A DNA stretch of 48,052 nt from an uncultured archaeon (GTDB taxonomy: Archaea > Thermoplasmatota > Penumbrarchaeia > JASLWR01). The DNA lies in assembly GCA_964342815.1 (NCBI GenBank), contig CAYFHS010000031.1, forward strand, positions 1 to 48,052, written 5' to 3'. The translations under genes and the position numbers were made by a program. Shown here piece by piece: positions 1 to 48,052 of this stretch. The notes beneath the pieces are model-generated. The model saw only the letters and a program-made list of their open reading frames with translations. It did no database searches and was not told where the DNA came from. Every line of letters starts with the position of its first letter. Position 1 is the stretch's first letter.

Positions 1-28
1 GTTATCAAAAAAAGTAAAAAATGTTATT

Positions 29-412
29 CTAATTCGAGTTTAGCGTCAAGGCCTTTTTATAATTCTTACCTTTTGATGAAAACAATTCATTATTTTCGAC
101 GACCACATAATTTTTTCGTTTATATTTTGGAACAGTTGTGGGGTCAATTTTACACTCTTTTTCGTTGATTAACTTATTACTGATTTTAACACCAAAACCG
201 CGGCAAGAGTATTCAATATCGTAGGAAAAATTGGTTAACTCATATGAATTTAGGTCAATATCGCGGAAAATCCGGATTATAGCTTCGAAGAGATTTGACT
301 TACCGACTCCATTTCTTCCGATTACTACCTGCCGGTTACTGGATTCATCAAAATCAACCTCAAAATTTTTCAGATTTTTGAAATCTTTTAAATACAACCT
401 TGAAATCTTCAT
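29..412 (-). pseudogene. Truncated AAA/ABC-type ATPase (R-M-associated; N-terminal Walker A fragment only)
   Basis: MKISRLYLKDFKNLKNFEVDF...VVIGRNGVGKSNLFEAI is the typical N-terminus of SMC/ABC-like AAA_21/AAA_23 ATPases (Walker A GxNGxGKS). It stops at TAG after 127 aa with no signature or Walker B motif, and T-tracts follow. The window edge limits certainty. Confidence 0.6.
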
Positions 413-419
413 AAAAATT

Positions 420-1967
420 CTAACCCCCGAATTTTAACAGAATACTCTCTTTTTTAGGCCATTTATCAATGTCATTTTTTACTCTTGTCTCTTCAATCTC
501 TTTTGATATGGATTTTAGTTCCAAGTAAAAATCACCAATTTCATCTATTGAATACCTCGATTCTTTGAAAAGGTTCTCTGGAGTAATTCCATTTTTCTTA
601 TTCTTGATGATTGAGATTAAATTGTTCTTTATTAGGTATTTTCCCATTATTTTTCCTCCATGTCTTGTTATCTTCCTCGCCGCCTTCAACTCCCCTTCCA
701 TCTTTGCCTTTTCCTCTCTTATACCTTCAAGCAGTTTTTCCGCCGACTCGTCCTCGGGATCCTGCGGGACCAGCTCACCCCGGAAGGCTTTCGCGAGAAC
801 CGATTGGGTGAGTTTTTCTACTTTTATTTTGGCCTTGTTGTAGTGAGATTCTATTTTGTCGGCGAGGGCGAAGAGACGATCCACCTGGCGGACTATTTCC
901 TGTTGTTCTTCGAGGGGAGGGAGTTCCACTGAAACTTCTTTTATATTATTTAGATTTAGACCTGGTTTACCCGCCCCATATGCAGAATTCTCTAATTGAA
1001 GTCGCCCTGCATTGGGTGAAATTAACCATAAGTGTAAATAATCTGCAAATTTGAAATTTTCTAATCGAATTAAAGCAATATGTTGATTGACATACGCCTC
1101 AGGAATCTCCGATCTGACAAACGCCGTTTTGGTTACATTTGCACCGGTAATAGTTACAAGTATATCCCCTTTATTTATTTTCGTTCTTTTCCCCTCTACT
1201 TTCTCAGGCAAAGTTACGTATGCAACATCATTCAGTAATAATTCATCTGTTTTTATATTCTGAGCTCTTATAAATATTGCACCACTATCAGAGTAATATT
1301 TTGCCCATCCTCTTGACCCACTTGTGACATATTCTGACAGACAGCCTAATGTAGTTTTCTCCCAAGGGGATTCATCATTTTCCCGCCACTTCTCCGTCAA
1401 CTTACCGGTGACCGCATCCGATAAAACAGCCTGCCGGAACCGTTTAATGATCGCAGGTACCTTTTCCAGTCGCTCCCGGACCGCTTCGATGCGGGGAATG
1501 ATCCTGTCCAGCTTGGCGATGATGCGCTTTTGTTCGTTGAGTGGGGGGAGTGGGAATATTAATTTCCATAAAACATTAGGATTTATATGCTGTAAACCAG
1601 TCCCCCTTGATGTTTGTTCAATTTGTGTCTTTGAAAGTTTAAGGAATCCTTCTAAGAATTTCGGTTTTATAACAACAGGGGTAAGTGCTGTTATTGTAGA
1701 TCCAATCGCTCCATTTAAACCAGTGGCTGTTTTTCCTATACTCCCATCCCATACTATTAGAACATCTTTTTCATTTGCTATAGGAACATTATGATCATTA
1801 GTATATTTTCTGATCGGATTGCCTTCCATTTCAGCAATTAAAATATAAGGCACATAACCGTCCTTGGCATTATCAATTGTGTTATTGGGTTTTTTACCCT
1901 TTCTAGGAATTACTACTTGCTTCAAATATGTCGTAATCCACCCCTCTGGTAGCACCTCCCTCATCAC
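420..1967 (-). CDS. hsdS: Type I restriction-modification specificity subunit with about 75-aa C-terminal extension
   Basis: LPEGW start; two TRD plus conserved-region units (LPPLNEQKRII, LPPLEEQQEIV); AKAFRGELVPQDP tail; located in an hsdR-hsdM operon. Confidence 0.95.
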   Translation of the reverse strand: MMREVLPEGWITTYLKQVVIPRKGKKPNNTIDNAKDGYVPYILIAEMEGNPIRKYTNDHNVPIANEKDVLIVWDGSIGKTATGLNGAIGSTITALTPVVIKPKFLEGFLKLSKTQIEQTSRGTGLQHINPNVLWKLIFPLPPLNEQKRIIAKLDRIIPRIEAVRERLEKVPAIIKRFRQAVLSDAVTGKLTEKWRENDESPWEKTTLGCLSEYVTSGSRGWAKYYSDSGAIFIRAQNIKTDELLLNDVAYVTLPEKVEGKRTKINKGDILVTITGANVTKTAFVRSEIPEAYVNQHIALIRLENFKFADYLHLWLISPNAGRLQLENSAYGAGKPGLNLNNIKEVSVELPPLEEQQEIVRQVDRLFALADKIESHYNKAKIKVEKLTQSVLAKAFRGELVPQDPEDESAEKLLEGIREEKAKMEGELKAARKITRHGGKIMGKYLIKNNLISIIKNKKNGITPENLFKESRYSIDEIGDFYLELKSISKEIEETRVKNDIDKWPKKESILLKFGG

Positions 1968-3148
1968 TCCCCCTCCGTCCGGTCCCGCATCTCCGATTCG
2001 ATCAATCTTTTCTGTCTTTCAAGTTCCGCTTTCAATTCATCCTCGCCCGGCAAATAAAGCATGTACTTCGATGCGAATAACTGTTTGTTAATTCCCATCA
2101 CGGAATACCTCACCACGGTTTCGTCCTTTTCCGTGCACAGTACGAGTCCCACTGTCGGGTTATCGTCTTTCGCCTTCTGGAGATCATCGAACATCCTCAC
2201 GTACATATCCATCTGGCCTATATCCTGGTGTGTGAGCTTCCCTGTTTTCAGGTCGATCAGGATGAAGCACTTCAGATAATAATTGTAGAAAACGAGATCG
2301 ATGTAGAAATCACTCGTTTCGGTGGAGATACGTTTCTGTCTTGCCACGAAGGCAAATCCTTTTCCCAACTCCATGAGAAAATCCTGAAGTCTGTCGATGA
2401 TCGCTTGCTCCAGCTCGCTTTCCCGGAAATGATTTCGGTTACTCATGCCTAAAAATTCCAGCACGTAAGGGTCCTTGAGGTATTCTTTCGGATCCTGCGT
2501 CACCTCTGTCGTTTTCTCTGTCGCTTCGGCCATTACAATCTTTTTTTCTTGACTTGCAAGCAGCCTCTCGTAATATAGTGAGTGTATCTGGCGCTCTAGT
2601 GCCCTGGTGGACCAGTTCTGCTCCGCTGCCTCCCTCATGTACCACTCCATAGCCAATGGATTCTCCACACGAATGAGTAGCTTGTAATGGGTCCAGGACA
2701 GGGTCGGATCTATGGGTAATCGGGTGGTTTCGTTGGATTGGTGCCGCACCGGAGCACCATTCTTCTCCGATAAGTGCCGCACTGCGGCACCTTTTTCAGA
2801 TTCACTCGGCACTGTGGAACGAATTTCGAAAAGTCTATAAAATTGGCGCATTCTCTTCAGATTGCTGGTGTTGAATCCTCTTCCGAACTCGGCAGTTAAT
2901 TGTCGGGATAGGTCCTTGATCAGGTATTTCCCGTATTCTGCCCGTTCAGCTCCGTTCTGTTCCTCTTCTACGATCAATCGGCCAATATTCCAGTAAGCCT
3001 TCACCATGGCGGAATTCACGGCGCGGTTAACGTTCTTTCGGGCATCGTCAATAACTGCTTTGATGGAGAGATACAGCTTATTCCCACCAGTATCGCTCTC
3101 CGATTCCTCTGGGAGATTGTGATTTACCAGAATAACGTCCTTGTTCAT
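1964..3148 (-). CDS. YhcG/DUF1016-family PD-(D/E)xK nuclease domain protein
   Basis: AYWNIGRLIVEEEQNGAERAEYG, LSWTHY, KDPYVLEFL, FYIDLVFYN...IDLK and DIGQMDMY motifs. The start is placed at ATG 3148, which overlaps the hsdM stop as ATGA; the ORF track extends it to 3202. Confidence 0.9.
   Translation of the reverse strand: MNKDVILVNHNLPEESESDTGGNKLYLSIKAVIDDARKNVNRAVNSAMVKAYWNIGRLIVEEEQNGAERAEYGKYLIKDLSRQLTAEFGRGFNTSNLKRMRQFYRLFEIRSTVPSESEKGAAVRHLSEKNGAPVRHQSNETTRLPIDPTLSWTHYKLLIRVENPLAMEWYMREAAEQNWSTRALERQIHSLYYERLLASQEKKIVMAEATEKTTEVTQDPKEYLKDPYVLEFLGMSNRNHFRESELEQAIIDRLQDFLMELGKGFAFVARQKRISTETSDFYIDLVFYNYYLKCFILIDLKTGKLTHQDIGQMDMYVRMFDDLQKAKDDNPTVGLVLCTEKDETVVRYSVMGINKQLFASKYMLYLPGEDELKAELERQKRLIESEMRDRTEGE
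2738..2824 (-). repeat. Degenerate 30-33 bp in-frame tandem repeat in the yhcG-like gene
   Basis: GTGCCGCAC occurs at 2741 and 2774, 33 bp apart, with a weaker third copy 30 bp further. Protein: RSTVPSESEK / GAAVRHLSEKN / GAPVRHQS. Confidence 0.7.
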
Positions 3149-4554
3149 TCCACGTCCTCTGAATTGATAAACATGAGTATCGTCTGTAGCTCGTCCACGC
3201 AAGCATTGAGCTCTGTGATTGCCTCTTCCACCAGCACCTCTGGTTCAGGCAGAGAGTTCGGGTCCTCAAGGCTGTCATCCTTTAGCCAGGTAATGTCCAA
3301 ATTGTAATTTCTCTCCTGTATTTGGGAAATATCGAACCTTCGGAAACGTCCTTCCTGGCCCAGGTCTTTTCTCTCCGATCGACCGTTTGGGTCCTTACCG
3401 TAACACTTTTCGAACTTTTCGAACATCTGCGGAGTAAGAGGACGGGCTTTCTTGGTCACGCCCGGTATGTTCGTTCTGCAATCGTATATCCAAGTTTCTT
3501 CAGTGGAGAATCCTTTCTGGAAAAATATAACATTCGCCTTCACACCCTGGCTGTAAGGGGTGAATGTCCCGTTTGGCAGACGCAGAATTGTATGCACATT
3601 GCAGTCTTCCATTAGGTACTTGAAGACCTGTCCCGCTTCATCGGAGAAAAGGACGTTATCTGGCAGAACTATCGCAGCCCTTCCCCCCGGCTTCAATATG
3701 GTTACCACGTGCTGAATAAAGTTAAGCTGTTTGTTGCTCGTGGATACAGTAAAGTCATCGCGGACCGGCGCCTGGTTCGCTCCCTTTGTCCCAAAAGGAG
3801 GATTGGTGAGCACGCAGTCATAGCGTTCTCCCCGGTCTGGCTCGTATATACTATCACCCAGGTAAATACTGGTCTCGATTCCATGCAGAAAGAGGTTCAT
3901 TAGGGCCAGTCTGCGGGGTCTCGGCACAAGTTCCTGCCCGTAATAGGTCTTTTTCTTTATCCGAAGTACGTCTTTTCGATCGAGAGCTCCTCCGGAGACC
4001 TTCATGAGCCATTCATAGGCTAGCATCAAGAAACCCGCCGTCCCGCAGGCAGGATCGCATATTCGGTATTCTCGAACGGACCTCGGATCGGGTTTCATTA
4101 CTTTGACGATAGATTTTATTAGAACACGAGGGGTGAAATACTGCCCCGCACCTTTTTTTCCTTCGGCAGCGGATTTTTCCAGCAGTCCCTCGAAGGCGGC
4201 ACCCTTGATGTCAAGTTCCATGGCCGACCAGTCTTCCGCGTCAATCATGTTGAGTACCCTTTTGAGGTTCACTGGATTGTTGAAACGAGGCATTGCCTGA
4301 GTAAATATATCTCCGAGAATACCATCCGCCTTTCTCAGGTTTCTCAGAACCTCGTTATAATGGTCTAGGAGCCGAGTGCCGGATAGTTTCAGAAGACTTT
4401 CCCAGTTGTATTCCTTATTGACCTCGATCTCCTTTTCGTCCGCCATTTTCAGAAATAGAAGATAAGTCAGTTGTTCGATATAATCGCCATAGTCTATACC
4501 GTCATGGCGAAGGGTATGGCAGAATCCCCAGAGTTTGTTTACGATATCGGTCAT
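3145..4554 (-). CDS. hsdM: Type I restriction-modification N6-adenine methyltransferase subunit
   Basis: GQYFTPR, SAM-binding motif I DPACGTAGFL, catalytic NPPF, and N-terminal YIEQLTYLLFLKM. Confidence 0.96.
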   Translation of the reverse strand: MTDIVNKLWGFCHTLRHDGIDYGDYIEQLTYLLFLKMADEKEIEVNKEYNWESLLKLSGTRLLDHYNEVLRNLRKADGILGDIFTQAMPRFNNPVNLKRVLNMIDAEDWSAMELDIKGAAFEGLLEKSAAEGKKGAGQYFTPRVLIKSIVKVMKPDPRSVREYRICDPACGTAGFLMLAYEWLMKVSGGALDRKDVLRIKKKTYYGQELVPRPRRLALMNLFLHGIETSIYLGDSIYEPDRGERYDCVLTNPPFGTKGANQAPVRDDFTVSTSNKQLNFIQHVVTILKPGGRAAIVLPDNVLFSDEAGQVFKYLMEDCNVHTILRLPNGTFTPYSQGVKANVIFFQKGFSTEETWIYDCRTNIPGVTKKARPLTPQMFEKFEKCYGKDPNGRSERKDLGQEGRFRRFDISQIQERNYNLDITWLKDDSLEDPNSLPEPEVLVEEAITELNACVDELQTILMFINSEDVE

Positions 4555-4589
4555 TCAGTTTCCCTCAGTAATATGTATGCTTCCGACAT

Positions 4590-7253
4590 TTAGGCAGCAA
4601 CGGCCTCATTAAGTTCGTTAATAAGGGTATCGAAGTTCTCACTAAAAACCTTTTTTGCTATGCGAAGACCGCCGTGTCTGTCGAATATAGGCATGATATC
4701 AAAATCATCTTCCGCGATAGCAAGGTTTTCAATCAAATGCTGCTTTATGTATGCAAGCCATTTCATCTGTTTTTCCGAAAAAGTCTTGTTCTCGGTAATT
4801 CGTTCAATGGCAGCTTCGACCCGCTCCTTTGCATTGAGTATCGCGGACTCCAGTTCCGCAGCATGTTTTATCATGGAGATAATGTCGGCAAGTGGTTTTT
4901 TATAGACATGCCTGTAAGCCTTCTGGAGATTATTTTCCCCGAAATCATTTTCATTTAATTTGGTTCGCAGTTCATCCAGTGCGCCTGTATTCCATTCATC
5001 GGGCCTTGCAAGGAGGATTTCGATGGCTTCTATGTGTTCGGGATTGTCCCTTACGAACTTCTCGAAGAGGTTCAGATAGTCCTCGGGTTTTTGATAATCA
5101 CTGCCCACCCTGAACATCACTTCATCCTCAACAGTATCGACTATATCATATCCTTTGTAAAACACCCTTCTCGGGCGAGTATAATTCACGAGAAGGCCCT
5201 GGAATTCTTCGTTCCTTAAAAGCTTCATGGTATCGATGAATCGGTGTTTAAGATTATCCCGGAGCTTGTCGACATAGGTTTTCATATCGCCATCTTTTAT
5301 AAATTTAGAAAATTCTTCCCTGGCTTTGGCTCCCATGTTCTTTTCGATCCGTCTGAGACGTTTAATAAGTACGTTGATATTGTAGTCCCTGTCACGATTG
5401 TCGTATATCCTCTCGATAATTTCGTTAATCGGGATAATCTCTCTTTGTAGTTTCACATTGAAATCGGTGGCGTTTTTAAAATACTCTATAAGGGAGCCAT
5501 CAAAACAGTCGAATATAGTGAATTTATCTTTGTATATGTCAGGACAAAGGCGAGTCCCCCGTCCGAGCATTTGAACCCACAATATACGCGATTTCACCAT
5601 ACGCATGAAAACGACCATCTCTATTGCCGGTATATCGACTCCGGTGGTGAGCATATCTACAGTGACCACGATTTTAGGCTCCTTCCGGTTCCTAAACTTT
5701 CTGATCTTCTGAAGCGGCCGATCCACTTTTCCCGTGATCTTTGTTACGAAATCATCACCTTTACCAAAGACCTCCTTGCATGTGCGAACCACTTCATCTG
5801 CATGTGAAACATGGGCCAAATCGTTCACGGCAAAGATGAGTATTTTGGGGAACATTCCGTGCTCGTCCTCGTGCCGGTCGGTATATTTCTTAATCGACCT
5901 TATGATTTTCTTCGTGCTGTCCGGTGATGTGATCTTTGCTTCGATCTCTGAGGCCGCGAATTCTCGTTCATCTTCAAGTTCGTCAAGTTTCTCAACTCCG
6001 GTCTCGGTATCTATTTCACCGACGAGGTCGCCCTCGTTGAGGAAAGCTCCGTTTATATGTATATCTGATTTTATTTTCACGGCATCGTAATCGACGAGAT
6101 AGCCATCGAGTACAGCTTCCTTCGTACTGTATGAAAAAACTTTATTCTTAAACATTGCCAGGCTGTGGCTTGCCGGAGTGGCAGTTAGGCCGATTTTCAC
6201 TGCATCGAAATATTCCAAAGTTCTTTTCCAGGTACCGGTCTCCTTTGCGGAGTAGCCGCGATGACACTCATCTGCTATGATTAAGTCGAACGCGTTTATA
6301 GGGATATCGAGTTTTTTTACTTCGATGTCATACGGCATATCACCCTGTGCTTCCTTACCAAAAAGATTGATCGACATCCTCTGAATGGTTGATACATAGA
6401 TGTAGGTATGCTTTTCCTGGGGTTTTGTCAGATAATCCTCCGGTAAAACCTGTGGATCAAAGGTGCAATTTTCTTCAAAATCGTCACGTCTGAACTTCTG
6501 ACTATAAACTTCATAACATTTGTCGAGCTTTAAACCATCCAATGTTTCAAAAGCTGAGATTGATGAGACTGTTTGAGCAGCGAGAGCTCTTCTATCAACC
6601 AAGAACAAGATTTTCTTTGCATAACCCGATTTTAAAAGCCGGTAGATAAATGAAATCGCCATGAATGTTTTTCCAGTCCCTGTCGCCATGGCAATGAGCA
6701 TTCTGTTTTTACAATTGCACAGTGCATCTTCGATAGCTTTGATGGCAGATATCTGATAAGGTCGTAGTCTTTTTATATTGTTTACGGGATTGGTTTGAAA
6801 CCATCTTTCTGCTTTCTCGGTGTTTCTCTTAAGCTTATCTGACATTGCTTGAGGAGTGTGAAAATCACTTATTTGAAATGATATTTTTTTTTTCTTTCTT
6901 ACATCCAAATAGAAAATCAATTCTCCATTGGATGAATAGAGAAAAGGAACCTTGTATTCACGCCAATGTCCAATGGTATTTTCTACGCCTCTGGAATATC
7001 TTTTAGTCTGCTCTAGGACATTTTCCGCACCGATGCTAAGCTTCTTTGCTTCGATCATTCCAATGAGCTTACCTTTTACAAATAACGCATAATCGACAGG
7101 TCCTGACTCAGTTGGAAACTCTTCAACGGCGTGAGATACAAGTAGCGACTTGTCCATTCCACTTTCATACGGAATAATTTTCCAATTCAGTAATGGAGCC
7201 TTTAACTTTGTGTCAATTCTTTTTTTTCTTGTAATTTTTTCTGATTCATTCAT
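4590..7253 (-). CDS. hsdR: Type I restriction enzyme R subunit (EcoEI/EcoAI-like C-terminus)
   Basis: N-terminal PD-(D/E)xK motif (VDYAL...IEAKK), helicase Walker A MATGTGKT, DECHR, GLTATP and QMLGRGTRL. Confidence 0.95.
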   Translation of the reverse strand: MNESEKITRKKRIDTKLKAPLLNWKIIPYESGMDKSLLVSHAVEEFPTESGPVDYALFVKGKLIGMIEAKKLSIGAENVLEQTKRYSRGVENTIGHWREYKVPFLYSSNGELIFYLDVRKKKKISFQISDFHTPQAMSDKLKRNTEKAERWFQTNPVNNIKRLRPYQISAIKAIEDALCNCKNRMLIAMATGTGKTFMAISFIYRLLKSGYAKKILFLVDRRALAAQTVSSISAFETLDGLKLDKCYEVYSQKFRRDDFEENCTFDPQVLPEDYLTKPQEKHTYIYVSTIQRMSINLFGKEAQGDMPYDIEVKKLDIPINAFDLIIADECHRGYSAKETGTWKRTLEYFDAVKIGLTATPASHSLAMFKNKVFSYSTKEAVLDGYLVDYDAVKIKSDIHINGAFLNEGDLVGEIDTETGVEKLDELEDEREFAASEIEAKITSPDSTKKIIRSIKKYTDRHEDEHGMFPKILIFAVNDLAHVSHADEVVRTCKEVFGKGDDFVTKITGKVDRPLQKIRKFRNRKEPKIVVTVDMLTTGVDIPAIEMVVFMRMVKSRILWVQMLGRGTRLCPDIYKDKFTIFDCFDGSLIEYFKNATDFNVKLQREIIPINEIIERIYDNRDRDYNINVLIKRLRRIEKNMGAKAREEFSKFIKDGDMKTYVDKLRDNLKHRFIDTMKLLRNEEFQGLLVNYTRPRRVFYKGYDIVDTVEDEVMFRVGSDYQKPEDYLNLFEKFVRDNPEHIEAIEILLARPDEWNTGALDELRTKLNENDFGENNLQKAYRHVYKKPLADIISMIKHAAELESAILNAKERVEAAIERITENKTFSEKQMKWLAYIKQHLIENLAIAEDDFDIMPIFDRHGGLRIAKKVFSENFDTLINELNEAVAA

Positions 7254-7654
7254 GCAATTCCGTTTTCCATTAAAGGTTATAGGTTTTTACACTCAATTAT
7301 GGTTGATTTAAAATTTCCTTTTATTGTAATAATCTTAACATATATATTACTTTCTTAGAAGCATGTCTAATCCAAAAAGAAATCGATCCTATGTTATCCA
7401 TAGTGGATTTGCCCAACTTGTATGGTGAGAACACAATATGGTCAAGGTGTATTCTAACCTTTTTATATCGGTAGGAATCCTCAAGAATCCCAAATAGAAC
7501 AAGATACTACTATCTCACCAAAATCTCCACTTCTACCAATTCCTCTAACGGAAAATGCTGCGAACACAATTTGGAATGTATGGCTACAATATTATCCTGA
7601 CAGGATTTTCTCATAAGTAAACGATTCATCTTAATCAATTCAGAGAAGTACCAA

Positions 7655-10600
7655 TCATTCCGGCGGCGGTGGTAGTTCGAGAGTTTGTGCAACTGGTTCT
7701 ATATATAACTGTTCGGGGTGAGAGAGAGGAAGGGCCGGAGTTAATTGCCCATCACTGGGTAATAACGGCGTTTGGTCGAATTGAGTTTGCGGAGCAGTTT
7801 GTTGAGTTGCAGGTGATTGTGAGATTATTGGAATTGGCTCAGCGGTATTTAATAAATCTCCGTTACGGGTCGGAGAGGGGGCCGGAGGGGTGATTGGCGG
7901 GGTATTGATTGAAGTATTATTATCCAAAGGAGATTTTTCGTTTGGTTTTTTATCCTTGGACGATCTTCTCATGATAATAACTATCAGCAGGGCTATTACA
8001 AAGAATCCAATAAAACCTATCAAAATGATTGACCATAACGAAATCTCAGCTTCCTTTTCCTTATTGCTTGCCCCGGGCCCGTCATCGTCCGGCAGGTTAT
8101 CGGGATCATCCACAACCTTCAAAGACACTGTCATTTGATCTGTATTTCCCGCGATATCTTTTACGATCAGGGTAATTGAAAAGGAACCGGTCTTGTTGAA
8201 AATATACTCAGTCGATTCACCCTCCATGGTTATTTCCTCCCCGATTCCCTGAATAATCCAAGTATAATTTGAAATACCAACGTTATCATGGCTTATCTTA
8301 CCGTCAAATTTCACAGTTCCATTGACCTTTATTTCATACTCATTGTCCGCGATCAAATATTTTCCGTCAATTGTAAAGTTAGCAAGCGGTGGAATCAGAT
8401 CCAGGACCGTTACAAAAAGAATGTCCCGGTCCACCAGGCCTGCTCCGTCGATTACCGATAATGTTATTGTGTAATTTCCGGGTATTTCCAACTTTATTAT
8501 CGTCATTATATCATGTATTTTGTAAATTGTTCCGTTATGGACATATTCCCAGGTGTAATTAACGATTTCAACATTATCAGTACTCTTTCCGGCATCCAAA
8601 GAAATTGTATCAAACTGACCGATAGTAAGGTTCTTTCCCGCCACTGCCTCGGGAGGAGAAATATCTCTTACGCTGATCGTAAGATTGTCTTTACCGATGT
8701 TTCCCACGCTATCCGCCACCCTCAATTCCACGTTGTAGATTCCAGCATCTTCAAATGTAAAATCGACCGCCATACCATAATGAAAGAAATCGCTTCCATT
8801 GTACGAAAATATCCAGGTATAGTTCTCAATCATACCATTATCAAAACTTCCGCTTCCATTGAAAGTGACTGTCTGGTGCTGTCCGATGGTATTATCATCA
8901 CCCGCCTTGGCGTAAGGAGGAATTGTATCCACTACAGAAAGACTTGTAGAATCGGTTATTAGGAGATTTCCGGCCGCATCCCCGATATAATAGGTATAGC
9001 TGATATTTCTTGCATCGATTGGAACAACGATTGATAGCTCCCATATGAATAAACTGTCTTGAGTCATTGATTCATTTTTTTCAATCCCATCGTTAAACGA
9101 ATAGCCAACGTAAACCGATGTAACTTCAACACTATCTGAGACCGCTACCGAAAGATTGAACGATTCACCCGTTCGTGGAGAATCCTCTGTTATATCTTCC
9201 AAAAGAACTGGTAGATCATTGTCAATAACCGGAATGATCTTCTCCATCACAGCACGACTATTTCCGCTGGTATCGTTGACGCGAATAATATAGCTCAGAT
9301 TATTCAGATCTTGATTCAATGAAATGGAAGCGATCCAAAAACTATCATTGCCGTCCAGTGAGACTTTATCAGCCGTTTCACCATGTTCCCAACTTATCTC
9401 GACGCTTTGAACTTCGATATTGTCCGAGACACTCAAATTAAACTCAAAAATATCTCCAGTGGTCCCGGTGTCCGGTGAATTATCCCTGACAAGCTCCGGG
9501 AGATCATTATCGATGACTGTTACATGGTTGAGAATTGAATGGTTATGGTTTCCGACGGCATCTCGAAGATAGATTGTATAGGTAAGGTCTCGTAGATCGT
9601 GTCCGAGTTGTATCGTTCCCTCCCATTGATCCTCGTTTTTTGAAAGTGAAAGATTTCCATTCAGCGGCCCATGGGCCCAATCGACATTTACACTGTTGAC
9701 ATCAATATTGTCAAAAGCGTTGATACTGAATGGGAAGGGGTCCCCCGTGGTACCAATAACCGGGGTTTCATCGGAAATCACCGAGGGAATAATATCGTCT
9801 ATTACTGCATATTTCAAATTTTTATTGTTATTATCATAATAACTGATATGCGGATTATCGTTACCATCCAACGCAATGGATGCATATTCACCGAATTCGC
9901 GACCCGAATCCACAACCTCCTTATTCCATTTTGCTCCGTCGTGATAGGCATATTTCAGACCGGATGATTTATAGGCGATATGAGGTCGGTCTTTGCTATC
10001 CAGACTGAGAGATGTTTCATGGTTCTCGGCGGAATCCACAGTTTCATTATGCCAATGATTACCATGATTGTAAGCATATTTAACGTCCTTATTAGTATCA
10101 TCGATATAACTGATATGCGGGTCATCATTCGAATCGAGCTTAAGGGACGTATAGTAACCTACATTGCCTTTCGAATCCACGGTTTCGTTCAACCAGGCAG
10201 TACCATTGTAATATGCATATTTAAGATTATTATTTGTCAGGTCCCAATAACTGATATGCGGGCGGTCATTGCTATCCATGGCGATGGAAGTATACTGCCC
10301 CACATTGTCCTGCTGGTCCACGATTTCCACTTCCTCGTTCCCACCCTGGATATTGCTGACATATGTCAATGAACCTCCGAATTCATAACTGCTCATATGA
10401 GGTTTATCATTACTATCAATTGCAATGGAGATAAAATGCCCAAGCTGAAAACCCACTGGAGTAAAAATCCATTTTGCCCCATCATGATATGAATACATCA
10501 TCTGGGGAACAAATGCATCTTCTTTATAGCCGAGATGCGGGCGGTCATTGCTATCCATGGCCAAACACATGTGTTGGGCTCCCAAGCCTATTTGGCTAAC

Positions 10601-10933
10601 GTCCGCGGTAGTCCACGAGCTTTCGCTATAATATGCATATTTTGGATATCTATTATGTAAGTCCCGATAACCGATATGCGGTCTGTCTGAGGAATCAATA
10701 CCTATTGATGAGTAGCTGCCCACGTCCCCCAGATGATCCACTGTTTGAATGTGCCATTTACCCCCTCTAACCCCATTTATATCAAAGAAGATTTCATTCT
10801 TCATAGATACTATCTGACCTTTTGATAAATTGGTATTTTCGGACAATAAAAATCCGGTTGCCCAAGCGCTCAAAATAATTCCAATTACTACAGTTATCAG
10901 TAACGGGTAACGCATCAATTTTATCTCTGTCAT
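7655..10933 (-). CDS. Membrane-anchored surface protein: 7-repeat beta-propeller, 3 Ig-like repeats, 3 PKD domains, TM helix and Pro-rich tail
   Basis: N-terminal hydrophobic signal; seven DSxDxPH repeats; three D(N/D)xxP...TG repeats of about 97 aa; three PKD-like units with NYTW; C-terminal TM (ISLWSIILIGFIGFFVIALLIVIIM) followed by RR and a Pro/Gln tail. Confidence 0.8.
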   Translation of the reverse strand: MTEIKLMRYPLLITVVIGIILSAWATGFLLSENTNLSKGQIVSMKNEIFFDINGVRGGKWHIQTVDHLGDVGSYSSIGIDSSDRPHIGYRDLHNRYPKYAYYSESSWTTADVSQIGLGAQHMCLAMDSNDRPHLGYKEDAFVPQMMYSYHDGAKWIFTPVGFQLGHFISIAIDSNDKPHMSSYEFGGSLTYVSNIQGGNEEVEIVDQQDNVGQYTSIAMDSNDRPHISYWDLTNNNLKYAYYNGTAWLNETVDSKGNVGYYTSLKLDSNDDPHISYIDDTNKDVKYAYNHGNHWHNETVDSAENHETSLSLDSKDRPHIAYKSSGLKYAYHDGAKWNKEVVDSGREFGEYASIALDGNDNPHISYYDNNNKNLKYAVIDDIIPSVISDETPVIGTTGDPFPFSINAFDNIDVNSVNVDWAHGPLNGNLSLSKNEDQWEGTIQLGHDLRDLTYTIYLRDAVGNHNHSILNHVTVIDNDLPELVRDNSPDTGTTGDIFEFNLSVSDNIEVQSVEISWEHGETADKVSLDGNDSFWIASISLNQDLNNLSYIIRVNDTSGNSRAVMEKIIPVIDNDLPVLLEDITEDSPRTGESFNLSVAVSDSVEVTSVYVGYSFNDGIEKNESMTQDSLFIWELSIVVPIDARNISYTYYIGDAAGNLLITDSTSLSVVDTIPPYAKAGDDNTIGQHQTVTFNGSGSFDNGMIENYTWIFSYNGSDFFHYGMAVDFTFEDAGIYNVELRVADSVGNIGKDNLTISVRDISPPEAVAGKNLTIGQFDTISLDAGKSTDNVEIVNYTWEYVHNGTIYKIHDIMTIIKLEIPGNYTITLSVIDGAGLVDRDILFVTVLDLIPPLANFTIDGKYLIADNEYEIKVNGTVKFDGKISHDNVGISNYTWIIQGIGEEITMEGESTEYIFNKTGSFSITLIVKDIAGNTDQMTVSLKVVDDPDNLPDDDGPGASNKEKEAEISLWSIILIGFIGFFVIALLIVIIMRRSSKDKKPNEKSPLDNNTSINTPPITPPAPSPTRNGDLLNTAEPIPIISQSPATQQTAPQTQFDQTPLLPSDGQLTPALPLSHPEQLYIEPVAQTLELPPPPE
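10256..10561. repeat. Exact 27-bp direct repeat (10256-10282 and 10535-10561) within the propeller blades
   Basis: ATGCGGGCGGTCATTGCTATCCATGGC appears twice and encodes AMDSNDRPH on the minus strand. Confidence 0.9.
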
Positions 10934-11027
10934 ACGGTAGGTATCTGGAATATGTTAATAAATAAATTTTGGTAAGAACATGAAAATTAAGTCAAACATA
11001 AGGATTTCGCAGTGTTAAAATTTTGAT

Positions 11028-12287
11028 TTATGTTACCGCCAGAAGAATCAAAAAAATCACTACACTTAGAAAAGCTGCAGCGGGTATCGTAATGATCCAA
11101 GAAAGACCAATTTTCTTGAGAACTCTGAAATCAATGGAACCGGCTCCCTTGACGAATCCCACTCCCACCACGCCCCCTACTGCGCAATGAGAGGTGGAAA
11201 TGGGCAGACCGAGCTTGGAACATATCAGTACCGATGTAGCCGCTCCGAATGTGGCGGCGAATCCCCGTGACGGTGTAATCTTTGTTATACTCCGCCCCAT
11301 GGTTTCCATTACCTTATAACCCCACGTCGAAATTCCCAGAACAATCACAGCTCCTCCAACTATCAATATCCATAGGGGTACTGCGGAGACCGGATCATTG
11401 TAATATATCGATATCACGGCAGCAAGCGGCCCGATGGCATGAGATACGTCGCTGGCGCCGTGTGCAAAGGCGATATAACAGGAGGTAATGATCAAAAGAA
11501 ATCCGAAAATCCGCTCGACCATATCGAAGTCGGACTCACCCCTCTTCAATCTAAGATCACGTACAAGCAGTCTGCAAACAAGACCGCTGAGAACACCGAT
11601 CTCCGCTGAAACCAATAATGCTTGGGTGAAAGGTACGTTGTCGAGGCCAAGTCCCGCAAGGCCCTTGTATATTATCGAGAGGGAAAGAATGAAAAAAACC
11701 ACACCGACAAATAGCGGGGACATTCTCTTTACGGCTTTGATGACATTATCCGAATGAAGCACATATCTTTTTATTATGGCGAAGAGTATAAATGCCAGGA
11801 CCCCTCCGGCAAGGGGAGAAATAACCCAGCTGGCTGATATTTCCAGTAATTTGTAACCGTTTATTGCTGTAATATCCATCTCACCGATGAGTGAACTGAT
11901 TAACCCGAATCCTACCACACCTCCGACAATACCGTGTCCAGTGGACACTGGTAACTTGAAATAGGTGGCAATGGTCATGAAAATAGCGGTTCCCAGCAGA
12001 GCCGCGAACATGCCCGATATCACTATCATCTTCCCATTTTGTCCTGTAAATGAATCGATATCGATGATCTTGTCCTTGATGGTTGCTGTCACGTGGGACC
12101 CAACAAGTACAGCTCCTAGAAGATCGAAAATGCCGGCGATGATTATTGCCTGTTTGAGGGTTACCGCACCGCTTCCCACCGAAGTGCCCATGGCATTGGC
12201 AACATCGTTGGCACCGATGGTCCACGCCATGTACATGGCGGCGATAAATGCAAGAACCAGCAAAACAGTCAACAAAGCCAATTTCAT
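11028..12287 (-). CDS. pit: Inorganic phosphate transporter, PiT family (copy 1)
   Basis: Both PiT signatures are present: GANDVANAMG at the N-terminus and HGASDVSHA in the second half; also GLPISTSH. ATG 12287 is preferred; the ORF track starts at TTG 12299. Confidence 0.93.
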   Translation of the reverse strand: MKLALLTVLLVLAFIAAMYMAWTIGANDVANAMGTSVGSGAVTLKQAIIIAGIFDLLGAVLVGSHVTATIKDKIIDIDSFTGQNGKMIVISGMFAALLGTAIFMTIATYFKLPVSTGHGIVGGVVGFGLISSLIGEMDITAINGYKLLEISASWVISPLAGGVLAFILFAIIKRYVLHSDNVIKAVKRMSPLFVGVVFFILSLSIIYKGLAGLGLDNVPFTQALLVSAEIGVLSGLVCRLLVRDLRLKRGESDFDMVERIFGFLLIITSCYIAFAHGASDVSHAIGPLAAVISIYYNDPVSAVPLWILIVGGAVIVLGISTWGYKVMETMGRSITKITPSRGFAATFGAATSVLICSKLGLPISTSHCAVGGVVGVGFVKGAGSIDFRVLKKIGLSWIITIPAAAFLSVVIFLILLAVT

Positions 12288-12356
12288 TCCCCAGACCAAT
12301 TATTTTCTCTTCCGGGGATTAAAAGAACCACCGAAATATCCATACATAATTGTGGA

Positions 12357-12385
12357 GTATATAGAATATGTATTATATATATTTT
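12357..12385 (-). promoter_or_regulatory. TATA-containing promoter motif upstream of PiT copy 1
   Basis: Minus strand AAAATATATATAATACATATTCTATATAC; 24/29 identical to the element upstream of copy 2. Confidence 0.6.
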
Positions 12386-12492
12386 CATCCATTAATTAGT
12401 CATACTGGTTAATCCAGGACGGTTTACAGACGTGGAAAGTTATAATAAAAAGTCGTATCCCCGTAAGTACAAATTCAGATATTCCAACAAAT

Positions 12493-13764
12493 TTAAAGGG
12501 TGAGGGCCAGCAAGAGTAGGAAGATCACTACTGTAAGGAGAGCAGCCGCAGGTATCGTGATGACCCACGAAAGGCCAATTTTCTTGAGAACCCTGAAATC
12601 AATGGAGCCCGCCCCCTTGACAAATCCCACTCCCACGACCCCCCCAACAGCGCAGTGAGATGTTGATACTGGCATCCCCAATCTGGAACAGATCAACACT
12701 GAAGTAGCCGCACCAAACGTGGCCGCAAAACCTCGAGAAGGTGTAATTTTCGTAATCTTCCGGCCCATGGTCTCAATTACCTTATAGCCCCATGTGCTTA
12801 TTCCAATAATTATTGCGATTCCTCCAACGAACAGTACCCAGATAGGTATTGTAGACGAAGGATCGATTCCCACGGTGGGATTATTGTATATTGATATTAC
12901 TGCGGCAAATGGGCCTATGGCGTTGGCCACATCATTTGCCCCATGTGCAAATGCAATGTAACTGGCGGTTAGTATCAGAAGATATCCGAAAATTCTTTCA
13001 ATTAGGTCCACCTCGGTCTCTTTATCTCTCAGCTTTACCTTTTTCACAAGGAGGACTGTAATTAAAATTCCAATAAAACCAATTGCAATGCATATGGTAA
13101 AAGCAGTCAGAGGAGGAAGCTCATCTCCCAAGCCAAGGTTTTTCAGGCCCTTATAAATAATAGATAGGGCGAGAATCGTCAATACCACACCTACAAAAAT
13201 TGGTATTAATTTTTTTACGGCTAGTATGGGCTTATTGGCATGCATTATATATCGTTTCACAATGTAGAACGTGATAAAGGCAAATATTCCACCAGCAACG
13301 GGGGAAACGAGCCAGCTGATCACAATCTCCACAAGTTTCATTCCGGAGATGTCTGAGAATTCAATGAAATTCAATAATGACGAAGTGACAGCAAACCCCA
13401 CGATCCCTCCAACTATACCATGACTGGTAGACACGGGTATGCTGAAATACGTGGCAACGGTGATGAAAATGGCGGTTCCCAGTAGGGCGGCAAACATGCC
13501 GTATACGATATAGATATTATCTGAAAATGCCGATGGATCGAAGATGCCGCCCTTTATGGTAGTCGATACATGGCCCCCAACCAAAAGGGCTCCCAGAAAA
13601 TCGAAAACGCCGGCAATGATTATTGCCCTTTTCAGAGAGATCGCTCCGCTACCAACGGAGGTACCCATGGCATTGGCTACATCATTGGCACCGATGGTCC
13701 AAGCCATGTACATGGCGGCAATAAACGATAGAACAAGCAAAGCGGTTAATAGAGCCAAGATCAT
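12493..13764 (-). CDS. pit: Inorganic phosphate transporter, PiT family (copy 2)
   Basis: GANDVANAMG and HGANDVANAIG signatures; the C-terminus is near-identical to copy 1 (GAGSIDFRVLKKIGLSW). Confidence 0.93.
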   Translation of the reverse strand: MILALLTALLVLSFIAAMYMAWTIGANDVANAMGTSVGSGAISLKRAIIIAGVFDFLGALLVGGHVSTTIKGGIFDPSAFSDNIYIVYGMFAALLGTAIFITVATYFSIPVSTSHGIVGGIVGFAVTSSLLNFIEFSDISGMKLVEIVISWLVSPVAGGIFAFITFYIVKRYIMHANKPILAVKKLIPIFVGVVLTILALSIIYKGLKNLGLGDELPPLTAFTICIAIGFIGILITVLLVKKVKLRDKETEVDLIERIFGYLLILTASYIAFAHGANDVANAIGPFAAVISIYNNPTVGIDPSSTIPIWVLFVGGIAIIIGISTWGYKVIETMGRKITKITPSRGFAATFGAATSVLICSRLGMPVSTSHCAVGGVVGVGFVKGAGSIDFRVLKKIGLSWVITIPAAALLTVVIFLLLLALTL

Positions 13765-13833
13765 TCCTCAATTATCTGATCATAATTCTCTTATTCTTAT
13801 AAAAGCCGGATAATATCAATAAAGAGTTATGAG

Positions 13834-13862
13834 GTATATTATTTATGTATTATATAGATTTT
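13834..13862 (-). promoter_or_regulatory. TATA-containing promoter motif upstream of PiT copy 2
   Basis: Minus strand AAAATCTATATAATACATAAATAATATAC; matches 12357-12385 at 24/29 positions. Confidence 0.6.
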
Positions 13863-13999
13863 AAGTGATTGATTCCCAAGCAAGATATATCGATATGATA
13901 ATGAAAACACTGATTTATTTTCCAAAAAAGATGAATGACGATTAATTTGGACAAATTAGATAAATTTATATGTGATAAATGAATTTACATCAATAAGGA

Positions 14000-16639
14000 A
14001 TGGCTATGAAAACAAAATGTTCCAAATGCAACGGTCCTGTTCAAAACAGTTTCATCAATCCAAAATATTGGTGCAGAGGATGTGAGACCTACATTTGCGA
14101 AAAATGTCTCAAAAAAGGTAAGATCTGTCCGTCTTGCAAGATCAAGGCCAGTAATGATCCAAAGAGGCAAATAGGTAGTTTTTTAATCGGTTTTGCAGTA
14201 ATAATAGGATTAATAATGATGGTTTTCATGTTCAAATTCAGCAGCATGGATTCGCTTGAAAGCTACGATTTAGGAGAAACGGTTCATCTATCGGGTACTA
14301 TCGATAAAACGGACGAACCGGTCATTAATGGAAGCGGTGCACCGGGGGCGATCTCATGGACTTACAATGATGAATTTACCTTTAGAGAAGAAAGGGGTGA
14401 AATCAAGATCGTCATTACGGAAAAGACAATCATTCAACCTTATTACCTCAAACCCGAGATAGATCCCAAAACGGGAACTTATCGGTATTCATATTCGTCG
14501 GGCGAAGAACTAAAGATCAAAGCCACTATCCATGAGGATGAAAACGGAGAACGGTATTACAAAGCATCCACTATCTCCATGAATGGGATTTCATACACCA
14601 CCGATAAATTCGAATTGAATGATATCGTACGGATACGAGGCCATATTAGGTCGGATAAAACCTTTGCACTATGGGGAGCCGGACCCCCGGATAATATCTC
14701 ATGGTCCCATGATGGTATTCTAGTAATTACGGATGAGCGGGGTGAAATCGAAATTCGTTTGAGAAATACTACCAAAATCCAAACAGATGGTCTTGAGTTC
14801 CGGATCGATTCTGACACGGGATACAAAAATTATTCGATAGGAAATGATGATTTTCTTGAGGTCAAATGCCTTGTGGGGACCGATGACATTGAGGGCATTT
14901 ATCTATCTGCGTTGGTCATATCTAATTATGATCCTTCTCAGGAAGAGGACAGTGACGCATCAGGTACGGATTATCTTGAAATGATATTCTTTCCACTGCT
15001 GATTCCAACAATTTTTGCTGCAATTGGATTGGTATTTATTTACATGAATGTGAGACGAAGACGGATACATGAGAACAATTCGATCATGACAGCTGCGTTA
15101 TTATCGGGAAAGAAAACCGAGATTCCGCATTCGTCGGATTTTATCTGGAAAGTGAATAAAGCAAGATTGAAATATGCAAAATTTACTAAAATATATTTGC
15201 CAATTATCGTCGTATTTTCCACATTTTGTATCGTTTATTTTTTATATCTAAAAGACGAGAGAAGCCTATCCGGGGTTATCTTGGGGCTGCTGATAGCTTT
15301 GATTCCGGCAGCTTTGGTTTGGGGCATTATTTTCTATGCATTTTACAATACGGTACGCACCAGTCCGGTTCGGGTGGGTGTATCGAAAGATAGCATAAAA
15401 GTGGAGTATCTTGAACCCATGGGAGGTGATTCCTTCAACGGAGGACTCTGGAAAGATATGGAGAGCTTTGAGCCCATGGGCGGGGGCAGAAAGATATGGG
15501 TCACGCTGAAAAATGGAAGCAAACTGCATATCTGGGAGATCGATATGGAGTTGGGACAATTTTTAAAGGACCATTATGTAGATTTTATGAAAAAGCAGAG
15601 AGCCATAGAACTGGATAAAAGAAAAGATAAGCTGAAATCAATCGGAGGGAAAATCAAGGAAAAAATGCTTATTGATAAAAAGCTGATAAGTTCGGGAGAG
15701 GTAGAGCCAGAGCGTATTCAGTGGAAAGATATTTTTTTAGATATTAGGAGTACGGTGGCTCTTACAATTCTATTTTACATATTATTTTTGGCTTTCATAT
15801 TATTGCCCATGGGATTATTAAATGTGGGACGGGATTATTGGCCAATCGTGGCGATAATTCTTGCAGCCCCGGCCTTACTGGTTACAATTTTAATACAACG
15901 ACCCCAGTTCCGGGGATACAATAAGCTTGGTATATCCCAGGCCGGGATTCATATCGGAAGGGTTGGCAGTAGACTGGGAAATGTTCCGGATTTCATAGCA
16001 TATGAAAACGTAAAGAAGATAAATACCACAAACGGAATAGACATCTCCACAAAAGACGGTTATGATATCCAACTGGCAATGATCCCCAATAAACTGTCAG
16101 AATGGATCAATCAAGCATATCTAGATTACAAAAGCGGTGGACAAAAGCATTTTCATTCAGATCTAAGTGATTTCGGAATCCAATGGATAAATAATTCTAT
16201 AAGAGCCAAGGCAAGGAGAGCAATAATTTTAATAGGATTCGTAATTTCTTTCACTATTCTTTTAACTATATTCATTATAATTTCAAATAATTTTTACGAT
16301 GTAACCCCTGTACCATTAATAGTTTCTTTATTACTTGGTTACTTTTACTGGACATTTGTGAAGATTCCCGTGAGCCTGGGAACTACCTCTGAAGGATTAT
16401 TCGTAAAATGGTCTCCGAGGATAAAGAACAGGAAAAAAATGTTGGAAAAGATTGCATGGAAAGATGTTACTGAGATATCAGAAACAAATCCGGGATCAAC
16501 CCCAATCGGAGTGAGTCGGGCAAGGGGTTTAAATATACAAGACAATCTAGGTGTAGATTACGAGATAAACCCCATAGATGATGCTTGCGCAAATCTGGTA
16601 ATGAAAGAGTGGAATAAACAAAAAGATAGTTCTGAATAG
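14000..16639 (+). CDS. Hypothetical multi-pass membrane protein (N-terminal 4xCxxC zinc finger, two repeated extracytoplasmic beta domains, three TM-hairpin plus PH-like modules)
   Basis: 879-aa ORF with CSKC/CRGC/CEKC/CPSC, about 8 hydrophobic segments and internal repeats visible by eye. Domain names are inferred. Confidence 0.75.
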   Translation: MAMKTKCSKCNGPVQNSFINPKYWCRGCETYICEKCLKKGKICPSCKIKASNDPKRQIGSFLIGFAVIIGLIMMVFMFKFSSMDSLESYDLGETVHLSGTIDKTDEPVINGSGAPGAISWTYNDEFTFREERGEIKIVITEKTIIQPYYLKPEIDPKTGTYRYSYSSGEELKIKATIHEDENGERYYKASTISMNGISYTTDKFELNDIVRIRGHIRSDKTFALWGAGPPDNISWSHDGILVITDERGEIEIRLRNTTKIQTDGLEFRIDSDTGYKNYSIGNDDFLEVKCLVGTDDIEGIYLSALVISNYDPSQEEDSDASGTDYLEMIFFPLLIPTIFAAIGLVFIYMNVRRRRIHENNSIMTAALLSGKKTEIPHSSDFIWKVNKARLKYAKFTKIYLPIIVVFSTFCIVYFLYLKDERSLSGVILGLLIALIPAALVWGIIFYAFYNTVRTSPVRVGVSKDSIKVEYLEPMGGDSFNGGLWKDMESFEPMGGGRKIWVTLKNGSKLHIWEIDMELGQFLKDHYVDFMKKQRAIELDKRKDKLKSIGGKIKEKMLIDKKLISSGEVEPERIQWKDIFLDIRSTVALTILFYILFLAFILLPMGLLNVGRDYWPIVAIILAAPALLVTILIQRPQFRGYNKLGISQAGIHIGRVGSRLGNVPDFIAYENVKKINTTNGIDISTKDGYDIQLAMIPNKLSEWINQAYLDYKSGGQKHFHSDLSDFGIQWINNSIRAKARRAIILIGFVISFTILLTIFIIISNNFYDVTPVPLIVSLLLGYFYWTFVKIPVSLGTTSEGLFVKWSPRIKNRKKMLEKIAWKDVTEISETNPGSTPIGVSRARGLNIQDNLGVDYEINPIDDACANLVMKEWNKQKDSSE

Positions 16640-16790
16640 TAGAATTAAGGATATACATAAGGGAATTGATTTGGAAAAGAATGATGAGGAACGCCAACCG
16701 ATAGTTTTTCCGAACCATATGCATTCATATCCGATGAAAAAATGCACGAAAGAATAAATAGTTAATATAGCTATTATAGTTATTGATAAT

Positions 16791-17015
16791 ATGACATACA
16801 AAACTATAAATGTCAGCCCGAATACCTATGATCAGTTAGTACTCTACAAACACGCGGGGATGAGCTTTGATGCTGTACTCTATGAAATGATGCAAATCAT
16901 TCCCGAGGAAAAATTTTACCGACACATACTTCAAGAACATCGAAAAAGGATGAAGGAGATTAAAGCTGGAGATTTCGTAGAGTCCGACGATCTCGATGAA
17001 GCTCTGGGCCAGTGA
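16791..17015 (+). CDS. Small antitoxin-like / RHH-type DNA-binding protein
   Basis: MTYKTINVSPNTYDQL...GMSFDAVL resembles the N-terminus of archaeal antitoxin/RHH proteins. The C-terminus EIKAGDFVESDDL resembles the tails of RelB-type antitoxins. Confidence 0.6.
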   Translation: MTYKTINVSPNTYDQLVLYKHAGMSFDAVLYEMMQIIPEEKFYRHILQEHRKRMKEIKAGDFVESDDLDEALGQ

Positions 17016-17164
17016 TGAGGCGATTGACGAGGACAAAAAAGTGTTCACCTTAACAATGATTTTTACTAGTGACCGGGGCTATTTAAAAAAAAAATATTGC
17101 GCAAGAAATTCTTAATCCCCGATCCCTCTAAAAGGATAAGCCGACTACGCTTCTACCGATTGGA

Positions 17165-17187
17165 AACAAGGGGATACCACCCTTGTT
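17165..17187. terminator. Perfect 8-bp stem-loop between convergent genes
   Basis: AACAAGGG-GATACCA-CCCTTGTT; an A10 tract (T10 on the minus strand) lies at 17085-17094. Confidence 0.4.
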
Positions 17188-17306
17188 ATAATTGTCTACT
17201 AAATGAGATAGTGATTCAGATGACTCTATTACTGGTTAGTGTGGAAAATCCTCATGTATGCTGGCCTGTTGATTTCTTTTAACATTTTTCGATAGCGATT
17301 CTAAAT

Positions 17307-20300
17307 TCATATCTTTTCAACAGGAGGTGGTATTGGTAGCGGATTGAGGTTTGTATCTATTCCATCTTGAGGTTCGTTTTCCTTCGGAAAGGGTACTTCG
17401 AGGTCGGGAGTGGATAAATCACCCGCTGGTGAATCTCCGGATGGAAATTCATCGAGCTCACTTGACGGACCACTCTCCGGCAATTCTGAGTAATCGAAGG
17501 ATTCATCGAGAACCTCCGTTTCTTCTTCTGGTTCACTTATCTCTATACCGTTATCGGATTGAGTTGGTTCCCTCCCTTCAGGGATTTCTTTATCTTGTGT
17601 TCTTTCCTCAATTTGTCGATCGTTTTCCTTTTTGGCATCATCTTTTTTGTCCCGATCCGGGAGTTCACTAAAATCGTTGGGGGAAAATACAAAAGATTTT
17701 CTGAGACGTTCTCCAAACGAAATTCCATCATCTACCGTCCTTCCTTCCATCAATCTCCTCCTTTGTTTCTCATAACCCGCCTTTAGATGGCGAGACCCAA
17801 TATAATCTAAAAGCCCGTGTTCCATGGCAAGTTCGATTTGGTGGTGATACCACCTGTCCAGTTCCTTTATCGATTTTACTTCATCTAATTGTTTATCGAA
17901 CTTGATAAATCTCTTTTTCCGCAGGATTATGCCCACCATCCATATCAATAGGACACCCCCTAATATCTTAAAGAAACTCGTTACAGTAGATAATGGTATC
18001 GTTTCACTAATTAGCCATCCCTTATCGGGATCGCTATCATCAGTATCGGAGTAGTCGAAGAAGAATAAAAAAGAATCGTCCTTTTCCAGACCATCACCAT
18101 CTGCATCCTCGTCATCGTTATCACCAACACCATCACCATCTGTATCTTTCCATTCGAAAGGGTCCAAAGGGAAAGCGTCATTACTGTCTTGATAACCGTC
18201 ATCATCATCATCATCATCTTCATTCAGTGTGGTGGTTTGTAATTTTTCTGGAAGAATATTCCATATGTCTTCCTTGGTTTTATACCATGAATGAAACTTG
18301 TCCGGGAGACCGTCATCGTCCGAATCTATTGATGCTGCTGCATCCAATGGGAACGCATCGATCACATCAGGATACTCATCATTATCGTCATCGGCATCTA
18401 TGTTATCCGGGAACTTGTCCTCGTCCCAATCAGCTGGAATTGAGGTATGAACAAGCGGATCGCTTCCGTAGTTGGCCTCCATCATATCTGAATAGCCATC
18501 ATTATCATCATCAAAATCCATCCAGGACTGGGAATTTATCGTATCCCCATTTGGCAAACTGTCGTTATCGGAATCCCTTGGTCTACTGCTGTTATCCTTT
18601 GGCTCTGTCCCGAGATATATCTCCCATTCATCCAAGAAATCATCATTATCATCATCAGAGTCTCCATTATTTCCCATACCGTCGAGATCGAAATCGGACC
18701 ATTCGTTGTTATCGTTGGAAAACCAATCACCGGTTTCGTTTGATGCAGTGAAATTCATACCATCGAGGGTAATAATTTTTCCTGGATGATTATCGCCATA
18801 ACCATCACCATCCGTGTCCTCCCATTGAGTCATATCGTTCGGGAATGCATCACGATTATCACCGACAGTGTCGTTGTCAAGGTCCGACCATTCACGCGGA
18901 TCGTCCGGAAACCGGTCCCCCGTTTCAAAAGATGCAACGTATTCCACCCCTCTGATCGTAATAATTGACCCCGGTGCATTATCACCAAAACCGTCCCCAT
19001 CCGAATCCATACATTGTGTTATATCCCCAGGGAGCGCATCACCGTTATCCCCCACTGTGTCATTATCAAGGTCCGCCCATTCCCGAGGGTCGTCCGGGAA
19101 CAGGTCACCGCTGGTAACATGGAAAATTCGATCTCGTACCTTTACTGTTGTCCAAGGGAGGTTATCCCCAAAACCATCACCATCCTTGTCCGCCCACTGT
19201 GCGTCATCTGTCGGAAATAGATCGTCAAATTTATCACCATGATAGTCACCATCAAGATCCATATGCTCAAGCGGGTCCCAGGGGATATGATCCACATTGT
19301 CACCAAACCCATCATCGTCAGAATCCATCCATTCAAGTTTATCTTCCGGGAATGCATCGATCAAATCAGGATATCCGTCTCCATCGGAATCCAACATGAA
19401 ATCACCGTTACCGCTGTTGATCAGGACAGTAATTGATGAGTCGATTGTATTCAAGGTAACGATATCCGGATCATCATCTCCGTTAACATATCCAAGATTG
19501 ATGGTTTGTGGTCCCTTCCCGACAGTATAATCAATTCTCGAACCAAACAAACTGCCCCCCTCGTTTCGGAGCACGGAAACGGTATTGTCACCATGATTGC
19601 CTGTTACGATATCCAAATCATAGTCACCGTCAATATCATCTATTGCGAGAGTTAGCGGACCATCGCCGACAGCGTAGCCGATCTTGGGTCCAAATCCACC
19701 GCTCCCATTATTTTTCAGAATTGCGATGGTGTTGTCCGCTGAATTCGCTGTTACAATGTCCAGGTCACCATCAATATCAATATCACCCAAAACCACCGAT
19801 CGAGGACTATCTCCTACCGGGTAATCAAAACGATCTTCGAATCCACCGCTCCCGTTATTAATCAAAACGGAGACACTATCGAGACCCGACTCTTCCTCAT
19901 TTGCAGTTACAATATCCAGGTCTCCGTCGCCGTTCACATCACCCAGATAAACGGAATATATCGATTTGAACAACTGATAATCGGTCCGGTCATCAGCATC
20001 CTTGCCGCCGGTAGCATCTTGTGAAAAATTACCCGTTCCGTCGTTTAACAACACCGTGACCTTTCCCTCGTATTGACGTTCACCATAGTTGCCAGTCACA
20101 ATATCGGCAAAATCATCACCGGACACATCTCCCAGGCATATGCTAATGGGCCATTCACCCACCTTGCAATCGGTCCGGTCTGAAAAACCACCTGAACCGT
20201 CATTTCTAAGAACAGAAACGTAATCCTGGTTATCACCAATTCGATTTGTTGTGACCACATCCCCATGGCCATCCTCATCTATGTCGCCAAGAGCGACTCC

Positions 20301-21818
20301 CATATCCTCGGTCCCACCACTACTTGCAGAATAAAATCGTTTATGTCCAAAGACACCACCGCCATTATTGAGCAGAACCATTATTGAGTTATTTCTATTA
20401 ACGGTGATAATATCCGGCTTATTGTCTCCATCCACATCACCTAAGGTCGCAGCCCCCATCCCGCCTTGATCCCCCCAAAAAGAATAATCTGCCCTTGTAC
20501 TGAAAGCACCGATCCCATTATTTTTAAGGACGGAAACGGTATTCTCTATATCATTACAAACTATGATGTCAAGATGCTCATCTGCATTTATATCCCCCAC
20601 AAAAAGTGAGCTTATACCCCCCCACCATTCACCTTCTGACGGTTTTTCTCCAACCCTGTATTCGATCTGCTTTCCAAAGGTACCGATGCCGTTGTTCATT
20701 CGTATGGAAACTGTGGAATACCCTCTGTTTGCCACGACCATATCGGCGGTCCCATCTTCATCCATGTCACGCAGCGAGATGCCTACGGGGTCCTGGCCCA
20801 CCGAATAGGATATTGATGTATCCTCCAGCCTGCCATTACCATCGTTCCTGAGAACCGATACGCTGTCATCTTCAAACTTTGCCTGAACAAGGTCCAGGTC
20901 TCCGTCGAGATCAATATCACCCAGTGAAATTTTATCGGCAGTTCCTATATGATCTGAAGATCCCTGTGTAAAATAACCGGTTCCATCATTTATTAGGACG
21001 TCAACACCATACGAACAGCCTGCTACTATATCATCAAGCTCATCACCGTTCATATCCCCCATGTCCATGGATTTCACCTCCGGGCCCAAAGCGTAATCGG
21101 TTCGGTCGTCGCCATCATGTTCAGGAGTACCGGAAACCGGAAAGCCACCAGAACCGTCATTCAATAGAACGGAGATACTGGAATTTGTCGGTTCCGCCGA
21201 CTCTCCGGCCGGATCCGGATCGAATTCAACATTGGCGGTAACGATGTCGAGAAAACCATCATCATCCACATCACTCAGGTGAACATTCTTGGGAAAATTC
21301 CCAACAGCGAAATCAGTTCTACCGTCACCATCATCTGCGGGAGTGCCATCCTGCGGAAATCCGCCGGAACCGTCATTTAACAGAACGGTGGTGGTATTAT
21401 CCCAGATATTGGCGGTAACGATATCCGGACCGTTCTGATTGTCGAGATCACCAACATAGACGGATCGAGGGGTTTGACCGACAAAACAATCCACCCTTCC
21501 CCGTTGACCGCCTTCATTGTCTCGATATATTACCGTGATGGTGCCGATGGCGGGTCTTATGGAAACCCCATGTTTATATTGGTATCTTATGTTAGAACTA
21601 ATAATATCCATGTTTGCATCACCGTCCACATCAGCCATGAAAACGGACATGGGTCTCACGTCTACTTCATAGTACTCCAGCGGCACCTTTACCACATTTC
21701 GTCCTCCTTCGGTGGGGTCGGTACTCAGTAGTATAAAACCTAAAAAACCGCTCATTACGAACATCAATATTACCATTTTCGTTACTGTCTTTCGTCGTCC
21801 ATTTTCCATATTCATCAC
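17307..21818 (-). CDS. Giant surface protein: 14 FG-GAP/VCBS repeats, thrombospondin type-3 Ca-binding repeats, TM helix and acidic cytoplasmic tail
   Basis: N-terminal signal/TM; 14 DxDxDGxxDI-type repeats; many DxDxDGxGDxxDxFP repeats; TM (FFKILGGVLLIWMVGIIL) followed by RKKR. The start could also be ATG 21815 or 21809. Confidence 0.88.
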   Translation of the reverse strand: MMNMENGRRKTVTKMVILMFVMSGFLGFILLSTDPTEGGRNVVKVPLEYYEVDVRPMSVFMADVDGDANMDIISSNIRYQYKHGVSIRPAIGTITVIYRDNEGGQRGRVDCFVGQTPRSVYVGDLDNQNGPDIVTANIWDNTTTVLLNDGSGGFPQDGTPADDGDGRTDFAVGNFPKNVHLSDVDDDGFLDIVTANVEFDPDPAGESAEPTNSSISVLLNDGSGGFPVSGTPEHDGDDRTDYALGPEVKSMDMGDMNGDELDDIVAGCSYGVDVLINDGTGYFTQGSSDHIGTADKISLGDIDLDGDLDLVQAKFEDDSVSVLRNDGNGRLEDTSISYSVGQDPVGISLRDMDEDGTADMVVANRGYSTVSIRMNNGIGTFGKQIEYRVGEKPSEGEWWGGISSLFVGDINADEHLDIIVCNDIENTVSVLKNNGIGAFSTRADYSFWGDQGGMGAATLGDVDGDNKPDIITVNRNNSIMVLLNNGGGVFGHKRFYSASSGGTEDMGVALGDIDEDGHGDVVTTNRIGDNQDYVSVLRNDGSGGFSDRTDCKVGEWPISICLGDVSGDDFADIVTGNYGERQYEGKVTVLLNDGTGNFSQDATGGKDADDRTDYQLFKSIYSVYLGDVNGDGDLDIVTANEEESGLDSVSVLINNGSGGFEDRFDYPVGDSPRSVVLGDIDIDGDLDIVTANSADNTIAILKNNGSGGFGPKIGYAVGDGPLTLAIDDIDGDYDLDIVTGNHGDNTVSVLRNEGGSLFGSRIDYTVGKGPQTINLGYVNGDDDPDIVTLNTIDSSITVLINSGNGDFMLDSDGDGYPDLIDAFPEDKLEWMDSDDDGFGDNVDHIPWDPLEHMDLDGDYHGDKFDDLFPTDDAQWADKDGDGFGDNLPWTTVKVRDRIFHVTSGDLFPDDPREWADLDNDTVGDNGDALPGDITQCMDSDGDGFGDNAPGSIITIRGVEYVASFETGDRFPDDPREWSDLDNDTVGDNRDAFPNDMTQWEDTDGDGYGDNHPGKIITLDGMNFTASNETGDWFSNDNNEWSDFDLDGMGNNGDSDDDNDDFLDEWEIYLGTEPKDNSSRPRDSDNDSLPNGDTINSQSWMDFDDDNDGYSDMMEANYGSDPLVHTSIPADWDEDKFPDNIDADDDNDEYPDVIDAFPLDAAASIDSDDDGLPDKFHSWYKTKEDIWNILPEKLQTTTLNEDDDDDDDGYQDSNDAFPLDPFEWKDTDGDGVGDNDDEDADGDGLEKDDSFLFFFDYSDTDDSDPDKGWLISETIPLSTVTSFFKILGGVLLIWMVGIILRKKRFIKFDKQLDEVKSIKELDRWYHHQIELAMEHGLLDYIGSRHLKAGYEKQRRRLMEGRTVDDGISFGERLRKSFVFSPNDFSELPDRDKKDDAKKENDRQIEERTQDKEIPEGREPTQSDNGIEISEPEEETEVLDESFDYSELPESGPSSELDEFPSGDSPAGDLSTPDLEVPFPKENEPQDGIDTNLNPLPIPPPVEKI

Positions 21819-22043
21819 CTTATTTTTGTAGGATCATCATAGTACAGGCGTCAGATCGATAATCCCCCTAGTGTTCCCTATCAGCCGGTACGTCATTCAT
21901 TCCGAGAGCTTTTCCAATTGAGTTTTCCTTGACCCCAATACCCCGGTAAATTTTCAGTTCATGCAATTAAGAAATGAATTGATAGTAGCCATGATAATTA
22001 AATTTTTGTTCCCTTTTCACAAGTCTTTGGTAGTTGACGTTTT

Positions 22044-22230
22044 AAAAAAAATTGCACAACCGACTAGTTTTCCGGCTCCCTTCCTTTCAAAAGGCACGGG
22101 GTCACTACCCCGGTAATTACGGCAAACTCGCCAGAGTGAAGGTTGTGGGAGTGACTTCTAACTGTTCAGCGGTTATCGGTTACCCGGCTTTCGGGGGTGG
22201 TGGCACTGGAGAGAAGGGGGTAATTATATA
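22044..22230. ncRNA. Candidate structured non-coding RNA or leader element (unclassified)
   Basis: GC-rich island in an AT-rich intergenic region, containing hairpins CCTT-TCAA-AAGG, CGGGGT-CACT-ACCCCG and CCCG-GCTTT-CGGG. Its ends can pair (CTCCCTTC 22076-22083 with GAAGGGGG 22213-22220). TATA-like and T8 tracts flank it. Confidence 0.35.
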
Positions 22231-22339
22231 CTCCTTGTATATCTAATCCTATCGGATAAGATTTACATAACTATATTAAAAATAAAATCTTGTTGTAGAA
22301 TAACTTATTAATGACGAAAAAGGTTATCAATATAAAGTA

Positions 22340-22921
22340 ATGATGGAGAGAATAAATATGAGTCATAAAGATAATACATTCGAACATATAGACTTGGATG
22401 ATGCATTTGGATTAGTTTTTGGATGGAAAGGCGGTGTGGCGGGTTGCTATGAAGAGCCGAAATTTAGAAAAAATCAAATGAGAAAATGGATAAAAAAAGT
22501 AAAATCCCGAACAATAGATTTGACAAATAATGATGAACGAATGAGGTCGAATGTGTTAAAAACACTTGATAGTTTAAATTCGAGATTAAATGATTATCCA
22601 AGGAAAAAAAGTGAATGGAATATAATTGCGCAATTGATTGAAATTATTGGATATCTTCTTGGATATGAGCGTTATGTTAAATCAATAAGAAATCAAGAAT
22701 TCCACACTATTGTTTTTCTACAAAACATAGAACAAGAAAGAGCTACAGAACAAATTTTAAAACGTACTGAAGTGATTAAACGAGACCGAAGTTATAAGTT
22801 TTTTGATAACACTCGACAAGAAATTTGCTTGAAATTGAAAGAGGATGGACTTACAAATTACGAAATCGGACTCATTTTAAATATTAAAGGATCAAAAGTA
22901 TCTCGAATTCTAAAACAATAA
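22340..22921 (+). CDS. Hypothetical protein with C-terminal helix-turn-helix
   Basis: 193-aa AT-rich ORF. The C-terminal LKEDGLTNYEIGLILNIKGSKVSRIL fits a sigma-70 region-4/LuxR-like HTH pattern. Confidence 0.6.
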   Translation: MMERINMSHKDNTFEHIDLDDAFGLVFGWKGGVAGCYEEPKFRKNQMRKWIKKVKSRTIDLTNNDERMRSNVLKTLDSLNSRLNDYPRKKSEWNIIAQLIEIIGYLLGYERYVKSIRNQEFHTIVFLQNIEQERATEQILKRTEVIKRDRSYKFFDNTRQEICLKLKEDGLTNYEIGLILNIKGSKVSRILKQ

Positions 22922-23073
22922 TAAATTTGCAAACTACTCAAGACATATTTAGGACTAATTTTCTTATTATACTTACAAAAACCTCCGCCGTCACTTATAC
23001 ATCATGATCTGCACGATGATGCCCAATAGAACAATACATTGAGAGTCTTTCCCGTAGAGGAAAATAGTAAAGC

Positions 23074-24276
23074 CTACTCAAACCGGCGTTTCTCACCACG
23101 TTCCAATACTTTCTTCAACAAAGTACTAACATCCGGGAATCTCGTGAGAAGCATCATGGCGGCTATCGCATAAAGTTTATGCTCGGCCTCGTGGTAGGTC
23201 GGCAGCCTGTAACGCTCGAACACGGAATCGGCAACCTCACCTTCAGCGCAGTTAACGTCGGTAATATCCGCCGGAAGACAGTGCATGTAAAGACCTTTTC
23301 CGTCCTTGGTAAGCGACATTAATTCTTCGGTACATTCCCAGTTTTTATACCTAGAATTGTTTTTTATACATTCCTGCTCAAGCGCCTCCATTCCAGCCTC
23401 GCCGGCCTTTCCCTGATGCAGAAGGGCGGTACGTTTTTCCATAACGGTCACCGGCGCCCAGCTCTTGGGATAAACGATATCGGCGTCCCGGAATGCTTCC
23501 TCCATGCTTTCCACCTGCAAGAAACTTCCGCCGTACTTCTCGGTGTTTTTCCGGGAAATTTCAACGATTTCCGGTATCAGGTCGTAACCGGGAGGATGCG
23601 CGAGAACAATGTCCATTCCAAGCCGGCTCATGAGACCGATTATTCCCTGCGGGACCGACATGGGTTTTCCGTATGCAGGTGAATACGCCCAGGTCATTGC
23701 GAGCTTTTTTCCCTTTAATGATTCAAGGCTTCCGTAAGTCCTTATGAGATGAAGCAGGTCCGCCATGCTCTGGGTCGGGTGGTCACGATCGCACTGCAGA
23801 TTTATAACGCAGGGCCGCTGCACGAGAACTCCTTCCTTGTAACCCGCATCAACCGAATCCGCCACCTCTTTTTGGTATTTGTGCCCCTCTCCAAGAAATA
23901 GATCGTCACGTATGCCTATAACTTCAGTGAGAAAAGATATCATATTTGCGGTTTCCCGGACGGTCTCGCCGTGGGAAACCTGTGATTTGCTCTCGTCGAT
24001 GTCCTGCACGTCCAGGCCCAGAAGGCTTGCCGCGCTGGCAAATGAGAAACGCGTTCTGGTGGATTTGTCGCGGAAGTTCGATACTGCAAGGCTGCCGTCG
24101 AACACGCGGCATGATATGTTCGCCCGATACATCTCTTCAAGGGCCAGGGCTACTAGCAGAACCGCTTTTATGTCCTCCCAGGGGTGTTCCCACGTTTGAA
24201 GGAAATCCTTATTGTACATGTCAAGTTCAAGTTCACCAAGTTCCTGTATTATTCTTTTAATTTCGTCATTGCTCAT
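23074..24276 (-). CDS. ygeW: Knotted carbamoyltransferase YgeW
   Basis: FRDKSTRTRFSF carbamoyl-phosphate site, HPTQ, HCLP, GETVRETANMISF and AYSPAYGKPMSVPQG; 400 aa, matching the YgeW subfamily. Confidence 0.9.
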   Translation of the reverse strand: MSNDEIKRIIQELGELELDMYNKDFLQTWEHPWEDIKAVLLVALALEEMYRANISCRVFDGSLAVSNFRDKSTRTRFSFASAASLLGLDVQDIDESKSQVSHGETVRETANMISFLTEVIGIRDDLFLGEGHKYQKEVADSVDAGYKEGVLVQRPCVINLQCDRDHPTQSMADLLHLIRTYGSLESLKGKKLAMTWAYSPAYGKPMSVPQGIIGLMSRLGMDIVLAHPPGYDLIPEIVEISRKNTEKYGGSFLQVESMEEAFRDADIVYPKSWAPVTVMEKRTALLHQGKAGEAGMEALEQECIKNNSRYKNWECTEELMSLTKDGKGLYMHCLPADITDVNCAEGEVADSVFERYRLPTYHEAEHKLYAIAAMMLLTRFPDVSTLLKKVLERGEKRRFE

Positions 24277-24478
24277 TATTCATCTCTCCGTCTCATGGCT
24301 GTTATATTATTGAATTTGTGGGTTTCGGGTAAGAATGGTATTATTTATCAATTTTGCCTAATCGGTATTTTCGAGGAAAATAACAACCCTGTAAGATATT
24401 CGAAATGTACAACAATGCCTTTACACAGTGAGGAATTTTGTGGTAACCTTTATTACCTGTAAAATCAATATTAACAAT

Positions 24479-24805
24479 ATGACAGAAACAAAGAGCCGAA
24501 TATCTTTTTTTCCAAAACATACTCTTGGAAAATTATCGGTCGAACTGCTAGTTCTTTCCATTATATTCTTTGGAGTGCTTATGGCTCTTATATTCTCCGG
24601 ACAAAAAGGCGGAGATACTTTTTTCAGCAATCTCCTGCTTGCGATCCCAGGGCTCTTGGTTGCCATCTGTGGAGTGGCGGCCTTTTTTACTGGTATCATA
24701 AGTATTGTGAAAGAAAAGGAATGCTCAATTCTCGTTTATCTGTCCACAGGAATTGGTTTCTTCATTCTTTTGTTCGTCGCCAGCGAAATTCTGTTTCCCC
24801 ATTAA
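24479..24805 (+). CDS. Small three-TM membrane protein of unknown function
   Basis: Hydrophobic ORF with PKHTLGKLSV, SGQKGGDTFFSN and KEKECSILV, ending EILFPH. ATG 24479 is preferred over GTG 24428. Confidence 0.7.
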   Translation: MTETKSRISFFPKHTLGKLSVELLVLSIIFFGVLMALIFSGQKGGDTFFSNLLLAIPGLLVAICGVAAFFTGIISIVKEKECSILVYLSTGIGFFILLFVASEILFPH

Positions 24806-24847
24806 TCCTCTTATTTACTAGCTACCATACGATTTCTTAGCTAATAC

Positions 24848-26272
24848 TCACTCTTTCTCGTATACATCAACCCTGAGCCTTTTTGAGGTCCAGATGCCCA
24901 GTAAGATCAATGCGGCAGGTAACAGCAAGACTGCAAAATTGGGATAGCCGGGACCACCAAGCAGCCAGTTCAGCAGACTACCACCCCAGTGATACGGAGA
25001 GATGGCAATGGGGACCGCGAATCGGTCTATTACATTATCCACATCCATACCACCGCCGGAAAGTGAATCTATCAATGCCAGTATCAGCCGGAAAAGCAGT
25101 CGGGTAAATATCAAAGAAAAAATTACGAAGAACCACGGAACCGATGTTGGCCTCAGAACAATCCTTTTACGGGCGTAGGTCAGCATGTTCGAAACCATAG
25201 AGCCGATCCCCACCGTCAGCCAACTAAGGGTCAGTGCAGTCATGAACACCAAAAAGAGCTCCCTGAAAGGTATGCCGATCCCCACCATTGTCAGAAAGAA
25301 AACGAGAAAGCATACGATGAATCCTATGATATAAGTATAGATCAGCTTTGCAATTGTGATCTCCAGAACTCCCACCGGATAGCAGACAAGTGTTCTTACC
25401 GTACCCTTCTTTATCTCGTGGTTGTAAGATGTGGCGAATATGGTTGGGACCAGAATGAGGGTCAGCAGAACGCAAAAGCCGAATATGAGATCGAGAAGAT
25501 TAAGAGGTACGCTGAAAGGTTCTCCCGGACTTATTGTTAGAGTGTTCGATTCAGTGCTTTTACCTGTTGAATCGCTTACGTTCAGTACAACACCAAATCC
25601 CTCTCCTTCCGCCTTCTCGAGAAAAATGTGTGTTGGATTCGGTTCATATGAGCCGTTCCCGTCACCGAAATCCCATGAATAATTATATGGACCGGTCCCA
25701 CCTACCACCGCACTGGTGAAGGCCACGCTCAGCGGTTTATTCCCATCGGTAACGTTGGCGCTTATCGCCACGCGTATTTCTTCGCTTCCCGGATCTCCCA
25801 CAACGATCCAAAGATTATTGGATTCGTAACTTTCACCACTGGAATCGGTCAACCTGAGACTGCATAAATATTCCCCGGGATTCAGAAAAGTATAGCTCGT
25901 ATTGGCCTTGTTCGAAACACCTCCGTCTCCAAAATTCCATTCATGCTCAAACGGAACGGGAATTCCAACAATTTCGCTTTTGAATGTGACGTTCAGGGGC
26001 GCAACGCCCTGCATGGTGTCTACCGAGATACGGACATAAAGATCATCAACCTCCGCAAGAAGTATACTTCCGGTCTAGGTGGGAACTCCGGTTTTCTCGA
26101 ACTGGTCCTTTGCCATCCCGAAAAATACCAGTCCGACGATGGCGATTATTATTGACAGGGAAATGATGAGTAAAAGGCCGTGCCTGCGTATCTGTTTCAT
26201 GTCCCGGGATACAATGGCCCAAATGAGCCTCCCTCGGGTGGGCACCGTTCCCCTTCCACCGTTACCACTCAA
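24848..26272 (-). pseudogene. ABC-2-type exporter permease with two PKD domains, interrupted by in-frame TAG at 26075-26077
   Basis: ORFs 26075-26272 and 24848-26014 share a frame, separated by TAG plus 20 sense codons. The N-piece has IWAIVSRDMKQ and TM1. The C-piece has 2x W(N/D)FGDG PKD domains, EIKKGTVRTLVCYPV and ABC-2 TMs. Confidence 0.75.
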
Positions 26273-27207
26273 AGTGAACCCCCCTTCCGCTGCCGCATCC
26301 TTAAAAACACCTCTTCCATGGTCCCCACCTGCCGCATTTCGTTAAGTGGAATACCCGCTTTTCCAAGGATTACGGCGATTCTCGATACGTCCTTCCGCTT
26401 TCTGAGAGTTACCCAGACCTCATCTTTTTTCAAATAGCACTCGGTGGTTGCCAGGGCCTTGGATATCTTTTTCCTGGCTCTTGATGGCTCACCCACGCGC
26501 AAAGCGTAGGACGGAAGTAAATATTTATCGCGCAGTTCGCGAGCCGAACCTATGGTGAGTATCTTCCCCCCGTCGATGAACGCAAATCGATCAACGATGT
26601 GCTCCGCCTCGATGAGATTGTGGGAGGTGAAGAAAACGGTATTGCCCTTGGCCACGTATTTTCCCAGGTATTCTCTAAGTGCTTTTCTGTGTATTATGTC
26701 GATACCGCTGAAGGGCTCATCGAGGAACATTACAGGCACGTCACTCAAAAGCGTTCGCGCTATGGAAAGTTTCTGCCGCTGCCCGTGAGAAAGTTTTGAA
26801 ATTGGTTTCCTTAAAAAACCGGATATTTCAGATATTCGCGTGACCTTATCGATGCGGCCTCTTGCTGAGTGGGAGCCGTGACCGGCCATCCTCGCAAAAA
26901 AATTAAGATATTTCAATGGCGTCATCTTCTCATAGAAGCTGACCTCTTCGGGCAGTATGGCAAGGTTTTCCCTTACTTTAGTAGGGGCACGGGAAATATC
27001 TGCACCGCACACCACGGCCGAGCCGGAACTGGGAGCGGTCTGGCCGCAGAGCAAACGGATCGTGGTGGTCTTTCCCGCGCCGTTGGGACCGAATATGCCG
27101 AATACCTCACCCCGCTTCACCTTGAATGAGACTGAGCGAACCGCTTTCGTACTTCCAAAATTCTTTGAAAGCTGCCAGGCCTCGATTACCGTTTCGGATT
27201 TGCCCAT
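26269..27207 (-). CDS. ABC transporter ATP-binding protein (ABC-2/drug exporter type)
   Basis: Walker A GPNGAGKTT, signature LSHGQRQK, Walker B FLDEP and H-loop TSH; its stop overlaps the permease TTG start. Confidence 0.95.
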   Translation of the reverse strand: MGKSETVIEAWQLSKNFGSTKAVRSVSFKVKRGEVFGIFGPNGAGKTTTIRLLCGQTAPSSGSAVVCGADISRAPTKVRENLAILPEEVSFYEKMTPLKYLNFFARMAGHGSHSARGRIDKVTRISEISGFLRKPISKLSHGQRQKLSIARTLLSDVPVMFLDEPFSGIDIIHRKALREYLGKYVAKGNTVFFTSHNLIEAEHIVDRFAFIDGGKILTIGSARELRDKYLLPSYALRVGEPSRARKKISKALATTECYLKKDEVWVTLRKRKDVSRIAVILGKAGIPLNEMRQVGTMEEVFLRMRQRKGGSL

Positions 27208-27352
27208 TGAAGATCCCTCTGCAAGTTAATATATTTTAATCGGTAGCTGTATATCGACCTCATATGTAAATAGGTTTTACCACAATTTCGATAATATCTA
27301 TCATTTTATTATCAGTTAATATCTAACCAAGCTTACGCTGAAATAATTCGAA

Positions 27353-27393
27353 TTTCCAGATGTTGGATCTTGGAATCCGAACCCATCTGGAAA
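27353..27393. terminator. Long stem-loop downstream of the amidohydrolase gene
   Basis: TTTCCAGATG (27353-27362) and CATCTGGAAA (27384-27393) form a perfect 10-bp inverted repeat, with an inner TTGGAT/ATCCGA stem. Confidence 0.5.
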
Positions 27394-27432
27394 CGGCTCT
27401 TCAGAAATATGATTCAGATCCAGTTCAGGCAG

Positions 27433-28746
27433 TTAATCTCCTCTCAGAACGCGCATGGCCTCAATTCCGTCCCGTATGACCTTTTCCTCGTCAATGCTTA
27501 GTACTTTACGGTTCTCCATAACAATTTCCCCACCAACGATCACGGTTTCGACGTCCTTCGACGATGAGGAATAAACGAGATTGGACAGGGGATTATGTGG
27601 CGGGTTCATGTTCACACCGGAACAGTCCATGATGACAATGTCCGCGAGCTTTCCCACCTCGAGAGTACCAAGTTTATCACCCATTCCCATTGCCTTGGCT
27701 CCATTTATTGTTGCAGTGTCGAGGGTTCGATCAAGTGGCATTGCGGTGGGTTTACCGGTCCTGTACTTCTGCAGCAGCGCAGCAATCTGTATCTCCGAGA
27801 GCATGTCAAGATCGTTATTTGAACCGTTCCCGTCAGTACCCACCGTAACGTTTATTCCCGCATCAAGATAAGCCGTAACGGGAGCGATTCCCGACGATAG
27901 TTTCAGGTTGGATGTAGGATTGTGAAGCACGTGAATATCGTGCTCAGCCATGATCTTTCGGTCCTTATCAGTGGAAACAACGCAATGTGCCGCAAGGATC
28001 GGCTCTGTCAAAAGGTCAATATCCAAAAGGTATTGGAATGGTGTCTTGCCAAAATTCTTCAGCGCTTCGTCAACCTCCCATTGGGTTTCCTGCATGTGTA
28101 TGTGAATAGGTAATTTTCGGCTGTGACCGAAATCCTTGATCTTCCAAAGCCATTCCTTGTCAACTGTGTACGGGGCATGAGGTCCCATACCCCACATAAC
28201 GCGCTCATTCTTGCCGTACCACTGATCCACAACCTCGCACGCCCGCTTGAAACAGTTATCTATTGAACCCGCTTCCGCATTGTTGTCGAACACACTTGGA
28301 CAGAGCAGTCCGCGGATACCGCTCTCAACCACTGCTTCTGCGATCTCATTTGCATAATAGAACTGATCGATAAAACCGGTCACCCCGTTCTTTATCAGTT
28401 CAAGACAGCCCAGTAATGATCCCGCTTTTGCTTCCTTTGCGGTCATTCGTCCTTCCCAGACCCATACGTTGTCCCAGAGCCATTTTTCAAGCATTTCATC
28501 GTCGCAGATACCTCGAAGAAGGGTTTCAGGGAGATGAGTGTGACCGTTTATCAACCCGGGTAAAACCAGTTTCTTTTTCCCGTTTATTATCTTGACGTCA
28601 TTCAACGAAAAATTCTCTTTTATCGTATCGAGCGGTGCTACCGCTGATATCTTTCCATTCTGCATGAGGACCGAATGATCCTTTAAAACGGCACCCGCAG
28701 GTCGAACGGGTATCACCGTCGCGTTTTCTACAATAATATCTTCCAT
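27433..28746 (-). CDS. Metal-dependent amidohydrolase, 5-methylthioadenosine/S-adenosylhomocysteine deaminase (MtaD/DadD)-like
   Basis: PGLINGHTH, GPHAPY, HIHMQET, AHC, HNPTSNLKL and GTDGNGSNN. A GGAGGT RBS lies 7 nt before ATG 28746. Confidence 0.85.
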   Translation of the reverse strand: MEDIIVENATVIPVRPAGAVLKDHSVLMQNGKISAVAPLDTIKENFSLNDVKIINGKKKLVLPGLINGHTHLPETLLRGICDDEMLEKWLWDNVWVWEGRMTAKEAKAGSLLGCLELIKNGVTGFIDQFYYANEIAEAVVESGIRGLLCPSVFDNNAEAGSIDNCFKRACEVVDQWYGKNERVMWGMGPHAPYTVDKEWLWKIKDFGHSRKLPIHIHMQETQWEVDEALKNFGKTPFQYLLDIDLLTEPILAAHCVVSTDKDRKIMAEHDIHVLHNPTSNLKLSSGIAPVTAYLDAGINVTVGTDGNGSNNDLDMLSEIQIAALLQKYRTGKPTAMPLDRTLDTATINGAKAMGMGDKLGTLEVGKLADIVIMDCSGVNMNPPHNPLSNLVYSSSSKDVETVIVGGEIVMENRKVLSIDEEKVIRDGIEAMRVLRGD

Positions 28747-29013
28747 ATTAATTACCTCCAGCAATACTGGCATTATGTCTTCTCCGTAACGAGCTTATAA
28801 TTTAAACCTTTTTAGATATAATTTGACGATAGAACAGTTTTCTCACCCAACCGATTTGATTTCCGAACAAACTGTTCTCAAGCGATCCCCTTCGATTTTA
28901 TCTCGTAATTCCGGTATGGATTTCCAAAGCTACCCCAAAATAGGGAAAAGGTTAAATCATTACAGCCATATCATTAATCGAAATAAATTCATTTCAATGG
29001 GTAGGGTGATACA

Positions 29014-29445
29014 ATGGCTGATGAGAATAGTACTGATGAAGAGGTACAGATCACATTCCCGTTTCTTCTATATATAAAAATAGAGAACAGCTCCCTTAAA
29101 GAGATGATGGAGCTCTGTGACGGCTTCGATGTCTACGAAATGATACCTGACGAGAAAAAAACAGACAATACACCAAGTATCAATAATCCCTGGCAAAAGA
29201 TGATTGTGGACGTCATCGAGGTCGCGAAAGATGAGATCGTAATAAAGATTACGCTGAGGGAGTCACTTACATACAGTGAGATATATGATCAGTTAATGGA
29301 ACTGCTGGAATTCGTAAAAAAGAGAACGAAACGAGAAATATTCATGCATATCAGCCGGATATTATGGGAAAAACCGACATTCGGCGTTCCATCCGAGATC
29401 AAGAAAAGGGAAGTGGAAGAGTATAACCAGTTCCGTATAGAATGA
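29014..29445 (+). CDS. Hypothetical acidic protein
   Basis: 143-aa ORF with a GGGTGA RBS-like sequence upstream; co-oriented with and about 16 nt before the DtxR-like gene. Confidence 0.65.
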   Translation: MADENSTDEEVQITFPFLLYIKIENSSLKEMMELCDGFDVYEMIPDEKKTDNTPSINNPWQKMIVDVIEVAKDEIVIKITLRESLTYSEIYDQLMELLEFVKKRTKREIFMHISRILWEKPTFGVPSEIKKREVEEYNQFRIE

Positions 29446-29461
29446 TTAAAATGGAGTGGAA

Positions 29462-29875
29462 ATGGTAAGCTCTAAGACCGAGGATTATCTCGAAGCTATC
29501 CTCGAGCTGAGCGAGTATTCAAGACAGGTTTCAAGCAAATCGGTGGCGGATCGTCTGGGGATAACCCAGGCTTCGGTGGTCTCGATGTTTTTGAGATTGG
29601 ACCGTGAAAATCTCCTGAATTACACGAAGTATGTTGGGGTCGTCCTTACGAGAAAGGGAAAGAACATTGCCTACGCAGGTAGACTCCGCAGGGATGTATT
29701 CTCCCGTTTTTTCAGTGTTCTGGGACTCGATGAAAAAACCGTTGAAAAATGTGCGAGATGTGTGAACTGCGAGATACCGCCGCAGGCCATGATGCAGGTG
29801 GATGAATTCATGGAGTTCTTTGAAAAAAGCGATTGTATGGAAAGGTGGAAAGCGGTAATTATGAATGATGAATGA
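29462..29875 (+). CDS. DtxR/MntR-family transcriptional regulator with atypical Cys-rich metal site
   Basis: EDYLEAI start, wHTH (VADRLGITQASVVSMFLRL), LTRKG and a dimerization helix; no FeoA domain. Confidence 0.85.
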   Translation: MVSSKTEDYLEAILELSEYSRQVSSKSVADRLGITQASVVSMFLRLDRENLLNYTKYVGVVLTRKGKNIAYAGRLRRDVFSRFFSVLGLDEKTVEKCARCVNCEIPPQAMMQVDEFMEFFEKSDCMERWKAVIMNDE

Positions 29876-29972
29876 ACGAAGCTATTCCGATGTTTAATAA
29901 CGGATTTCGATAAGCGGAGATGGTTCGAAGACAAAATGGGTCCAATATTTGGGTACACATTGCCAAATTCAT

Positions 29973-31901
29973 TTATTTTGGAGTATAAACCTCGCTGGAT
30001 ATGAATACCTCATAATCGTTTGTGGAATCGGTATATGCAATGGGTGACGTTGGATTTTCCAGGTTCCCACAGCTGACCAGCGTGATCTCGATGATCCAGT
30101 CCCCAGTACCGTTCAATGATTTGCTCGAGTCATGATCAAACTCCATTGTGATCGATATCCTACCTTCTTGACTATGTGGGTTTTCACCCGTTTCGGTCAA
30201 GGTCGGGTTATCCGGAGCAGTAACGTCAAGCTGGAATTGATCCGGTTGATTTTCCCAGGTCCTGAAAAGGCGGGTAAAGTCATCCTCATCCGTCCAGACC
30301 AGCTCGAATGTAACAGATTGTAACAATTGTCCTTCTTCCAATTCGTAAGGATTCATGTGCATAATTACTGTTTGTCCTTCCCCTGAAGTCCCTGAAAAAT
30401 CATCATTGAAGCTCGGGATAACTTCGTAGTCGTTGAGGCTGAAAACGTGTTGCTTCTCCCCTTCTCCCTCCCTGTAATAGGTATTTTGTCCACCGAAATA
30501 GCCCATTGTGAGAAAACCCGGTATAAGTAATAATATAACAACGATGGACAGGTTGGACGACATGAATTTTTTTCGGAAGGTCTTTTGATCAGTTAGGGCA
30601 ACCTTTGGTGCGCCTCTGGTCCCGTATACCCGGTTATAGATTAGTAATAGAGCCACAGTGAGAACACCAATGGAGACCATGATAGCCCAGAACAACTTGG
30701 GACGCTCCCCCACTGCTGCAACATTCTCATATATCACCCCGTGAGCAAATATCGAACCTGTAATGACGCCCACTGCCGAAGGAAGAAAACTTGCGCCCAT
30801 GTATATGGCGAGCTTGTCCCTAGTAGCTATCTTCGAGATATACGATGAATAATTGGGATGGGCAATGAACTCACCGCAAGAAAATAAAACGATACCAAAT
30901 ATAAAGAATATCGAGATAGTAGTATAACCCATGAAGAAAAGCCCGAATATGAACAAAAGTATACCGGTTATCATTAACTCCAATGATTCGAATTTATTCG
31001 CGATACCGGCAAGTAGAGGGCCCACAATTATGATGGTTCCCGGGTTGATGCAGGATAGAAAAAGGACGGAGAACCATGCGGGCATGATCCTGAAATCGAC
31101 CATATAAAGGGGGAGAGATACATGCATCAGACCGAACATGATGAAGAAACCCGAGTATATCAACAGGAGAATCACAAAACTTTTATCTTTTAGGACGATG
31201 CCGATATTGCGGATCGAACGAAATACGTCTGCGTCCTTGTTGGGAGGGTCCGGGTTCCGGTATTGAAGTTTATTTATCATGTAATTGATACCGATAAATA
31301 CCGCAGCGACGAAGAATATGATATAATAGAATACTTTTGCATCCGGAACATATAAACCTATTATTAGATAGGTTATGGCAAACATTAGCGGAAAGATAAA
31401 GGCACCCAAATTGACGAACCAGTAAAATGTCATGAAAGCCAGGTTCCTTTTCTCTTCCGTGCTGGTCTTCCCTATAGTGGCACTCACAATTGGTTTGAAG
31501 GTTCCTGCTCCTATGCCAAGTATGACGTAAATTACAAAGAAGATCCCAAAAACACTCCAGCTCCCAAGGGACCAGTAGTACATAATTGGAATGGACATGG
31601 CGCCCAGGAGAAAATACCCCAGCATCATGAAAGAGAAAGCATAACGCAACGCCTTTTTATATCCTGCCCTCTCGGCCAGAGCACCTGAGACAAGGGGTCC
31701 TGCGTATAGTAATGCATAGAGCAGTGCGTTCAGAAGACCTAGCTGGAGATTCGATTGTTTCAGATTATATGCAAGATGGACTGACAGAATCCCATAGGAG
31801 GCGTAATACGCACCTCTCTCAAAGAGTTCCATTAGTATGGTAACCCAGAATAATTTTGAGAATTCAGAATACTTTCGGTGTATGAAATTCCCAAGTCCCA
31901 T
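29973..31901 (-). CDS. POT/PTR-family MFS peptide transporter with fused C-terminal soluble domain
   Basis: ExxERxxYY motif (ELFERGAYY) in TM1, GIGAGTFKP, an MFS core, then an extra TM and about 170 aa of acidic beta-rich domain. Confidence 0.85.
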   Translation of the reverse strand: MGLGNFIHRKYSEFSKLFWVTILMELFERGAYYASYGILSVHLAYNLKQSNLQLGLLNALLYALLYAGPLVSGALAERAGYKKALRYAFSFMMLGYFLLGAMSIPIMYYWSLGSWSVFGIFFVIYVILGIGAGTFKPIVSATIGKTSTEEKRNLAFMTFYWFVNLGAFIFPLMFAITYLIIGLYVPDAKVFYYIIFFVAAVFIGINYMINKLQYRNPDPPNKDADVFRSIRNIGIVLKDKSFVILLLIYSGFFIMFGLMHVSLPLYMVDFRIMPAWFSVLFLSCINPGTIIIVGPLLAGIANKFESLELMITGILLFIFGLFFMGYTTISIFFIFGIVLFSCGEFIAHPNYSSYISKIATRDKLAIYMGASFLPSAVGVITGSIFAHGVIYENVAAVGERPKLFWAIMVSIGVLTVALLLIYNRVYGTRGAPKVALTDQKTFRKKFMSSNLSIVVILLLIPGFLTMGYFGGQNTYYREGEGEKQHVFSLNDYEVIPSFNDDFSGTSGEGQTVIMHMNPYELEEGQLLQSVTFELVWTDEDDFTRLFRTWENQPDQFQLDVTAPDNPTLTETGENPHSQEGRISITMEFDHDSSKSLNGTGDWIIEITLVSCGNLENPTSPIAYTDSTNDYEVFISSEVYTPK

Positions 31902-32043
31902 TACCGAGCTGATGGTAATTAATGTTATAAATGTTTAGGTATTATTAACTGTTACTCCTTGTGCTTTCTGCTGAAATGTAGAAGAAAATATCGGTCTTAA
32001 ACCTGAAATCTGTAAATGAAAAAAGTTCTTGATAAAATGATCT

Positions 32044-32580
32044 CTAGATCTCTCCCGCTACACCGCAGTGAGGGCATTTTATTGCTAAAGGTCTTTTACC
32101 CGTATCCTTAATTGTGAAATCCCTTGCACACTCAGGGCATTCAAGCTCGAGCTTCTTTACTTTTTTCCCGGATATCTTCGCCTCGGCTTCCAATGTGCGT
32201 TTATCCTTCTCAAGCTCCAGCGGAAAGGCTTTCCTCGTCTTTGAGAGTTTGAGTAAACCGATTATTGAAAAAATGGAGGCCACAGGAGGCGCTGTGAAGC
32301 CAGCGAAAATGCTAATTATCAGTAAGATACGAATAACTCCATAGCCGCTTCTCAAAAAAAGCAGGATAATGGCCAATATGAGAAATGATTGAGATAGATA
32401 CCAAAGTATAATTATCATCATGCCTCCGAAAAATTCAGAGCCGCCCAAGGCGTCTTCGTAAAATATCCATACAAGAAACGTGATTAAAGCGAGAGACAAT
32501 ATTAAGCCCACTACCATCAGAACACCGAGGCTCGATGCCTTCTGGATATCTTCTTCTGCCGGTTCGATATAATCTGCCAT
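32044..32580 (-). CDS. Membrane protein with C-terminal zinc ribbon
   Basis: 3-4 hydrophobic segments followed by CPEC...CPHC; last gene of the pilus-like operon. Confidence 0.7.
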   Translation of the reverse strand: MADYIEPAEEDIQKASSLGVLMVVGLILSLALITFLVWIFYEDALGGSEFFGGMMIIILWYLSQSFLILAIILLFLRSGYGVIRILLIISIFAGFTAPPVASIFSIIGLLKLSKTRKAFPLELEKDKRTLEAEAKISGKKVKKLELECPECARDFTIKDTGKRPLAIKCPHCGVAGEI

Positions 32581-32607
32581 GAAATCTCCTCTGGATCTTT
32601 AGTTATT

Positions 32608-33159
32608 TTATTGCAGCGGATCCCCCGCAAGCACTGCCACTGAAGTCGTCTTTTGCTGGTCGCCAAAAGCGGAATCGTATTCCGCTGTTATCTTGATCTT
32701 ACCGTTCCATTCGTTGGGGCCCAGATGACAATTGGCCAGGCTTAACTCCGCCTTTCCCGCACTATCGGTAGTTGCCGCATGATTGACCCCGGCACCGGTG
32801 ATGGTGACCAGTACGTTGGCCATCTCCTTGTTATCGTCATTTTTACAGATTATAGTAAGATGGGTCGAATAGTATTCAACTGGTTCTTCATATCCGCGTG
32901 GGGAACCCTGATACCAATGTTCCCCATCTTTATATGTGGTGTTTTCACAATAAATCGTTCGATCATGCTCAACGCCATCGATCATGATCTTTTCAACATG
33001 AATACTGTCCAGATCCGGATTGGATACGACTACATATCCCAGGATTGCGACCAGACAAGCTGCTGCAACCACTACCATGATGAAGATCCTAAGTGGAAGA
33101 CCAGTAAGACCATAGTTATCTCCCCTTAATCTCGCATTGAATCGTGCTCTCCTGCTCAT
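32608..33159 (-). CDS. Archaeal type IV pilin-like protein (class III signal peptide, Ig-like C-domain)
   Basis: Basic leader MSRRARFNARLRGDNYG, then G/LTGLPLRIFIMVVVAAACLVAILGYV hydrophobic helix. It lies downstream of the TadC-like and ATPase genes. Confidence 0.7.
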   Translation of the reverse strand: MSRRARFNARLRGDNYGLTGLPLRIFIMVVVAAACLVAILGYVVVSNPDLDSIHVEKIMIDGVEHDRTIYCENTTYKDGEHWYQGSPRGYEEPVEYYSTHLTIICKNDDNKEMANVLVTITGAGVNHAATTDSAGKAELSLANCHLGPNEWNGKIKITAEYDSAFGDQQKTTSVAVLAGDPLQ

Positions 33160-33313
33160 TCTAAAAACCTCTTTGCCAAATATATTTAATTTATACTGCT
33201 AATTTACAACTTGGACATATGAATTAAAGACATGTTATTTTAATATTGTTATTCAATGTATTCAATTTACCCATGGGTTTCATTAGCACATTTTCCCAAC
33301 CATATCATATCTA

Positions 33314-35383
33314 TCACAAATGGCTGAAAACAATGGCCAATCCAGAGGCGGGTGTGAAACTCGTCACGAAGGACGCCCCTATGATATATGTCACTCCCAT
33401 GGACAGCGAGTAACATGTGAGACCGATTAACAGGAAAACAGCCAGGTTGTTCTTCAGTTCTATCATATCGATTCCAAACTCGATACGGGATACAAAGTAA
33501 CCCACCACGAGCATAAGTTGAATAAGGTAAATTCCAATGGAAACTGAAAGTACAGCTGGTGAGATGGTATCTTGTCCGAACCCGAACAGTTCCACATCCA
33601 TCTCATTCGGAATAGCATAGGTCTGAAGATTGACCGCCAGAATCTGATAAAGTATAACGGTGACACCCATTACCAGAGGTGCAATGAATATGGCGGTCTG
33701 GGTCATCATTCCTGTCACTTCCTCCAGTCTTTCACGGAGCTCTTTTTCGACCTTCTTCAACTCAGATAGGTAATTGGAAATTAGCATTATCGTCTTACCC
33801 GCAGTCTTCGGGTCCTTTGAAGATGCCTCTACAACTGTATGCATGGTATTCTTGACGGTCCTGGCGGGTGATCTGGTAAGAAGACCACTTGGACCATAGA
33901 GAACATTCTTCAACGATGAGCGGGTGACCTGGAGGTTATAAGAAATCTTCCCGAACAGCTTCGAGATCAGTGTGTTCTTCATTGTGCGGGAGGTCTTCTC
34001 CAGAGCCGTCTCCATGGGTTTACCCTCTGCGATCCGATTTCCCAACTGGAAAAGGGCTTCGGGATACTCATCTTCCATTCTCCGGACCGCTCTTGCCTTT
34101 ACCTTTGCTTCCCTGTTACTGAAGAAGGTGTATATGGAGATTGGGAGACCCACTGCCCACACGAAGAGAAGAGATGCAAAAATGCTCTTATCCACGAGAA
34201 TTATTCCCAATGTGATGAGACTGCCGCTAACAAGAAGGCATATAAAGATAATGAAACCTCGTTTAACAGGAGTTACCGTCCGCCCGATATCCGGGGGAGT
34301 GGTCAGCTCGGGACGGTTTCCAAGTATGGAATAGGCATACGCCACGATTCCCAATGGCAGGACCAAATTGATAACTACAATTGTAAGCCAAGTCCACTCA
34401 TTACCTATACCCAGTATCGGCAGCAGGATGGCCAATAATAGAGGAAGCATGATTCCCACGGCAAAGAGTATCATTGTTGGGATCCTCAAGGAATTGGAGA
34501 ACTCCTCCAGTTTCCCTTTCGTCCCGTCGATTATTATCTGATTCGCCTTGTCGAGCACACGGTTGATACCCTCGGTATTCCTTTCAAGAGCTGCACTCCG
34601 AACCATATACAGAGAACGCTTGAAATCCTCATCCCAATCGCTCCAATCATAGGCAAAGGCGATGAAAGCCTCTTCCACCGATGAATATTCTCGCATGTAT
34701 ACATCCCATAATACCTTTCGAAGATCGGACGACAAGGGTTCCTCGAGGCTTGAGGCAGCGTATTTTACCGCTCTGTCCAGCGAAGGGGTCAGCCGCATGG
34801 ATAGAGAGAGATAATGTATCGCCTCAGGCATCCGACCCACTGTCAGGGCCCTCATTCGTCTGGCTCTCATATGCGGGTACCTGTCTATGTAAAAAGACAG
34901 TATTCCAGGTATAAGGAAGGTTGCTAAGGCACATGTTACGATATAGAAAAGATCAAAATCCGTAATCAATATCACACCAATCGAGAGAACCATGAATATT
35001 ATAAGCAGGACCATCAAAACAGTATTCGAGAAACTTCTGACCTCGTAAGGTTCCAATTCCAACCGAGCAAGTGATAGTATTTTTTTGAATTTCGCTTCAC
35101 GAAAACTCTCTTCTTCCCGCTCAAATAGTTTCTCTGCATTGAGAAATCTTCTTTCTTCATTTTTGTATGAATGGCTGTTTGCCGAATGTTTCTTTTGTGC
35201 GTCCTCGAACCTTTGTTTTGCCCTTATGAACAATTCCTTTTGCCTGCCGTGGCGCCTCTTTCTCTCTTTCTCATCGGCACCTGCCTTTATCTCGAGGTCC
35301 GGATACAATATTGAATTAACAAGTTTACATAAACGTGTGAACCTTGAAGCTGGATAATCTAGGTCCTTTTCGAAATCAGGCAT
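33314..35383 (-). CDS. Type II secretion/type IV pilus inner-membrane platform protein (TadB/TadC, GspF-like, tandem domains)
   Basis: Two F-like domains (MPEAIHYLSLSMRLTPSLDRA; YPEALFQLGNRIAEGKPMETAL), each followed by TM clusters; 8-nt overlap with the ATPase gene. Confidence 0.85.
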   Translation of the reverse strand: MPDFEKDLDYPASRFTRLCKLVNSILYPDLEIKAGADEKERKRRHGRQKELFIRAKQRFEDAQKKHSANSHSYKNEERRFLNAEKLFEREEESFREAKFKKILSLARLELEPYEVRSFSNTVLMVLLIIFMVLSIGVILITDFDLFYIVTCALATFLIPGILSFYIDRYPHMRARRMRALTVGRMPEAIHYLSLSMRLTPSLDRAVKYAASSLEEPLSSDLRKVLWDVYMREYSSVEEAFIAFAYDWSDWDEDFKRSLYMVRSAALERNTEGINRVLDKANQIIIDGTKGKLEEFSNSLRIPTMILFAVGIMLPLLLAILLPILGIGNEWTWLTIVVINLVLPLGIVAYAYSILGNRPELTTPPDIGRTVTPVKRGFIIFICLLVSGSLITLGIILVDKSIFASLLFVWAVGLPISIYTFFSNREAKVKARAVRRMEDEYPEALFQLGNRIAEGKPMETALEKTSRTMKNTLISKLFGKISYNLQVTRSSLKNVLYGPSGLLTRSPARTVKNTMHTVVEASSKDPKTAGKTIMLISNYLSELKKVEKELRERLEEVTGMMTQTAIFIAPLVMGVTVILYQILAVNLQTYAIPNEMDVELFGFGQDTISPAVLSVSIGIYLIQLMLVVGYFVSRIEFGIDMIELKNNLAVFLLIGLTCYSLSMGVTYIIGASFVTSFTPASGLAIVFSHL

Positions 35384-37526
35384 ATGGAATACTCCTTAAG
35401 AACCAGTTTGTAAATTCCTTTATCAATTCTTTGTAATTTATGGTTCCAGACGTTTGATACTGGCGATCCAGCAACTCCCAGAACCTGGAATTTATCTTCT
35501 GGACCCATGCTGCCGAAAGCAATTCCCTGTTCTTTCCCTTTCTCGCATAATCCACTACTATCTTGCGGATGGCGGCTCTTGCGATGATGTTCTGCACCGC
35601 TTCCTCCATGCTCATTCCCCACGAAGCTGCAATTCGACCGATCACCTGGGAGCTGTAATGGAAAACGTCCGTTTCCTCCAGTTTGTCCTTCTTCTCGTCG
35701 AATTCCAGCAAATTATGAAAGGTTCCCTCGGTGGAAGCTTTATCCAGCTCTGCTATTTGCGTGGTGCGTCGTTTCATCTTGTGAGTACCTTTCGGCCTTA
35801 TGAAATTCGTTATTATTACAACATCCGTTGCGTTGAAGGACTTTGCCGGGATGCTCATATCATAGACTATCCTCTCGTAAACTGCTTCTGCAGAGTTCGA
35901 ATGGAAGGTTCCCAGTACGGCACTTCCCGCGGTACCGGCCCTCATGGCCTCGTAGAGGGTCTTGGCCTCTTCCCCTCTGACCTCACCGATCACGAGAGCG
36001 CTTTCACCCAGACGCAGCGCTATCTTCAATGCGTCGTTCGCACTCATCTCACCGAAACCCCCGAGAGATGATTGTATCTGCATTGGCTGTATCTTGTAAT
36101 CAAGTTCCTGAAGTTTCTCCACCGGCAGCTCCAGCGTATCTTCAATGGTTAGGATTCTCTGGCTTCGGGGAAACTCCAGAAGGCAAGCTCCCAGAAGAGA
36201 AGTCTTTCCCGCACCCCTGGACCCAGCAATGAGTATTGTGGCTTTCCCGTCTATGAGAAAAGAGATCAGACCTGCAGCCAAGGGAGTAAGAGAGCCAAGA
36301 TTGATGAGTCTCAGCAGGGTCCATGGTTCCGTGGAATGACGCCGGAGGGCAAATGCGGTCCCCGTGGGACTCAAGGGTCTACCAATGACCGAAACCCGAG
36401 TATTATGGGCACCTATACTGCACTCCAGCAGCGGCGTGGCTTCTGAGAAAGGTCTACCGCTTTCATACCGGAATCTGGACAAAAGGCTTTCGGCATCGGT
36501 TCTCGACAGTATAACGTTGCTTATGCACTTCCCCGACAACCTTGTGTCGATACCCCCCTCAAGGACCACATATATCTTATTATCCGAGGTTGGAGAATCA
36601 ATATATATATCCTGGATGTAATGATCTGCCAGCATGGTTTCGATAATACCCATACCGGCGGTAAACTTGGCAAGGATATTCGACAGCTTCCCAAGGTTCT
36701 TTAATTCATCATGCCTTGTATTGCCCAACGGGATACGGAATTTTTTCGCAAGCCTGTACATGTATTTCTGTCCAAACTTGATGACATATTCCCGAGCCCG
36801 GTCAGGTCGCGAAAGTTCCATTGAGTGGGGGTAGTGGGTCGTAAGCTCACGCCGTGTAAGCTCTACGAGTCTCATATGAGCCTCGGGTATGGCGTATTCG
36901 GCTGGAAAAACGTGATAAAGAGCCTCCACACCTTCCGGGAGCAGATACAGTGAGATGGTGGAATCCTCAACCATGTACTGCTTTATCAACCTGGCGTTCG
37001 GCGGTGCGTCGGGTATGACCCAGGATGATGAGAAACCAGGCCGCATCCTTGAGTTCTTCATGAGAATTTGGGAAAAACCTGCGCGAACCCTACCGGGACT
37101 CATTTCCCTTTCAAGATTATTCATCTTTACCTTGAGATTGGATATGGTGGGTGGTAATTTGTATTCCCGATCATAATTGGCACCCTCAGGAGGGGCGATG
37201 TCCGAAAGAGTGGTTTCCATACGGTCCGTAAGAGTGCCCTGATGCTGAGTAGGTTGGGCTCCTAGAGATCGTTTTGGATAATTGTTGGCAGAACTGGGGG
37301 CCGGGCTGCCCGGATATTTATGGACAGAGGGAAATGCCCGATCCACATGCCCGTGGCTATGGCGATTCACACCAAGCTTTCCCATAACTTTTTTGGAGGC
37401 AGGTTGCATATTGGATGTATCAGAGGGCGCTTTTGTGAATACTATCTTTGTTTCAGAGGTATATTTTCGCCCATGACCCTTTTTCGGCCGGATCACGTTT
37501 TCCTTGTCGTACTTCGCCATCTCCAC
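35376..37526 (-). CDS. Type II/IV secretion system ATPase (VirB11/TadA/CpaF family)
   Basis: Walker A GSRGAGKT, Asp box TIEDTLEL, Walker B VIGEVRG and His box GTFHSNS. The start may be ATG 37520. Confidence 0.92.
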   Translation of the reverse strand: MEMAKYDKENVIRPKKGHGRKYTSETKIVFTKAPSDTSNMQPASKKVMGKLGVNRHSHGHVDRAFPSVHKYPGSPAPSSANNYPKRSLGAQPTQHQGTLTDRMETTLSDIAPPEGANYDREYKLPPTISNLKVKMNNLEREMSPGRVRAGFSQILMKNSRMRPGFSSSWVIPDAPPNARLIKQYMVEDSTISLYLLPEGVEALYHVFPAEYAIPEAHMRLVELTRRELTTHYPHSMELSRPDRAREYVIKFGQKYMYRLAKKFRIPLGNTRHDELKNLGKLSNILAKFTAGMGIIETMLADHYIQDIYIDSPTSDNKIYVVLEGGIDTRLSGKCISNVILSRTDAESLLSRFRYESGRPFSEATPLLECSIGAHNTRVSVIGRPLSPTGTAFALRRHSTEPWTLLRLINLGSLTPLAAGLISFLIDGKATILIAGSRGAGKTSLLGACLLEFPRSQRILTIEDTLELPVEKLQELDYKIQPMQIQSSLGGFGEMSANDALKIALRLGESALVIGEVRGEEAKTLYEAMRAGTAGSAVLGTFHSNSAEAVYERIVYDMSIPAKSFNATDVVIITNFIRPKGTHKMKRRTTQIAELDKASTEGTFHNLLEFDEKKDKLEETDVFHYSSQVIGRIAASWGMSMEEAVQNIIARAAIRKIVVDYARKGKNRELLSAAWVQKINSRFWELLDRQYQTSGTINYKELIKEFTNWFLRSIPYA

Positions 37527-37544
37527 TCCTCTATCAAATCAACA

Positions 37545-38372
37545 TCACGATCTCTTTCCACAATTCGTACATGTTTGCTGGCCGTTCTGTAGTGGAAATC
37601 CACAGGCCCGGCACTGCGCGGCCCCCTTTCCTCTCTGAAAACCTGATGCAGGTTGCTGGAATCCCATCAGAGTTGAAAGGTACTGGTCCAATACCTGTGG
37701 GGCGAATCCTCCTGGGTATTGTGACCTGTTGCCCTGAAGTGCCACGTTGAATGCATTGCTTGCAACGAAACCCGCAAGCTTTTCGTACTCGTCGAATATG
37801 TAATTGAGGTCCTCTGCTGTGGCATTGAGGCAATTTCCGCAATATTTGGTCTTCTTTTTAAATCCGGGAATCTTATTGGCTATGTTTCTCAGCAGTTCAT
37901 GGAATCGAACCACATCTCTCATTACCAGATGATGCATTTTAGGGTAAAGTTTGCCTGGATTGAGCACGCACTTGCTGCATGCTATCCTACGTCGTTCCTT
38001 TTCGCCCTTGGGGCCGAAATATTCCTTTACCGGATCGCGCAGAGACAGGTTCTCAATCTCGTTTGCTAGAACCGTGATCTTCCCAAGTAGAGTTATCGAG
38101 GTCCCGTAATACTGTTTTTCAATGTAATGGGATACAGTTATCTTCTTGGTATTATATTCCTTTGAAAACGATGATAAAAGGGGGCCGAGGCAATCTCCTT
38201 CCGGGGTGTGAGGACCGGGGCAACCTTTACATTTAAGGGTCATGGTTGCGACGTCCTCATCCGTACCCATTGTATACTCACAGGTAGCGGGTATACGATG
38301 CTTCTTACCTTTCGGGCTTTTCCGTGATGCCTTTGGCTTCGACCTTTTGAGATTTTTTTTCGTCGTACCCAT
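37545..38372 (-). CDS. Cys-rich hypothetical protein heading the pilus-like operon
   Basis: CKGC..C, CSKC, CGNC and a terminal CRAC..CTNC double zinc ribbon. ATG 38372 has an AGGT RBS-like site; the ORF track starts at 38393. Confidence 0.7.
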   Translation of the reverse strand: MGTTKKNLKRSKPKASRKSPKGKKHRIPATCEYTMGTDEDVATMTLKCKGCPGPHTPEGDCLGPLLSSFSKEYNTKKITVSHYIEKQYYGTSITLLGKITVLANEIENLSLRDPVKEYFGPKGEKERRRIACSKCVLNPGKLYPKMHHLVMRDVVRFHELLRNIANKIPGFKKKTKYCGNCLNATAEDLNYIFDEYEKLAGFVASNAFNVALQGNRSQYPGGFAPQVLDQYLSTLMGFQQPASGFQRGKGAAQCRACGFPLQNGQQTCTNCGKRS

Positions 38373-38590
38373 TTTGAGACCTGCCGACACCAATCATAAC
38401 CTGAATATTTAACACTTTTGTTTTCCAAGTTTTGGGATAATATTGTCAATGTTTCGAATATCAACGATACTAACACCTCTTCCGACTTGTTCGTTCTACT
38501 CCAGTCGAATGGAATAATCATTGTCAAGTATATGAATATCGATTCCACTGGAAACACACAAAGATTTTCACCATAGTTAAATGCACCCAA

Positions 38591-38650
38591 AAAGTTATAT
38601 TATAGTTTAATAATAACTTTAAAGTAATTATAATGTAGCTACAATATAGT
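38591..38650 (+). promoter_or_regulatory. Promoter/operator region of the bzd operon with inverted repeats
   Basis: AAAGTTAT-N14-ATAACTTT (38591-38620), and a 24-bp imperfect palindrome at 38627-38650 centred on a perfect TGTAGCTACA, 11 nt before ATG 38662. Confidence 0.55.
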
Positions 38651-38661
38651 TTGTGAACTGC

Positions 38662-38805
38662 ATGGATAACGATACCCCTTCCAAGTTCGAAGTATACGGC
38701 CAGGAAATGATCGAAAAGACGGTCAGGCAGAGCGGCAACAGCGGTCGGATATACCTTCCGCCACACTGGATTGGTAAAAAGGTAAAGATAATCAGAGTCG
38801 ATTGA
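38662..38805 (+). CDS. 47-aa DUF2080-like small protein (AbrB-like beta-hairpin DNA-binding candidate); not in the ORF track
   Basis: Manual translation: MDNDTPSKFEVYGQEMIEKTVRQSGNSGRIYLPPHWIGKKVKIIRVD*. The EKxVxxxGNSGRxYLPxxWxGKxVKIIR pattern is characteristic of DUF2080. Confidence 0.8.
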   Translation: MDNDTPSKFEVYGQEMIEKTVRQSGNSGRIYLPPHWIGKKVKIIRVD

Positions 38806-38816
38806 GTGGTGAGCCA

Positions 38817-39263
38817 ATGACCATAATTGTTAGAGAAATGAGAAAGGCCGATATAGAAATAGCTGTCGATATTCATCGAAAGGTACTCCGAGAGGGCGGT
38901 ACGAGTGAACGGAAATACGATATCGGTGACCTCTTCACATCATTTCTGGATAAGACTCCTCACACCTGCTTTGTGGCCGAAAAGAACGGAAAGGCCGTAG
39001 GTTTCATCGTGGGCAGTATCAAGGAATGGGGGTTTGGTGTCGAGAAGGCCGGCTGGATAGAGATGGTGGAAGTGGATCCGAATTTTATGGGTGCAGGGGT
39101 GGGCAAGGAACTGGGGAGAGCTTTACTAAAGAATTATGATGTTGAGGGCATAAGAGAGGTCTACACCTCAGTGAGATGGGATAGCGGTGACCTCATCGAG
39201 TTCTTCAAATCCCTGGGATTCACAAAATCCAGCTTTATCAATCTGGTGTACAAGTCAAATTAG
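38817..39263 (+). CDS. GNAT-family acyltransferase-fold protein
   Basis: CFVAEKNGKAVGF, acyl-CoA-binding motif VDPNFMGAGVGKEL and FFKSLGF. A GGTGA RBS precedes ATG 38817. Confidence 0.88.
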   Translation: MTIIVREMRKADIEIAVDIHRKVLREGGTSERKYDIGDLFTSFLDKTPHTCFVAEKNGKAVGFIVGSIKEWGFGVEKAGWIEMVEVDPNFMGAGVGKELGRALLKNYDVEGIREVYTSVRWDSGDLIEFFKSLGFTKSSFINLVYKSN

Positions 39264-39295
39264 TTCGGAAGAAAACAGAAAAAAGAGTGATCGAG

Positions 39296-40444
39296 ATGAT
39301 AGAACAATTCAAGCAATGGTACGACAACCGACACGAATACGCTAAGGAGTGGAAGGAACGAACTGGCGGTAAGGTTGTAGGTTTTTTCTGCACCTATGCC
39401 CCGGAGGAGATATTTTATGCCTTCGACGTGCTGCCGGTGAGGGTGTTGGGCAGCCACGAGCCGCAGGACGTAACGGAACCACACATCTTCGCCATGTTCT
39501 GCCCCTTCTGCAGGGATGTACTGGCACAGGGACTGAAAGGTAGATACGACTATCTGGACGGGATCATGATAGCACAATCCTGCTTGCATCTCCGGCAGGC
39601 ATTCACCAGCTGGGAGATCCACAAGAACCCGGGCTGGAGCTATTTCCTTCCAATGCCAAACCACGTCCAAAGCAAGAGGGCCGTACCCTTCCTCAAAGAG
39701 GAGTACAAGCTGCTTATCGAAAAGCTGGAGGAACTCACAGGTAAGAAGATAACCGACGATGATCTACGGAGAGGCATAAAGATAATGAACGACGTCCGCA
39801 GGGTGATGAAGGAGATATACGAGTTCAGGAAGGACGTAAATCCTCCTATAACCGGCACCGAGGCGATGTATATGACCTGCGCCCAGTTCTTCACCGATGC
39901 CAGGGATTTCTTGAAGGTGGCCGAGAAGGTAAAAGAAGAACTCACAACCAGAAAACTGGACCGCGATCCGGGTCAGAGAATCATGCTTGTGGGAAGTGAG
40001 AACGACGATATTGAATATATCGAAATGATCGAGACCCTGGGCGAGAGGGAATCCGTGGGCTGTACCGTGGTTGTTGAGGATCACTGCACCACGACCAGGT
40101 ACTTCTGGGACCTTGTTGATGAGTCCATAGAGGATCCCCTTGAAGCAATAGCCGCGAGATATGTGAACCGTACCGCTTGCCCCTCGAAGGACTGGCCTCA
40201 GCGTACCAGGCTCAAACGCATACTGGAGCTGGCTAAGGATTTCGACGTGGCCGGGGCCATCGTGCTGCAGCAGAAGTTCTGCGATCCACACGAGGCAGAT
40301 ATACCCTTCATCAGGAAGTTCCTGGATGAGCACGGGATCCCCACATATTTCCTGGAGTTCGACGTGACTGTACCCTCGGGTCCCTTCGCAATCAGGACAG
40401 AGGCGTTCCTGGAAACGCTGGAGATGGAGGATGATCTGTTTTAG
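39296..40444 (+). CDS. bzdN: Benzoyl-CoA reductase, bzd-type, subunit N
   Basis: MIEQFKQWYDNRHEYAKEWKERTGGKV..CTY.PEE and HEPQDVTEPHIFAMFCPFCRD match BzdN as I recall it; HAD/BCR family fold. Confidence 0.88.
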   Translation: MIEQFKQWYDNRHEYAKEWKERTGGKVVGFFCTYAPEEIFYAFDVLPVRVLGSHEPQDVTEPHIFAMFCPFCRDVLAQGLKGRYDYLDGIMIAQSCLHLRQAFTSWEIHKNPGWSYFLPMPNHVQSKRAVPFLKEEYKLLIEKLEELTGKKITDDDLRRGIKIMNDVRRVMKEIYEFRKDVNPPITGTEAMYMTCAQFFTDARDFLKVAEKVKEELTTRKLDRDPGQRIMLVGSENDDIEYIEMIETLGERESVGCTVVVEDHCTTTRYFWDLVDESIEDPLEAIAARYVNRTACPSKDWPQRTRLKRILELAKDFDVAGAIVLQQKFCDPHEADIPFIRKFLDEHGIPTYFLEFDVTVPSGPFAIRTEAFLETLEMEDDLF

Positions 40445-40457
40445 GAGGTGATGAAAT

Positions 40458-41777
40458 ATGGCTAAATATCCAACTGAACCCTTAAAATGCTGGGGCAAGG
40501 CAAAAGAGCTGAGACAGGAATGGTACAGGGAATTCGATCTGGCACATGAGAAAGGGGGCCTAAGAGTAATGGGAAGCGCTTGGGCCTTCGACGCTGTGCC
40601 TCTGGGACTGGGGCGCGATGTCCGATGGATAACAGGAGAGCCCTATGGGGCTTCATGCGCCTTCAACAAGCCCCTTTCAGCCAAGTTCCTGTCAGCCGCC
40701 GAAAGATTCGGTTTTGCACGCGACCTATGTGCATATATGAGGAATTACTGGGGCTCCATATTATGTGACGAATATGCATTCGGAGGCGAGTTCCCCAAAG
40801 CGGACTTCGCTTTTTCCCAGCACATATGCTGCTCCCACGCAAAATGGTACCAGAACGCATGCGAGCTCGAGGGAGGGAATGTTCCCTTCTACGGTATCGA
40901 TGTGGGGTCTGGGCCCTGTCCGCCATTCGCTCCGAAGATGTATAAGCACAGAGTGAAATACGTGGCGGACCAGCTTCTGGATTCTATAGACTGGATGGAA
41001 GAGGTCACCGGTAGGGAATACAATGATGAACTGTTCTTCGAGGCGGCCTGGAACGATATCAGGTCCACGCATACGTGGGCCAAGATATGCATGCTCAACC
41101 GGGCGATACCCGCCCCCCTGGACGAGAAGACAATATATTCTCTGTACGTCTTCGGTACCCTCCAGAAATCCAACGACAAGTTTGCTGATTTCCTCGAGAA
41201 TGATCTCCTACCGGAGGTACAGGAACGGGTTGACCGGGGAATCGCCGCAGTGCCTAACGAAAAGGCCAGGATCATGACGGATACCCAGCCCCCATGGGGA
41301 TTTCTCAGTATCTATCGGTACCTGGAGAAATGGGGAGTCGTCTCCATCGGATCTCTGTATACCTTTGGTCTCGAGGGAATGTGGCTATATGATAAAGAGA
41401 ATAATGATCTGAGACCAAGGCCAATGCCCGAGAAAAAACCGGAGACCAGGGAGGAGGCCTGCATGATGCTGGCCGACTGGCACCTTACAAAGCCTGAGTA
41501 TCAACACTACTACAGCCCCGAGTACAAAACAGTGATGATGGATGCCATTGCGAAGAAGTGGAGCGTCGATGCCATTGTCCTCCATTACAACCGGGGCTGT
41601 GAAGGCCTTTCTGTCGGTATCGCCGAGAACAGGCTGGGACTCTTGAAGCGGGGGCATAAAGTATTGACCTACGAGGGGAACATGGGCGACGAGCGAGAGT
41701 TCGACAAGGAAGGCGTCGAGAAGAGGTTCGATATTTTCATGGAAGGCATGGGCCTGACCAAGGTAGAGGAGGACTGA
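40458..41777 (+). CDS. bzdO: Benzoyl-CoA reductase, bzd-type, subunit O
   Basis: KYPTEPLKCWGKAKELR, GFARDLCAYMRNYWG, HICCSHAKWYQ and HYNRGCEG; strong RBS AGGAGGTGA. Confidence 0.9.
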   Translation: MAKYPTEPLKCWGKAKELRQEWYREFDLAHEKGGLRVMGSAWAFDAVPLGLGRDVRWITGEPYGASCAFNKPLSAKFLSAAERFGFARDLCAYMRNYWGSILCDEYAFGGEFPKADFAFSQHICCSHAKWYQNACELEGGNVPFYGIDVGSGPCPPFAPKMYKHRVKYVADQLLDSIDWMEEVTGREYNDELFFEAAWNDIRSTHTWAKICMLNRAIPAPLDEKTIYSLYVFGTLQKSNDKFADFLENDLLPEVQERVDRGIAAVPNEKARIMTDTQPPWGFLSIYRYLEKWGVVSIGSLYTFGLEGMWLYDKENNDLRPRPMPEKKPETREEACMMLADWHLTKPEYQHYYSPEYKTVMMDAIAKKWSVDAIVLHYNRGCEGLSVGIAENRLGLLKRGHKVLTYEGNMGDEREFDKEGVEKRFDIFMEGMGLTKVEED

Positions 41778-41783
41778 GGTACA

Positions 41784-42557
41784 ATGAAAGTAGCAGGAAT
41801 AGATTGTGGTGCAAAGAACACTAAAACAGTGATCATGAAGGACAAAGAGATACTGGGAAAGGGAATCGCCATGACCGGTTTCGACCAGTCGGCGGCTGTG
41901 GAACAGTCTCTCCAGGAGGCATTGGAAGATGCCGGTATCAGTCGAGACGAGCTTGAGGGTATCGGCGGCACAGGGGCCGGAATGGACGATATTAAGATTG
42001 CAAACGTCAAGGTGAACGAGATCAAGTCCATGGCCAGGGCCGCGAACTTCTTCTTTCCGGATGCAAGAACAGTTACGGATGTGGGAGCCGAGATGGGACG
42101 GGCAGCCAAGATTGATGAAAAGGGAAACATCGTGGACTTTGCCATTAACGAGAAATGCGCGGCAGGTGCCGGGGCATTCATAGAGGCAATGGCCCGCGCC
42201 CTGGAGTCGGACGTTACAGAAATGGGCCCTATGGCAAACACATCCGACAAGGCCATAGCGATGAACGCACAGTGTGCTATCTTTGCTGAATCGGAGGTGG
42301 TCGGTCTCATCCATGACAAGATGAAGAAAGAGGATATCAGCAGGGCCATACACGATGCCATGGCCTCAAGGATCGTCTCCATGATCCGCAAGATAGGTGT
42401 CAACAAGGATATAGCAATGATTGGGGGCGTGGGACTGAATCCGGGATTTGTGGAATCCATGAGACGTGAACTGAATGTTGAAAGAATCTATGTTCCAGTG
42501 GATCCCGCTTACAGCGCCGCTGTTGGAGCTGCTCTGGTAACCATGGAGGAGGGTTGA
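41784..42557 (+). CDS. bzdP: Benzoyl-CoA reductase, bzd-type, subunit P (ASKHA ATPase electron-activation module)
   Basis: GIDCG, DVGAE, NEKCAAGAGAF and QCAIFAESE; the shorter of the two activator paralogs. Confidence 0.85.
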   Translation: MKVAGIDCGAKNTKTVIMKDKEILGKGIAMTGFDQSAAVEQSLQEALEDAGISRDELEGIGGTGAGMDDIKIANVKVNEIKSMARAANFFFPDARTVTDVGAEMGRAAKIDEKGNIVDFAINEKCAAGAGAFIEAMARALESDVTEMGPMANTSDKAIAMNAQCAIFAESEVVGLIHDKMKKEDISRAIHDAMASRIVSMIRKIGVNKDIAMIGGVGLNPGFVESMRRELNVERIYVPVDPAYSAAVGAALVTMEEG

Positions 42558-42558
42558 A

Positions 42559-43449
42559 ATGACAGACGAAAAGAAAAAAGAGGAATTCTGGCGTTGGACC
42601 GAGAGCAACTGGAAGGACCCTGACATGAACTGGGAGGAAGCAAAAATAATCACTGCTGGAATCGACGTGGGATCGGTCAGCTCCCAGGCCGTCATAGTCG
42701 TCGACGGAAAGATATTTGCCTATGGAAACATGAGGACAGGCTCGGACAGTCCTGAGAGTGCTCGGAACGCACTTAACTATGCTCTCGAAGTTACCAACAT
42801 GCCGGAAGACCGTATCGATTATTGCATTGGCACGGGGTACGGCAGGGTAAACGTCCCCATGGCCGATAGATCAATAACGGAGATCGCCTGTCATGCGCGT
42901 GGTGCGAATTTCATCTACGGCCCTGAGGTCAGAACCGTTCTGGATGTAGGCGGGCAGGACTGCAAGGCCATCCGCTGCGATGGGAAAGGAAAGGTTCAGA
43001 ACTTTCTAATGAACGATAAATGTGCCGCCGGTACCGGAAGGGGAATGGAGGTCTTCGCAGACCTACTTTCGGTCCCTATCACTCAGGTGGGCGAAAGGTC
43101 TTTCGAGATAGATAAGGAACCAACGCCTGTCAGCAGTACCTGTGTTGTATATGCCAAGACCGAGGCCACCGGATTGCTGAGATCGGGATGGAAGGTGAAC
43201 GAGGTATTGGCAGCCTACTGCGCAGCCATGGGTGAGCGGATCTACTCCCTTATCGAGAGGATCGGAGTGGAGGAAAGATTCGCCATCACCGGTGGATTGG
43301 CCAAGAACAAGGGTGTGATTAACCGGCTCATGAAGATCATGGACATCGTGCCTATGGAGACAAAGTGGGACACCCAAATAGCCGGAGCCGCCGGGGCCGC
43401 TCTCTTCGGCAATACATTGGTGGAAAGGGGAAAAGGACGTAAAAAATAG
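42559..43449 (+). CDS. bzdQ: Benzoyl-CoA reductase, bzd-type, subunit Q (ASKHA ATPase electron-activation module)
   Basis: N-terminal EFWRWTESNW extension, GIDVGSVSSQA, TGYGRVNVP, EIACHARGA, DVGGQDCK and NDKCAAGTGRG. Confidence 0.92.
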   Translation: MTDEKKKEEFWRWTESNWKDPDMNWEEAKIITAGIDVGSVSSQAVIVVDGKIFAYGNMRTGSDSPESARNALNYALEVTNMPEDRIDYCIGTGYGRVNVPMADRSITEIACHARGANFIYGPEVRTVLDVGGQDCKAIRCDGKGKVQNFLMNDKCAAGTGRGMEVFADLLSVPITQVGERSFEIDKEPTPVSSTCVVYAKTEATGLLRSGWKVNEVLAAYCAAMGERIYSLIERIGVEERFAITGGLAKNKGVINRLMKIMDIVPMETKWDTQIAGAAGAALFGNTLVERGKGRKK

Positions 43450-43460
43450 GAGTGAATACC

Positions 43461-43742
43461 ATGATAGCTAATTACGGATATAAAGATGGGTCCGGAGAGT
43501 ACTTCATCACCATCGATACCGATAAATGTACGGGGTGCGAGGCCTGCGTGAAAGCATGTCCATATGGCGTTATGGGTGTAGGCGAGGATGAGAACGATCC
43601 GATGTCGGACGATCTCGTTGCATTCGTTACCGATACGGAACGTAAAAAGATAAAATATACTTGCGGACCATGCAAGGGAGAGGGGAAGATAGAGCCTTGC
43701 ATCGCAGCCTGTGAACCTGGGGTCATAAGCCATTCATGGTAG
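43461..43742 (+). CDS. bzdM: BzdM-type 2x[4Fe-4S] ferredoxin
   Basis: MIANYGYKDGSGEYFITIDTDKCTGCEACVKACP plus a second CxxC-x8-CxxxC motif; directly after bzdQ. Confidence 0.88.
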   Translation: MIANYGYKDGSGEYFITIDTDKCTGCEACVKACPYGVMGVGEDENDPMSDDLVAFVTDTERKKIKYTCGPCKGEGKIEPCIAACEPGVISHSW

Positions 43743-43967
43743 TTGTTCCCTGATTATCTAGAAGACAGCCGGAGATGAAAAATCGAGGTTTTTAGGAACC
43801 TCATGATTTCCTGAAGACGGGCTGGACAATCATCCATCAGCAGGATAAAATCCACCGATTTCTGCGGGTGATTCATACCGGGCAATGCAAGTGTCCAACA
43901 GCGTGGGCTTAGAGTCCTATTTGGAGATATATTTATTTCACCAGCCATAATGCATCGAGGTCACAGC

Positions 43968-46511
43968 ATGGAATTATCAATAAATATAGATGACAAGGAT
44001 ATCTCAGCCTTAGAAGGGGAGACCATCCTAAAAGCAGCGGACAGGGCAGGGATATACATACCCCGTCTCTGTTACAGGCCGGGCTTGCCTTCCTCCCATG
44101 AACTGCATCCAAAGGAGGAGGGAATCTACAGCCAAGGCCAGCGCATCATAAGCGACACTGACGACGCTTTCCAAGGGTGCAGGTTATGCATAGTGGAGAT
44201 TGAGGGGTTGGCTGGTGAGCATACTTCGTGCGATACCGAGGTCTTTGAGGGTATGGTTGTCCGGACTGGAACGCCGGGAATTCTCACCAAGCGGGAGGAG
44301 CATCTCGAAGAGATATTGAGGGATCATCCCCACGTATGTCTGACCTGCGCGCAGAAGGAGGGATGCTCCAGAACACAGTGCTCATCGAACGTTCCCGATG
44401 ATGAGAAATGCTGCGTACAGCTGGGCAACTGCGAGCTTGAGAAGGTGGCATATTATGTGGGTATCAGTGATAGTACGCCCAAGTACATACCAAAACACCT
44501 ACCGTTGGACGATTTTGAATCTCTTATAGCACGGGATTACAACTACTGTATCGGCTGTCTCCGCTGCGTTCGGGCCTGCACAGAGGTATCCGGAGCCGAT
44601 GTTCTGGGTTTCGTTCATAGTGACGGAAAAGTGCTGGTTGGGCCCTGGAAGGCTTCTGGTTTTTCCGAATCCGATTGCCGTTTCTGCGGAGTCTGTGTAG
44701 AGGTCTGTCCCACTGGGGCTTTGCTCGATAAAGACCTGAAATCCGGGGAGAAGCATTCTGTGCTCGTCCCCTGCAGGAACAATTGTCCGGCGGAAGTTGA
44801 CGTGCCCCGTTACATCGAATATATCATGTTAGGCATGTATGGAAAGGCCGCTGCGGTGGTCAGGGAAAAAGTACCATTCCCGGGTGTACTGGGGCGGGTA
44901 TGCTTTCACCCCTGCGAGGAAGAATGTCGGCGAGGCAATCTTAATGAATCCGTATCCATTTGCTCGCTGAAGCGCTTCTGTGCGGATGAAGACACTGGGG
45001 TGTGGAAGGAAGCGGCTGCGGCCAATGCTACCGAACGTGAGAAAACCGGAAAGAAGGTGGCTGTGGTGGGAGGTGGACCTGCGGGACTCACCGCTTCGTA
45101 TTACCTTGCCAGGAAAGGACATGATGTGACCCTTTTCGAGGCCGAGGAAGTTCTCGGCGGCATGATGGCGCTGGGCATCCCCAAATACCGATTACCAGAT
45201 AACGTACTTCGACAGGAGAATGAAGAGATACTTGCCGAGGGGATCAAGGTGAGGCTCGGCACCAGGGTGGGAGATGATATTTCACTGTCTGAGTTAAAAA
45301 ATAAAAACGATGCAGTATTTCTGGCCGTAGGTGCACCCCAGAGCCGGAAGCTGGAAATTGAAGGCAATGAGCTACACGGCGTGCAATGGGGTATAGATTT
45401 CCTGAGGGCGGTCAATCTCGGTGAGGACGTAAATATTGATAAAAACGTGCTGGTCATCGGTGGTGGTAACGTTGCAATCGATGTGGCCATGACCGCCAGA
45501 AGGATGGGGGCCGAGAACGTCCGGATCGCGTGTCTCGAAAAGCGCAAAGAAATGCCCGCCTTTCCATGGGAGATCGAGGAGGCTGTCGATGAGGGTATAG
45601 ACATCCGATGCTCCTGGGGACCGAAAAAAATAATCGGCTCGGGGCAAAAAGTGTCTGCGGTGGAGATGAAACGGTGCACGTCGGTCTTCGACGACAATGG
45701 AAAATTTTCCCCTAGCTATGATGAGAACGAGATTACGACAATAGATGCAGATACGGTAATAATCGCCATTGGCCAGCAGTCGGATCTGGCTTTTATCTCG
45801 GATAATCCCGAAATTCGGGCAGTTCGGGGCTGCATACGGGTTTCCGAGAACTCGCTTGAAGCGGCTCATGGAGTATTTGCCGGAGGCGATATTGTAACCA
45901 TACCTGGGACGGTCATCGACGCCATCGCTGCCGGTAGAAAGGCGGCTTCCTCAATAGACCGCCACCTGGGCGGTGACGGCAATATAGACGAAATGTTGTG
46001 TGTTGATGACGACATAGAAATCTTCCAAAAAATGGATGTTCGGGAGAACTTTGCGAAGCTGGGACGGACAACTATGCCTATAATGGATGCTGAAGATAGA
46101 AAAGGCTTCGAAGAATTTTATCTCGGATTCGATGAGGCGGGTGCCCTGGGCGAGGCCGGGAGATGTTTAAGATGCGAGCTTCGGTTCCGCCTTCCTCCGG
46201 TGCTCCTCCCGCCCGAGAGCCTCCTTGCCCTCACCGAGGAGAACATCATTGGGCTGCCGGACGGTATCGAGGGTGTATACCAGCTTCTCGACGAGGACAA
46301 GAAGATTTTGGCTATCGTCGGGACATCCGATATAAAGGGAGACCTGCTGGACCGGCTCAGGTCAGTTGAGAAAACGAAATTTTTTAAATACGACGAGGAC
46401 CGGATGTACAGCAAGCGCGAGAGCGAACTTATGCAGGTCTATCTCCAGAAACATGGGACTATGCCGCCGGGGGACGGTGGTGGTGACGACGATCTCGACG
46501 ACCTGTTCTAG
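43968..46511 (+). CDS. bzdV: BzdV-like NAD(P)H:ferredoxin oxidoreductase (2Fe-2S, 4Fe-4S clusters, GltD-like flavin module)
   Basis: N-terminal IPRLC...CRLC..C, HPHVCLTC, 2x CxxCxxCxxxC, GRVCFHPCEEECRR, FAD motif GGGPAG, NAD(P) motif GGGNVA, and a C-terminal EGVYQL...ESEL extension. A GAGGT RBS precedes ATG 43968. Confidence 0.8.
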   Translation: MELSINIDDKDISALEGETILKAADRAGIYIPRLCYRPGLPSSHELHPKEEGIYSQGQRIISDTDDAFQGCRLCIVEIEGLAGEHTSCDTEVFEGMVVRTGTPGILTKREEHLEEILRDHPHVCLTCAQKEGCSRTQCSSNVPDDEKCCVQLGNCELEKVAYYVGISDSTPKYIPKHLPLDDFESLIARDYNYCIGCLRCVRACTEVSGADVLGFVHSDGKVLVGPWKASGFSESDCRFCGVCVEVCPTGALLDKDLKSGEKHSVLVPCRNNCPAEVDVPRYIEYIMLGMYGKAAAVVREKVPFPGVLGRVCFHPCEEECRRGNLNESVSICSLKRFCADEDTGVWKEAAAANATEREKTGKKVAVVGGGPAGLTASYYLARKGHDVTLFEAEEVLGGMMALGIPKYRLPDNVLRQENEEILAEGIKVRLGTRVGDDISLSELKNKNDAVFLAVGAPQSRKLEIEGNELHGVQWGIDFLRAVNLGEDVNIDKNVLVIGGGNVAIDVAMTARRMGAENVRIACLEKRKEMPAFPWEIEEAVDEGIDIRCSWGPKKIIGSGQKVSAVEMKRCTSVFDDNGKFSPSYDENEITTIDADTVIIAIGQQSDLAFISDNPEIRAVRGCIRVSENSLEAAHGVFAGGDIVTIPGTVIDAIAAGRKAASSIDRHLGGDGNIDEMLCVDDDIEIFQKMDVRENFAKLGRTTMPIMDAEDRKGFEEFYLGFDEAGALGEAGRCLRCELRFRLPPVLLPPESLLALTEENIIGLPDGIEGVYQLLDEDKKILAIVGTSDIKGDLLDRLRSVEKTKFFKYDEDRMYSKRESELMQVYLQKHGTMPPGDGGGDDDLDDLF

Positions 46512-46516
46512 GATGG

Positions 46517-46774
46517 ATGAATATGGCTGATGTGAGGGAGCTGCATGATGGGGTCCTGGAAAAGGAGGGCTGGACGAGACGGTCCATTCTCGATGATCCG
46601 AGATTAACGGAGGCAGCCGAAACGTATCGGGCTCTCGGTTTCGAAGTAAAATTGGTCCCGGTAAACGCAAATTTCATTTCAGGTTGTACCAGCTGCCTTG
46701 AGGGCGATATTGAGAAATACCGAATAGTGTACACAAAACCCGGAAAAGAAGCTGGAAAAGGTTTTTTGGATTGA
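46517..46774 (+). CDS. Small conserved-looking hypothetical protein with CxxC
   Basis: LEKEGWTRR...PRLTEAAETYRALGFEV...CTSC...VYTKP; starts 5 nt after bzdV. Confidence 0.7.
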   Translation: MNMADVRELHDGVLEKEGWTRRSILDDPRLTEAAETYRALGFEVKLVPVNANFISGCTSCLEGDIEKYRIVYTKPGKEAGKGFLD

Positions 46775-46796
46775 TTTTGACTGTGGGGTAGAAAAA

Positions 46797-47423
46797 ATGT
46801 TAATAAAAAAACTCGTAGTGGGGCCGATACAGGCCAACTGCTACATAGTTGGCGACGATGCCACGAAAAAAGGCGTTATTATTGACCCGGGTGACGAGGG
46901 AGACCGGATTATGGGTGAAGTGGAAAAACTGGGATTGGATATTGTCTATATAATCGCCACCCACGGCCATTTCGATCATTGCGCGGGGGTAGCCCGTATC
47001 AAAGTAAAAATACCCGACGTCCCATTCATTATTCACGAGGATGACCTTCCCTTCGTCAAGGATTCAAAAAACTCGGCGAGACGGTGGGGTATGGTAATTG
47101 ACCAGGTCCCCGACCCGGATCGATTTATGAAGATAGGTGAGAAGATCGAAGTGGGCGATATTACCTTTACGGTACTGCACACACCGGGTCATTCACAAGG
47201 GGGGATAAGTTTGTTATGTTCGGAGGGAATTTTCGTGGGGGATACTTTGTTCGAGGGTTCCATTGGAAGGACCGATTTCGAGGGGGGGTCGCTTGATATA
47301 CTTAAAAAATCCATCAAGGAGAAGCTGTATACTCTACCAGAGGATACAGTGGTTTTTACGGGGCACGGCCTTGAGACGACAATTGGGGTCGAAAAAAAGT
47401 TCAACATGTTCGTGAGGGGATAG
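46797..47423 (+). CDS. Metallo-beta-lactamase-fold hydrolase (glyoxalase II/YcbL-like)
   Basis: IIDPG, THGHFDH (HxHxDH), HTPGHS, GDTLF...GRTD and GHG. Confidence 0.92.
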   Translation: MLIKKLVVGPIQANCYIVGDDATKKGVIIDPGDEGDRIMGEVEKLGLDIVYIIATHGHFDHCAGVARIKVKIPDVPFIIHEDDLPFVKDSKNSARRWGMVIDQVPDPDRFMKIGEKIEVGDITFTVLHTPGHSQGGISLLCSEGIFVGDTLFEGSIGRTDFEGGSLDILKKSIKEKLYTLPEDTVVFTGHGLETTIGVEKKFNMFVRG

Positions 47424-47493
47424 ATGGATTCGGAGTTCGCTGCTTCATCTTACAGGTTCCCGATATTTTATCCTCTGAGGTTTTATTCATATC

Positions 47494-48052
47494 CTATACG
47501 GGTTGCCAAGCACTCTTACGATACAAATAACCAGTTTCTCCAAAAAAATATGTGACATCCGTAGCAAGGTGCTTTACATAAGTTAGTTTATTGTCAAGAT
47601 TCTCATAAACAATAAACGAATCAAATGGTGATAAAATAGGGAGCCGTGCATGGGATACAATTAGCTTTTCATTCGTACCATCAGAATCAGAGAGGTAAAT
47701 ATTAGTTTCGTTAATAGGGGCAGTATTTGAATCCTTTCTGGTATAAATAATATTCTTACCATCAGAAGAAAACTGAATAATATTATTGCGATAATTATCA
47801 TATAAGAGAGTTTTATTAGTTCCATCAGAATCTATTGTGTAAATACTGCGATCCCCATCAGTTCCCTCATAAGTGTATATGACACGTCCATCTGGAGTCC
47901 ATCCTTCTATCATACCATACCAATTACTTCCCATTTTATTTCCTTCAGTATCGATTACATAAGAGGTAGGGTTCAAAGCATTATAACCACCCCAAATACA
48001 ATACGCAAGTAATGTTCTATCAGGAGACAAATATGGTGGGAAATCAGTCGCA
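47494..48052 (-). CDS. TolB/WD40-like (PD40) beta-propeller protein, 5' end beyond the window
   Basis: Repeats LSPDRTLLAY, WTPDGRVIY, FSSDGKNIIY and IDSDGTN/SDSDGTN. The frame stays open to the window edge (..ATDFPPY-LSPD). Confidence 0.75.
   Translation of the reverse strand, partial: ATDFPPYLSPDRTLLAYCIWGGYNALNPTSYVIDTEGNKMGSNWYGMIEGWTPDGRVIYTYEGTDGDRSIYTIDSDGTNKTLLYDNYRNNIIQFSSDGKNIIYTRKDSNTAPINETNIYLSDSDGTNEKLIVSHARLPILSPFDSFIVYENLDNKLTYVKHLATDVTYFFGETGYLYRKSAWQPV

Follow-up and report, generated by a model that had tools for sequence, protein, structure and literature searches.

Does the DNA of an uncultured archaeon assigned to the Thermoplasmatota encode a true benzoyl-CoA reductase, the ATP-driven enzyme that opens up the aromatic ring of benzoyl-CoA to attack in the absence of oxygen, and, if so, how would the enzyme obtain its electrons and from where was it acquired? 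These questions are raised by a gene cluster in the window, by which we mean the whole stretch of 48,052 nucleotides that was analysed. The best joint explanation, to which we assign a probability of about 85%, is a benzoyl-CoA reductase operon with its own electron path, a lower pathway encoded at a distance and a bacterial origin.

Six co-directional ORFs at 39287-46511 correspond to BzdN, BzdO, BzdP, BzdQ, a two-cluster ferredoxin and an 847-aa Fe-S flavoprotein (Table 1); the contiguous bzdNOPQM and bzdV-like genes of the initial annotation are thus found where it placed them, with the name BzdV weaker than the rest. Pfam assigned HGD-D to two ORFs, BcrAD_BadFG to two, Fer4 to one and Fer2_4, NuoG-type Fe-S, Fer4_20 and Pyr_redox_2 domains to the last. 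The intergenic gaps from bzdN to the ferredoxin gene are 13, 6, 1 and 2 nt. The order is Azoarcus-like without bzdS, bzdT or bzdU, as had been described, because the 225-nt gap that takes their place after the ferredoxin gene contains no ORF. The ATG at 39296 is codon 4 of BzdN, and the flavoprotein ORF opens at 43950, upstream of its probable start, with the public gene call beginning at M7.

Table 1. Genes of the bzd locus and the matches on which their names are based.
Feature	Position	Strand	Evidence
DUF2080 protein, 47 aa	38662..38805	+	PF09853 24.1 bits vs cut-off 21.5
GNAT-family acetyltransferase, 153 aa	38802..39263	+	Acetyltransf_1, E = 1.6e-13
BzdN, electron-storing subunit, double-cubane [8Fe-9S] cluster	39287..40444	+	TIGR03190 467.6 vs cut-off 453.8
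BzdO, catalytic subunit, [4Fe-4S]-OH2 cluster and benzoyl-CoA pocket	40458..41777	+	TIGR03191 543.4 vs 448.6
BzdP, one of two differing ATPase subunits	41784..42557	+	BcrAD_BadFG, E = 9.3e-43; CoA_E_activ 203.5 bits
BzdQ, second ATPase subunit	42559..43449	+	TIGR03192 425.6 vs cut-off 380.2
Ferredoxin, 96 aa, BzdM-like by position	43452..43742	+	Fer4 family matches
Fe-S flavoprotein, 847 aa, candidate ferredoxin reductase	43968..46511	+	Pfam and NCBIfam matches; motifs in translation
orf85, small conserved protein	46517..46774	+	5 nt 3' of flavoprotein gene
MBL-fold hydrolase, glyoxalase-II-like	46797..47423	+	Lactamase_B, E = 2.4e-31

The operon really begins with the DUF2080 and GNAT genes and runs on into orf85 and the MBL-fold hydrolase gene; these direct neighbours on either side had been overlooked in the initial annotation. 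The stop of the DUF2080 gene and the start of the GNAT gene share 4 nt, and the GNAT gene, which has an alternative ATG at 38817, ends 23 nt before bzdN. The DUF2080 protein is single-copy in the genome, and copies with 65-91% identity to it occur just 5' of GNAT-bzdN in loci of Thermoplasmata and Desulfobacterota and in part of the Asgard loci; a GNAT gene directly precedes bzdN in 23 of the 60 related loci with sufficient upstream DNA. No Pfam or NCBIfam family matched orf85, for which the Atlas gives hypothetical protein families only, and the gene lies directly 3' of the flavoprotein gene in Gemmatimonadota, Asgard, G039 and some Thermoplasmata loci (about 1.5 kb further downstream in L019). 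The MBL-fold gene is possibly the last of the unit: it is 92% identical and in the equivalent position in the same-genus locus L017, and is also found 3' of the operon in L019, L020 and L105.

The sequence evidence supports the assignment of the operon to a Bzd-type class I benzoyl-CoA reductase, as initially annotated, rather than to a dehydratase or the Thauera type. With NCBIfam equivalog cut-offs as the membership test, bzdN, bzdO and bzdQ all pass, whereas the BcrC model reached 118 against a cut-off of 421; the same search gave no bzdP match, and BzdP is named from gene position and paralogy. The nearest solved chains are PDB 8s02_A for BzdO (527 bits, E = 3e-157), 8s02_B for BzdN (446 bits, E = 8e-133) and MbdQ for BzdQ (190 bits). 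All nine cluster cysteines and every named active-site and benzoyl-pocket residue of the Aromatoleum BzdNO structure 8S02 are retained, among them Glu65, His131, Trp46, Tyr97, Gln274, Tyr298, Leu302 and Leu383 in the numbering of the structure paper. In BzdN, whose residues were mapped by hand from the alignment to the 8S02 chain onto the residue list in PMC11971306, these comprise C35, C72, C99, C267, C298 and C332, together with R52, R271, R295 and H335; in BzdO they are C91, C124, C381, E61, H127, W42, Y93, Q277, Y301, L305, L384 and S40, all except S40 invariant across 82 homologues. The two ATPase subunits, BzdP and BzdQ, differ from one another, and both cluster-bridging cysteine motifs occur in each. 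A 2-hydroxyacyl-CoA dehydratase with its activator, serving amino-acid fermentation without ring reduction, would share the same superfamily (HGD-D and BcrAD_BadFG domains), and HadBC and an activator do occur among the solved relatives; this reading is nevertheless the least probable that we considered, with hardly any likelihood left to it. The HadB model reaches 82 bits (cut-off 750) and the HadC model 175 (cut-off 700) where the bzd models pass, and the dehydratase identity is ruled out by these membership tests. Moreover, the double-cubane cysteines that dehydratases have lost (PMC11971306) are all six present in BzdN, two distinct ATPase subunits replace a single homodimeric activator, and the genome has, on contig C7, another gene that is HadB-like and accompanied by one activase. 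A class I aryl-CoA reductase with another natural substrate, such as 5,6,7,8-tetrahydro-2-naphthoyl-CoA (as for the bzd-annotated reductases of N47 and NaphS2, which are naphthalene-degrading sulfate reducers) or a benzoyl-CoA with a methyl or hydroxy substituent, is unlikely. The nearest non-archaeal relatives are Desulfobacterota, the range of substrates is not readable from sequence alone, and bzd-type-annotated subunits in N47, NaphS2 and TRIP_1 have been assigned to tetrahydronaphthoyl-CoA reduction (PMC6849830). However, the 8S02 residues lining the benzoyl ring and holding the thioester are all identical in the window, and they therefore leave no space for a second ring; the bzd equivalog cut-offs are passed, and MbdO, a 3-methylbenzoyl-CoA reductase subunit, scores 41 bits compared with 527 for BzdO. 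In addition, the genome encodes a benzoate-CoA ligase and the two enzymes that process the benzoyl-CoA product, Had and Oah; genes for both of these adjoin bzd in two bacterial loci near the clade.

The host is archaeal and belongs to the Thermoplasmatota, as had been thought probable: the bin contains an archaeal SSU (16S) rRNA gene on contig C9, and the same-genus genome G001, recorded as 'Thermoplasmatota archaeon ETNP2_MAG_1' (L017), has both operon flanks in common with it at 82-92% identity. It remains to consider that the contig is mis-binned bacterial DNA or a chimeric assembly and that no archaeon possesses the operon. The composition of the operon is atypical (52% versus 45% GC), its closest non-archaeal relatives are bacterial and the estimated contamination of the bin is 3.2%, but this explanation is close to refuted. 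In L017, the operon stands between the same genes at 70-92% identity: upstream are orf689, the gene of a T2SSE-type ATPase and orf282, and downstream are orf85 and the MBL-fold gene. Nine further archaeal bins carry the Thermoplasmata clade, including the single-contig 3.58-Mb Thermoplasmata chromosome CP070629.1. The operon-bearing contig as a whole ranks 17 of 56 for closeness to the mean tetranucleotide profile of the genome, and contigs C2, C7, C9, C31 and C33 are all near that mean. Four further runs, from four studies, yielded short contigs for which no differences are listed; these cover the operon and its two flanks at comparably low depth, and some of them span the GNAT/bzdN and flavoprotein/orf85 joints. 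The DNA occurs in runs labelled marine or seawater metagenome, and no RNA run is listed as holding it.

Gene content, family membership, conservation of ligands and pocket, host, synteny and tree topology are shown by the analysis, whereas we infer the activity of the enzyme and its electron donor. NAD(P)H or another donor would reduce the FAD of the 847-aa flavoprotein, and its Fe-S chain would pass electrons to the 96-aa ferredoxin and on to the [4Fe-4S] cluster bridging the BzdP/BzdQ pair, where ATP hydrolysis would lower their potential. Electrons would then gather on the [8Fe-9S] double cubane of BzdN and move to the water-bearing [4Fe-4S] of BzdO, on which benzoyl-CoA would be converted to cyclohexa-1,5-diene-1-carbonyl-CoA. 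The ferredoxin has eight cysteines (CxxCxxCxxxCP and CxxCx8CxxxCEP), and a homologue lies directly 3' of bzdQ in 70 of 71 related loci; 46 of 53 loci, bacterial and archaeal, have a flavoprotein homologue of about 840 aa no more than 5 kb from bzdQ. According to motifs read from the translation, the flavoprotein begins with a [2Fe-2S], a His/Cys [4Fe-4S] and two further [4Fe-4S] clusters of the NuoG/HydA type, followed by a GltD/NfnB-like module with two [4Fe-4S] clusters and FAD and NAD(P)H sites, and ends in a weak DUF7508 tail. For residues 272-745, the nearest solved chains include chain C of 8oh5 (Stn) and NfnB-type chains; the match to the former (359 bits over residues 273-745) covers the GltD region described for StnC (PMC10482914). 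The protein may be called BzdV-like on its domain architecture and conserved linkage, rather than by comparison with Aromatoleum BzdV, and no public source applies that name to it. The donor is uncertain because the reduction of ferredoxin by NAD(P)H is uphill and no second acceptor site is apparent in the single flavoprotein. In the same-genus L017, NuoE-like and NuoF-like genes precede an 816-aa relative of the flavoprotein; the three form a StnABC-like module that replaces the single protein of the window. A ferredoxin gene also follows the bzd-type genes of N47, and an oxidoreductase gene those of N47, NaphS2 and TRIP_1 (as 'BzdV protein' in TRIP_1; PMC6849830).

The remainder of the pathway is encoded elsewhere. 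As initially reported, Pfam and NCBIfam searches found no CoA ligase or dch, had or oah gene in the window, and whole-genome searches matched other contigs only. Benzoate would be activated by the benzoate-CoA ligase of contig C33 (652 against a cut-off of 375; ORF intact), and the dienoyl-CoA would be hydrated, oxidized and ring-opened by the Dch-like protein, Had and Oah of contig C2. Had and Oah exceed their equivalog cut-offs (464 against 339 and 566 against 464, respectively), whereas the adjacent Dch-like protein is below its own (180 bits, best match TIGR03189). The Dch-like protein is 52-56% identical to genes adjoining Asgard bzd operons. The lack of any ring-cleavage pathway in the genome would have refuted the initial annotation, but the genome holds such genes. 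As the pathway genes are spread over three contigs and the bin is 88.9% complete, the case for their presence in one genome depends on binning, composition and joint occurrence in relatives. Among these, G001, G003 and G014 have Oah alongside BzdO, whereas G010 and G012 do not. Two loci of the bacterial clade nearest to this one carry homologues of Had and Oah no more than 10 kb from bzd, with a ligase homologue added in L032. The proposed supply of benzoyl-CoA from aromatic amino acids is partly supported by the presence of IorA, but a search for a PaaK-type ligase found none, and the peptide transporter said to be nearby was not confirmed; the transporters seen near the operon are an MFS_1 protein, an ABC ATPase and two PHO4 phosphate transporters.

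Horizontal transfer from anaerobic bacteria had been suggested, and the BzdO tree, the AU test and the base composition all support it. The ten sequences from Thermoplasmata group together in the tree (SH-aLRT 98-99), inside a larger clade of 31 rows whose other members are bacteria, mostly Desulfobacterota; some of these bacterial rows come from short contigs of bins and may be mis-binned. Grouping the 21 bacterial rows together was rejected (lnL difference 23.6, p-AU 0.0022); the test groups were defined with the tree already in view, and the root was assumed outside the 31-row clade. The G+C count of 34/60 at 40141-40200 was exact, and the 7.2-kb operon segment (52.2% GC; genome 45.4%) is above all 220 sampled genome segments of equal size, a signal that may partly reflect protein composition rather than recent arrival because the clade is GC-atypical across three GTDB families. 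BzdO passes its cut-off in only 8 of the 41 genomes searched (the window's own and 40 relatives); in the largest related family, none of the 24 has it. Given this nesting, the AU test and the GC content, transfer of the operon from sulfate-reducer-type bacteria to an archaeon is likely. We infer its direction and number: the cassette of DUF2080, GNAT, bzdNOPQ, ferredoxin and flavoprotein most probably entered an ancestor of the Thermoplasmata group in a single transfer, with a Desulfobacterota-like bacterium as the donor.

Compared with known systems, the flavoprotein resembles StnC of Sporomusa ovata StnABC (PDB 8OH5, PMC10482914) and NfnB of NfnAB in its GltD/NfnB-like NADPH-FAD module with two [4Fe-4S] clusters, which, as in StnC, is fused to NuoG/HydA-type Fe-S domains. 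In contrast to StnABC, it is a single protein without NuoE/NuoF partners, its whole NuoG-type part precedes the GltD part, and the weak tail stands in place of the FdhF-like C-terminal domain. The reductase of Aromatoleum (Azoarcus) sp. CIB (8S02/8S1T/8S2R, PMC11971306) matches that of the window in its four subunits, their order and the ferredoxin that comes next; the large flavoprotein takes the place of the downstream BzdV, a 'putative NADPH:ferredoxin oxidoreductase' (PMC5658619), and the bzdSTU genes that intervene in CIB have no counterpart in the window operon. The window operon also differs from that of CIB in having no attached bzdWXYZA, in having DUF2080 and GNAT genes upstream, where no bzdR-type regulator was seen, and in its archaeal host. 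The nearest non-archaeal operons are those of uncultured Desulfobacterota (among them the closed 'Deltaproteobacteria' chromosomes CP070660.1 and CP070704.1, and Desulfobacterales and Desulfomonilaceae bins), with BzdO 74-79% identical and the GNAT-N-O-P-Q-ferredoxin-flavoprotein cassette in common, often with DUF2080; their hosts are bacterial, and orf85 and the MBL-fold gene were not found 3' of the flavoprotein gene there. Class I reductase genes have already been published for Thermoplasmatota (Ca. Yaplasmales, PMC9239135; Dong et al. 2019, as cited in PMC8163825) and for the Asgard Hermodarchaeota (PMC8163825, in which horizontal transfer from bacteria was proposed) and Costa Rica margin Lokiarchaeota (bioRxiv 10.1101/763623). 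The archaea of PMC9239135, PMC8163825 and 10.1101/763623 are mesophilic anaerobes known from bins, for which ferredoxin, 'BzdV' and Dch/Had/Oah were reported. The BzdO clade of the window is separate from that of the Asgard archaea and from a second one of Thermoplasmata (56-61% identity to both), and its marine or seawater runs contrast with the sediments of those cases. The benzoyl-CoA reductase of Ferroglobus placidus is ATP-dependent. Like the window host, this archaeal species has a benzoyl-CoA pathway of the bacterial type (as cited in PMC10570749), but it is hyperthermophilic, differs in phylum and lifestyle, and contributed no sequence to the 80 nearest loci. The operon is therefore well supported yet ordinary, as operons of this kind have already been published for Thermoplasmatota and Asgard archaea.

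The reductase genes lie in a row of ten genes on the forward strand, between window positions 38662 and 47423; the window is an entire contig (C31, 48,052 bp) of a genome bin of 4.35 Mb (116 contigs, 88.9% complete, 3.2% contamination). Two HGD-D subunits and two different BcrAD_BadFG ATPases follow one another in the order N-O-P-Q; from bzdN to the ferredoxin gene the intergenic gaps measure 13, 6, 1 and 2 nt. bzdO, bzdP and bzdQ are each preceded by a GGAGG-like motif. Between the ferredoxin and flavoprotein genes the spacing widens to 225 nt, the one long gap in the operon, and there an AT-rich element, ATATATTTATTT, occupies 43929-43940, some 28 nt ahead of the ATG at 43968. It could act as an internal archaeal promoter that serves the genes for the flavoprotein, orf85 and the MBL-fold hydrolase, and it favours the start that gives an 847-aa flavoprotein. 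Elsewhere in the window, the PKD-domain proteins are likely to be surface proteins, and the peptide transporter that the initial annotation had placed near the operon could not be confirmed.

Features of the window, with positions in nucleotides
Feature	Position	Strand	Remarks
Type I restriction-modification system (HsdS, HsdM, HsdR)	420-7253	-	hsdS and hsdM separated by an inserted YhcG/DUF1016 PDDEXK nuclease gene
Two PKD-domain proteins (1092 and 388 aa) and a 1503-aa ORF	7655-10933, 17307-21818, 24848-26014	-	
Two tandem PHO4 phosphate transporter genes	11028-13764		
DUF2080 ORF, 47 aa	38662-38805	+	Stop overlaps GNAT start by 4 nt
GNAT acetyltransferase	38802-39263	+	
BzdN	39287-40444	+	HGD-D (Pfam)
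BzdO	40458-41777	+	HGD-D (Pfam)
BzdP	41784-42557	+	BcrAD_BadFG (Pfam)
BzdQ	42559-43449	+	BcrAD_BadFG (Pfam)
Ferredoxin, 96 aa	43452-43742	+	
Fe-S flavoprotein, 847 aa	43968-46511	+	ORF from 43950; likely start 43968
orf85	46517-46774	+	CxxC motif; no known family; 5 nt after flavoprotein gene
MBL-fold hydrolase	46797-47423	+	22 nt after orf85

On every feature that can be judged from sequence, the predicted enzyme is a Bzd-type class I benzoyl-CoA reductase, because the equivalog scores, the cluster ligands, the pocket residues and the cysteine motifs of the ATPases all hold; the initial annotation had read it in this way, and its observation is confirmed and its interpretation supported. The NCBIfam equivalog models score above their cut-offs for BzdO (543.4 against 448.6), BzdQ (425.6 against 380.2) and, by a narrow margin, BzdN (467.6 against 453.8), and NCBIfam gave no bzdP match. 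The nearest solved chains are BzdO (527 bits) and BzdN (446 bits) of Aromatoleum sp. CIB (PDB 8S02). When the ligand residues listed for that structure (PMC11971306) were mapped onto the window proteins through HMMER alignments, all six cysteines that hold the double-cubane [8Fe-9S] cluster in CIB BzdN (Cys36, Cys73, Cys100, Cys263, Cys293 and Cys327; PMC11971306) were found to be kept, as C35, C72, C99, C267, C298 and C332, as were Arg53, Arg267, Arg290 and His330 (CIB numbering) around the cluster. The catalytic site of CIB BzdO consists of Cys95, Cys128, Cys380, Glu65 and His131, its benzoyl pocket is lined by Trp46, Tyr97, Leu302 and Leu383, and the thioester is contacted by Tyr97, Tyr298 and Gln274 (PMC11971306). 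In the window protein, the three cluster cysteines (C91, C124 and C381), the acid/base pair (E61 and H127), the ring-lining residues (W42, Y93, L305 and L384) and the counterparts of Tyr298 and Gln274 at the thioester (Y301 and Q277) are all kept. The mapped BzdO positions are invariant across 82 aligned homologues, save Ser44, which is Gly in 51 of the 82 rows. BzdP and BzdQ each carry a DKCAAGxG-type motif and a second cysteine motif that align with HadI and MbdQ. We take the cysteines of these motifs to be the ligands of a bridging [4Fe-4S] cluster, by the structure of the 2-hydroxyglutaryl-CoA dehydratase activator (1HUX).

Related enzymes fit these proteins poorly. A Thauera-type BcrCBAD reductase was rejected, since the models TIGR02263, TIGR02259 and TIGR02261 reach only 117.6, 140.9 and 113.4 against cut-offs of 421, 578 and 313, and TIGR02260 gave no match to BzdO. 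The HadB and HadC models of 2-hydroxyacyl-CoA dehydratases likewise stay far below their cut-offs (81.7 against 750 and 175.2 against 700), and the solved subunits of 3-methylbenzoyl-CoA reductase and 2-hydroxyisocaproyl-CoA dehydratase score far lower than the 8S02 chains. A dehydratase served by a homodimeric activator is at odds with the two different ATPases and with the kept double-cubane cysteines, and the NCBIfam models of double-cubane proteins score far under their cut-offs.

The initial annotation would have given up its reading for a bacterial or chimeric contig, and we consider a chimera or a mis-binned bacterial contig very unlikely. The bin carries an archaeal SSU rRNA gene on contig C9, and this contig, the window (C31) and contigs C2, C7 and C33 are all near the mean tetranucleotide profile of the genome. 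The bzd locus of a second genome of the same genus (L017, from 'Thermoplasmatota archaeon ETNP2_MAG_1') has the same neighbours: upstream, at 82-91% identity, orf689, a T2SSE-type ATPase and orf282, and downstream orf85 at 70% and the MBL gene at 92%. Short contigs from four runs of four studies, with no differences listed, span both flanks as well as the operon at comparable depth and lend slight support to continuity across the operon; these Logan contigs, compared over 36000-48052, are about 230-700 nt long where they overlap the window and of low depth, and the stretches that they leave uncovered carry no meaning.

We read the history of the operon as one transfer from a Desulfobacterota-like donor, the donor group being fairly clear, followed by descent within a few families. 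In BzdO trees of 80-82 sequences, the window protein falls in a ten-row Thermoplasmata clade (SH-aLRT 98-99) that is nested in a 31-row clade (SH-aLRT 100) in which the remaining rows are bacterial, mainly Desulfobacterota. The sister group of the Thermoplasmata rows consists of four rows from Desulfobacterales or 'Deltaproteobacteria', of which two come from closed chromosomes. A constraint that holds the 21 bacterial rows together was rejected (p-AU 0.0022, 39-row tree); the groups for this test were defined once the tree was known, and the root was taken outside the 31-row clade. The G+C content of the operon (52.2%) exceeds that of all 220 genome windows of equal size that were sampled, and the local count of the initial annotation, 34 of 60 nt at 40141-40200, is exact. 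The transfer from anaerobic bacteria suggested there is thus supported by the nested clade, the AU test and the G+C content. BzdO exceeds the cut-off in 8 of 41 genomes (the window's own and 40 relatives) and in none of the 24 genomes of the largest related family. A second Thermoplasmata clade lies elsewhere in the tree, near an Asgard clade, so that bzd genes would have entered Thermoplasmatota at least twice.

As the initial annotation had noticed, the window itself has no CoA ligase or ring-opening genes. It had also held that a genome lacking any ring-cleavage pathway would speak against its reading; as far as homology can tell, ligase, Dch-like, Had and Oah genes are all present in this genome, on other contigs. 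Genes for a Dch-like hydratase, Had and Oah lie side by side on C2, with Had and Oah above their equivalog cut-offs (464 against 338.65 and 566.5 against 464.45), and C33 carries an intact gene of the benzoate-CoA ligase family (651.7 against 375.25). The Dch-like protein, encoded beside Had, stays under its cut-off (179.9 against 292.5), has TIGR03189 as its best match and is 52-56% identical to the products of genes adjoining bzdN in Asgard loci. Two bacterial loci of the nearest clade have homologues of Had and Oah within 10 kb of bzd, and one of the two (L032) has a ligase homologue in addition. Of five relatives checked, three have Oah alongside BzdO; in the relative G010 and in the closed Thermoplasmata chromosome CP070629.1 (G012, of the same class as the host), both of which have the full bzd operon, the Oah search gave no match at E <= 1e-30, and some members of the clade may do without the standard ring-opening hydrolase or have a variant of it. 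IorA is present in the window's genome, and a search of this 88.9%-complete genome for a PaaK-type phenylacetate-CoA ligase (TIGR02155) gave no match at 1e-20. On C7 (74000-93999, locus L113) there is a second aromatic-looking cluster, with a fused gamma-alpha molybdenum hydroxylase of 943 aa that is closest to the alpha subunit of 4-hydroxybenzoyl-CoA reductase (897.9 bits against a cut-off of 994.55) and an XdhB-like FAD subunit. Also encoded in this cluster are a CoA ligase of the AMP-forming type, an ADP-forming acyl-CoA synthetase, and a HadB-like protein of 424 aa accompanied by a single activase of 261 aa.

A ferredoxin gene stands directly after bzdQ in 70 of 71 related loci; the ferredoxin of the window has eight cysteines in the motifs CxxCxxCxxxCP and CxxCx8CxxxCEP. 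The latter spacing is presumably that of the low-potential Allochromatium-type ferredoxins, a group that includes the ferredoxin of the Thauera reductase. A homologue of the flavoprotein, of about 840 aa, lies within 5 kb of bzdQ in 46 of 53 loci from bacteria and archaea. The N-terminal part of the window's flavoprotein contains a [2Fe-2S] domain, an HxxxCxxCx5C cluster motif and two CxxCxxCxxxC motifs; the later part is GltD/NfnB-like, holds two more clusters, a site for FAD and a second Rossmann fold, and ends in a weak DUF7508 tail. The closest solved relatives of residues 272-745 include NfnB-type chains and chain C of Sporomusa Stn (8oh5), the latter match covering the StnC range described as GltD-like (PMC10482914), and the Atlas model of the flavoprotein has a TM score of 0.91 to an 847-aa Pseudomonadota cluster. 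Given this linkage and domain architecture, it is reasonable to call the protein BzdV-like. One protein on a bzd-bearing Hermodarchaeota contig has been called BzdV (PMC8163825); among the public source names of homologues of the flavoprotein and of the DUF2080 protein there was no Bzd name, and a tblastn search with BzdO for an annotated bzd cluster with a named BzdV in a plasmid collection gave no match. What we say of the electron donor and of the energetics of ferredoxin re-reduction is by inference.

The single 847-aa flavoprotein gene is replaced in the same-genus locus L017 by three genes (13342-18025) for a NuoE-like protein (168 aa), a NuoF-like protein (594 aa) and an 816-aa NuoG/GltD protein that is 38% identical to the flavoprotein. 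This module, of StnABC-like, bifurcating-type layout, sits between the same ferredoxin and orf85-MBL genes, and the electron-supply module would therefore have been swapped within one genus. The swap could reflect different ways of funding an ATP-costly enzyme under energy limitation.

The small genes at the two ends of the operon recur as well. The DUF2080 ORF is single-copy in the window's genome, and in Thermoplasmata and Desulfobacterota loci, and in a few from Asgard archaea, copies 65-91% identical immediately precede GNAT-bzdN, a context that the database label of the family, 'transposase-associated', does not fit. In loci of Gemmatimonadota, Asgard archaea and other Thermoplasmatota, orf85 is the gene immediately after that for the flavoprotein. 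A tentative proposal, which we think rather unlikely to hold as a whole, is that DUF2080 with GNAT and orf85 is an undescribed functional partner of an anaerobe-type reductase cassette whose ferredoxin-recharging part is itself an exchangeable cassette; DUF2080 could then act in regulation or in assembly, or be an additional subunit.

Window DNA occurs in runs with the label marine or seawater metagenome, and no RNA run was listed as containing it. The name of the nearest relative includes 'ETNP'; oxygen-poor sea water may therefore be a place, besides sediments, where this lineage consumes aromatic compounds. Class I reductase genes have been reported in archaeal bins before, in Ca. Yaplasmales (PMC9239135), Hermodarchaeota (PMC8163825), Lokiarchaeota (10.1101/763623) and, to go by a citation in PMC8163825, Thermoplasmata (Dong et al. 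2019). The genes reported across these bins include those for ferredoxin, 'BzdV' and Dch/Had/Oah (PMC8163825, PMC9239135, 10.1101/763623). Current understanding is unchanged; the DUF2080 conservation, the recurring orf85, the module swap within one genus and the marine or seawater occurrence are modestly new, and only the small accessory genes and the swap are possibly worth more study. To the archaea already described, our analysis adds one well-documented case of mesophilic uncultured archaea with bacterial-type machinery for the ATP-dependent anaerobic breakdown of aromatic rings. It is an unusually clean case: all active-site residues can be compared with a structure at 1.4 Å, the genome encodes the ligase and the ring-opening enzymes, and a genome of the same genus confirms that the operon is resident.
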